Origin: Raillietiella orientalis
Taxonomy: Eukaryota
DNA length: 64,000 nucleotides
Reading direction: 5' to 3'
NCBI GenBank assembly: GCA_036172245.1
Contig: JAYWIR010000027.1
Span: 2,356,001-2,420,000, forward strand
In this document: positions 1 through 64,000 of the stretch, piece by piece
Layout of the letters: every line of letters starts with the position of its first letter
Position numbering within the stretch: position 1 is the first letter of the stretch
Notes under the pieces: model-generated
What the model saw: only the letters and a program-made list of their open reading frames with translations
Told to the model about the DNA's origin: nothing
The model's database searches: none
Program-made: the position numbers and the translations under genes

Positions 1-683
1 ATCTTCAGCCTCACACTCTCTTTCATGCTCCTCTCCAAGCGGAGTCTTCCCTGCAGCGAGTTTTTCATCTTTCCATTTCGATCCATGTGGTATGGAAGTA
101 GCTGATGAGCATGGAAACTGGTATTCTGAGCTTCGTGACCATGTTCTTCGTTTTGCAGCATCTTGAATCCAAAGGGTTGGAGTAGGGGAGAGGCCTTGAG
201 TCTGGTAGTAGACAACCGTGCAACCAGAAGTCTGGGGATTCGAGAAAGGTGTCTTTTTGGGAGAGGGAGTATCCTGGAAATAGTTAAAACCTCCCAGAAG
301 GGACAGTTACGTCCGTGGTCGTTGCAAGGGACTTTGCTAGATCAGTGGGAAGAGTAGTCGACGTCCCTAGACTGGAAGATAATCCTGGAGCTGCATGCTC
401 AAGAGAGGTCGAAAGCGTAGCAGTTCCATATGGAGAGACGACACAAGTCTGGAGACAGCAGCTGATAAGGGAAAAGGGTGAAGAGGTCTCTTTTCTGCCC
501 TCGATGGGTGGGCTACAATCCGAAGAACTCACGGAATATAGATGTGGACATGGTTCGGAAAGTGGCTTTCTCGAAACCAGTTGCGTCTGTCTTCGTTGCT
601 AGCTCGAAAGAGTTCCTGGTTGGCTCCAAAAAGATGAAACGGTCAAGTGAGAGCCTCTGATCATATGCATTAACACTGCTTGT

Positions 684-727
684 TTTTTTTTCCGCACTTT
701 CATCTTAGCCAAAGGCCGAGAAGCGAT
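684..727 (-). pseudogene. U2: 3'-truncated U2 snRNA fragment (first ~35 nt) followed by an A-tract
   Basis: The minus strand reads ATCGCTTCTCGGCCTTTGGCTAAGATGAAAGTGCGG then A9. This closely matches the conserved U2 5' end AUCGCUUCUCGGCCUU(U/A)UGGCUAAGAUCA(A)AGUG. Similarity stops at the branch-site-pairing GUAGUA, and no Sm site follows. Confidence 0.85.
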
Positions 728-2226
728 GCATGAAAACTAAATTTTGGATTGTATGCAATATTTTCCGCAAAAGACATATTATTTAAAGGTTTATCTGGCT
801 ATTTTTCTATCAGATTTTAAACTTTGAGGACAATTTTTTCATCCAATATTCTAATCCTAGGAACCCGCTTATTAAATATAACTATAATATATTTAGTGCA
901 CGTTATTTTGATTCGGACCTTTCAAACTGAATTGTTGAATTGTTACTTTATTTGATACAAAACATGGTATTTTAGAGAACATTAGTCGTAACGATTCTAC
1001 CCGAGAAAACGAACATGAGTCTGCTTTCATTGTGGAGTTGTCTCAATGATACGTAAGCATTTCTTTTCTCGTTTTGCATCTCTGGGAAAATACGGGGTTT
1101 AGTAGTGATTGAAATTGATTTGATGAAAAAGGTTGAAACCAAAACATTAGCTTGGAAGTGATTCATCACAGATGAGAGCTAACAGATCATCATTTCTTTC
1201 TAATGGCAAATCATGATGATGATTTGCTTGATTTTCCTATAAAGGTTCCAATTGATATGGAGCGACAAAAGTAAATTTCGAATGTAGCTGCTCATAAAAT
1301 AATAAAAAATTAAAAAAAGGGTCTCATAGAGAATGAGTGATTCTGACAATTTTACGGCTTCATCATCCTCATAGCTACGGCATTATCGGAATAATTCGAT
1401 CAGATCATTATAACAACAATGAAAACAATTAAATTTGTTCATTAACCGTTACGAAGCAATTGTACTCCTAATTTTATGAAAGGATTATGAAATATTCTTT
1501 TTGTGTTTCGTGGCACATTTGAGCTTAAATGGTCACGATATTCTCACTCCTTTTACATGCAATGTAAATTGTTCTTATTTTTATTCCTTTTAAATAAACT
1601 CAATAATTTCGGAATGCAGCCTGCACTCTCTTTGGGTGAGACCCATATAGTGAAGCGCGAATTGAAAAAATAGAAGTCTCGTCCAAAAAATCGGTATACA
1701 TGTTAAGTCTAAGATCTTTAACGCAGATTACTCAGCACTAATTTCAAAATTAACATCGAAAATTAACACCGACTAAAACTGGATGTGTATATTCTTCTAC
1801 TGGTACTATTTTGAGTTTGCCTCCACTTCTAAATACTTTTAAGGTGTTAGTTTCTCATTTTTGTGTAATCGAAAATAATGCCGATACTGCTAATTCGAAT
1901 TGTTTAAGCTTGTCGCCATTTAACGCAGGTGTAAGTCGTTTCTTAAGTATGGTCAGAAGATCTTGCTTTAGCCAAAGGTTTTGAAGTGAATTCTGAGCGA
2001 GTATGCATTCCTGTTCAGGAGCAGAGTTTAACATGCGTATTCATCGAGAAATGTCACCCTTTTAAAGCAGTCTTAACAAATCAGGTTTCCATCGAAATTA
2101 TGGATATGCCCCATGAGAGTAGTTTAATTAAGTTCCTCTAAATCTCGGTGTTATGTAAAGTGGCTTGCTTGGATGATTTTGTGGTTCATCGTTGTTAAGT
2201 ATACGTATTTGTTTGAAACTGGCATC

Positions 2227-2235
2227 TTTTTCAGA
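2227..2235 (+). promoter_or_regulatory. Candidate trans-splice or 5'UTR splice acceptor (TTTTTTCAG) upstream of the SMPD4-like start
   Basis: Nematode-type TTTTCAG consensus about 80 nt before ATG 2318. A weaker CTTCAG sits immediately before the ATG. No transcript evidence. Confidence 0.3.
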
Positions 2236-2317
2236 AACGGTATTACGATCCGTGATGTTTGGTGTAGAAACATCGAGTTCTTCATGTGGAGGAGATGTAT
2301 GCTTTCGACCTTCAGTC

Positions 2318-5300
2318 ATGGAAAATGCATTCAATTCTGTTCAGGTATGGGGAGGTGGTTATTAATAATTAAATATGAATTTAAAACAAGTGTTATATAA
2401 AGAATCTTTTGCCCTTATATTGAAATAATGCTATTATTTTTGATGGTATGGAGATATTGTTTGGTGCACTTTGTTTTAAGTATATTACTTTGGAGATTAT
2501 TTGCTTCTAGGAACAACTTAATTATATTCTGAATAATTTTCCTGTGGTTCAGAGATGTGAAAAGATACAGCAGTTATTGCAAACTATAACTTTTAAGGAG
2601 GCATCTTTGTTGCCAGCTCTTCTGAATAATATTTTTGGATTGATAGGATCAGTAGACTGGAACTTGAGGTATTCATGCATTCTTTTTATTGTGCATGCAA
2701 ATGATTCACAAGATTCCATTAAGGTAGGTTTATTTGAGAATATTTTAGGGTCCTGACTAGGAATAAGAATGCTTATGAATTTGATGTCATTAAAAACTTC
2801 CTTTCTCCAAAAGGAGCACTACTGAAATTAGTTTTCCACCTAAGTTCTGATCCAGCAATTAGATTTGATTATCCTATCAGCTGGCTGCCTGTAAATCTCA
2901 TGGTTTCAGGTGCTGTTTCCGATTCAAAAATGTTTTTTAGGTTCCAAGTAGAAAAATATTCATGGAAGGAGGAGTACCACCATTCTATCTAAATAAAATA
3001 TCAAATCAGAATTTAGGATCAAGGGGCCCTCCATGTGTTTCTTTAAGTATCCTTTTGCCCTGCTAGAAATTTGCAATTTTGATTGAACACTTGGGTTCAT
3101 TATGGCAAATTGGGTAATTAGTGTTAAGAGAATTTTGAAATGCCACACAAGTTCAAGTTTACGTTTTGAAAAAGTTAAAATTTCTGGTTTGGATCTAATA
3201 GAAGCATTTAAATCGATGCTTTCAAGGTAAAAATAGATAAAAGAAACATAAAAACACGATGATGAAGCGTTTTTTTTTTTGTTTTTTGTAATATTGTTTG
3301 TAACTTTTCTTGTGCATATATTATAGATAAAAGCAGATTACTGTGCAAATGACTCTCATTGTAGTTATAATAATCTAAGTTATTATGTAAGTAGATTACT
3401 GTAAGTACAAATAGTTTTTTGAGGTATCCTGGCATGTTTTTCTGGTGGAGAAATGATACAGATAGAAAGAAATGATACACGTTTACAAACAGAAAGAATT
3501 CATGATTGATTTAATTAGCATGAATTCTTATCTTGAAAAAGGTACATATATTCCATTATGTGAATGTCCATTTACAATGTATGTGTTGCTTTCATGTGTG
3601 TGAAATAAATATCAAGAGCATTTTAATTGTGGTTTTAAGGCAGGAATTTGACCTTTTTCTCTTTATTTAGCACATGGTGTGGCAGGTTTTGCTGTAGAGC
3701 ATGTAAGAATTATTATTGTGCGTCTGTTTAAGGGATAGCATTGTTCATTCTTGGAAGTGAAACTTTTGAATGTTAGTTCATCCTGGTTTTTCATCCTTAG
3801 CTAAGTATGCCAAAATAGGTTTGAAAGCTATGAATAATTTGGCATCCTTATGCTGAATGAGAGAGTTTAGTAAAAAAACAAAAAACACACATGAAAACTT
3901 AATTTGGTTTGAAAAAAAAACTACTGAAGGTTTTAGTTGAGCCATGGTGCTACAAATTGTGCATTTGTGCCATATGAAGCAGCAACTTATCCAAAATGAT
4001 TGTAGGGGCTATGTTATATGATACTGTTACTTCTAGCTCTCATTGATATTGAAAAATAGTTTAATGTCGATTGAAAGATTAATGTCGACTGATTAAGCAA
4101 GTAGTATTACTTCATTGGTGTACAGATAAGTATATAATTTTTTTTTTTTTCTCTTCAAAATATGTTTGAGTGCATTTAGAAATTGATACATGAAAGACAT
4201 TATATAATTCAGGCCTCTGGATCATAACTTAGGTAGAAAAGTGTTTCCTGGAGTTGTGGCTTTACAGTTGAGAAATATAAGTAGATATGGATTTTGCATT
4301 TGTTTTGAAGAACAAAAAAAGTTGGAATCTTGTTGATGATAATAGCATCTGGAATTATACTCATTGTTCAATTATGATCCATGTGGTTTGATATGGCATA
4401 ATCATTCAAAAATGCATGGATTATTGTATAGAGCTACACAAGATGATTCTGTTTTTGTGTGTGTGTGTTTTTTTTCCAGGATTGTTCATTTCATGGAAAT
4501 GATAATAAATACTTCGTGTGAAGTTCTGAAATTGAAAGACGTCATTTTCTTCCTTTGCCATATTTGTATTTGTCTGAAGTATCTGCAATTTTGTGTTTCT
4601 TTACTGGAGTATCCCTATTTGTTTAAATACTTTGAATTTTCACAGTGGATGATTGTTTCTCGTAGCATTTCTAGGACAATAATTTCACTTCCTCAGCAGT
4701 TATGTAACTTTGCTAAACATAGAATTCACAAGCCATCATCATCATATGATCGAGTAATGCATAAAGAACTGATTATGAGCACATGGCGCATGAATTCCGT
4801 TTTTGATTTTAAGTAGAATGCTTTCTCGTAGAGTCAAACTTATGGGACTCTGATAAAGAAAACTAAGGAAATATACTTTAAATAAAGTGCTGTTTGCCAA
4901 AGATTTTGAAGAGTCAGTAAATACCACAGATTATATAGGTTTCCAAATACACTAAATATCTTGAACTTAAAGAGAATAGTTCTTGAAGATAATCGTTTGC
5001 AGTAAAAATAATTGATGTAATGATGAATCTTTTGTGGGAATTTAATTTGGGTAACTTTGATCTGGAGCAAGTTTAGATGAGCAGGAACGGAAATGAAAGT
5101 AACCTCAAGAAATTAATCATTTGTGTGATCCTGTATGATGCTTTGAAACTTTTCCATATATAAGAAAAAATAAATAAATTTTAGCATCTTTTACAAGACC
5201 ACGGAAACTAAAAATTTCCAACTATGGAATTTTCTTTTAATCAGCTTCCCTTGACACTTTATGCTATTTAATTTAATGAGAAAAAGTCCATTATGGTTGG

Positions 5301-8300
5301 TAATGATATTTTTGCGAGATAACAAATGAGGTGAATGAGTCTATTTCTGATGTAAACATGAATCAGAATCAGAATAATCATCATTATTCATGAATCATCA
5401 TGAATAATGTAAAGAAAATGCAAATGATTTGGTATACATCATGGAAAACCAAAATGCAATTGTTTGTGCATTTTCACTATTTGAGTATTCTTAATTTAAT
5501 TCACTTGTGGTGCATCTTTCTGTTGTTTTGATGATAGTAAAATGATTTGACATGTATGTGTGTATGGCTTAAAGAGATTACTAATTACGATAATATCAAG
5601 CATACTTAAATATAGCTGAGTGGCCACACAAAGGAATATTTGTTAAAATAAGAAATCAAAAAAAGATTCTGTTGTGAACTTAGTAATACTTTTTAATTCT
5701 GGATATAGTGCAGTATGTTCTGTGTGACAACATAAAAGTCTATTTTTAAACATTTATTTTAGTGACCACAAACAATAGTTTTTATGTAGCAAATTTTGAT
5801 TAAGTTAAATTGCTCACTGTTCTTTTTAATGAATATGTGTTTTTTCATGTAACATGATATGTTTTGTTTTCTTGGCCCTGCCACTGAATGTACAAATTAA
5901 TTCATGATCCATTTACTGGATTACTTTGTTTTTCGGAACATTAATTTTTCAAAAACTGAAATTAACTATCGCACATGAATTGTTTCTGAAATCAAATTGG
6001 GGTACATTTTATTGTGTATTTCAATTAAGCTCAAGAAATTTTTTTTTTCTTCTACAAATTGTGCACCATTTCCTTAGCATATTGCAGATGCTTTTGAATA
6101 TTTTTTCTTCCATTTTGCCTTCTATGCCATTAGCCCAATGCATCCTAGTTGGCCCTCAACAGATACACTCTATAACTCTCTATTTGAAGAGTACCTGAAT
6201 ACATTTGTTCTTGTCAGTGGGTATTTCTCTGAAATGCTTTGTGGAATTGCTCATTCCACTACCCAATTACCTGCATTTTCTTTACAAAGTGCAACAAGCA
6301 TGCTTAAGCCACAGCCCATGGTTCATTTGTCTTTTAATGATTGCCAACCTTTGTATGGTGATGATTGTCCTGCACATATTGTAGTTTCCATTTTTTCCGA
6401 GTTTTGGCTAAGTGTGCAGCCAAGGACTCACATGCATAGTTTTATACCAGCTGATGTTTGTGAGGTAAGTACTGTTACCTTACTGTTTTCTGTGTATATT
6501 TAAGTTCACATGTGATATAAGATATGTGTGTGGTAAAACCTTGATCAGATTTGAAGTCAACTTTGTTTTTATATTAATTATTGAAGGAGCTCAATAAATT
6601 TTCTTCATTAACATAGCTTATGGATTTGCCTCTATTATGGACTAAAGCTAATGAATATTATGATTGCAGAGCTATTGAGTAATGAAACAGTGCATTAATG
6701 ATTGCAAAATAATTAATTATTCAGAATAAAAACTACTATTTATTATATGTATAGTATTTATATATAAATGTAATTTCCTGTAACTGTAATTTTAATCAAA
6801 ACAAATTCATAAGTATCACTTATCGCTCCCTGCTCTTCCATATTGCAAATATAAGTAAAATTTCCTTTGAGCAAAAATGGAATTATGGGAATTAAGTAAT
6901 GATTAAAACACAAATGTCAGTAAGTATAATGTGATTGTGAAGGTATCAAGTTGAGGGAGTATTCCAATGAATTATGTAAAAGTTTCATGATGTTCTAACT
7001 TTTGTTATTTGTAATTCTATGGTATCAACACAGATCTAATTTCTTTTTTAGGTACCAGCTTTAGCATTTCAGCATCAAGTATATCTTATCAGAGTGCTAA
7101 TAAAGTATATTCATCATTTCGTAGGCTTAAGCTATTTAGAAGAAACTTCAAAAATCAGTGTGTATAAAAGGTATGTTTTTTAATGGCAGAGATGTGTCGA
7201 GGAAAGCATCCATATGAAAATAAAAAGCAGTAACCTTAAATGATAATGTTACTACAAAACTGAAATTAAAACTTCTTTGCAAACAAAAACTAAAAATAAG
7301 TGATTTTGTGAATCATGTTTTGTTCCAATTTTCTGATTGTATCAATACTATTTGTGTTTCTGTTCTTGAAATTGGTAGCCATGCCTTTTTCTTTTTTTCT
7401 TGAAAAATCTTATCTGCTCAAATTTGTAAGAAAGTTTTACTTGCTAGAGATCGTTGCCTGTGGAATGTTAGATAAAAGGGAAAAGCATAAATTCTAATTC
7501 ATGTTGAAGTCTTTTCCTTCTAAATCAACATCAGCACCCTTTCTTACCATTAAAAGTATGCTTAAAAATGTTTGCATGGATTTCATGTATGTTTTAGAGT
7601 GGTTTAGATGAATATTATTGTTTTTGTTGAATAACTGTATTTTTAAGAGTGAAGTTTTTAAATATGCGAAGTTTCGTTGCAAATGATTTCCTCAACTTGT
7701 TAGCATTAAAATTTTAAGCATGTTTGCATAATATGAAGTTCATTCTATTTAATTTTTGTAAATTGAAATGACTTGAATTTCAGGTTTATTTGGAATCTTA
7801 TTCAGAAACCTCTATATACTTTTCTACAATTTAACATTGATTTTTGGCCCATGGATGGTTCTTTTCGTTTGCTGATAGAGACATGGCTTAGTGCCATTCA
7901 ACCATGGAGATATCTAAGTCTTAAGAAGAAACCTCCAAGTAGGTGTGTAATTTTGCAGGAATTTATGCATTCAAATTGTAGAGTAATCATGCCAAATCTG
8001 TAATAATGCCTTTAGCACATTAAGACAATCAGAGTAATATAGTTGATCTCTCAAAACAACTCCAAACTATAAGTTTGGAGCTACTTTGAATTTATTCTAT
8101 TTGTGAAATTTGGTATATAAATAGAAATGAATGCCTCATTGTTGCTTTTGATTGAACATCACATGCACATAACATGCTGGACTGATTATGGTTATATGTG
8201 CCAGTTTTCGTTGATCTGGATGATGTAGTGGACTCTAATTAAGTATGGACGAATGATATATTGGTCATCTCACCAGTAGACATATGCAGTAAATTGAATA

Positions 8301-11300
8301 AGCCAATGTGATTAATTTGATTGTTTTACCATCTTTGCATTTTATCAGATGTTGATGTTAAATTAAAAGCAGTGTTTCATTTTTAAACAATTTCATCACC
8401 AAGTGCGGTTTATTCAGCGTCAGCTTTTTGTATTTTTGATTGCAGTTTTAATTTTCTTGAATCAAATCAGTGATACATGAAGATTTCACAATTTCTGTAG
8501 ATACTTGTAAACTTATGTCAATATTTCCTCAGTGAATGGAGAAGTGACGTAGTTACACCTCTTGAACTGAAATGGTCATCTTTTATTAGTAGCAATATTG
8601 CTTTGTATTCTGGGATATTCCAGGATGTGATCAATAGAATGCTGACTATGGATTTTACTAGTGCTAAAAATGCACTGGTTGTTTTTCGTATCTCTAAGGT
8701 GGGATTTCTAGCTTGTCTCGAAATATTCATTGCATGCCTTCAATAAATCTTCCTTTCAGATACTGAGCATTCCCTCACTTTCTTATGTTATTGAAGAAAC
8801 CGAAAAATTGCACTGTAACAAATCCACATTTTATCATAATAGCAGCCAGTTTCTCACTGGAACTTCTACTGTACCCATGTTTGGATCAGAAACAAGATCA
8901 AAGGTGAGTGAGTAGCCCTTTTTATATTAATTTACGTTGTCAGGTTTAATGAAGTTGGTTTAATGAATTACTTACAATGAATCACTTATGCACATAAGTT
9001 TTTCTACACAATTGTTTTCTACACAATCAGTATTATATTAAGTGTTCAGGATTAATACTTGAAAAATTACAAAAAACTGAAAATGCAATTAATTTTTTCC
9101 TCGGAATGCCTTTAGCGTTATTTTCAAGTTTGTTTCTCCTACTGAAGCAGCATCTGCTATTTTAAAATTAGTTTTGTCAATTGTCTGTACAGATGCTGCT
9201 TGAAAATTCAGAACTTCATTGTACTGTTAGGTGATGTCTTCAGCTATTGAGAGCAAAAATTGATTATAAAACACAGTGAACTTCTTGGGTTCAACTTAAT
9301 TCCACAGCTTATGCCAAGTGATATCCATGTCTGATTCTGTATTCCCTCCCTTTATTGTTTCAAAATGCAATATTGTACTTGTGATTTAATTAGAATTGCA
9401 CACTTGCAGGGTTCATGTTGCATTTAGCCAATCGTATGTGGGAACCTTGAATTCAAAGTAGAATGAATTACATAAAAGGTAAAAAGAGAAGGGTTGACAT
9501 TGAACCATCACAACAAGAGAATGATTGAAGCCATTCTTGAGAAATTTCAACCGACAAGTGTGCTAGCATTAAAATTCGTTTCTGGTGTGATTATCTGGTT
9601 TTCTATATGTGCATCTGATACAATCCTTCGTTGATTTGTAATGAGAAGTCGCTTCGCAAATTTCGGAATTGCATACTGAAGGCAATGCATTCAAAGCTCA
9701 ATCAATACACATGGCATTCCTTATGGGTTCTGCTGGTTTCTTCCAAACCAGTGTTTCCCTCTTCCCTTTAGAAGTGTGTCAACCATTTGTACTTAGGTCC
9801 ATGAACTCACCATTTCATGAAGTGCTCTCAAAGTTCATCCTCAACAGAAAGTTCGAATTTCATTGCATGTGTGAATATCATAGATCTTGATTGTTTTCGG
9901 AATATGATATGAGGATGTGTAATCCTATGGTTTACTTAGGTCGCAAAGCTTATTCAAATTTTGCTTCGAGCTTATCAATCACTGCAGCAACAAATCATTC
10001 AAGGAAAAGCCCAACCCTCGAGGCAGACATTTTTCGAGTGGTTGTGGAATGCGCTTTCGGGAGATGACAGCACCCAGGAAGATCAAGATGAAGCAGACAT
10101 TTTAATCTTCATCAATTTGGCAATCACCAATTTTTGCCATGTGTTTCAGGTGGGCTACTTTGTACTAGTACACCTGTATTTGAGTGATTCGTGTTACCGA
10201 TTGCTGCATGATTTGCGAAAATGTGGCAAAGAACTGCCTCTCATAGTGTTTCCTCCATTTATTTAGACCTTTCATTTTGTGATCAAATGAAATCCGTGAA
10301 CATAATGAATCAAAATGAGGAAGCAGCGTAGCAAATGAGCAAATCATTTCAAGCTCATTATAAATTGAAAACATCCAGGCATGCAGCACATCACATATAT
10401 ATATGTGTATGAAAAACGTGTATGTGTGTGTACCGAACATCTCCCTTTTACCTAAATTGCTCTTTGTCATGCTTCAAATTATTTGCTATTCGAAGTTCAA
10501 GTTTAACTTATTTAGTAAGAAATGATAAACATTTTAAGAAAATGAAGAATGTCATTCGAGTGCCGAATGATTAATTAGCGAGCCTTTTTTTTTTCCTTTT
10601 GAATGATAAATGGAGAACAAATAGAAATGCTACATATATATTGAGTTGAACTTCTAAACATGTTTTTCGCATAGCAAACTCCAAACCGATTGTAATCGAG
10701 CGGCAGTTTCATATATTGTTTTTCTTTTTTTTTCCTCTCTCTTTCTCTTTCCATTATTTCAGCTGATTTGCCCAGATTTAAGTATTCTTCAGATACCTTC
10801 AAATGTAGAACACTTATCTTGGGAAAGCCAGACAGATAGTTCTCTCAGATTAGAAGAACGGCGGCGTGTCCTGAGGAAAGGGCATCCCAACTTCACCGGA
10901 TACACAGGGAATCCAGATTTGCATCCCATTCGGAGTAAAGAAGTTGCATGGCTTGTTCGTGCATTCTATCACCTCTCCAGCTTCCTCAACGAGAAGGTTT
11001 GTGAATTCGCGAAGTATTGGATTTCGTTGTCTCAGAGCTTTTCCGTGTGGTTTCGTTGTGCCCCTTCCGTGAACATCCAGCCGGTGCATCACCCTTGGCA
11101 ATTCTGAACAACCGTTACTCCTTCCATGTAGTCTCCGATCACCGACTTATAAAATATGTACATTTGTACTGCATTCACACGCAATTCCTTCCATATTAAA
11201 GATTTCGCGGTGGTGTTCTGTGCACCTGTGTACTCTTGTGATGCCAGGTGCAACACAAATTTGTTCGATTCAGCGATAGCAGAATTGCACGCACACAAGC

Positions 11301-11863
11301 AGTATAGTACTACATGTGTCCACATAAAATGTTCGTATAGTTTTTATATCTGAATGTTGTTGGACGATAATGTTCCACACCGCGCTTCCCCTTTTTCTTG
11401 ATCCGTAGTTGAATACACTAACACTGTTAGTGTTTCCCCGCGTCACAGAGCTTCTTTGCACGTGGGGCCCGTGCCCGTGCCCCAGCGGTTTCCCACAGCG
11501 AACTGTCGATTGTTCCAGGCCGGCGCCACCCTTCAGAGGATGTACTTCGAAAGTGGCTACCGCGGAGCCTTGTTCCGAGAGCTGTTGGAGCCTCCTGTCG
11601 TCTACCATGAATTCGTGAAAGAAGTGGGCGGCAAAACAGTTAGAAGTAACCAACACTTGCCTCCCAGAATAAGCTTGAGGTGCTGCGCCGAATTACCCAC
11701 TTTACTGTGTATACTTATGGTTTATGCCATTTGCTTCTTCCTGGACGTGAAATTTTTGACATTCTTTCTGCTCTTTTCGAGTTCGTTTTTCCTCTGGACT
11801 TGTGTTAAAGCCATCTGGCATTGGTCGAACCCTCCCGCTCTTGCCTCTGAGACGTCGTCTTGA
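2318..11863 (+). CDS. SMPD4: Sphingomyelin phosphodiesterase 4 (neutral sphingomyelinase 3)-like, 12 exons, ~718 aa
   Basis: Phase-consistent GT-AG exons: 2318-2344, 2511-2668, 2749-2890, 2941-3046, 6088-6464, 7052-7170, 7784-7942, 8533-8698, 8760-8903, 9940-10149, 10793-10996, 11519-11863. Peptides match recalled SMPD4 blocks in order: NIFG..W NLR, FDYPISWLP, AFEYFFFHFA, FWPMDGSFRLLIETWLSAIQPWRY, DFTSAKNALVVFRISK, PMFGSETR, YTGNPDLHPIRSKEVAWLVR and PRISLR, followed by a C-terminal hydrophobic anchor. Exon 1 is the least certain. Confidence 0.92.
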
Positions 11864-12698
11864 CGAGGTGTTCCTACTGGCAACCACGCACCCGTGGAAA
11901 CGATTCGGACTCCAGAAAATGCAACGGACTCTCCCATCGCCACCAAAGTTCCAGAGTGTCGGGATTTCTCTAATCATTCTACATGAGTATATTTGTTTGG
12001 AGGTACTAATAAATGTGTAAGAACCGATGTACACAAGAGGTTTGCCAATCGAGGTTGCGTTGTATTTGGGGCATGACGAACGGCATGGCTCGATGGCAAG
12101 AGTCCATTTGTCTTGCCAAACGCACTCTAGCCACTAAACGAAGCAGTCACCATTCTCCCGCGGTCATGGAGGGCCAATCCAGAAGATTCGAGCTTGGTAG
12201 GAGCAGCAGCTGCTGCAGAATGGTTCTGTTCTGAAGAAACGCTCAGTCCCTTCGACGAGACACGAAGCGAGGTGTAAGCGTCATTAGTGTTCGACTGACC
12301 TGAAAAGCAGGAGGAGGCTGCAAGCCACGAAGTAGTCATCCACACGAGGGGGTTCGCAAGCATATCGCTGTTTCTCCAGTCAATCTTCCACCAGTTAGGG
12401 ATTTTCCTCCTGCTCCTTTTCCGGAATATATCAGAAGATGCTTTTCCCCTTTAAAAAATGGATGTGTCCTGACGAGCTGTGAAAGGGCGATTGGGGGTGC
12501 GGTTTAGATGAACTCCTGAAAAGGGAGATCAGCGTCAGTGATTGCGGCGGAGATCCGGTCTGCATTTGCTCCCTGTACTTCCCAGAAAAATCCAAGACGT
12601 TTTATTTGCAGCACTTAGACTTCCACTGCCCTTTTCCAGTGAACCCGTGCCATACAGGAACAGTGTTTTCCCTTGGCCTATGGCGCGCTCCTCAACGG

Positions 12699-12855
12699 GA
12701 ATTTCTTCGCGCCCTCCCCGTTTTGTTTTGTTCGCCGAAACAAAATTGACCTCACCACTGGGCGGACTGCAGGGAAAAAAGGATTACAATTCGCATTTTT
12801 GAAAACACTCGTGAGCGCATCCGTACATCGAGATGAGCCACAAATGGACCTCCCG
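12699..12855 (-). repeat. ~157-bp dispersed repeat, inverted copy of 61411-61571
   Basis: Shared blocks with the reverse complement of ~61411-61571: GAATTTCTTCGCGCCC, TGTTCGCCGAAACAAAATTGACC, TTCGCATTTTTGAA and CATCGAGATGA..CAAATGGACCTCCCG. The ORF track shows the same peptides at both loci (SVHRDEPQMDLP; REVHL..ISM). Confidence 0.9.
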
Positions 12856-12971
12856 GGCCCTCTCGATGAAGTCTCGAAGTCCTGAGAAGCCCAGGAACGA
12901 GACAGTGCAAACGGCTCCAGGCCAGGCCTCGTTCCAGAGCGGCGTCATCTGATCGCCCACAAGCCCGTCGG

Positions 12972-13560
12972 ACCTCTTTGGCGCCGTGCGGCGGCAGTTC
13001 TCCGCGCGTGGCGCCGATCGTTGCCGGTTCGAATCCTCACGTGGAGGATCGATGCCAGGCAAATGGGTGTGTCGTGGGTTCCGAGTCCCCCACCCCGCCG
13101 GACGACGCCGGTCGGCCTGCAGGCTCCAAAGTCGGCAGTACCGGTGGAAGCCAGAAACCTCTGGATGCCCGCGTTGACGGGTCGGGGGCATGGGAAGCTG
13201 GTTTTCCAGGTGTCCCTCCAGGAATCAAGGAGGTCCCCACGGAGGGGGGAACGACGTCTCCATCTTGCACCATCTCGTACCGTGGAGCTGGTTAGCACCT
13301 CTCCAGAGTGTGAAGAAGCGCGCTGCTCCCTTCCGGGAGCACCCTTCAGGGAAGTCGGGAAGTGTCTCCCTTTTCAGAGGAGTGAACGAGGAGTGGATCC
13401 TTTCGTGGTTCCCTTCTGAGAAGAAATGAGGAGCGGCCTCCTCCAGGGGGGAAGGGGAAGCCCTCCAGAGAGATAAGGTATGAGGTTCCCTTCGGGGTTC
13501 ACTCCCAAGAGTAAGAGAGGAACGGACTCCTTCCTCCTCAGTCCTTCCCGGATTCATAGT
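12972..13560 (+). mobile_element. tRNA-derived SINE-like element, copy 1 (longest)
   Basis: A-box-like TGGCGCCGTGCGG (12979-12991) and B-box GGTTCGAATCC (13026-13036) lie at tRNA-like spacing. The body aligns by eye with 28150-28660 and, from TGTGAAGAAGCGCGCTGCTCCC onward, with the reverse complement of 59470-59742. Confidence 0.8.
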
Positions 13561-15964
13561 GTGGTCTCCTCCCTTTTCCTTCTCCTTGTCCAATTCACGG
13601 TCCCATGATACAAAGCATTGATAGTCGCAGAACAAGGCTGTGGAATCAGAACTAGCAACAGTGCTGATAAACTCACCACTGTTCAAGAGATGAAGAACAG
13701 GAGGAGGTTGGAACCATGGATGATTTCATTTTTCTTAAACTGTGAGCGTTCCCAGTTGAGTGGTCACCGAGCCACCCGATTCAGGTGGCCTACGTTGCTT
13801 AGAGTACTACAAACTGCAGCGATTCCATCGGCCCTCCAGCGTGGAATCTCGTGTTCGTAAACTCAGAATCCCTTTTCTTACTTTTCACACTCACTCCGAA
13901 TCCGAGCGGATGAAAGACATCTCGCTCTACAAGCTATCTGTTGATTGGAACTCTGTTGCAGTCGGTAAAGCCGACCAAAGTGAGAAGAGTGACCCGCCTC
14001 TGCACTTGTACGTCAGCAATCGCAATGCCACGATGCACTAGACATGTTTTTTTTTTTTCCTTTTTTGTGGTGGAAAGGGAACAGTGAACAAAGTGCAGCT
14101 CAAGAACTCATTGCAAAGCATACTTCAGATTGTTTCGCCTCAAATTGACTTTTTTGTTATCGATGTGATCTCTGGAGCCTTCCAAAAGTTAAAAATTGGT
14201 TGGAAGCCGTACTCCGGTTTGGTTTTATCGCCTTCCCTCGGAACACATGGAACCAAAAACAAACTGCAATGATGTAAAATAAAATTATAGATGGGAGAGA
14301 AGCATACCATTTACATGCTTGCGGGTAATGCTGTAAGAAGACACTGTAAGAAGCACTTTTCAGCATGCATGTTGTCTGCAGGAATCCGATTCTGAATGCC
14401 CCGTGGGAACGAGAACAATAGATACCTTCTCAAGAGACGTCAGCAAGCGATGCTACAAAATGAAATGCTAGAAACTTGCGAATTAGTCATTCAGTGTGGC
14501 TGCGATTGGCTACCGTCCCTGGAAAAGCATGGTAACAAACAGATGCCAGCAGTCACATGGAGCCGATCAAGACTCTTTTTATCCTCGCTTGCTAGCCTAG
14601 ATCACGTCACATCTCTTTTGACAGCAGCCAGGTCAAGGAGCCTAAAACCCATAAAAGTGAAGATTTCGATATCCGGATTGTCTTTACGTAAAAAACAGAA
14701 AGATCTGAAATCATATTCGAAATCCAAACCATAATGACAAAACTATTAGCGGAATATCTCCTGCGTTGATCGTGAGAGAACACTCGTCTTGCCCTTTGAC
14801 CATCACATTACCTTTTCTCCGCTGGGAACATGTCTTAAGCAATCAATAAGCAATACGGTTGATAAATTATTACAGTCAATTAGCAGTGCGCTAAACTCTC
14901 GTAGCATCTGCTCCGGAGGCTTTCTATCTCATACGAACAAATGGGCACAATCAGGTCAGCCGTGTGCTTTACGAATTGATCAAGAGAACGAATCCGTGCC
15001 GAATTTATTCAGAGTGTATTTAGTGTATTCGCTTCTCATGTTGAGTTCGAATCTCCTGGATTTATCCTCCGTGACCACAGGAAAATGGTGACCACTTCAT
15101 TTATCGGCAAGAATCCATTTGGCAGGGCAAACGAGGCACCATCGAACCATGCTGTTCGTCATGCTCTAAGTACAAAGCTTGGGGAAGAACATTTTATAGC
15201 ATGAATTACAAAACAAATTTGTAGGCAGATTTGAATGTTTGCTGAGTATGTACTTGATATCCAAAACTGAAACTTCTTTTTCCTATAAAGAGCTAAACTT
15301 ATGATGGCACTACAAATAATCAGTATTCATTTTGAAGTACGTGTAGTGGTGCAACAACCAGTTTTTAGTGTACGTACAATCTGATTGAAGTATTGTTTTT
15401 GAATTCAAAACAGAGAAAACCATGTTCCCACAAATGTTGAAAACACACACCCAAAACAAACAAAAAAACACAAGAAAAAAGACTTTTCTCCTCTTTTTGT
15501 GTTCTTAAATTGTACTTGAAAAGCAAACTTTACACATTCTTGTAGCACACTCAAGGTAAATAATAAATCTGCAATAAAAGTGATCCGACAACATATGCAT
15601 ATGATTCAAAAATTGTTCTTTGCATCGGATTCTGGATATTTAAGAAAATACATATGGCTCGTTTTCTTTCTTTAGCGTTCTTCTTATTCTTCCATGTACT
15701 TGTACTACGCATATATTCGTGTCGATATATTTGTGGTAATTCTGGCTGAACACTCATGGCCAGTGAACAATGCTTGTGATCAATTTGAATCGTTCCTTGC
15801 ATCAGAAGTATCGGTGTAAGTAACTCTCTTGGCAGTTGTGTTTGGTTCTCTGCTGTTTTACTAATAAAGGATGGATATTTTTGCATAATTTCGTCACCAG
15901 CGTCACTGTTAATACTGATGGTCTATTGGAACGTTCATGCAATGCTCTTAGAATAAGAGCAATT

Positions 15965-18900
15965 ATGCAGGAAAACCGAGTGACCTTTGATTTTCTGACC
16001 TTTGTAAACGGAACAAATGTTTTTTTATTTCCAGTGTGTTCGAATTCTAATTTGCATTTTGCATTATGATTAATGAAAAGGATATATTAACTTTTTATCA
16101 GCGTATAGAGTATCCTCCTATAATGAAAATATATCCTCTTCCAGGATGGTGTGGAAGGTAGGTTTTGTTTCGTTTTGTTTTCGATCTCTTAACGTATATT
16201 CATTTTGCAGGTCATATAGATTGGAGTATGTTGCTTATAGAATGGGCATGCTATCCGTTCTAAGAAGTAAAACGCTTCAAGGTATACTTTAACGGACAGC
16301 ATTGTCGCGTAGTAGATAGAACGTCGTTATACAACATACCTTGACCCAAACAAAATCCTTTACTTTGTGGGTCAATGTTTGAAACTTAGGTCAGTCATAA
16401 TGGCAAAGGAAAACTGGAAATGGCTTCATTACATTTTCTTAAGTACAACATGCACAAACTTAGAGATTGGGTTTCTAAATAAGGACCTAAGCGGATTATG
16501 CTAATGAAATATTGTTTGCGGTAATTCATTGATGAAGGGAAATAAAATCCTTTTATACATTTTTTTTATGAACATGTTATGTTAAGATTTCTTCACTTTT
16601 ATGAGTTACATTATCAGGCTTCATGTTAAAGGTTGCTGAATTTGCATTTCTTTAAGCCATTTCATTATTAAAATATGAATGTAATTTCAGAATGTAATAT
16701 TTTATTCAGAGTATTTCCGAGTATTTTTTTGATTGTTTAGATACTCCATTTATCCTTGATTCCTGCCCTTTCTTGATTTATCTTATCTGTTTCAATGCAA
16801 TCATTAGTCTGTGTTTCATTTCCTGTAACAGTTTTCACGCACTTTTAATGGATTTTAATTTGGATCTCTATTTTCCTTAAACTTTTTGGATGTGTTCCAT
16901 TCTGAAATTAGATGACCATGTTTTTCTGAGACCTTTCTTTTTTGTCTTTTTATGTTCAGAGTATATGCAGTTTACTTTTGTTACTAGTGTTACTTTCCAA
17001 ACTTTTACTGTAAATCACCCTTAAAGCAATTTTTCCCCCGAGAAAATGCTTTTGTTTTGTATTGCAATGTACTTTTTGTTTATGAAGTGAGCTTTCTATT
17101 TTATTTTGGATGTTTTTAGGGTTTTTTTTTTTTCATCCATGTATTGAAAAGGGTTAAGATATCATATGTTGAATTCATTGTATGATTTCAGTGTGTCACA
17201 CCTATTCATTTATTATTGTGGTTCTGAACTTAGCATTTCATCTCTTTTCCATTATAACTCTGTTTCCAGCTTTTAATTTGTATTAATATCAAAAGGAATG
17301 TGACATGAATTTGTATTCTATCCTATCAAATACAAATTTTTTTATGGGCATGTTTATGAGTTTTACATTAGTAAGTTGACCAAAGATGCATTTATCCATA
17401 TGTTGTTTGCATCCTCATTCTCAAAGCACAATTTAGCTTGCTAATAATTTTTCCTCAATGAATATTTCCCTTAAAGCATGTGATTGTTTTTAAACATGGT
17501 ATTGTGGTTTGCTATTAATTGCACCATTGCGATCATACCAGGGATGGATTTCAAATATTTTCATCTCTTTCTTGTTGAATATACAGTTGTGAATAAATTG
17601 TGTTTCCTGTCTTTCCTGGTTTAAAATTTTTCAAGTTGTTGATGACAATCAAGAGCATTCAGATGTAAGAAAATGTAATCACTACCACAACTACCAAAAA
17701 TCGATGCTTTAGCAATCCCCATTCCTTCTCCCCTTTTCCGCACAGTTGCATTTTCTGTGAACATCAGTTACCCAGAACCACTTCATTTCTTTCATTTATG
17801 CTTTTTGTTAATCCTCCCAAATTAATTCTTTCAATTTTCTCTTCAATTTCATTTATTGTCTGTAAAGTGCTTGGAAGACGTTAAATCTTAATTTAATCAC
17901 TGCATGAATGCTTAGGTTATTAGAGTTCTGAATAGAATTAGAATATTATTTTTGTTTCTGATTGCACTGTTTTATTTATGTCTGAGGAGCATTCTTGTAA
18001 TAAGATATATTTGGTTCATCATACTAATTACATTGCAAATACTTGCAATAGGAGCTGTTGTTGGCATATGGATGGGTTTTGGTGATGTTCTTCATGCAGG
18101 CATGTATTCTGTGGCAGTCTTGGAACCCAATGGAGATGAGCTGGAAGAAAAATGGCAAGATGCTTTAGAAAAACTTCTCATTTGCAGGTAGGGGATGGGT
18201 GATTTCAATTTACTTCATGTTATCTGTCTGCAGATATGGTCGTGAAAAGTGTACTATTAAAATTGCATCAGTTTTGCATTAAAGCAAAATGAATATGTTA
18301 CTGCTTCCATGGAAGTGGATGCATTGATGTTGCTAATCATTACCATAATAATAATAATGAGATCAATATACAATATTTAAGAAAGAGAATAGTAAACTTG
18401 AAAAGTGTAGATTAAGTTTGATAAGCTTTGAAAATAAAATATTATAAATGCATAAAGAATTGTGCAGTTTTATACACTGCATAGTTATCAGTATTGTTTT
18501 GTGAACATTGCCATAAGTAATGGGACTATAAATGCTTTTAAGCATTTATAGTCCCATTACTTATGGCAATCAGCATTTGCAATCAGTAGAAGTGAAGAAT
18601 TTGTTACAATGCACTCCTAGGGAGATTTTTGTTTCAAACGCAGTTTTGCTGTATAAGCTCCTGTAAAATGTGACAAATCGTAAGGTATCAGTCTTGAAGT
18701 TCTTTGGAGCTTCATAAATGAAATGCTCCAAAGAGATTTAGTTGGAACATTACTATATTATTATTATTATTATAAGTTGCTTGGAATTTTTTACTAATAT
18801 TAACTTGCTAATAATACAAAATTTCAACATCTTTTGCAAACAACAATGTGGGATGCCTTCAGTGTATTTTATTGTGTTTCCTCGAATCGAATAGAATAAG

Positions 18901-21900
18901 TTAGTTTTGACTATTTAGCGAGGAATGAAATTTTGAAAAAACTGTTTGTAGCACAGGACAGGAGTTGCTGACTGAACTTTCAAAAATTATTTCCACCTTT
19001 GACGTTAAATTGTGTGATCCAGCCATGGTTATGGTGGGCAGAGATGCAAGGTGAGTAATCAGACTAACTTTTTCAAAGCCAGTTTAAGAACTATCATTCT
19101 AATCTTGCTATTATATTTCAGAAGTGATAGCCAAGAACTGTGCGAGGCAGCTTTGCAAGGTATCAGGCATTTTGAATGTGTAGTGAAGGATCTTGGTGTG
19201 GTCACAACATCACAGTTTCACATTATTTTAAGAGGCTTCACTTTGAAGTGTGATGAACCATCAGAAGAAGGCTATTTCATTAAATATAGTACTGCTTTCA
19301 GAGATCTCATACAGCACACATCAGTAAGAATGCAGTCAATCCTGGGTTTTGTTCGCATTAAACTCTTCAGACTGAATTAATAAGTTTGCAAGTGGATGGA
19401 GGAAATGGTGCTGCTGCCATCAAACTGGAAAAATTGTCCGAATACCTAAATGATATTCTTATAATAGATGTTTACAATAAAGGAGAGAAAACAACCGAAG
19501 CGGACATAGAATGTGGAGCCGACTATGTTAGATTGCAAAATCGAACTCCATTAGGGAAAGAAATAGATCCGATGACAAAGTGTGCATCCCTGGCTGGTCG
19601 AGGAGACAAAATAGTGTATTTCTATACTAATTGGAGCGATGAAGTGTACCTTCTAGATGGTCATAGAATCACAGCACTTTGTAAGTAACAAGTGGAAATC
19701 AATTAATAATTATAAACAAACTCATTAGTTACAGTTATATCTCTATCATTGTTTATTAATTGGTCCCTTATCATTATTATCGCTGAGTATCGAATATGTG
19801 AACTTGTTATGCAATATGATACATATATACAGCAGGATGTACACGAAAAAAGGAGTTGTTTCAAGATACCTCGCCTCGATAAACCGTACGTGCGTGATGC
19901 CTTCACGTTAGTTGCTTCGAAACTTGCCTTGGAAGGGTTTTTGCTAGTTAGTTTGTACAGAAATTCCAATCCATGATTACTTTTGCAGTGAACGTATAGC
20001 AACTTTCCTCAGCGTTTCGGAACAAAGAATAAGAAATTCAAGTCAGCCGAGTATTGCAGTAATTAGGCGAAATGTAGGTTTCTCTGTTGTAGGATTACAA
20101 AAATTGGACACTAATGGTTTCGTGTTCTGGGGTGAAAAAATCTCGTCTAACGTCTTTTTTTTTTTTTTTAAATGTTGTGTTAACTTTTCCTAACTGATCG
20201 ACATTTGCATCAGAGTGTTTTTGTGTGTCGATCTATGTGGGTTGACGAATCTGGAATGTTGTCAGGGTTGGACTTTCTCATGCGATCACGTTTGTGCCAT
20301 TGCCTTGATCTTCGTAGTATCTCCAGGGTGAGGATGCACACGCAGCCAGAAGTGACTGGATTTTCTCCCGAGTTTATCTGCAATGTGCATGCATGTTGTT
20401 TTCATGCTAGACTAAGTGGTTTTTGATTCTTCCTTTTCACATTCAGCCCGGAGCATCATCCCGTGCTGCCCCTAAATTTGTAGGGAATTCTGGATGATTG
20501 CTCCGCCTTCGCCCATTTTTAGCCTCTTCTATTGGATCTATTTTCTTCGATATTTCCTCCTATGTATTCCATGTAATGCGATGTATTCTCTGTTATCAAA
20601 AGCAGGTGTGTTGGTTAATCGATTCAAATTTACACCCACAGTGCAATGTGGATTCGAATGTGTAAAGCAGCTTGTTGTGGCGGTTGTACAACACTCAGAG
20701 AAGTAGATCCGCATAGTTTGAGGGTCGCAAAAGTACCGAAAGTCAAACACTTTCCACAGTAAAATGCTCATTCCTACACTACCTCTGTCTTCTGTCGGTG
20801 TGTTGGATGAATTACAACTGTCATTGGAGTGCTAAGTATGCAGGTATTTTGTAGTCCAGATTCCCCAGCCAGGAAAGGTCAAGGATAGCATGCACGCTTA
20901 ATTCAATATTGTGAAGTAATGCAAAAATACCCTTTCGATGCATGCCGTACCCTTCATTGGGATTGTTTCAGCAGCTGCGCCCTTTTGTGGCGAGCTGGGT
21001 TGCAGCAAGGATCTTGCATCGGTTGATGGTATTGCAAAGATCTTTTAAATGCGCTGATGTGCAGCACCTTGCTGATTCTCATGCCAGTGAATGTCTTCCT
21101 CCCTTGACACTGATGTATTACGAATCTCCGGTGAAACGGGAGAAAAAGCGTGTGCATTTCCATTGCTGTCTTATTGCTTTTGTGAAAGAATTACGAAACG
21201 TGATAAAAGCTTCTGATTATTTGCGGTTAGTAACAACCGCAAATAACCAGAAGTACTATCACTAAGTACGCACGCAGGCGAGTATCATGAAAATGCAACC
21301 CGCAAGCGTCTTTGCACCGATTGCAAGAATAAGGCTCTTGGAAGAGGTCTTCCGTGCCCAGACGTTTGCAGATGGTAGCTCAATGGCTCGTGTCTGCAAA
21401 GACTTCGAGTCATCAGTCGTCGTCACTTAATTTATTGGGATTATTATTAGTACCGGAGGCCACGAGCGTTGGTCCTGTAGACCTTGTTCCCTTGCGGTTT
21501 CTTTCCAGTCGTCATTACGCCAATTACTCTTCGAACGGAAGTCCAAAGAGTTGCGAATACTCGCCTACTGCGACCAAGTCTCTGCAATGTTCTTTCGTGA
21601 TGCAACCGGCGAACTGCGTTTTGCGTGGACTTCGACGACACGAAAAGTGGATGTCACAAGCCGACAACTTCATTCTCAAGTAGTGTGTAACTTGAAGGCA
21701 GTGGACTGGAATGCACGTGGTAAAAATGACCGAGCAAGGAAGGACCATCGTGATGGGTGACTCCGTAGCCACGAAGAATCATTCGAGCTTTTTTGCTGTT
21801 TGGGTCCGTTCCTTTGTAGGTCGTGCTTATTTCATTTTCACTTCAACGTGAAGCGTGCCCATGTTTTCTGGAAATGACAGAGCATTTCTTGTGGCATTCG

Positions 21901-24900
21901 TTCCCAGCGAGGCTCCCTGCTTGCCTGCTTTTTTTTTTTTTTTCTCGTGATCTTCTTCCTGATGCGCCATTTTTCCATAGGTCCCGTAGCCTCGAAAAGC
22001 GATACCTCAGCCATCGTTCTTCCAAGTGGAAGAAGCGTGGTGTCTGCTCCTGAGCTGCTCTCGAACGAGACGGTTGCACCGGAAACGACATTTGCAGTTT
22101 CGTAGCCCCCCGTTTAGTGATGTATCGCGAAGTCAGTAGCAGCATCGTTGATAGGGAATGTTCTTTCCAGCAACCGGTAGTGCCCAACACCACCAAGTTT
22201 TGGCTTCTTCCAAGACCTTCTCAGCTTTTCTTATTTCAAGCTCAGGGAGTCCCAAGTTATCCCTAATTGCAACAAAAATGTCTCCTGTTACTCTTTGTTG
22301 CCTCTCCATTGCCATCAGATTCAAAATCTCATTTCGTTTCTTTTTTAGATGCCAAATATTTTGTGGAGCTTTCATTGGCTTCTGTCATGCCACGAAAAAC
22401 ATCCATAGGTGTTGTGCACACATGTTGTGTCGAAGGAGGTGTTCTTAAATATCTAAAGGATATTTTGGTAAATTTACGAAAACGAATTCTCAATAACTAA
22501 TTATTATTATTATTAGAACGTGACATTAGTTTGTGTTGCAGTAGCTAACACAGCAAAGTTAAAAGAGAAAGCTAAAGAGTTTGATATAGGTATCTGTTTA
22601 AAACCCATTGGTCACGTCACTGTCGTATTCGGTGATGAATTCAAGAAGTGTATTGACGAAGCTGCCTCAGAAAACAAGTGAGAACTAACAAGGAAGCATG
22701 CGATTGCAGTGGAATTTGATAGCTTTCGATGATTCAAATTGATTTGCTTAAGCTGTATATCTGTTTAAAGAGTGCAACCATCTAGTCAGACCTGTAAGCC
22801 TGTATCAATAGTATGAATGAACGTGAGGATTGTTCCAGAAGTGCCGTGATGGTCAGTCGAGCTAGAATTTCACGAATTCTCTGTTTATTTTGGTGTGTGC
22901 TAAGGCGAAACAGGAAGGAACAGTAAAGTGAACGTCCAGATTGTGCTTCTCGTGTTTGTCACCGTCTTAACTTTCCGCATTTGCTCCACACGTTATGCCG
23001 GCGGGTTGCGAAAATCCCTCGAGCAGTCGCATGTGAAAGAGTTGTGGCGGGTCTTCCGCGTTCTCGTGTTTGCATCCATGGAAGGTCCGTCTTCGAGCTG
23101 CCACCGGTTCGGACGGTCATGTGGATGGATGGCTGCCCATCGAAGTAAAGACAAATCACAGTAGCAGCCGTATAGTAACAAAGTCGAGTATCGTTTGGTG
23201 CAACTTTTTCCCGTTCCACTCGTCCACGCCGCATATCCGAAATAGGCAGTTCAGCGGATCAGGTTTGGGTGAATAGCAGGTGCAGTCGAGCTGGAGTGAT
23301 GGCACTTTCGAGCAGACTTCTATTCCCCTTTTACGCAGTTTCATCTTTCCCTGCAAGTTCGGAAGAGCCTTTTTCGAAGAATGCTTGTGAACGTGCTCAA
23401 GAGAAGCGAAAGTGGCGGCAGAAGAAATTGTTCAGCTTCTCAGGTTTCCCTTGATGCGCAGGCTGGACTTTCGGGGCGATGCTCTTTGCATTGGTTGCCG
23501 TGTCCTCTTTGGGTGGTTGATTTTGTGGCTTGGGCGCACGCGCTGCGGTCGCATGTGGGTCGGAAACCGACTTGGCGGAATTTAGAACGAGTCTTGGCCA
23601 CACAATACGAGAACCCTTGCTGCCCAGAAAATGCGGGAGGTGGGCCGTCGGAACCGTGTTTGTAGTTTTAATTTTTTGTTGCCACCACGGCAAAACATTT
23701 TTGCTTCTTCACAGTTTGTCTTTTTTTTATCCTTCAAGACCCGGAGTTTCCTTGGTGGTACTTTGGTGCCCAAGTTGACTTCCTCTTGCGTTCATGTGAT
23801 GCCACGTTCCGCAGTAGTTGGGATCTTTCAAAAAATATCCTTGCCAATTTTTTTGGCGAAGATTTTCAGAGTTCTTGGTTTCCATGTTTACATGATAAAA
23901 TCTCCTCAAAATGCTGGAGCGAGTACTTCCAAGAAAACCTCTGTAAGAGTATGGAGCTATTCAAAGCCGTTGACTTCGTTCAAGGATTTTTGTGATTTCC
24001 GAATACTGTGGAAATGACCTCAGAGGACTTCGCCGTTGCTTTGCTCCAGCAAAAATTTTTGCCTCGCATCATTGGCCATTGCAAATTTCTAGGACGTTGA
24101 ACGTATCTTGCCTTGTTTAAAGTTGGAATTGGGAAGTGTTTGCAACTTTGTGATAGTCGTGTAGCCAATAGCCTATCTTTTTCATTTTTCTTCCCCTTCT
24201 CATCTGATTGCACCTCTCAGACACCCGAGTGTTCGCACGGTTCTTTTCATCTAGCAGTGAGATGACACCTTCTCACTGAGATTGAGATTTCGTTTTCTCT
24301 GCGTGCCTTAAGTGTTACTGAAAACCTCCCTTGTATTGCACTTGGGAAGTTCTATGTCCGCGGTATAAACGAAACCAAACTGTTGTTGCTGCCTTGCTAT
24401 TCTCTCCGAGAAGGATTGGCAGCGTACACTCGTTTGAATCGTGCCGTGTTGCTCGACCCTTGTGGTCAGGACACACCCCAGCCGAATCCAGATTTCACGC
24501 GAAAGTGTTGAGGGCGGCCTGCGTCGTGGAATCCTTACGTTCGGATGCATAGAGCAGAGTTTTCGGTACGTGAGGCCGACTCGATTACCCATCACTTTTA
24601 AGTTTATCTTATGCCACCTCAAGTGTTCTATGCAGTTAGGGGCTTCCCCCCAGAACTGCATGTGATCACTCGTCTTGCGGGTCGAGTAGAAACTGTGTTT
24701 ATTTCTTATCGATCGCCTTAGGGAAGGGTTGAGCATGACTTTTACGCCAAAGCGTCGTCCATGTATTCGTGATACATAAAAAGGGACGTAAATTGTTTGC
24801 TTTCAGTGCTGATCCTGCAACTGTTCGCCTTCAAAAGTCTACGCAATTACTTGATGTGGTTACAGAGGATGCTTTGGTTCACTTATTGTTCATAGAAAGT

Positions 24901-25387
24901 ATTCTGTATTATTTTGAGATGTCTGTAGAAGGTTGGTACAATTTGTATCACTCTGAACCAAACTGCCAGATCAGAATAAACATTGAGGTATGGTGTTTTT
25001 TTTTTTTTTTTAAAAAAAAAAAAATCAACTTCAAAGTGCCTTTTAGAGCAAGTTTGGTGTTGCAATAGACGACGCAGGTCAGTTCACATACCCATGTGAG
25101 CTTGCAGACAAGTTGGTGGATATTTGTACGGCGTTTGTCCCATATCGTTGTAAGCCTAAGTACACCATCAGGTGGGAACGCTGCTGAATGATTCGCGCCT
25201 CTTATTTACTCGCATTAGAGCTGCAGCAGATCAGAATCTAGTGTGGATTCATGCTGAAGCCGAAAGTCAAGAAATCGCAAATAAGCTCGCAGTGTTTGGA
25301 GCACAAAGGGTGTACCAGTATGCACAGGGCATTGGAAATAAGCCAGAGTATCCTATTCCTACCTATCATGATTTATCTCATCCGTAA
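15965..25387 (+). CDS. Phosphoacetylglucosamine mutase (PGM3/AGM1)-like protein with degenerate catalytic motifs, 12 exons, ~555 aa
   Basis: Phase-consistent exons: 15965-16003, 16102-16157, 16211-16281, 18052-18187, 18952-19050, 19122-19323, 19371-19680, 22349-22467, 22517-22677, 24807-24987, 25047-25171, 25219-25387 (1668 nt, no internal stop). PGM3 landmarks appear in order: YRMGMLSVLRSK, VMVGRDAR, DLGVVTTSQFH, VDGGNG, CGADYV, DKIVYFY...LLDG, SIGVVHT, KAKEFDIG, IHAEAESQE and GIGNKP. Exons 1-2 are less certain. Confidence 0.9.
18507..18570. repeat. Perfect 31-bp inverted repeat with a 2-nt spacer (intron 4 of the PGM3-like gene)
   Basis: ATTGCCATAAGTAATGGGACTATAAATGCTT-TT-AAGCATTTATAGTCCCATTACTTATGGCAAT, read directly from the sequence. 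Confidence 0.97.
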
Positions 25388-28149
25388 CCGGATTTCCAGC
25401 GTTATCAGCCTATTTTGCTGAGCCATGTGATGAAAGGAAATGGAGAGAAACTCTCACAGGAAAATGTCTGGCGGGTCAAGCAGAGGCTATGCCAGGTATC
25501 CCTCCTCCGCGGAGTGTTTCTTGCAGGCTGCCACATGGAGAGTGGCTGTTATGCAACTGCATTCTGGCGCTGTGATGTTGAACCTCGAGAATAGATTTTA
25601 TACCATTTCATCATTAGCGTGTCGCTTGTTCCGTTTTTTTTTTGCTATTCCATAACTCTCAGTTGTTCAGAAAGCGCGTGAGGCATTTTTGTGAGCGACC
25701 CGCCGTAATGTCTTCAGCTCTGTCGGCTTAGAGCTGCCTTGCCACGTGAACGCTCCTGGGGGGGAAGCTCTCCGTCCTTTCCCGAGTTGAATGCTGGGTA
25801 CGCATGTGTTTGGTTTTGATGCCCATTCCCTGCTTCCTGGTGAATACCGGGCCTTCCACCGTGTTCCCAGCACGAGCTCGTGGATGTTCCGTAAGGGATC
25901 TTGCGTTCTGCTGCATCTGCTGGAACAGAAGAAAATTCGAATGTTTCCCCAGTCTGTTCCAGAAACTTTGCACCGATGGTCGTGCGCGTTCATCTCGAGT
26001 GTTTTCCGTTCCCAGTTGAACTCGATTGCATCAGATGAGTGGGACACCTTTGCCACGTTGACAACTGTCCGAGATTGATCCCCTTTCATTTCTTCTGGCC
26101 GAATTTTTGCTTTCTCTCATCCTTCCACCCCCCATCCCTTACCATTCCGAGAAATGGATCCTCTGGCACTTTTCCCAATTTCCCTGGACCCTCATCCTGG
26201 TTTTCCATTCTGTTACGTCTGTGCCTAGTCGCTGCTGTGCATCTCGAGATTCTTGTACTACCAGGAGTCTTCTGCGGAAACAACTTCCGTTTCAAGCGCT
26301 GCAGTTATTCTTTTCATCGAGTCTTCAAGCTGAGCTTTCTGCGGCATCGACCATGTGCTCATCGACTCCTTCGACTTTTCCGATGTTAGTCAGTGATGCG
26401 GGATTTGGTCCTCACGCCCAGCGTTACGTCTCGGGCGGCAGATCGCCCTTCGGTGGAAACGTGGGCTATGGGTTGAAAATGGGGCACCCGACAAATAGGA
26501 AGGAAAATATCTCCACCCGTCGGGATCGAGCAGAAACACTTCTCCGTCGTCTCTGCAAAGAAGGGGGGAAAGGGGGTTTCTTATCACCGCTGCTCCGTCT
26601 TTCAGCGGTCTCTGGGGCTCTGCTACGCCTCAAGACTACACTGCGTCGAACGGGAACGCTGGAAGCTTTTTTCCTTCCTCTAAAACCAAACGCTGCCACG
26701 TGTTACCGCACCTCTTCCGTGCCACTCAAGGAGAAACCCCCCTTTCACCATTCCGGATCCTCATCCCGAAGGAACGGTGCTGCCGCCGCCCTCAGGCTGC
26801 ATACCGAGCCGTTGTCCCCGTGCTGTAAAACAATTTTGCGTCTCTCGGCGGGGAAAAGCTGTGCATCGCCATTCTTCCCGTCTACCTGCATTCCCTCTTC
26901 CGAGCCGTAGCGTAGAGCGTCATTCTCTTCTGCTTCCCGCAGCAAGAGTTGATCAGCCGGTCTTTCGTCCGCCTCGCTGGAAGACATGTGAGCGCTGCCC
27001 GAGAGCTTCCCGGCCCAGGTTGAACAAACAGGGTACGCGAGGCAGACGATCCGGTGGGCGCGCTGACTCTGCAGACGACCTGTACCTCCTCCTATAGCCA
27101 TCCAGGATGACCTCACATTGTGGCGTCGCAGGGACTCTGCATGGCACGTGCTGCAGGCGATTGGAAAGGGGATCAGAAGAGGTCCCAACTCCTTTTACAA
27201 ATGGAAAAGGAGAAAGAAATATGCGCTCATAATTCTGTTGGACAGGGATCAGGTCCCTGGTGAAAGCAGCCGAGCAACAGGAAAGCTCTCTGAGAAAGGA
27301 CTGCACAGAGGGAATGGGGGTTGGGCGCCACGCCCTTCACGGTTGAGGTCAGATCCCTCTCCACGGCCTGTCGACCGATTGCCTCTCCACCACGACGGGC
27401 GGAGGAGACGCGGTTGAGGAGGTGGTTTCTGCGGGTGGGAGGGAGTGGCAATGAATGACCAGGAGGAAGCTCAGGAAACTTTCCCGAAGGGAGGCTTCAC
27501 TTGGAAGGGCAGCGGTTCGAGGGCGCGGAACCAGGGAAAGGGGGGCGGAATGAGGGTGCATTACCTTGTTCCTTAGGGACGCGGCTGCAAGGCGAGCAGT
27601 CTCGCCGCGACGCCGGCCAGGGCGGAACGGGTCGTCCCTCCGAAATCTGCGCTTTCCGTCTTCACTTAGAGAAGCCTCCGCGCCGGAAGCCAGGACAGGG
27701 AACCCCTCGAGGCGTTTCCGACTCGGGATGGCAGAAGGGATGAGCGAAAGATTTTTGCAGCACATCTGTGGCCGTACACTGCAGTGTGGGATCGGACGGT
27801 TTCTCTTCATCCCGCACCCCTTTTGTACGGATCGAAAACGCAGGCCGCTTCGCGCATGCCATCATGCGACGCGCGGAGCAGCCAGGGGGCGCGTCGCTTC
27901 GCGGAGAAAGCGGAGAGAGGACAGGGGACGTTCCGAGGAGAGGGGGGAGGATGCAGCCGGATCTTCCTTTCGGTGTCATGCATCGCATAGGGTAGCGAAC
28001 TGAGCTATCCGATCCGGAAGACGCTCGCGGGGAGCGCCGCTCCCTCCTCCCTGCACGGTGGTCTCTCCTGCGGGACGTTGCCGTCGTGAGGTGCAAAACC
28101 CCATGACCTCCCTGCTGAGGGTCTGCCTCCCTTTTCCATTCCACCACTG

Positions 28150-28660
28150 CGTGCGGCTGCGGTCTCCGCGCGTGGCACCGAGCGTCGCGGGTTCGAATCC
28201 CGCCTGGGGAAGGATCGACGCCGAGAACAGAAGATGCGCCGAGGGATTCGAGTTCCCCCCTGCGGGACGACACTGGTTGGCCTTCAGGCTCCAAATGCGG
28301 CATCGGTGGAAGCCGAATGCCACCGCTGATTGATTGGCCGGGATTGGAAACCGACCCTCTGGGGTCCTTCCAGGAATCAAGGGCCAGGTTCCCTTCGGCT
28401 TTCCCCTCCTATTATAAAAATGGAGCCTCCGCTCCCCTCGCGGGAGAGGAGAGGGGGAAGGGGAATCCTCCATCTCATACCTTGGACCTGGTAACATCTC
28501 TCCAGAGTGTGAAGAAGCGCGCTGCTCCCTTCGGGGAAGGGCTCTTCGAAGAAATTGGGAAACGTCTCTTCTAGAGGGTTCTCTTCAGAGGAGTAAACAA
28601 GGAGCGGATCCTTTCCGAAGGGTCCCTCCTGAGAGAATAAGGAAGAGGTTCCCTTCAGAG
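28150..28660 (+). mobile_element. tRNA-derived SINE-like element, copy 2
   Basis: Perfect T-arm GCGGG-TTCGAAT-CCCGC (28187-28203). It shares TCTCCGCGCGTGGC, CAGGCTCCAAA, CGGTGGAAGCC, CCAGGAATCAAGG and CTCTCCAGAGTGTGAAGAAGCGCGCTGCTCCCTTC with copy 1. Confidence 0.8.
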
Positions 28661-31600
28661 ACAACCACTGCGTGCCACCAGGGAAACCTCGGAGTGGACC
28701 CGGCCCGTGCGCTGCCCGGCGCTGGAGCGAAGATCTCGTAGTCGAATGTGGGAGGATCGCGAACCCATCCTTACGGCCTGCGCTCGTCCAGACGCAACGG
28801 CGCCCGGTGGTGGTTCCTATTCGGCGCGGGGCTGGATGGGAGGGGGGGGGGAGCGACCTTGAACACGTGGCGCCACGTCACGGGCACACGAAACGCAGTC
28901 GCTGTGCCGACTCCTTCCCGTTCTCCTGCCTTCGACTGCAACGCATGCGCACTCGCTGGAAGACTGGCTCGGATCCTGCGGCGTAGTTTACCAATCCGGG
29001 CACTTCCAGCCCGTCCTGCCGTCACTCCGGGAGACGCAGCCTGGGGGATTCGAAGCATTGTTGCGGGATGCGGTGACGTAACCGCTGCGCGGAGCGGTGC
29101 GGGCCAAGCGGCGGCTTGCGTGTTCAACGTGGGGCGAGTTGGCTCCTCGTCGCGGTGCTGGCCCAGGAAAGCATGAAGTGACCCTTGGTGAATGGGCTTG
29201 GCACAAACGAGGGATGCAGGGGAAACAACACCTATGGTAAGATGAAATATCCGGCATCCAAGGAAATTACCCTCACGTACACCGCACACAGACACACGCA
29301 CACACATACAAAAGCAGAATTCATCACTTTCGTACGGAGCATTTTGTGTTCTTTTAGCATTCACTCATTCCGTGCTTGGAGTTGCCATCGCCTCGGAAGC
29401 GTAGTTTCTTGTCTCTAAGTACCACGCAAAATTCTCGCCATTGAGAAGGGAGAGGAATCTTTAATCGTGTGGAATGATTAATGGGAAATCGCACACTTGC
29501 AGCTTTTACTTCTGGCCGGGACACCAGCGTTTTGCTTCGTACATGGTGCACCAGTACCAACATCACCGGAAACAATATCCAAAAAATGTACCGAATACAC
29601 GTCGGAATCAGCGTCTATTTTATTTTTATCTTTTTCCTGTTGTTGTTGACTGTTTGCTTTACAAGAATTTGAGGGAAAGCCTTCTTTGCATCTTTCGGTG
29701 AAATAACAAATGACTCATTCTTTCTGTCCTTGGACCTTGGCGCCACTGCGTGTTCTCTTAGGCATTTAAAACGAGCGCTACCGGATTAATGAACTACGAA
29801 AACTTCCTTGAAGAGTTCAACTGCTGATACCTAAATCCTGTGGCATGTCTCTGCTCATCTCCGTCCATCTCCTCTCGTCGGATCAGACCACGTCTCGGAC
29901 ACGAAAGGAAGCCTAAATAATTATCTTCCGAAACTGTTGAGGTACATCTCATATCGCCCCTTGAGATCTGTGTTTTGCTAGCGTGAACCACATACATTAG
30001 CGAGAGCAGGCGGGAACTCTTACGGTAATATTTTTTTGAACTCACTGATTTGCTGCCGGAACTTGATCGTTGTACTCAGGTAGGTGTACACTGTAACTAC
30101 CGACTGCGAGAGGAATTCTTTCGATGATACATTCATTCATTTCAATCACATGCAAATAATGGATGCGAAATGCTCATTTTCGAGAGCAGGATGGAAGGAA
30201 AGAAAAGAAAAGAAAAAAAAAAAAAAAGGACCAAATAGAGAACTGCCATAATGGAACACGTTGCGTATATGATTTTCGAATTTCCGTCGACATGTGCAAC
30301 CAACATGTGTTTTCGTCAAGGATTAATCATCAGAAAAGTATTTACCGAAGGAGAATTCATTTATTTACGGGATTCGCCGCGCTATGCCACAGAGTCATTT
30401 TTCCCTTGCCGTGCAGCTTCCACGGTGTAGCCAGAGCGGCGCTCTCGCAGCAGCCGCTCTCATTATACGGAATTCAGAAGCTGTTTCCAGGAGGTCTTGG
30501 GAGAGCCGTGTCCGACTTTTTTGGTCGCGGGCCAAGTATTCTTCTTTTTTCCCTCCCCCCCCCCCTCCCCATCACTGCGCATATACCAACGCAGGGGAGT
30601 CCTTCACTACATAGGAGCGCTTCGGAAAGTATATGCGGGATAGAAAGCAGACCTCAGAAACACGTCACGAGCAACGCATTGCATTGCGTAAACGTGTTCT
30701 TCCATGCAGTTCATCCCAGCAAGCGAAGATTGGGGAAATGTTCTCGGCCGGAGCATAGTCACCCTCTCTCTCTTTTTCGAACATGGCTGGCATCTTACTG
30801 TGCTCTGAAAACCACCTTTCTCCGGGTGAGTCTGCGTCTTCCCTGATCGTTGTCTAGACTAGCTCACGACAGTCACGACTGCTGTACTGGGAGAATCTCT
30901 CCGGAATATGTCATACCCACTCCGGTCGCTTTCGTGTCGACGATTTCCTTATTCGCTTTACCGCTTCTCTTCAGAGGAACGAACGTGAAGCTATGCTCTG
31001 CTTCGAGTGACGCTGGATGCAGGATGCTGCCAGCTTCACGTGGACCTGTCGTGACGCTCCGAGAAATGCAGCTTGCCAGGAATTTTTCCGTTTGTCCTGC
31101 CTTGGTGGAAGAAAGCAATTCTGCCTTTTCTTTTCTTCTTTCCCTTGGCCATTGCGTAATCCTCCTGCTTTTTCGGAACGGTGTCTCTCCCAGCAAAAGA
31201 GAACACCTATATCCCTCTGTCCTCTCCTGATGGGATTAAAGGAACAATCCCAGATGCGAGCAGCCGGAGGCAATTTACGCTCTTAATTATTCAGGCTTTC
31301 CCTCTAGAAATCGATCGAGGAGTCGCATGTCTGCGAAAGGATGTGTCCTCCGCTCTGGTGTAAACAAGAAGAGGAGCGTCATCAGCTGCGCTCCGGAGGT
31401 ATCGGGTCCGGAGGCGGCGGATGCTCACCGCACGAGCGCGTCCATCGGACGGATCCTTTGTAGGCTCCCGGTATCGATCAAACAGGCCGGTTTCCTCCCC
31501 CCCCCCTCCTTTCCTCCCCCTCGGATGCCCAAGCCCGCTGGAAATAACCTCGGCGCCGGGCAACAGCAGCGGCGGGAAGCGCAGCAGCGGCCAACAATGC

Positions 31601-34600
31601 GCAGCCATGGTCACGCGGGCAGACCGGGGCATCGAGCCCATCCGTCACACGTGGTCGCGCGGCCTCGCTCCCGTGAGCTCCGTGGGGAAATTCGCTGTCG
31701 AACCGAACGCTTGCGCCTGGCAGTCCGGAGACGGGAAACACTCGAGGTCATGGCTCACGCTGAGCGGGAATGCCTCTTTCGGGGGAAGGGGATGAGCTCG
31801 GGGCACGGGAGGCTTCTTGAAAGACAGCGCGCCTCGGTCCAGGCCATTTTCGGATTTCCCCTTCGATCCAGTTTGCCCATCCGGATGGTGTGCAGGTTCG
31901 ATTTGGCCGCCAGGAGCAATGGCTGCCTTCCTGGGAAGTGCTTGTTCGTTTGCGGCATGGTCGCGGTGGAAATTTGCTCTTGCACGCAATTAGCTTCCCG
32001 ACGAGAAGCTTCCCGACAAAGCACCAGCAAGCGTGCTTTCCCAGGAGGATCCTGGAAGAGAGAGGCGCGCCAGTAGCTGGTCAGTTCGGAGTCCCAACGT
32101 GTGAGGAGGTGCAAGATGCTCCTTCCGTTGCGACTCGCTTTTCGATAAACGCGCCAAGCGACGGGTGAACGGGAAGCGACTAGCACGCTCAAGCACGCCA
32201 CCGGGAGAGGAATTACGAGGTATGTCTGCGCGGCAGTGGGTGATTGCCTCCCTAGCGTGATGACCCGCATATCGACCTTTCGTAAAAACGGCAGGCGGTT
32301 CGTGCAGGCACGCACTTTTGCTGAAACCAGGGCGCGAAGACTCGGTCCAAGACGCGGGCGTAGCCTTCCGAAGATACTAGAAGCAGCCGAGGCAGAGTAT
32401 CAGCTCACCCTCGTCCCTCTCGCCCGCTAGGGATGTCGGATGCCCCGTCGCCGGGCAGAGAAAACGAAGGCTTCAAGTTCTACGAAAGGCCCATGGAGCT
32501 TCCGGTTTCTGACTCCCGCGAGCCTCTTGATCTCACAAAATACAGCGACAGCCCATCCTACCGATATATACTTCCCGATCCAACTGCTTTATATCGCATG
32601 CGGTCTCAGGTCACTCGTACAAGTGGAAGGAGACAGCAACGAAGTGATCGGTCTCATTTCACGTGCGCGAGTTCAGAGTTGCACTTCACTCTACCTCCTC
32701 CCTGAATATTGACCTGCCCGGGATAAACCACTGCCTCGGTTTCTTCTCGGAGACAGGGGCTTTATTTCTTTGGCTCTACTTGGCTCGAGGGCTCTGCGGC
32801 AGTAAGTTACGGTTCACGCTTCTTTCCATCACTGTAGGGGAGTGTCTCGTTGAGATGGAATGGAGAACAGCTCTGTGGCCTTCCCGATAGGATAAGATGC
32901 GAGGAGATAAAGAGTTTCAGGGGAGAAAGCAGCTAGCAAGAGACCTCTGTTCCTCTGTTCTCGAGGCTCTCTCTCAGAAAAGAGAGAAGTCTCTGCGCTC
33001 CTTTCTGCTGTCCTGGGACTCTGGCCAGCGCAGCTATTCCCGCTTTCTGGGATAGGTTATTCGCCTCCAGCCTAGGAAGGACTCCTTACAGCTCGCTATC
33101 CCTAGAACGAGGCCGTGAGGAAGCTGGGGCTGCTTCGACGCTCTCGAATAGTGAGACAGAAGATGATTACCCCACGTACCGTGCACCCGCAGATCGCCGA
33201 AGAGCGTGATGGCAATCAGCGTTCTCTCCCTAAGCGGGAAAGCCAACTCGCGTGGATGAAACTCCCCAGAAGCTGCGAAACTCGAATTGTGTGTGGCAGG
33301 CAGCAGCAACGTGTCCGTGTTGAAATCTCCTTGCCTCTGTGTGTTCTTCTAAAGCAGCGACTGATCAGTGACTTGGAAGTGCAGAGCAGGCAGTCGCACA
33401 GCGAGGGAAGTGGCTGCCTAGAAGAGGAAATGGGTAAGAGTGGGCGGAACGCTTTCCAATGGGACGATGTGCACACACCCCGGGGCATTCCGACGGAAGG
33501 TGTAGAGGGCACAGAGTACCAAATCATCGAGAAACGAAGGAAAGGAAGAAGAGAATCGCTGAGCATCACGCTGCAGTCAGCGCAGGGCTTTCGTGAGCGC
33601 AGCAGAAATAAACAAAGGCAGCGCTGCAATCTATTTTTTCAATGGATACAAAGGTGTCCGTCGAAAATTAATGGGAAGGAGAAACCAGAGAAAGCATTCC
33701 ATGCAATCAGGAACAGGAAGACCGAGTCCGTGCTTCAAACAAAAACTATGGAATCCCACAGCTGCTAGCACAAATGTTTATGCGAGCGCTTGTGATAGGT
33801 TCGGGATGTTATTCTCGTATCTGGCAAGGACATTGAGATCTCCAGAACAAACAGGAAAAACACACACACACACACACACACGAACATGTTCCCAACTTTC
33901 ATTGATTTTTTTTTTCTTAAATTTACAACCGAACGCATCGGCTGTATCGAAACAGCAATTCTGTCTGCTCGTGTCTTCGTCATTTTGCCATTTCCTGCAC
34001 GAGCTCGGGAATCTCCTCTGTGGGGAGATCCTGGCGCTTTTGGCGAATCTCAGACGATCTCCTCCTGGCGTATCCATGCTATCTCCGCCTGAGATGCAAC
34101 ATTCATAGACTGCGAGCGACATTCTGTGGGATGGGATCATGTGCTGATAAGAAAATTAGTCCCTACATGTTTTCTTTATCATTTCCGTTTCGCGATCATC
34201 AAAGGTTGACGACTTGGCGCCTATTTATGGCATCACGCATCTTCGCGAAAGATAATGGTAAAATGGCCCACTATTCTCGTCTTTACTCTCTTTTTTCTCT
34301 TCTTTCCCGTGAACAGACAACCCATCTAAAAGAAACTTTGATTTTGCCTCCGAAAATAATTCAGAAGCAAGAAAACTGGGTGCAGCTCCCCCTCGGCAGC
34401 GTCTTGCTGCTGCTGCTGCTGTTGTTTTGAGGACCAAAATGCATTCTGTTATTGATCTAATGTGCCTTTTTCCTCATCCCATCATCAAAAGTATGCTTCA
34501 CCTGTTGTTTTGGTCTGGTCGCTCAGCAGTCATGGAACAGGGCGTCTACGCAAGTTGCTTCCATTCAAGACAACGCGCAGCCCCTGTTGAGGTTTCCATG

Positions 34601-34721
34601 AATCCTGATGTCAGCCCCCACCCCCACCCCACTTTCGGCATGTGGGTGAAGACGAGGGAAAAGCGGATTTCCGGGATACATGCACCCTACTCGCATCCAG
34701 CTTCGACACCACGCAGCGTGG

Positions 34722-34785
34722 AAACCATTTCGAACCCGGTGGTATCCGCGCACTGCAACCGCGCTCTCTCTACCACCGCTTGTTT
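34722..34785 (-). pseudogene. Possible degenerate tRNA-Ala(TGC)-like or SINE-head remnant
   Basis: The minus strand reads GTGGTAGAG...GCGCG-GTTGCAG-TGCGC...CCGGGTTCGAAATGG: a D-arm-like motif, a 5-bp stem with a 7-nt loop centred on TGC, and an imperfect B-box. No acceptor stem is evident. Confidence 0.3.
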
Positions 34786-37700
34786 ATCTGTTCTTTTCCC
34801 CATTCGCTTCACATTTCGGATGAACACGCGACGTGATGAAATTGAATTCGTGCACACTCTTGTTCATGTCGGGATGTTTTCCTGGAATTTTTTTTTTTTG
34901 TTGAAACATCATTTCTCACGTCGGATGCGTTTCAGGCCTCGGCGCATACTCTCAATTGGCTGCCGATACAGGAGGATCAATCCATCACTTTTGCTCTGCC
35001 GGGGTGACGCCAGCATCCTTAACGGTAATCGAGAAAATCGTCCCTGGAAGTCGTTTTCCGTAGGAGAGCGGCGGCGGACCGAACTCCGCGCGCGCGGGTC
35101 GGTCCTCTGGATCAGCTTCTTGATCGCAACGGCACCGCTCCCGGAGCGATGCACAGCGTGGAGGCTGTTGCATTCCATTCCGAGGATTTTCGCATGGCGA
35201 CGGTGCCGATGGGGAACCGCACGTTCGCCTTTGCAGCTGTTGGCTGCTCATCTTCGTTCGGGTCTCTCGGCCTTAGAGAAATGCAAAGCGGATGACGCCG
35301 AGGAGTTGGTTGTCTCCTAGCCGCCGCGGACAGGTTGATTGAACTCGCAGGTGGATTGCCCCTTGGACCAGCCATACTCCATCTGCGGGCCGCATGGGAC
35401 CCCCCGCGAAGCTTCTGTGTGCGGCCCATATCATTCACAGCCATTAAGCAGTTTATATTTTTTCTTGAGAACTTCCGATAGTCGGGCAATTCGTTTTTAC
35501 AGGAGGCAAATCCACCAGCCGTCGGCACCCAGCGCCTCTCGCGGGTTGTCCTTTGCTTGTTTCGTGGTTCCGTGCAATCACGTTGTTTCGTACAGTGTTG
35601 GTACGCGGAAAGAGCCGTATACAGCCTGCGCTCAACTCGCCACAGTTGAAAAAAGTATTTGCTTACATCCATATTCTTCAGACCTTTTTCCATAAAATGC
35701 ACGAATGTAAAAATAAAAAAAATTTACAAGAAGAAGAAAGGTTGAGTATGGCTGCCTTAGACGCGACGATTTCCTTTGAAGCCCGGATCCAAGTCTCGGT
35801 CTTCGAAAGACAGTCTCCAGCAGCTGCTTGTTTTCTGGGGATCTTGGAGAACAGCCGGAGTGGCTGCGTCGGTGAGAGAATTACAGGATCCTCCCTTTGC
35901 CAACGAACACCGGATCGATGAGAACTGTGGAAGTGCTGGCCGCACCAGCGCCATCCCGACATCGATAGGATGGGGAGAAAGTTTGTGACCACGTTTCCGG
36001 TACCTCATTTGTACTTGTCCCCATCGTCGGAGCTGGCGTCCAATAAGCCTCAACAATCGAGCGAAGGTCAAAGAACGCACAGGCCTCGACCCGTTTTAAG
36101 ATTCCTGGGACGGTACCGGAAGCTGGCTTCTGGCAGCTAGCCGAGCGAGTTGCTTCCTCACGTTGGACTTCCGAGATTCCGCTCCGCTTTTTTGGAACGT
36201 CACAGGAGCTCCTGGGTATCAAGATTTTCGAGTACTCCGAAGGGATCTTCTTAAGTACACCGCAGTGCGGATCGTCAGCGGAGATCCAGCTACCGACGTG
36301 ACTACGTTCTAGCTATCAGCCTCTTTTTTTTTGTTTGTCCTTTCCTGCATGCCGTGGAGAATTTTTAGAGTCCCAAAGCAAGAAAGCGCGCCCAGCATCA
36401 CGCATCTCCTCCTTCATTACAATACGCAATTTTGCAAGCTGTTGTGATTGGTGCAGGAGCTGCGGCTTTGTCTGCAGCCTCTCCTTCTTCGGCGAGTGTT
36501 AGACTAGTGGTCTCGCGCTCCTCCGTCGTTCCTCCGTGGAAAAAAGGTTTCGCTCCTCCTTTTACTCTTGCTGCCTTCCACACGCGCGACACGTGCATTC
36601 CCTTTCACTGCGTTGTAGGGCAGCGCGAACTCTCCATGGGTGACTCTCGTTCGCAGGCAGCGGGCCTCGCGGCAGTGAGCTCTGTGAAATCTTTCCTTCC
36701 CGCCACTGACCCTCGGGAAGGTTTGAGCGGAAGCTGAATTTCAGGAGGGCAAAAAAGGTCCGCGTTGTCGGAAAGCTCCCCGGATAGTCGGATGAGAGCG
36801 CATTCTTGCGTCGCCTCGAAGAAGAATTCCTGTGCACGCGACCTCCAGATCTGGATTGGAGGGAGGCTGCTGCTACGCAGCGCAGGAGCATCCCTTGTCT
36901 CGGGCGACGGATGCTTCGCTTCCTTCTCGTGCAAGCGGGGTACGGAAATCCGAGAGAATGGAACACCTCTAGCGAATTCCTCTCTCGTTCCTTTGCCTGC
37001 GCGCTGGAATGCACTGGACTTTAAGAGGCGTCGCGCCGCATTCTGGAATCGGCAAGGTTGGTTGCGATCCCTCGTTCGGGAGGAGGGTCCGTCTCCAGGG
37101 AGACTCCGCCTCGCGTCGCAGGAAGAGAGAGAGAGAGGCAGGGGGGGAGGAGGGGAAGTCCACACTGAATAACTGCTGCTCACAGTCCTGTTCGTTTAAG
37201 CAGAACAATCTGCTATGCCTTGCCCTCCGCTTATTTCATCTTTAATTGGACATTTTCTTCGCCACTTCACACGGTCCCACCCTTCCGCTTCTTTACGTTC
37301 GCCGTTGTGAAAGCGCCTTGAGTTTCCCCCCAATTCTTTCAGAGAAATGATGGGCAGCCGGGTCGCCGCCAAGCAGGACTCTTGTCGCAACCGAGTGTCA
37401 AGAACATCTGCTGCCTGGGATCACGTCGCCAATCGGACCTTCTCGGAAGACTTCCGATCGTTGCTTCCCTCGGTTCTTTCGCATCGTTGCCGGCCTCCTC
37501 CGCTTCTCTTCCGCGCTTCCTCGAACCTGAGGATAGAATCTGTTCCTCCAGGGTGCCGGGAAAAGGGAGCATAGCGCGCGAAGAAATCCTAGAAGCCCTA
37601 TGCATCCCAGAAAGATTTCAAGGGGACGCAGGAGCGGAGGGGGACGGCTTTTCTGATGGCAACGGCAGCGGCGGTGTACGTGTGACGTCACGTCGAATGC

Positions 37701-38156
37701 GAACGAGGTCCCCATTCTCACCGAGCCGTGCCTGCCCCACCCCAAATGGAATGAGCCGGGGAGCTCTGACGTCACGGCAACAATGCAGCAGCAGCGAGCC
37801 GTTTCCCTCCCCGGGTGCCTTTTTTTTTTTTTGCCGTGCCGCCTGATAGCTGGCGCGCTCTTCGCGGAAGGAAACGCAAGTGGCGCTTCAGCCATCACCG
37901 CTGTCGCTGGAGGTGATGCCAGGAATGCGAGGACGTATCGCGCGGAACCAAGAATGTGCCGGACACCAGGCAACCCGCGAAGAGGATGCGGAGACCGTCC
38001 TCGTTGTCGGGGCAACGGGGGGGGGGGAAACAACCAAAAAATTTTCTATCTCTCTCTCGCGCGCGCTCAGGGGGAAGAGTCTCAGAGTCGCTCCCTTCCG
38101 CCGGCCTGGGTAGCCACCCGCATGCGAAGAACCCGGCATCATCTGGGAGCTTCCCG

Positions 38157-38810
38157 ATGGACCCGAAGGAGGCGCTCATTGACAACGTGGGCTTCAACTG
38201 CTGCCGCATGATAGATCGGGTGCTGAGCAGGCTGAACGCCTCGCAGTCCCAGCAGACCGCGTGCTCGGCGCGACGCCGGAGGCAGCGCCTGCCCTGCTGG
38301 GCCCCACCTCCATCCACCCTGGGCAGGGATAGCTCTCTGCTATCCCTCTGCTCTGAGGTCCGGAGGAACGTACGGGAAATGTGCGACGGCGTGCTGAGGA
38401 AGCTGAGTCCGGAGTTCACCTCTCTCCTGGAGCCGCTTCCTCCCTTCCCCCCTCTTGAGAAGAAGAAGGGAGGGGGGGAAGGCAAGGAACCTGGGGAGCC
38501 CGACCGTCACAGCCAGTGGCGCGGCCGGGACAGCGAGGAGCCGCAGCGCCCCCGTCCGCAGCAGCACGTGCAGCCGGCCACCCCTCGAAGCGCCGCAGCA
38601 ATAGTCGCCGGCCTCGAGCCCTGCGGCGGCGACCGCGGCGCAGGTCGCGCCAGCCCCGCCGTCGAGGGAGGATCGTGTCGGTGGGAAACCAGGCCGCCGT
38701 CCTGGCCGCAGCGGCGATGCCGGACGAGGGACGCCTCTCTGTCTCGGAGGGCCGCGAGAGGGTCTCACAGAGCTGAGGAGTGCTCGTCTCCTGGAGCCAG
38801 AGGCACCCTC

Positions 38811-38850
<40 letters not shown>

Positions 38851-39017
38851 TGCCCGACGCGGCCGCCAAGGACAGTCGCCGCCACCCAGAGAGTTCCCCA
38901 AGCAACCCCATCAGGAGATTCTGGGGTGAGCTCAAGGGAGGGGTGTGCCTTCGCGGGGGCGGCCAAGGGCGCCCTTCCAGCGTCGTCGTCGTTGCGAGGG
39001 GTTGGGGAGCAGAGTGA
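38157..39017 (+). CDS. Putative exon or ORF of an uncharacterised low-complexity protein
   Basis: The open frame MDPKEALIDNVGFNCCRMIDRVLSRLN...SEVRRNVREMCDGVLRKLSPEF has strongly G/C-ending codons and two similar amphipathic helices, then a Pro/Ser/Gly/Arg-rich tail. A pyrimidine-rich acceptor lies near 38070. No family recognised. Confidence 0.45.
38812..38850 (+). repeat. (CCTCGT)6 hexamer repeat, poly-Ser in the putative ORF
   Basis: Read directly from the sequence. Confidence 0.95.
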
Positions 39018-42000
39018 ACTTCCTTCCGCCGCCGCCTCATGCCCCTCCCCCCCGATCCTGACGTGAGGTCGCGTCGCTTGCGGGACGTCTCGTTCCCCTC
39101 TTCCTCCTCTTTCTGACTCAGGGGAGGGGGGATCTCTCTCGGGGATGGCGAAGCGGACGAATGAGAAGGGGGTGGGGAGAGGTGACCCTTTCGCCGCGCG
39201 CGCGGAGATCGCCGCCCGTTGTCTAAGCACCTTCCGAATTCTCGTCCCGCGAGGCGCGGGCCGGTGGTAACTCGGCTGATGTTCCGCTCCCCCGCATCTT
39301 CTGCTTTCTCCTCCTCCCTCCCTCTCTCTCTCCCCGGGATACCAGGGCGCGTAGCTTGGGGAGTAGGAGGCGAAGGTCGCGCCAGCTGCGTCGCCTCCTG
39401 CGTACGCCCCTTCCGTCCCCCGCGTTATACCTGAATGGCGTGGCAGGGACACGCGCACGCTTTCCAAAAAAAGAAAAAGAAAACGTGCGGTATCAGCCAA
39501 CGTCGACCGCATGCGCGCGCGTGGCGCGGCTTCCCCATGACGGAAGCGCCGTTCTTCGTGCAGGCGAGGGTTCGGCGCTGCTGGCGGGTGCCCCGTCGCC
39601 AAAACCGCGCGCGCCCGCGCACCGTTTGGTTGATTGTTGGAGGGGGTGGGGGATGGGGGGAAGGAAAGAGGGAAAGGAAGCGAGCAGAAGAAGAAACTCG
39701 CGCCTGCGCGTTTTCGTCGCCACCTGCGGGTGCGCTCAGGAGAGCGCGTGCGGTAGACCCGCTGCGCAAGTTCGCGGACGTCGCCTCCCGGCCCGGTCGC
39801 CATCGGCCAGCGCCGCTCCCTCAGAAGTGCGCAGACGCCTCTTGCGGACCGCGTCTCCTAGTGGAGGAGAAGCCCTTGCTCCGGGGAGGTGGACGAAGGA
39901 GCTTGATGTGAAGGAGGTGACGCGAAGTAATCACGAGTCTCCAGCCGCGCGGAGGTGCACCGGGATGCAAGGAAGGAGAGTGCGGGCGCTTTCTGCACCT
40001 CCATCTTCTTATTCAGAAGCCTGCAAGCCCTCAGGGCGCGCTCAGGCGAGGTACCCCGGAACGAAAGAGGATGTTGTTCGGGATGCACGCGGTTTCTCCG
40101 CATCCCCCCCCTCTCCCCCCCTCCTGCCGCCGCACGCTTCTGCCTCAGACGTCCATCCCCTTGACTACGCTGCGTCTGGAAAGGGACGGAGGCTGTCCTT
40201 CCCTGGGGCCACACCTCCTCGGGCTTCGTTTCCGGTAGACGCTGGCTGCGACTCTACGCCCCCTTCTTCTGATCGGAGTTGGGGTGGGGGGCAGGATCTT
40301 GCGAAAGAACGTTCGCTCCCTCCCTCTGAGGAGGCAGCAACCCCTCGCGATTCGCCGTCGCCTCCGCAGAGCGCATGCACGTGAGGCCTGCGTCGGAACG
40401 CCGGCGAATTGCGAAAACAAACAAAACGAGCAAAAAAAAAAAAAGAGCAAAAAAATCGAAAGGGGAAAAGTGGCAACGCTGCATGCACGCGTGCCCTCCC
40501 CGATCCGCGGCCGCCTCTCTCGAGGCGGAAATTCTTGCACGCTCTGGAACGCTCGAGAAACTCCGCGCGCGCGAACACCTCCGGATGAATCCTCCCAGGG
40601 GACGTGGAATGGGGCGTTCGGCACTCAGAGGAGAGGGAAAAGCGAAGAACGCTCTTCCCTCGTCGGGGGTGGGGGTGAGAGGAGGTCACGTCACTCTGCT
40701 CCCCCCTTCCTGCAAGATAGCGACGGGAGAGGGCCGGAAGCGCTTGGCCTCCTCCTCTTCAAAATTGCGCGCACGTAGTCGGCGAGCGAGCGACGTGGGT
40801 TGCCATGCAACCGGCGAAGGAGAGGCGAAGCGGTCCCCAGATCGGACCGGAAGGAAGGGATGAACCGAAGACTTTCAGGGACGAAACAGGTAGACGGAGC
40901 TGAGTCCCCAGGGAGGAGGGGGAAAAGGCACCCTGCCCGCCCAGGAGGTGCCTCAGTGGCACCTCCCCATGCGCGCACGAGCGCAACGAAGCCGTCGGGT
41001 GCGTTCCTGGCGCCAGGAGAAAGATGGCGCGCCGGCTCGAGACCGGCCGAGGAGAGAGGCGGAGCGGAAGGCGTGGCCGGGCCTTGGGCCGTCGCCTCAG
41101 AGGCTTCGCGCCGCTGTCCCCGGGTCTGCCTCCCTGAGACGCTGCATCTGGCGCCATCAGGGACGACATGCCCGTCGGGCGGCTCCGGGGCTGGAGTGGG
41201 AGCTCCTCGCTCGGCTCCCACAGACGCCGAGGGCCATGATCGGAGGGCGCGCGTCCCTTGGGAGACGCTGCACCCTCTACTCATCTCGCAAGGGCGGGGG
41301 CGCGCGTTGCGGCGAAGAGACGGGGGGGCGTTGTGCTGGGAAACCCCGAATGGACCCACCGGCGCGCGCTGCTCCGAGGTGCCCGGACCCACGGCATGGC
41401 TACGGGAGAGAAAAGCTCGGAGACTGGAAGGGCTGCCGCAGCTCCCTTCCTCCGCAGGGGACGCTGGCGGCGGAGCAGATGCGCGAGACTCGGCAGCAAG
41501 AGTGCCGTCATGCGGAGCGGATCCTTCCTTTCGTGCGCCGCTCTTCCCCCCCAATGCCAAGAATGGACGAGCGCTAGCCGATGAGGAGCAGGAATGCCGC
41601 CCCCCATCCAGGCGCAGACGGATCCGCGAGGGCGGGGTAGGGAGCCGGACCTGCGCTCGCTCGTCCCGCAGAGCCCCTTGTGGCCCTCTGAACTCGCCAT
41701 TTCTAAGTCCCCTTTCCCTCCCCCTTGTGTTTGCAGATGCGGTCAGGAGGACCCTGTTCTGATGATGACCCATCCGTGCTGGCAGCCACTCGAGGAGCCC
41801 GGGAGGCCCGCCCGATAGGAAGTCCCGCCCCCGGGGCCATTCCGAGGGTGGTTGGCGCGGCGGGAACTCCCGAGGGGGACTGCGGCTCCGACGCCTCTGT
41901 TGGCGCTCACAGGTCGATGGTGGCCGTGGCGGCGCGAGGACCGGCTCCTGCCCTCCTCCCGAGGGGCGTTGGGCTCCCAGGAAGAAGGGCGCACAGCGGC

Positions 42001-44019
42001 AGTCCGACGATCCCGCGCTTCGGACGCGCCCCTCCCGTTGCTACAGCGACCGCTGCCGGAGTCCCGGGAATCAGCAAGGGGTCGCAACCTCCCGAATAAA
42101 GAGAGCACGTGGAGGGCACTCATGCAGTCCCATGGCTAGGATAAGGGAGGGAGGAGAACCAGTGACCGGACTGCACGGATCTGCCTATCGTATGTCCCGG
42201 GGGGCAGCCTAAGGAGGAGAACCCTGTCCCAGGGGATGGCGGCGGCGAGTCGAGAGAGAGGGAAGAGTGGGGCGACGCCTCGTCTCGGGGCGAAACCGCT
42301 GCCGAGAGGGACCCGAGAAGCAGGGAGATCAACTAGGGACCTCGGCGCTGATGAGGGAGCAGGAAGAAGAGGTCCCAGGAGCGGCACTCATGCTGAGCAC
42401 GAAGGTGGAGGGACGGATGCTCTCCACCGCCCCATCGAGACGCTATTCGGGGAGGGGAGCCCTTCCGCCCTCCCTCTCTTCGTGAGCGGGAGGAGTGGCT
42501 GGGATCGGCCCCGCTGCTCCCGAGCGCATCGCGGGACCTGGGACGCGAGAGGCTGGACGAGCCTGCAGGAAAGTCCATCCCGAAGCAGGGCTGGCGCCCG
42601 CGTCGGGAGGAGGAGACCCCGAATGTTCCATGGAGAAAAGTCCGATCACCTTGGAAGCGGGAGAATTCCGGGAACGAAGGGGGAGGCAGACTGGAGGGGC
42701 GCCAGTATCCTTGAAGGGGAGCGACCGCAGGATGACCCGGGTACTTTCCCTCCTCCTCCTTGGACCTATCCCACTCAGGAAGATGAGGAAGGAAGGAGGG
42801 GAAGCAGTACCTGAGTGTGAGGAGAAAGAGCGATCTCCCTTCCCCAGGTCGGGACCCTCCGGCTGAAGCGGACGGGTCTCGTCTCGTCCCGAGCATCTCC
42901 CTTCTTTCCCGCCCACTGCGCCCCACCTTTTCGGGAATGTCGCCGACCTTCCTTCCCACACACTGCCGATGGAGGGAAGGCCAGGAGGAAGGGGGTGAGG
43001 AGGTGAGAGAACTTCACTAAAGTGGCGGGAGGCCGCTCCCCCCCCCCTCCTCCTTTCCCTTCCCCGGCGTGGTCCGATTGAGCCGTGGCTTCGCGGGCGG
43101 GCACGCTTGGGACACGCCTTGACTCGAAGGCTGCGCGCGCCCAGATCACCTTCCCGGACTGCGGCCATTTCCAAGAACTGCGCTCTTCCCTCGCAGCAGC
43201 CCCTCTTCCTCGAAAAGGGGGACTCCCCACTTTGCAGCAGTCTCTCTTCCCTGTGGGCCGGCGCAAGTGCACTGCGGCGCAGGGTGGGCGGTGCGGGAGG
43301 GTGGGACATAATATCCGTGCACCCAGAGTGGCGCCAGAGAGCCCGGTTTCGCAATGTCGGAGTGCGTGGATGCCGTGGATGGCAACGGCATGGTCACGAA
43401 AGACGGAGACCCCCACCTATGTTTCTTTTGCCTGTGACGGCGTACACAGTTGCGGATTCCTCCCTCAAGGATAGCCGTCAGGAGCGCTCGTTTTCCGCAT
43501 TCAACGCTCGCCGTCAACGGCATTTGTTTCTCAGGGATGTCACAACTTCCTAGAGGGATGTTGCAGTGCAGAGAAGCGCGGTGGCGAAATCTCCTGGCAT
43601 TTTCTCCTCAAGATTGTTTTTCGAAATCCAGAATGAACCCGCAAATGGGGGAGCGAGGGATGTGAGGTAAAGGAAACCGAAAAAAAAATCGGGAACAGAT
43701 GAAATGGAAGGAAGCGAAAAGGTGCTCGAGAGACAAATGATCGGCAATAAATGAAAGGAAGATTCCATTCGTAGGTCTGCTTCTGCTCCCTACTCCCTAG
43801 TTATTAATTCGGTTTCGCGTGTTCCAAATGATCGTGAGTTCCATTTTCGCTTGCGTTCATGCTGTCGGGTTTGTACGTGTGTGTGTGTCTGTTCCTCCCT
43901 TCGAGTACTTCTTTTACTTCTGGTCCATTCTTAACAGAGTCGATTTCTGTTGGATCGTCCACAGTACGAACGGTTGGCCAACACAGCATGTCCACTACTT
44001 CTGTTTACTTTTCCACATA

Positions 44020-44200
44020 GCAACAAACATTCACCCTTACAAAGACAACGATTCGAATCTTAATTTGGCCATGTATTTGCATATCTCAATCTCTGTTTCA
44101 TTTCTACTGGTAGGGAATTTTTTCTAAAATTTCCATCCGTTCCGGAACATCATCCCATCTACCAGCATCGTTCCATTTCCTTCTCATAAAACCACCACCA
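44020..44200 (+). pseudogene. nad3: Possible nad3 remnant within the NUMT
   Basis: With stops and one frameshift it reads RFES*FGHVF/LHISISVSFLLVGNFF*NFH, resembling the ND3 core FECGF...SIxFFLxxIxFxIFD. Heavily decayed. Confidence 0.35.
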
Positions 44201-44569
44201 TCCTCATTGATATTCATACCGCTTTCCATGACACCATGCTTATTAACATTCATACTGCTTTCCAGAAAATCATCCCGTTTCCTTGCCAAAACACCAAAAA
44301 AATCAAGATCAATCACTCACTCATCAACCCAACATAAATTCTCAATACCATCAAATTTCATTGACCCTTAGGTTTATCTCTACCAGAAAACGCCCTAACC
44401 TCCCCAACATCACCATTTCCAAACTTGGCAAACTTCCTACAATGCACTCTCTATAAACACAAACTTCCACAACCTGTGTTCCCATCTCTATAACCATTTC
44501 CAATCCACACTTACACTGTTAGTCTCTCCAAGCACCCATCACCTCGAATTAAACTCATGCCAATACGTT

Positions 44570-44949
44570 CCCTTGCATAATCATAATCATGATGATATCC
44601 CTCCTGTTCTGATCCTACACCAATAGCCCTCCTACTCGGAATTACTTGTCTGTCCATCACCATTCTCGTTAGCTTTCTTTCCATGGTGTGATATGCCATC
44701 ATTCTCTCTACCTCGTTTACGTTGGAGACATTCTCATCATCTTTCCTCACATAGCATTTTTAACTACTCAGATTATACATATAGCATCAGTTTCATTTAG
44801 CTCTTTAATATCCGAACCATGAATATCGATTTTCAATTAATTCTACTTTGATACGAAAGATAAATACACTTAGTGCTCTCCTTCTACTTACGAGCTCATT
44901 TTGAATACCATTCCCTATCACTATTCAGTCAATCCGCCACCAAGAATAG
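44570..44949 (+). pseudogene. nad6: Mitochondrial nad6 pseudogene (frameshifted)
   Basis: In the invertebrate mitochondrial code it reads MIMIMMMSLLFWS/TPMALLLGITCLSITILVSFLSMVWYAIIL/YLVYVGDILIIFPHMA. This matches the ND6 signature P....W...ILFLxYxGGxLxxFxY, with TGA read as Trp and at least two frameshifts. Confidence 0.75.
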
Positions 44950-45024
44950 TGTCTCATAACACAACAGAACAATCCATAGTTATCAACATCAAGACAATGA
45001 TCAGTTTCAACAAATCTCATCCCC

Positions 45025-45700
45025 TTCCCTAGATACGCCTGCCGGTAGGTCATCTATGCTTCGTCTTATCTAATCTAACACCAGAGTGACGGGAGATTTG
45101 TGCTCAATGGCTTCATTATTCAACCTTCTTTCTTCAAGAAATCTACAATTAAATCCCGTTTGAATACAAATTACATTCATAAATCCAAATTCCACATACC
45201 GTAGTTGACTCGCATCCCTTTTCGTGCTGCATATTGATTAGAACTCCTTGATTACTCTTTTCTGGGAAAATTATTCACTCCTGAATGATGAAAATGACCA
45301 TATGCAAACACTAAAAAGGTGAGATCCCCGTAGATTATCAATTACTGAGTGAAATCCCCTAATAATTCTCACCAACTCTGAATCATGTAAATCTCCTTCC
45401 TCATCTCAATATCCATTATTTATACTAAAGTACGCAATTCTACTTTGTAAACAATAACTTAAATCTTTATAATACCTACACATGAAACCCATTTTTCCTA
45501 TCGAATCAAGAGAAAGCAACATTAATTCAATTCTTACGTTTAACTGCTGGCACGTAATTAGCAAAATATTCTTGCAATTACCTGTTCAGATTTTCCTCTA
45601 TACTCAAAATTAAGCACTACTCATCTACACTCTTTGAAATTCATATGTATCTCATTACGTGAGCTAACGGTAAATCGTAAGCAAAAATTATGCCAACAGC
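45025..45700 (-). pseudogene. rrnS: Mitochondrial small-subunit (12S) rRNA pseudogene
   Basis: The + strand carries reverse-complement SSU landmarks. CTAGATACGCCTGCCGGTAGGTCATCTATGCTTCGTCTTATCT resembles the 12S 3' end CTAGATACACTTTCCAGTAC...CTATGTTACGACTTATCT. GAGTGACGGGAGATTTGTGC is at 45084-45103 and CTGCTGGCAC at 45544-45553. The ~460-nt spacing of the last two is far shorter than in bacterial 16S. The 5' end is estimated. Confidence 0.85.
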
Positions 45701-46845
45701 CAAAGCATAATGGAAACCTAAACTCAATACATACATTTCTGCCATATTAATAAATTAATTGATTTATTCATAAGTAGTTCACAATCTATCAAGAATTCAC
45801 CTTGTTTGTTGTGAACAAGATGCCCTCATTAAACTATTTCTTAAGGGTTTTATGCAACTTCATTTAAAATTTACTTCATCCAACGTGAAGGTAAATAGGT
45901 AAACCGATTCAGAAAGTGAAATTGAAAGCCTGAATTCTTGTACGGCATTTATTCACCGTTCCTCACCCTTCAGATACAAAACTGCACTGTTCACCAAGCG
46001 AATAATTATCCAACTCAGTTGGAATATAAAGTATAAATCTTAGAGTTTCACCCAAAGTCCTGAACAAGGAGATAGAGTGAGTGTGCCTCATACGTATTTG
46101 GTTATGGTAGTTGGATGCAGTTATAGTTAAGCATCTATATATACCTAAGAGAAAAAAAATGCTGCAAAATTAAATTACTTTTTCACAAATTTAGTCTATA
46201 GGTTATTCTCTTTAAAAAAATGATGGGAGAGACTCTTTTAGGCACAATTTCCATGATAACTGCATAAATTGAAACTTAATGATTGGTACTTCTTGATGCC
46301 TTTCGGTGGTGGAGCATGTCGATAAGTAATTTTGACCTTCGTAATTAGTATTCTCTCAAATGATGTTGCAAATGAGTGATCGGTGCATGAACTCATGCTG
46401 CACTTTGTAATCATTTTGCTCAAGCAGCTGTAAAACATGTAAAGAGATGCGCAGGTTGATACGAGTAGATTTATCAGAAACTGAGAATCGATAATTAAAA
46501 ATTCAGCCACAAGAATTTAGATTTGTGTAATGCATTTGAAACTAAAACACACATTATTATCTATGGCAATTACAGAAAGCACATGAAGCGAATGGAATGT
46601 TTTCTGAAACTGGAGGAGAGAGTAAAAACGCTGATAAGAGAATTGAAACATCCGTGAAGCAGTTGTGTTTAATCGGGAGTGTGCGATGTATTTGCATGTA
46701 GTCTTGGTTGACTGCTCTGAGTAATGTGCACTGAATATTTACAGAGAAGACTGTCATTTGATAAAATATTGCATCATGTATACAGAGTGGTTATTGGAAG
46801 TACAGTACATAATTTATGATTCATGTGTACATTGATTTCATAATC

Positions 46846-49800
46846 ATGGATAGTAATCTTGTGAAGGATGAAAAATGTTTTGACCTGAAGTGTGCAAAAA
46901 GTCCTATAAATAATTGGCCAAATAATAAGGATGCATATGAATTACGCGATGTAATAGGTAATGTTGATCAATTCTTTTCTTGTATACCAAGAATTCACAG
47001 TTTTTAAAATTAGGAGAATTTTCGAAATTGATTGTGTTGATGCTTTGGAATATCATTTTTAAATTAGAATGCCTGTTGAGCGTATGTGCATGCTTATACG
47101 CAAGCATTAGTAGCTTATGTTAAGCAGTACATCAATGAAAGAGTGTAGTAAGGACGGTGGAGTGTTGCCTGTTTTCATGTTTATTGGAAATCGAAGTGTT
47201 CTAACTTTTTGTTAATTTTTATTAAAAGGCTACGGAGCCACCGCGGTTGTATATGCAGCATGGTGCCCCTCCAGGAAAGAGGAATGTGCAATCAAACGAA
47301 TAAATTTAGAAAAATGTAACACTAGTATGGATGAATTGCTGGTAAATTGCAAAGTTATTTGTTTATCTTTGAGTTGAGAGCTTCGTTTTAAATATTATTT
47401 TTTTTTATTTCTCTAGAAAGAAATTCAAGTTATGTCAATGTGTAATCATGAAAATGTAGTTACTTATTATACTAGTTTTGTGGTTCAAGAAGAACTTTGG
47501 CTAATTTTGGGATTACTCCGAGGAGGTTCTCTTTTAGATGTGATAAAATATAGGATAAAAACACAAAACTGTACTAATGGCGTTTTTGATGAAACCATTA
47601 TAGCAACTGTTTTAAAAGAAGTGTTGAAAGCTCTAGAATATTTCCATACAAATGGCCAGATTCATAGGTGAGTGCATGGTTTTCATTGGCATATCGTCTT
47701 TTTTTTTTGTTGTCAAAAAAGAACCTTGAAAATGAATCGGATTTTAGAATAATTGTTGGTATCTAACGGAAACTTTTTATGTATGTATCTATTCACCGTA
47801 TTGAAAAACTTGGTAACAATTAGTGAAAACTGAGCTAATTATAGAATGCAGTATTGTAGTTTCTGGTTATTATCAGAGAACAAATGGTTCTGGATAGATA
47901 TTGCATGCTTTAGTTCAGTTTTAAAATGCTGCTCACAATCAAAAAAGTGCCTCTGTGTTTGTTGTATTTTATTATATCCTTATAGTTACATAAGTTTTGT
48001 ATTTCACCCAAATTTATTTAAAGGGATATAAAAGCAGGAAATATACTGCTTGGAGAAGATGGAAGTATACAAATAGCTGACTTTGGAGTAAGTGCATGGT
48101 TGGCAGCAAGAGGAGATATGTCAAGAGAAAAATCAAGGCATACTTTTGTGGGTACACCTTGTTGGATGGCTCCTGAAGTAATGGCCCAAGTAGGTATTAT
48201 TGGTTAGTGATCTTTCATAATTCTTGAAATGTTAGGAAAAAGGATATGATTTCAAAGCAGATATTTGGTCATTCGGTATAACTGCTATTGAACTGGCTAC
48301 AGGGACAGCACCCTATCATTCTTGTCCTCCAATGAAAGTATTAATGCTAACTTTGCAAAATGACCCTCCTACATTAGATACTGGAGCAGTAGAGAAAGAC
48401 CAGTATAAGAATTATGGCAAAACTTTCAGAAAACTAATAGCTGATTGTCTTCAGAAAGATCCCACAAAAAGGTATTGTTTTTGTCTGACAGAACAATATA
48501 TCAAGATTTTGAGGATACAGTAATTTTTGCATTAAATGTTTTTTTTTTATTCAACTGTTGCATGATTTTTGCTGCTTTCAAGAGTTGTGTATGTGTGTCT
48601 ATGCTTTCATCTTTTTACCAATAATGTACGTTTGACGAGATGAATTATTGTTTGTGATGGATTATACTGTTATTAAGTTTAGAAATACAAGAATGATGTT
48701 TTCAGAGTATGAATCAAATTTTTGTCATGCACTGATGTAGAGCAATAGTTAAGCAATTAATTAGTTATTCAAAAACTTTCAGGCCTACAGCAACCGAATT
48801 ATTGAAACATCCCTTTTTCAAAAAGGGCAAAAGTAGGAAGGAGTTGAAGGAGTATTTTGAAAGCACTGGAGTACCCTTGGATAAAGGATATCAGAAAGTA
48901 CTAGGATGCATTGAAACATTGAAATCAAGTGCCTTAATGACCTTTTCTTTTATTTTTTCAAGATGAAGAACTGCAAAAAGCATGGCGGTAATTCTGGGAA
49001 ACGACTCAACAATGATGCAGGAGACTGGACTTGGGATTCAGATGAAGAAAGGGGAAGAGCTGTACGATTTTATTTAAAATACATGGTTTCATCTGTAACT
49101 TTATAGTTTAATTATTCCCATGATTTGAACATTGTTGTAGTAACTGTTTTCAGTACCGAAATGATTTCAATTGTTTCTCTTTTAATATGTCACTTAATGT
49201 TGTTACTTGGTTTCAATTTTTGTAAATTCAACGTTTTTCTGTGTCTATGATTTGTAAAAGTTTTGCTTCTGCAAGTATATGTGTATTTGGAACTGCCTTC
49301 ATTTTTACAAATTCTATGTCTTGCATGTAAATCATTTCTTTGTTTCAAACCATAGTTCGATTATGACAAGTTCTCTTAAGGTATGCATGTTTTAATTCAT
49401 TTTCTAATCAGCACACTTTATGTCTTTGATTGCATAATTACAAAGCAGTAGCATTTTTAAGGTGATTAGAAGGATTTTCTCTGTTTATCATAGTGATGGA
49501 AGTAATTCATCTTTTTTGCAGTCTTTCATAATTAAGTTCGAAGTTTTCGAGAATTTCTCTCATTAGTGACAGCTCTTCCTCTCTTTTCACATTTGCATTG
49601 CACAGGTACATGTGCTGTGTCCATGTGTGCAGTTAGCAAATTCCTGAAACCTGAAGCTCATGGGACATAGTTCCATAAACAAGAATTGTCCAGAAATTCT
49701 TGAAAAAAGCTTTCAGGGAAATGAACAATAGATTCGAATACCAAGTAATTCAGATTGGAAACATGAAAAATATAAGTTCAATTTTTAGTATTGAGTATTG

Positions 49801-52800
49801 GTTTCCCATCGCAAATCATGTTTGATCAAGAACCATTGATGTTGTCAGTTTCATGAGTCTCCTTCCAACATGTAGTTTGATTGCCAATGCACAGTTGTTT
49901 GTTTCAAGGTGAAGTTTGCCAAGTTATTGAACAAGCTTGCCATTTTCCAGGTAGCACGAAATAAAAACGAAATAAAGAGTGCGTAATATTTTAAACTATT
50001 TTAATTGAAACTAAAACTAATGTTTAGGAACTGGGGATAAAGTAAAAAAGTTGTCAATGCCTAGCTACATTTTTTTTATGCGTGTTTGTAAAAGGATTTA
50101 TAGCTCAAAAGCTAAATATATAAATGCTCCCGTTTGCTAATAAATTTTGATTAACATCCTCTCCTGAAAAGATGACACCTACCCAAAATCAGTTGCTTAC
50201 ACATTCCATAAAAATTTCCCGTCGCATTCGCTGCTTCATTCTTTGTTCCTTTCTGAAACATTCAGGCTTGTTGAAATTTTAAAAATCCTGTATTTCCTCA
50301 AATGTTAGGATTCCTTGTGATAGCCACATGACTGGATGTTTTTTTGAGTTCCCGCTTTGATTATATTAATACTTGTTTTTCAGGTAGTTTTGATTCCAAG
50401 TCATTTCTGTATGCTTCATGCCTGTTTCTTTCTTACTTCATTTGCTGTATTTGTTAAGAATGCACTAATGTACCTTGCTAGTGCTGATTCTAGTTCATGG
50501 GATGAAAGATTACTTGTAAACTTTTCTGGTTCTCTTGCTGACGTTTTTTTTTTTTTTTTTGTCTTCCTGAGGAAAAACTCAGGTTTTAAATCTCATTGCC
50601 TTAAGAAGTTTCATTGTTTCCAGTTATTGTCTATATGATAATTTGGCCCAGTTTGATGTGAATTCACTAGGAAGGTGTTTAATCCAAAGCTTCTTTTAAT
50701 CAAATTGTTTAAGGAAATATGTGCATTTTTTCGAATAAATATTCGTAGTTGTATATTTTTTTAATAGTGCGAATGCTTGGACTCTTGCATTGCATTGAAT
50801 TACATTAGTGATGCATGATAAAAATAATTTCATCGACAATCGCTATGGCAGTATTATTTTGAAACATTGGTCTCGGTACTTATCCTAACTAGGTGTATAT
50901 GTTTACTTTTCCCCATATGGTGATGACCTTATTTATTTTAAAATATCTTGTATATTTTCAGTCCCTTAATAAAGAAAGGCTAGAGGAAACCGTTTCCAGT
51001 ACGGTGGTAAAAGATATTTGTGATGAAGTGATACCAGCTGAAAACCATGTGGTAAGCTATTGCCTGAAATACATTAAGCTTTTGTGGTGTCAAACATTAT
51101 GTCCATTTCGTAGGAATGCTTGCTGTATGAATTGGTTTCCCTTTGAAGTTCACTCACTTTTGTCATTGACAACCCACCAGTGTCCGTTTTATCCAATATC
51201 CAGCCTCGTTATGACATGATGTATGCTAATTTGTTCCATTTGTGTATGATCATAGATGTACATTCTGGTGTATGGGCAGTCACTATGCCTTTTTTAGATC
51301 ATTCATGTGTTTCGTTCACTCTATGAGTTTAGAACCATTATTGTGTGCTTGTCTCCATATGTTTATTTTGACAGTCGTACAGTGGAAATCACAGTTCTTT
51401 GACACTCAAGGGAGCATCAGGTGTTGCTTAAATTCATGTTTAATGCATTCAATATACAAAGTAAGGAGCATTACAGTAGTTTTCTTTATAAAAGAAAGAA
51501 AGAGAAAGAAAGGAAGAAAAAAAAAAAAATGTACGTTTTTTTCCCTATCGACAAAATAAAAGCATTTGTTAGTCTGTGAAGTCTAATGATTGCGTACCTT
51601 TTGAATTCGGCATATCATTACGCAGTCCCGTCTTGGTGTGGAGCAACATGGTTCAGATGTGATTGCATGATTTCTCTTTGAATTTGTACCCCGTGCCTTT
51701 GATGTCTTGTCAATTAGGTTTGCCATGGTCTAGCTTGATTGTTTCATTTTTCAGAAGCAATCTGCAACATGCACATCATGTAATTAATGCAGGACGCATG
51801 CACATGCACTCAGAACACCGAAACGAATTTTTCGTTCTCCGCATCCACGCCATCCCTCGTGTAACTGATGCTTTCAGTGTGATTTCCGAGGCTCGAAAGA
51901 TAATTTCTGCTCCGTTGCGAGTATTGCGATCAAGCATTTTCCTGCCTATCCTGCATAGCACGTGGAGCGTGCTGCTGCCATTCTGTGTTGCCCCGGCAGC
52001 CGCGACGGTGGTGCTCGCCCGAATCAGCTCGCCTTTTGCCTTTCGTGTGCTCATCTCCATGTTGAAAGCTGCTCGCGAGTGAGACGCAAGAATAAAAGCT
52101 GTAAGGGCCGTGTATCGCGGCATTTGGTCCGTCAGAGGAAGAGGGTCATCCTCAGTTGTTGTGTGTGTTGTGATGGGATAAGCGTGTCGATAAGTATCTA
52201 GGAAAAAAAAGGAAAAATCCATAAGAGATCCCAGAGAAACGAAGGTGCGTTGAAAAGCCGATACGTTTTGGTGGGCGACGTCGTAGATATCCATCGTCGG
52301 ACGTTCCCTGCGCTGATCCGTGCACCCCTTTTTCGAACATTCCACAGCTTTGCTTTGCTTGCCGCATATCCCCGTTGAGGACGTTCGGTTACGCAGCGGC
52401 CAACGGCGTGGTTATTCCATTGGCGTTCGTGGTGGAACGCTCGGCAAAGAAATGAAGCGAATTTCCTGCGGGGTTGGGATTTAGGTTTCGGGGATCCGTC
52501 GTCCCGATCGTTTGGCTCCGTCGGTTTTCCTTCTCGGTGTTCTTCCGATTGATCACAAGAAGCGTGCCCAGTTGAGGGAACGCTTCTGTTGATGATGGAT
52601 GACCGCGGGCGTCTCCCATTTCGCGTGTTTAAAGTCTGCTTCCAGTATCTTCGCCATCAGGTTTCTTGCCTCCGTGGTAAGCGCCCCACCCACCCCTCCC
52701 CCACGCGTACAAGTCGCAATTCTTTGCATGCACGTATCGTATACAGCTTTCAAGTTTGATTATTGGGGCGAGGAGCCAATGTCAGGTTCACCGGAAAAAA

Positions 52801-54115
52801 AAGTGTACTGGAGGGTGTTTGTCTTTCCTTTTCTTCACTATTATTCTATTGTTTTTCCGCATCTGCTAATCAACGCATCCCTGATTTCCTGGTTTACAGG
52901 TACCTGCAGAGTTGAATCAGACGGACGGCCATGTTTCCACCAAAATGAATTTGGTTTTAAGAATGAGGTTAGTTGAGTGGGTGCATCTAACGGAAAATGA
53001 CACGTTCTCCTCTTTTGAAGAAATGCCAGAAGAGAACTCAATGACATAAAATTCGATTTTATGCCTGGTGAGGATTCTGCGGATGGGATCGCCTCGGAGC
53101 TGGTTTCTGCGAATCTGATAGACGGTAGAGACGTCGAGGTTGTTGCATTCAGTCTGAAAAAGTTGATAGAAAACCAGCAGTCCCTGTTCACTACTTTTGC
53201 TCTTGTAAGTCTGCGCCCACCTTATTTGCCCCCGTGCCGCCGCTCTCGCGAGCGCTGGGATTTTCATCCCGCGAGAGAGCCTTCAGCGTGGTTTTCAACT
53301 TCGTTTATCGATGAGAGTTTGGTTCCAAGGCGCGATCCTGTCTGGAGCTTGACGACCGGGGGGTAGGGGCTCTTTTTGCGAGTTCGGGACGCCGCCGAGC
53401 GCTGCCGGCACGAAACGAGAGAGGTTTCCACCGAACCGCTCGCTGCATCCGCGCGGAGGCTGCATGGCATCTGCCGAGACTGCTTCGCGGTTTCACGTAT
53501 TTGTGATCTTGGTTTTTTTCTTCTTCCTTCTTTTCCTTTTCCCTTTTATTGCGTGTGTCTTTGTGGATGCGGACTGGGAAGAGGCGACGCCTTGTCCGGG
53601 CAGACCGTCAAGCATTCAGACCATCGCGAGGTCCCCGAGGCGCCGTGCAGCAGTCGCCTCGTGCCCGCGTGCTCGCGGCCTTTCTCTGCTCGTGCCGTGG
53701 ACTGAGCAAGCGAGCAAGGAGGGAGCTACCGTTCTCCTCCACCTGGGCGCCCTGCAGCCACTCCGTCGTCTCCCTGCTCCGGAAATTGTCCGGAAAGAGG
53801 AAAATGGAGAGTTTGGGCCAGGAATGCGAAGGCGACCGCTGGTCGGCCCCAAGCCGTTCATTCGCAACGAGTCCACGGATGGTTTCCGCTGTGGCCCTGC
53901 GTCTTCCGTTGAGGGGCCGGTTCGGGGACACTGCGGGCTCCCCTGTTTTGCGGAACTCCTTCGCGCACCCTCCGCGGCTGAACGCGGCTCCTCACCAGTG
54001 CAGGTCGCAGTTGACTAAAACCCAGTTTGTGTTCCAGGTCTCTGGCTGTGGTCCGAACGAAATACCAGACGAGAAAGCTTTGGTTGGTTTCGCACAGTTG
54101 ACCATCGTAGAATAG
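46846..54115 (+). CDS. gck-3: SPAK/OSR1 (STK39/OXSR1; gck-3/fray-like) Ste20-family kinase, 11 exons, ~503 aa
   Basis: Exons: 46846-46957, 47229-47341, 47417-47667, 48024-48189, 48236-48471, 48783-48897, 48963-49061, 50962-51051, 52900-52967, 53021-53204, 54038-54115. Motifs: [75 protein letters not shown], and the C-terminal CCT domain [19 protein letters not shown]...GFAQLTIVE. Confidence 0.96.
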
Positions 54116-56801
54116 GCAGACTGCACCTCTTGTTTTTTGTTAGTTGTTTGAGCCTTACAACCAAATCAACTGGAAAACATTTCACCGTTTCGTGCGATTT
54201 CTCCGCCCCCTTTTCCTCTTTCCCCCTTTGTGTCTTTTCCTTGTCTTCGTGTCCATTTCATTCAGTTCCTTCAGAAGTGTTACGTTGGAGTTTCAAGCTT
54301 CGTTCCAAAGGCCGTCCCGTTGCACAGTGCACCAACAATCCGAGCGTTGTTATGGGAACACCAGATTGACAACCTTACCGGTTTTCGAGGTCCATGTTCC
54401 ATGAAAGGCGTTAGAAAATCGTGGCGTCAGCAGCGTCACGTTTCCGTTGTTTAGATAATATATATTACTTTGATACAGTACTGGCTCTCGATTTGTCTCG
54501 CACGCTTCTGACCACTGCCGACCCAGCATCCTTCTGCACCTTCTCCCCGTTTTTCAGCCAAGGTTTGTTTTGTCCCGCCTTCAAGAGGTCCGGTTCTGCT
54601 TGCCCTTTGGCCATCTCTCAGTCTTCGAGGGACCCCACTTGGACCCTCGACCGAGTTTACGAGGAGAAGGGAAAGGTTCGGTCCTCTCTGCCGGAGACCA
54701 CCGACTCGGAGGAACTCACTCTTCGACCGGAAGAAAACATCTTCCTTGCTGGTTGGTGGGAGGAACATCCCTGGGCTCTGTGGAGGCGAGAGAAGTGGAC
54801 CTTCTGCCAGACTTGACAGCTCTGCTCCGAAATCAGCGAGACCGACGGGGGCACCAAGTTCATGACACGGAGCAGGTTCTCGGAACAGGTCCTCCTGGTG
54901 ACGGAATCGGCAGGCCCCCTCGACATCGTCGAGACGACGCCGTTGCCGGCATCGAGCTGGTTTGCAAAAACGCTCCACACAAGGAGTGGACCAGCGTGCT
55001 GTCAGGACACGAAGGATCTGCAAAACCTTCTCCAACCTTTTAAAAAAAAAAAAAAGGAAAAAAGAGTTTCCCGTCACCGATGTGTTGGCGGAAATGGTGA
55101 GTTCCCGGATCACCTCGGGCGGGTTGATCTGCGCAGCTCGCGCACGCGAGGAAAATGATCTCCACAAGTCCCGGAGACACAGCGTGAGCTGCTCTCTACG
55201 CGACCTTTGGCCAGCACTCGGGCGAGTGCCTGGCAAAAAGCAGGCGCGGAAGGTCCTCACGTGAACGTTTCCAGGGAAATGTCACGAGACGGCGTTTCGT
55301 AGTTTGCGGTGGTGGTCACGCAGGGAAGCGCCGGTGAGCTGCCGCCTCCGAAAGGCGCCTCACCCCCCGGAACAATCGAAAGCGATCGACTGCGTATCCC
55401 GGAGCGGTCTGACCGTCTGTGCCCAGGCGGCTGGAGTGTCGCGCGCTGCCAGGGTCAGCCGGCTCGCTGGTCGGGACGTCGCGGGTGATGCACCGGCTTG
55501 GGCAGAGGTTCACCCAAAGAGGGCAGGGGGCGCCGCCCGCGCCTGCGGAAGCCGACCAGGGGACGCGCACTTGGCCAGGCGAAGTGGATGGACTTCCCCC
55601 CACCGCTCTTCCTCCTTTAGGCGAGCTCCACGAACCAAAGGTGCGCAGATCCAGAAGGTCTCATCCCCTGTCCTCTCTGCCCCTCCCGGATTTCTTCTCT
55701 CCTGACGCCGGGCGAGATGCGGGGGGAAGCCTCCGCCTGAGCTGCGCCGGAGACATCCGGAATGCCAGGACGCGAGCCGAGCTGGCCAGCCTCTTCCGGG
55801 GTCTCGCGCGCCCCGCCCCTCCGGCACGCACAGGGAGCCACGCGCATTGGACTTAACCCTGTTGGTTCGCGTTTGGCCCTCTGGACCGCCACCACTACCT
55901 GCACTCACTGTCCTCGTGCTGGGAAGTGGGAGGAGAGTGGTCAGTGCGTCCTGGACCCTTCGCTCCTGGAAGAAGTCCCGGCTGGGTTTTCCAGGCAGCC
56001 GGCTTCACCGGGAAGACCTCTCAGGGGGGAGGAGGACAACCTTCGGCCAGCTCTCTGCCGCCGCCGTCTCGCGTGCTGACGTCATAGGCGGTCGACTAGA
56101 AGCGGACGCCGAGTCGACGTGCCTCGGGGCTCCTGCGCAGCAGCAGCCGCGCCACTTTCCCCGGGTCGAAGGCCACGCAGTCCCCAGCGAGGCATGGCCT
56201 CAAGCGAAGACGCGAGGAGGGACGAAAGAGAGTGTCCCCACCCCTTCCGGGGTGAGGCAGCTGTCCTGACCCTTCGTCTCGCGCACCGTGTCGGGACTGA
56301 AAAAAATGTTGCCGTGGCTTCCACCACGAGCGTACGTTGCACCTCTCTGCCACACACGCCACGTCCATCCTTCCCCTCTTTTCCCGTGACCCCCACAGGG
56401 GAGAGAGGGCTCGAGTACATGATCCGGTTCCGCGGACTGGGGGCGCACGCAGCGCCCGGTATTTATGCGGGGTGTGTATTTCTTCCTTTCCGAAAAGAGA
56501 TGTGTGCCGCCACGCACACCTCTTTGGAGAGGAAGGAAGAGAGTTGGGAGTCAGGGTTAGTTCGTCCCTCCCCCCACCTGAAAAGCAATCCGGCACTGGA
56601 AAGCAGCGGGGCTCCCCGGTCGTCCTGCCCGCAGCCGTTTTGCCTCGCACCGCTTCTGCCGCCTCTGCTCTTTCGAGCTCCCGAGGGAGGGGAAGGGGAA
56701 AGGAGGCATGGCACGGGTGAGGATGAGGAGCAACCGGAACCATCTCGTGCGCTCTCGGCTGACTTCTCCTGGGACACGGCTCGCCGAAGGAGCTGCAGCA
56801 A

Positions 56802-56849
56802 CGCCCGTGCATCCCGGACCGACGGCCGTCGGTCCGGGATGCACGGGCG
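56802..56849. repeat. Perfect 48-bp palindrome (24-bp arms, no spacer)
   Basis: CGCCCGTGCATCCCGGACCGACGG|CCGTCGGTCCGGGATGCACGGGCG. The ORF track shows RASRTDGRRSGMHGR on both strands. Confidence 0.97.
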
Positions 56850-58162
56850 CAAAAGGGGAGCAGAGGAGGGTGCCTCTCTCCTACCGGGGAAGATAAGAAG
56901 GCGGCACTACTTCTGGCGGGGACCGGAAACGCAGCGCACCCAACAAACGGATAAGATCTGGCTGCTCTGGAAATTATGGTCGGCTGTCTCCGCCTTCCTT
57001 CCTTCGCCCCTGTTTTTTTTTTTTTTTTTAAGGCGTCGTCCACATGGAGCTCCTGTAGCGATCCGCTCCAGCGGCCCGATGGCCCCATGCGTCGCCGCTG
57101 CTCTCTCGAAAGAAAGCTGTCTGGCGGGAGCAGAGGAGGGCCGTGACATCACCTCTCGAAGAGGCGTCGGCATCGGTGTTCCATTCTGCAACCGCCGCCC
57201 GTCCGCATCGGGGGCAGGAAAGGGGACGGGGAGCGCTTCCTCCCGCGCAGGACCTCCGCGGAGGACGGCAACGGCGAACTGCACGCGGGTCCCTCTGCTG
57301 GTGGCCTCACTAAGGACATCACTGCGAATGCGGTCCCCCCCCCTCCCGTCCCGTCGAGTGATTCTTCCGTTTGCAGCAGCAGCATCCCTCGCGCAAGAGA
57401 AGGAGGAGCGCGCTCGAGGTCCCGTCTCCCGCGTTCCGCCACGGGAAGAAAAAGGCTACTCCTCTCCCCACCCACCCCTTCCCCAACTTCCCGCACTCTG
57501 CGTTTGACCCGCCTTCCCCGTGCAGCACCCGAAGCAGAACGATGCCACCCAAGTCGGCTCTGAAAGGTCACTTCGAGCTGAAGCGAGGATAGCATCAACC
57601 GCCCTGCATTGTAAAAATCACCGGAGGGAGGGATTCGGTCTGCTCCCAGTTGGGGTCAGCAGCACGGACACCTTTGTTCCTGGAACAACTATCCGCTCAC
57701 CTCTCCCGGGGCGAATCTCCGATCCCTCGAACCCTCCAGCAGGCGTTCCCGCCGGCCGCCTGGCGGGGGCGCTGAAGGGAAGTCTGCGCAGAGAACATCG
57801 ATTCCCGGGTGCTGACTGACCCGTGTATCTCGGGAGGAGGATGCTGTCGCCCTCCCGCCTCCCGCATCACAGCGTTAGTCCGGTAGAGCAGCCGACTGCA
57901 TTCTGCAGGTTAGCAGGAGAGGGCAGAGGGCCAGCGAGCATCCCGGGCGAGTCTGATCTCGGAAGCCTGCTTGCCCCCTTCGGAATGACCCGTCCGGTTT
58001 GCCGTCTCGATGACCTGCCAGCTTGGGGATGGTCAGGTAGAGGCGCTAATCTGTAGGCGTCCAAGGCGCGACGGCCGGCATTGCGGTGCCCGTCAAAGGC
58101 ACTGGGAGGGAGCTGAGAAACCAAGAAGACGACTTCATCCAAGTGTGTGTGGATCGGAGGGA

Positions 58163-58222
58163 TAGTAGCAGTAGTAGTAGAAACAGCAGCAGCACTGGTA
58201 GTAGTAGTAGTAGGAGGAGGAG
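58163..58222 (+). repeat. Compound trinucleotide microsatellite (TAG/CAG/GAG)n
   Basis: Read directly from the sequence. Confidence 0.85.
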
Positions 58223-59464
58223 AATAAGAAAAGAAAAGGATGGAGCGAAAGAACTCTACGCTCGCATATGCGAAGGAGGCGGCAACACGCGCTCGAAAAG
58301 GGGCGCCACCGGACTCTGAGTGTTTCAGTGTGGCCACCGCACTCTGGAACGGAAGAGTCCTCCAGATGACTTTGCACAGTCTGAACGACCACGTGTGTAT
58401 ACACGGGACTTGCAGGGTGAGAGGAATCTCTGCCAGCTTGGCTTTCGTTATGGGCAGCAGTGCTGAGGACCAACGACTCTTCCATCCGCTTCCCCCCTCC
58501 CCCCTCAAAAAGCAAAAACAAAACAAAACAAACAAACAAAAGGAAAAAGAAACAGAAAGCATGCTGGCACCCCTGTTCGCTCGTTACACCTTGCACAAGG
58601 AGGTATCACGTGACGTTCTGGAACCACCAACTTCGAAATCCTTCCTCGGCGAACTGAAGTCTCACCATCGCGTCGCAGACCTGCAAACACACCGAAGGAC
58701 GAAGGGAGGAATCCCTCCCCCGCCCTCCTCCCCCGAAAGAAAAACGCGCATCTCAAGACCACCTGCGTAAAGAGGGGGGAAGCGAGGGAGTCATCCGCAA
58801 GCGTCGGGTGCCACGGGTATCGCCATGAGCTCGAACGCGCGAGAGCTGTGATTCGCCTGAAGGCGGGAGGCGAGAGAAAACGGCGGCCGAATCAAAGGAA
58901 GCTCCCTCTCTCCCCCTTCCTCCTTCAGTCAAAACGGGATCACCGGAAACGGAAATAGGAAGCGGGCGGATCATTGGCGCGCCTGCTCGACGGAGATGCG
59001 GCTGGTGTCAGCTGCGTCTCGGGTGGCGGCGGAGGCGGAGACCGCCCAGCAGCGATGAACACGATGACTCATCTCCTTCGACGGCGTTCCCCCTCGCGCT
59101 TCCCATGTGCCGCTGTGGGTGTGGCTGCACGTGGCACGGGCCCTGGCGGCGACCGTGGCGCTGTTTGCCTCTAGAGAAGCGATGTGACCGGGCTTCGGGC
59201 GAATCAACAGTCGAACATCACCCACCTGCATGCCCAGGAAACTGCTGTTCCTCCTCTCCCGGGATGCGCATCCGGTCTTCTGGAGCCCGGGAGCATGCAC
59301 CTGATGTGCAACTCTGCTTTTCGAACTGCTCCGGGCGCTCTTCAAGAGGACCTTCTTCCCGCTCCTTACGCACTCGAAGTTTCTACGGGATCCGCAGTGG
59401 TTCCAAATGTGCGATACCAGGCTCTGCCACCCAAGGGTGCGTGTTAGCCCCCCCCCCCTCCCCC

Positions 59465-59742
59465 GAGTCCTTACGAATCCGGGAAGGGCTGCGGAGGAAG
59501 TAGTCCGTTCCTCTCTTACTCTCGGGGGAGGGGGGGGGAGGACCCCGAAGGGAACCCATACCTTATTCTCTCTGGAGGGCTCTCCCCGCCCTTTCGGAGG
59601 CGTCCGCTCCTCATTTCTTCTCAGAAGGGAACCAGGAAAGGATCCTCTCCTTGTTTACTCCTCTGAAGAGAACCCTCCAGTAGAGACGCTTCCTGATTTC
59701 TCTGAAGGGCACTCCCGAAAGGGAGCAGCGCGCTTCTTCACA
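59465..59742 (-). mobile_element. SINE-like element, copy 3 (3' half only, no tRNA head)
   Basis: The reverse complement TGTGAAGAAGCGCGCTGCTCCC...GGTTCCCTTCTGAGAAGAAATGAGGAGCGG...GAGTAAGAGAGGAACGGACT...CCTTCCCGGATTC aligns with 13308-13555. Confidence 0.88.
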
Positions 59743-60812
59743 TATCGGAGAAGTGTTCTGGGTACACCAGATGCGAAGGTTGAGGATGGAGCATTGCGAA
59801 CAGTTCGCCACCGGTAGGAACGGCCACCAAGCGCGACTGTTTGGCTACAGCATGGAGATGAAAGGAAGATTCACTCGCAGCTTTGGAAACAGCTGCCACA
59901 TCGGGCGTGGCTGCTGACGACCAAAGCCAACATCAACCCTCTATGATGGGCCCGTGTCACCTTTGAAGTCACGTGCTCACATATAGATATCTTATTGATG
60001 CGTTTATTTTTTTTTGCGCAAGGTGGCATGCTCATCTTGTTGTATAACGTCTCCTTGGTAACCAACAGCAGTCTTGGTGACGGATGTCAACTCGAACCCG
60101 AGATATCGAGGTAAATGCTTTTGCGAGTTGCCTTTAGATAAAAGTTGTGTGAACCATCCTGTGCAGCTGTCATCATTTTTTGTTCCATCGTCATAACAAG
60201 AAAGAGTCTACGTAATGGCTCTTGGTTTGTGTATCAATAATCTCTCATTTGTTTGCATTTAAGCAACCATTTTGTTGTTATTTTCACGTGATAAAGCTTT
60301 GTGACTTTCAAGTCACAATGAGCTATATAATATATGTAGGATTCGGTGTACCAACTGCTGTAGATGATCAATTAGAAGAGGAGAAGAAAAGGGGAACGAG
60401 TGCAACACTTCCAGTCGAAAACATGCGAAAAGGTGAAATGGCACATTGGCCAATCCTTTCGGGATAATAAGAGGAGAGGCTGCAGAAAGCCTGGATAAGC
60501 AAATGAGTTCCAAAAATAAAATGTTCAAAATGCATTGTGTACATCTTCGTTGAACGCCAAGCACAAACTGTTTTATGGAATTCCATGCTCGAGCTTTTCT
60601 TACACGCACAAGTGCGTTGTACGTTGTATGCCGTAGCAACCCAAAGTTACAAAGCATATTCGTTAAAATGAAATCGTTTAAACTGCTGAATTCATCGTCA
60701 GTTTGTAATTAGAGTTGATGTTTGTTAATGTCACGTCACATGACTGTAGAGGGCAAAGGAAGAAACTTGGAAGAAACACCAGGGCGCCGCCGCTTCGAGC
60801 CGCTACAGACTT

Positions 60813-61284
60813 GTGCAGGCGGTCGGGGCTGCACTCTGGACGAGTGACCTTCCCCCGGACACCCAGGACGAGCTCCTGTTGTTCTATCACGGAGGGATCC
60901 TGAGTAGCTCCAGACTTCGACACTGGACCGGGAACATCCAGAATGGACTCTGCAAGGCGTGTGGAGCCGGAGAAACGCAGCTTCCACAGTGTTCACCTGC
61001 CCCACGCTTCGACCGGATTGGCAGGGGGTGAAGGCAGTGACCGCCCTGCAGAGAAGTAAAAAGATGGGGGGATGATGGCGGGTTTGTTTGAGGGGAACGG
61101 AAACGTCCAAATGTACAACCCGATGGTTCGAACCACGCTTGCCCTCTTCATCCCAGCAATCGCGACAAGAAGGGCCAGGGTGCAAAACACGAGAAGAGGA
61201 ACACCGGCCTCCGGAATCTGGAAAGGACTCGTGATGAAGAAGATGGGGATCAGGAACTGTGGAAGGGTCCCCGCTACATCGTGA
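60813..61284 (+). mobile_element. Decayed 3' end of an L1/Tx1-type non-LTR retrotransposon ORF2 (zf-RVT-like CCHC knuckle)
   Basis: It reads LWTSDLPPDTQDELLLFYHGGILSSSRLRHW...CKACGAGETQL, then after a frameshift VFTCPTLRPDW. This fits the zf-RVT pattern W...LP.K.....W...H......RL......CxxC...ET..H.F..C.....W. No RT domain is visible upstream, consistent with 5' truncation. Confidence 0.6.
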
Positions 61285-61410
61285 GGAAGATTGATGACGA
61301 CAACGTCCAGGCCAAAGGAACAATCCCCCACCCACCCTGAACCCAAACTTCAAAGGGTGCACAAGCGTGAAAGTGGAGGTGAAAGTGACGCGAAACGAAC
61401 GGTGCAAACA

Positions 61411-61571
61411 CGGGAGGTCCATTTGCGGTTCATCTCGATGGACGGATTCACTTACGAGTGTGTTCAAAAATGCGAACTGCAATCCTTTTTCCCCTCCAGC
61501 CGACCAGTGGCGACGTTGGTCAATTTTGTTTCGGCGAACAGAACAAGACGAGGAGGGGCGCGAAGAAATTC
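61411..61571 (+). repeat. ~160-bp dispersed repeat, inverted copy of 12699-12855
   Basis: See 12699-12855. It lies about 130 bp downstream of the LINE-like remnant. Confidence 0.9.
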
Positions 61572-64000
61572 GGCCTTCTTCCCTCAATCGTTAACGTCTA
61601 TTTCTGATGTGCGCCACCAGACCCGCATTTCCGAAGGTTGTACACTTTGATGAGAGTACGGGGCGGCCCAAAGTGAACCTTACGCCCCCTCCGAAGGCTG
61701 GGGGGTATCATCGCCGAAGCTCAACCGGGAAAGTGTGCACGCCGAGCAAGCTGGCGCTCGAGGACGTGGTCACCGTGGTCAAGTCCTATGCACTTGTCGA
61801 TGCGTGTTGTTCTGCCAAGAATTCCAGATGCAAGGGCGTCGGAGCAGTGTTGAGACGCGCGTTCTTATCGCCCCGTTCGTGAACCCAGCAGTGGACCGAA
61901 GCGTCGCCCACACAAAAGCCTGAGGGAGCAAGGGTGCTTTGGACACGCAGCGTCGATGCTCTTGGAGAGAGGAAAGTTCTTTTCATCTTTGCGCAGACTG
62001 GAGGCGACTCTGCAAAAGGCTGAGACTGCTGCAGGGTACACCGCGGAAGACAAACAGTCTGAACAGCAGTGGGTTCATTCACTTGAAAGGCACATTCCAT
62101 CCAAACGAAACCAATAAACACGTCCGAGCTTCCTTGTCCTCTTGCACCGGCCGCTTCTCGCACTTAGACCGATCCCTCTCAGCTCGAGCTGAAACGGGTC
62201 GGGAGGAGGAGGAGGAGGAGGAAGAAATCTGGAACCCAGCGTCGCAAACCCGGCGCAGAAGGCTACATGCAGCACCGCCACTTGGCAAACGAACCGACAG
62301 GCACGGGGGCACGAGACTGCAAGGAAGGTACCCTGGATGAGAAGCTCCCCTCCCCCAGAACGCCCGTTTCCAAGTGGACTGCCCCACGTGGCGCTTGGAT
62401 TTGGGGGGAAAGGTGGTCGGCATAGGGTCTGGATGTTGGTGGTCGTCCTGTTCGGGTTGATCAACGCTGCGGCGACGCAATCTAGTTCTAATTTTGCTTC
62501 AGGGAACAAATCCAGGACAGGGCAAACACCAAAGCGCAAGCGGGTGGGGGGTTCCGGACAAGCCGGAAGGTGGCACGCCCGAGCACCGTGGGCAGGCGGC
62601 GCCGAGCCTACGAAGGAACGGCGTGGGGAGAAAACGACGGCGCTCCTGCACCTGTCTCGGGAAAGCCAAGAAAAAAAAAACAAAAAACAAAACGCACAGT
62701 GCCGGATGTGACGCGGCTCGACGCGCCACTCGAGATCCACGATGGGAATTCCAGCGCCTCTTTCTTCTACGTGTTCCCGAGTCCCACCCGCATCACCCAC
62801 TGCTGCTGCTGCTTGGGAAAAAGCTGCGGTCTGCGAGTCGAGATGCGCGCAGTGCCCAACTTTCCGCCCTGTGCCACTTCCGCACGTGTCTTCGGCAGCC
62901 TCCTGTGGCTCGAAGACTGGAATTCCTCAGGCTGCACGTCGGAACCGCCGGTTTCCACGACCGGCACAGCGAGTGGTTTTCAAAAAAAAAAAAAAAAAAC
63001 CCTCAAAGTGCACACGCACAGGAGACGGGGAGAGAACCGTGGCGTCTTGCTCGACAGCTGCTGAGTGCTGAGTCCTGTCCTCTCCGGCTGGAGGTGCTAC
63101 ACTTTGATCTTAACCAAGCACACACACACACACACAAAGGCGAGGCACGGAGACCCCGAATTGGTATATATAAAATAATTCACATACTTTTATTCATATC
63201 AATACTGTCAATAATTGTATCAAAATTTGCTCTAATGTTCAGAGATAAAATTTATCAGTTTGCACTACACAACACTGCATTCGCTTCTCAACATGGGTGC
63301 TACAGCTTTAAGAAACTAATACTGTATGAGAATGGCAGTTGAATTTTTAACGCTACAGCTTCAGTTAAGAAGACTGGAGTTGCTAGATTTCTGGGCACAT
63401 CAAACTCGCTTTAACGTGTGGATGGTTTCTTTTTCAAAAGAAGCTCCTTGATGTCTTGTACGTTTACGTTCACTTTTTCGCGGCGTTCCATCACAGTGGA
63501 ACTAAAGCAGAATCTTGAAAATAAAATGCACAATTAGCGCAAAAAGGGGGGGGGGGGAATCAAACCAGGCAAGAAAAGAAAAGGAGAGAGAAAAAAAAAA
63601 GTAAATAAATGACATCACAATTTTGACAACAGTCGTAGGCAATGCACATCTCGCTTCTATTCGCTTTGCAAACGGGACAGCACCTTTGGCAAAATGATGG
63701 TTCGGGGCTTACGGGCAAGAATAATTCGGCCGGGCTGGTCTACAAAGAGCCGCGGTTCTTACGATGATGAGGAATCATCATCGGACCTTCCACCTTTCTA
63801 CTACTCGCGCCTTTGCCGGGCAGCCCGGAAGGGTCAACGTACGTCCGATGAGTTCTTACACCGCGGCGCGGCAGCCGCGGACCCTCCGAAGGGTCTCGGG
63901 GGCGACTTACACAGCAGGGCTCGCAAAAGGGTCAAGGGGAAGCACAAGAGGAGGGAGGTGGGTGGTGGTGGTGGTTCGCGGCGCGAAACCTTCAAGAGAA

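Follow-up and report, generated by a model that had tools for sequence, protein, structure and literature searches.

PGM3 is the product of a single-copy gene and performs an essential step to UDP-GlcNAc, thereby feeding chitin, N-glycans, and O-GlcNAc, and UDP-GlcNAc is required by arthropods for chitin and N-glycans. The alpha-D-phosphohexomutase transfer that interconverts GlcNAc-6-P and GlcNAc-1-P depends on phosphoserine and Mg2+. To our knowledge, the only well-known inactive member of the superfamily is PGM5, in which the active site is retained. PGM5, or aciculin, is described in PMC7761743 as an inactive vertebrate PGM1 paralog, without mutase activity, that acts as a structural protein. 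Four active-site loops of PGM3 are named in PMC3763426 (active serine, metal-binding, sugar-binding, and phosphate-binding), and according to PMC5570346, TASH shows strict conservation and all five human paralogs, inactive PGM5 included, possess the three Asp residues that bind metal. Here we describe a PGM3-like gene on the + strand (16066-25387) of the window, by which we mean the whole 64,000-nucleotide stretch of Raillietiella orientalis DNA that was analyzed. From its sequence, we consider it reasonably likely that this gene is a pseudoenzyme gene maintained by selection and not a product of neutral decay.

Gene model and homology

The gene model was built using tblastn with 11 canonical PGM3 proteins, inspection of the sequence, and a script check. 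It comprises 11 coding exons totaling 1665 nt, or 554 codons plus a TAA stop, with no internal stops. Splice sites were picked to preserve the frame and by homology, each exon being a homology-supported, uninterrupted ORF. The features are listed below, together with an alternative 5' exon.

15965..16003, + strand: alternative 5' coding exon (12-exon version); donor TTT/gtaaac, joined to acceptor ..tatcag/CGT at 16102
16066..16157, + strand: coding exon 1; donor AAG/gtaggt; contains YPLPGWC
16211..16281, + strand: coding exon 2, RLEYVAYRMGMLSVLRSK region; tblastn; profile positions 33-55
18052..18187, + strand: coding exon 3; GFGDVL at the phosphoserine-loop position; DNG.K also lost
18952..19050, + strand: coding exon 4, with VMVGRDA-R at its end; tblastn and profile
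19122..19323, + strand: coding exon 5, domain 1/2 boundary, TTSQFH; tblastn; profile E 4e-10
19371..19680, + strand: coding exon 6, covering the bulk of domain 2, with VDGGNG, CGADYV, and the AGRGDK metal loop; matches A. fumigatus AGM1 at E 1e-11; profile E 2e-26
22349..22467, + strand: coding exon 7; tblastn; GVVQTAYANG reads GVVHTCCVEGG
22517..22677, + strand: coding exon 8; Pfam AMG1_III E 2.3e-07; TGVKH lost, LKPIGHV at the sugar-binding loop
24807..24987, + strand: coding exon 9, domain 3/4; EDALVHLLFIESIL and W..LY...P kept; tblastn; profile E 4e-09
25047..25171, + strand: coding exon 10; donor CAG/gtggga at 25171/25172; placed from sequence and frame alone
25219..25387, + strand: coding exon 11; tblastn; R-AAADQ phosphate loop; stop TAA 25385-25387

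The ten exon junctions fall at 16157/16211, 16281/18052, 18187/18952, 19050/19122, 19323/19371, 19680/22349, 22467/22517, 22677/24807, 24987/25047, and 25171/25219. All 10 introns are of the GT..AG type, with all 20 splice dinucleotides intact, a purine at +3, YAG acceptors, and consistent phases. The short introns measure 47-71 nt and the others are longer, there are no frameshifts to bridge, and the GC content of the coding sequence is 0.40, whereas for the majority of the AT-rich introns it is 0.18-0.31.

Starting the gene at ATG 16066 makes an extra intron unnecessary, and because a stop lies in frame upstream, this ATG is the earliest start possible without an additional intron. The frame also stays open when the alternative first exon at 15965-16003 is joined to 16102, one of 12 donor/acceptor combinations that keep the frame, yielding 13 aa instead of 12 and thus a protein of 555 aa from 12 exons. 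As far as the sequence can tell, the two exons are equally possible candidates for the 5' end. An earlier note on this DNA had described a stop-free frame of 12 exons and ~555 aa. When rebuilt, that frame was open and is kept here as the alternative beside the ATG 16066 model, and the exon 18052-18187 and the junction 25171/25219 given in the same note were recovered exactly.

When ORF pieces of at least 12 aa were searched with the family profile, 9 of the 11 exons were recovered independently, with one match each, in order, and on the + strand. The profile scan of the window's ORF pieces gave no match for exon 1, and for profile positions ~458-494, where exon 10 lies, the + strand yielded nothing below E 20. 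A candidate exon at ~19989-20130 (ERIATFLSV...) was rejected: its phase is incompatible with the strong donor at 19680, and both tblastn and the profile put exon 7 at 22349-22467.

The spliced protein matched a local profile of 32 canonical members with 321 bits (E 4.4e-100) over positions 27-532 of 533, and 14 of the 534 core columns are deleted in it. It matched Pfam AMG1 domains II and III, the latter in the exon 8 region and above the cut-off (E 2.3e-07), and exon 6 retrieved the PDB entries 5o9x/4bju of fungal AGM1 (E 1e-11) and 2dka (E 4.6e-08). The best matches are AGM1/PGM3 and not PGM1/PGM5, and the protein is 26% identical to canonical members, which are 37% identical among themselves. 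Judged by its sequence, then, the gene is a full-length, collinear alpha-D-phosphohexomutase homolog of the PGM3/AGM1 branch, and the whole-length profile match bears out the same assignment in the earlier note. A search of the whole window against Rfam gave no matches.

Active-site loops

Alignment to canonical PGM3 showed that YGTAGFR is replaced with YPLPGWC (16132-16152). At the phosphoserine loop, TASHNP reads GFGDVL (18075-18092), with Ser becoming Gly, and the T, A, S, H, and N of this motif are each found in 31 of the 32 references. The metal loop DGDADR reads AGRGDK (19593-19610), where the third Asp alone survives; the motif D[GA]D.DR is carried by 141 of the 150 library matches listed. 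The sugar-binding loop FEANGHG has become LKPIGHV (22598-22618), in which G-H are the only survivors and Glu and Asn are lost, and the phosphate loop RPSGTE has become RAAADQ (25170-25171 and 25219-25234), with Trp in place of the next conserved Arg. Further near-invariant active-site motifs, i.e., DNG.K, QTAY.NG, and TGVK, are also replaced. The motifs RMG.L..LRSK, GRDAR, VDGGNG, CGADYV, KAKEFDIG, and HAEAESQE are kept. Degenerate loops in all four domains and a set of retained structural motifs had both been reported from the letters before; every quoted loop motif was found and aligned to the expected loop, and all of the retained motifs were located in the spliced protein.

Overall, the protein keeps 40 of 88 near-invariant columns, whereas each of the 32 references keeps at least 71 of 90 (79%), and mostly more than 93%. 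Retention is 5 of 23 inside the loops compared to 35 of 65 outside them (Fisher p 0.014). No alternative exon with a canonical loop was found in the window by a six-frame motif scan or a profile scan of ORF pieces of at least 12 aa, and neither these scans nor tblastn found an active PGM3 paralog within it.

With the nucleophilic Ser gone, along with two of the three Asp that bind metal, Glu and Asn of the sugar loop, and Ser, Thr, and Arg of the phosphate loop, and from what is known of the family, we infer that the protein would be incapable of phosphoserine- and Mg2+-dependent transfer between GlcNAc-6-P and GlcNAc-1-P. Binding of these two compounds has probably been lost as well. A role as a ligand sensor for GlcNAc phosphates appears unlikely, since the sugar- and phosphate-binding residues are gone too.

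Fold retention and rival explanations

Among the 122 columns conserved as hydrophobic, 112 (92%) are still hydrophobic in the PGM3-like protein, the reference minimum being 93%. In-place shuffles gave 58 +/- 5 such columns, with none of 20000 reaching 112, and re-aligned shuffles (n=25) gave 78 +/- 4.6 (64%), with a maximum of 85. Divergence is spread unevenly over the exons. The identity of exons 2, 4, 5, and 6 to canonical members is 0.83-1.16 of the identity that those members share with each other; the same ratio is 0.59-0.73 for exons 7, 8, 9, and 11 and 0.35-0.48 for exons 1, 3, and 10, exon 3 being weakest at 0.35. In neutral simulations with 56% of residues changed, ~17 stops arose on average and the frame stayed open in none of 4000 runs; at K = 0.1, 0.2% of runs remained open. 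In general the genome does not evolve fast, as seen from the exon of a neighboring SPAK/OSR1 kinase, which shares 77-82% identity with proteins of insects and isopods.

The degenerate loops, the retained hydrophobic core, and the failure of simulated neutral frames to stay open are what lead us to read the gene as a pseudoenzyme gene. With the frame and splice sites intact and the core conserved, selection would have retained it for a non-catalytic role over the greater part of its divergence, and UDP-GlcNAc would come from a canonical PGM3 at another locus of the genome. By analogy with what vertebrate PGM5 represents for the PGM1 fold, the fold would most likely act as a protein-binding or structural platform; the non-catalytic role itself is conjecture, as are the scaffold and regulator roles proposed in the earlier note.

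An unexpressed pseudogene, derived from a duplicate of PGM3 or from a gene that once encoded a pseudoenzyme, decaying neutrally and with no disabling mutation yet, seems unlikely to us, even though several observations suit it. An ortholog is absent among the library matches listed and the metagenome contigs, and exon 6, used as a query against two protein collections, did not retrieve the protein itself. AATAAA and ATTAAA are absent within 1.2 kb 3' of the stop, and the variants listed for the first 1.0 kb past it are only AATAGA at 25590 and AAGAAA at 25929. Repeat-bearing, GC-richer DNA (0.41-0.60 per 100 bases) begins within ~100 bases 3' of the stop, and introns 6 and 8 are swollen by 2-2.7 kb of GC-richer sequence, so the locus has been disturbed. 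Nevertheless, drift that replaced 48 of 88 near-invariant residues would be expected to leave the ~17 stops of the simulations, and it would not be expected to spare every splice dinucleotide, to hold the core at 92% when re-aligned shuffles reach 64%, or to leave non-catalytic exons resembling canonical PGM3 as much as canonical members resemble each other. Pseudogenization fits only if a dead paralog that had been maintained for a long time was silenced very recently. The earlier claim that this is not neutral decay is thus upheld by the open frame, the 20 of 20 splice dinucleotides, the near-canonical core, and the concentration of losses in the catalytic loops.

That the protein is still an enzyme, as a sole and highly divergent PGM3 or as a neofunctionalized catalyst using other residues (for example, an Asp beside the former Ser position, the metal-loop Asp-Lys, or the sugar-loop His), is very unlikely in our view. 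Ser, His, two Asp, and the sugar and phosphate ligands are all lost, in a family where DGD.DR is kept by 141 of 150 library matches listed and for which PMC5570346 describes strict conservation of TASH and retention of the three Asp even in inactive PGM5. A sole dead copy is also implausible in an arthropod, given the need for UDP-GlcNAc in chitin and N-glycans. In favor of an enzyme, the fold and several conserved polar residues (GRD.R, VD..NG, CGAD, D279, H376, R499, and E512) do persist. It is more improbable still that the open frame is an artifact of splice-site choice or assembly. The splice sites were indeed selected by homology and frame, and two first exons are equally possible, but every exon is one uninterrupted ORF piece, the family profile independently picked out 9 of the 11 in their order with one match apiece, and the boundaries lie on consensus sites with no frameshift bridged.

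Relatives and known systems

Using exon 6 as the query, no ortholog was found among the 150 matches listed of 209 in the protein library, where the best matches are 29-48% identical and all listed matches spanning the metal loop are canonical except P0061 and P0074. A word-based search of longer proteins with exon 6 returned 190 candidates, none at E <= 0.001, which is weak evidence, and a scan of metagenome contigs with the same exon returned 265 pattern matches, none of which were confirmed. The ESM Atlas yielded only weak bacterial PGM_PMM_II leads for exon 6, at 0.80. The 120 matches listed from a PGM3 profile search are nearly all from vertebrates (mostly fish), plus one oomycete-like sequence, and include no arthropod. 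The lineage is poorly sampled, as the best match to the neighboring kinase exon is 82% identical. Since the ortholog search came back empty, purifying selection is read from a single sequence. In a tree, the PGM3-like protein sits on a long branch within an unresolved polytomy, with a terminal branch of 1.99 substitutions/site compared to a median of 0.77; a second, quick tree again placed it in an unresolved polytomy and did not group it with P0061.

P0061 is a 233-aa PGM3-type fragment from a public protein library (Pfam AMG1_III E 1.1e-10). Similar to the PGM3-like protein, its metal and sugar-loop regions are degenerate: the metal loop reads MNYEGSK, CGADYV reads AGAGYV, and the QTAYANG, TGVKH, and FEANGHG regions are degenerate too. 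However, it is 28% identical to the PGM3-like protein (rank 15 of the P0061 matches) and no nearer to it than to canonical PGM3. P0061 could represent either a separate instance or the translation of a pseudogene. It is a doubtful but conceivable extension that dead PGM3-type proteins form an unrecognized, recurrent pseudoenzyme class, with our gene and P0061 as independent recruitments and PGM5 as a convergent counterpart, the active site here being fully erased. The role in such a class could be tuning of flux in the hexosamine/chitin pathway or that of a structural adaptor. A literature search found no description of a dead PGM3 paralog, in line with the remark in the earlier note that none was known. 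The PGM3-like protein would provide a clear natural example of re-use of a fold after its chemistry was lost and, if the gene is expressed, a handle on non-catalytic functions of the PGM3 fold in arthropods. We would also caution that a homology-based label of phosphoacetylglucosamine mutase may mislead about function.

With canonical PGM3/AGM1 (EC 5.4.2.3; C. albicans 2dka/2dkc/2dkd and A. fumigatus 4bju/5o9x), the PGM3-like protein shares the collinear four-domain architecture and a similar length (554 aa compared to ~530-560), and it differs in that all four active-site loops are replaced. The trypanosome AdoMetDC prozyme, as presented in PMC5201418, offers the general idea of a dead duplicate kept for regulation; the prozyme regulates an active partner, whereas no such partner of the PGM3-like protein was found in the window. 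PGM5 belongs to the same superfamily and is a precedent for non-enzymatic use of the fold (PMC7761743). It is, however, of the PGM1 branch, and it is described as still binding substrate and as retaining both TASH and the three Asp of the metal site (PMC5570346, PMC7761743). By the marks of PGM5/aciculin (PGM1 branch, TASH, and three metal Asp), our protein falls outside that group, being of the PGM3 branch and having lost TASH, two metal Asp, and the sugar and phosphate ligands.

Gene model and setting

The PGM3-like gene was rebuilt as follows by tblastn with 11 full-length canonical PGM3 sequences drawn from the library search, together with splice sites read directly and a script check.

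Coding exons of the PGM3-like gene
16066-16157, + strand, exon 1
16211-16281, + strand, exon 2
18052-18187, + strand, exon 3
18952-19050, + strand, exon 4
19122-19323, + strand, exon 5
19371-19680, + strand, exon 6
22349-22467, + strand, exon 7
22517-22677, + strand, exon 8
24807-24987, + strand, exon 9
25047-25171, + strand, exon 10
25219-25387, + strand, exon 11

Uninterrupted by stops, the 11 exons sum to 1665 nt (554 codons and the TAA), and all 10 introns are GT..AG with a purine at +3, a YAG acceptor and consistent phases; seven measure 47-71 nt and three 0.76-2.7 kb. The earlier note had proposed 12 exons and ~555 aa; its open frame, its exon 18052-18187 and its junction 25171/25219 were all recovered, but the rebuilt model has 11 exons and 554 codons and starts at ATG 16066. 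The difference arises because the note used an alternative first exon, 15965-16003, which splices to 16102 and also keeps the frame. Introns 6 (19681-22348, 2.7 kb) and 8 (22678-24806, 2.1 kb) have a GC content of 0.43-0.47, and since their size and GC are unlike those of the adjacent AT-rich introns of 47-71 nt, GC-richer DNA is suggested to have been inserted there; their ORFs had no Pfam match. Intron 3 holds a 64-nt near-perfect palindrome (97%) at 18507-18570.

When the family profile was run over all ORF pieces of at least 12 aa in the window, each matched part of the protein was found once, in order and on the + strand, with no duplicate or alternative exon in the window and no + strand match under E 20 for the exon 10 region. 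In a six-frame motif scan the locus showed no canonical loop of any of the four kinds (serine, metal, sugar, phosphate), and the 5 chance matches all lie outside the PGM3-like gene.

Family membership is clear. Exon 6 matches solved fungal AGM1 structures (5o9x and 4bju, E 1e-11; 2dka, E 4.6e-08), while exon 8 matches Pfam AMG1_III above the family cut-off (E 2.3e-07) and aligns to 2dka over the sugar loop. Against a profile built from 32 canonical members, the whole protein reaches 321 bits (E 4.4e-100), spanning positions 27-532 of 533 with 14 of 534 core columns deleted. Its identity to 33 full-length references is 26%, against 37% among those references; its terminal branch is 1.99 substitutions per site versus a median of 0.77, and it falls in a polytomy of the tree. 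An exhaustive phmmer search with exon 6 (1.84 billion representatives) gave 209 matches with an E-value of 0.001 or less; identity is 29-48% for the best 150, among which there is no orthologue, and a metagenome scan with exon 6 confirmed no match. Because the lineage is so sparsely sampled, a missing orthologue says little.

The following domain matches flank the gene.

Neighbouring features
2738-2989, 7767-8000, 8501-8743 and 10658-11104, + strand, PF14724 (mit_SMPDase) pieces, E 1e-06 to 8e-12
47417-47668 and 48236-48520, + strand, Pkinase exons of a SPAK/OSR1 ('frayed')-type kinase
53019-53363, + strand, OSR1_C exon of the same kinase

The upstream gene (within 2738-11104), which we take to belong to the SMPD4 family, has four ORF pieces that follow the profile in order from position 68 to position 723 (of 818). 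A kinase exon of the downstream gene (47417-53363) has its best database matches in OSR1/frayed proteins of insects and isopods, 77-82% identical, and the collection contains nothing closer. On this evidence the source is an arthropod-like animal without close relatives in the collection, and its genome as a whole is not fast-evolving. The kinase's Pkinase exons lie in 33% GC DNA and its OSR1_C exon in 54% GC DNA.

GC in this eukaryotic window is very uneven (0.30 to 0.67 per 2 kb), with blocks of 53-67% at 11000-14000, 26000-44000 and 52000-64000 and 30-35% elsewhere. Among the ORFs of at least 75 aa scanned in these blocks (all but the last 61, from 55.7 kb on), none had a Pfam match, and the long ORFs give Arg/Gly/Ala/Pro-rich translations that are not protein-like. 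The blocks contain dispersed repeats of 77-86% identity (13296-13558 with 59472-59755; 12699-12855 with 61411-61571; 28150-28643 with 12985-13338 and 59608-59757) and are possibly non-autonomous repeats. A 48-nt perfect palindrome lies in a GC-rich block at 56802-56849. GC skew is strongly negative (-0.41) across 44001-46000, at a GC-rich/AT-rich boundary, and a short 36-nt tandem repeat occupies 44196-44264.

Active-site loops

Two papers name as defining regions an active serine loop, a metal-binding loop, a sugar-binding loop and a phosphate-binding site, describe TASH as strictly conserved, and place the three metal-binding Asp in all five human paralogues, inactive PGM5 included (PMC3763426, PMC5570346). 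In alignment, all four regions and other near-invariant motifs differ here, in agreement with the earlier claim that every catalytic loop is degenerate.

Canonical motifs and their counterparts in the predicted protein
TASHNP: GFGDVL
DNG.K: MYS.A
DGDADR: AGRGDK
QTAY.NG: HTCC.EG
TGVK: VA(N)TA, one residue longer
FEANGHG: LKPIGHV
RPSGTE: RAAADQ
conserved Arg after RPSGTE: Trp
YGTAGFR: YPLPGWC

Near-invariant columns were those with one residue common to at least 85% of the 32 references; of 88 such columns the predicted protein keeps 40, and the references each keep at least 71 of 90 (most above 93%). D[GA]D.DR is present in 141 of the best 150 of the 209 exon 6 matches; the other nine are 3 fragments ending before the loop, 4 unrelated repeat proteins and two library proteins, P0074, whose DGDAGR has the third Asp replaced, and P0061. 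These comparisons support a protein that is dead by sequence.

Selection or decay

The frame is open, and none of the 20 splice dinucleotides is disrupted. When the coding sequence was allowed to drift neutrally in 4000 simulated runs, with substitutions only (indels would add to disruption), changing 56% of residues produced a mean of 17 stops and not one open frame; even at K = 0.1 (20% of residues changed) the frame stayed open in just 0.2% of runs. In the predicted protein, 55% of near-invariant residues are gone. There are 122 columns with a hydrophobic share of at least 90% among the reference residues, and the predicted protein is hydrophobic at 112 of them (references: minimum 93%, median 98%). 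In-place shuffles gave 58 +/- 5 and reached 112 in none of 20000, and as a control for alignment bias, 25 re-aligned shuffles gave 78 +/- 4.6 (maximum 85) and the reversed sequence 80. Losses are uneven: the four loops keep 5 of their 23 near-invariant columns and the rest of the protein 35 of 65 (Fisher p 0.014), and identity to canonical members, relative to their mutual identity, is 0.83-1.16 for exons 2, 4, 5 and 6, 0.59-0.73 for exons 7, 8, 9 and 11, and 0.35-0.48 for exons 1, 3 and 10. Exon GC is 0.40 versus 0.18-0.31 in most AT-rich introns of the gene.

Taken together, the open frame, simulation, hydrophobic core, uneven losses and exon GC indicate that the fold has been conserved while the chemistry was released, as is characteristic of a pseudoenzyme, and they uphold the earlier note's rejection of neutral decay. 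We weigh four readings. A non-catalytic PGM3-type protein maintained by selection is the probable one. Against it, neither AATAAA nor ATTAAA occurs over 1.2 kb past the stop (25388-26600), and GC-richer DNA (0.41-0.60 per 100 bases) sets in within ~100 bases of the stop; in the first 1.0 kb the listed poly(A)-signal variants comprise just AAGAAA at 25929 and, ahead of a T-run, AATAGA at 25590. That the gene is a pseudogene, unexpressed or only recently silenced, is unlikely but deserves to be kept in mind, although a pseudogene formed by neutral decay is opposed by the simulated frames, the splice dinucleotides and the hydrophobic core. Residual or new enzymatic activity seems very unlikely, and a modelling artefact is slightly more improbable still.

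Other inactive relatives

P0061 is a 233-aa PGM3-type fragment (Pfam AMG1_III, E 1.1e-10) with MNYEGSK at the metal loop and AGAGYV, VIMSAGCNTG and FDEEGFG in the CGADYV, QTAYANG and FEANGHG regions. It is 28% identical to the predicted protein, which ranks 15 among its matches and is no closer to it than canonical PGM3 is; a quick tree gave both very long branches and did not join them. Judged from these alignments, P0061 shows that degenerate PGM3-type sequences occur beyond this locus, and it is no proof of a single family.

Among the matches listed in full-text literature outside subscription journals, no dead PGM3 paralogue was described. The nearest functional precedent is PGM5/aciculin, an inactive structural paralogue of PGM1 in which the active site is preserved and substrate binding persists (PMC7761743, PMC5570346). 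The two differ in branch, the predicted protein being of PGM3 type and PGM5/aciculin a PGM1 paralogue, and in the active site, which is wholly lost in the former but retained in the latter.
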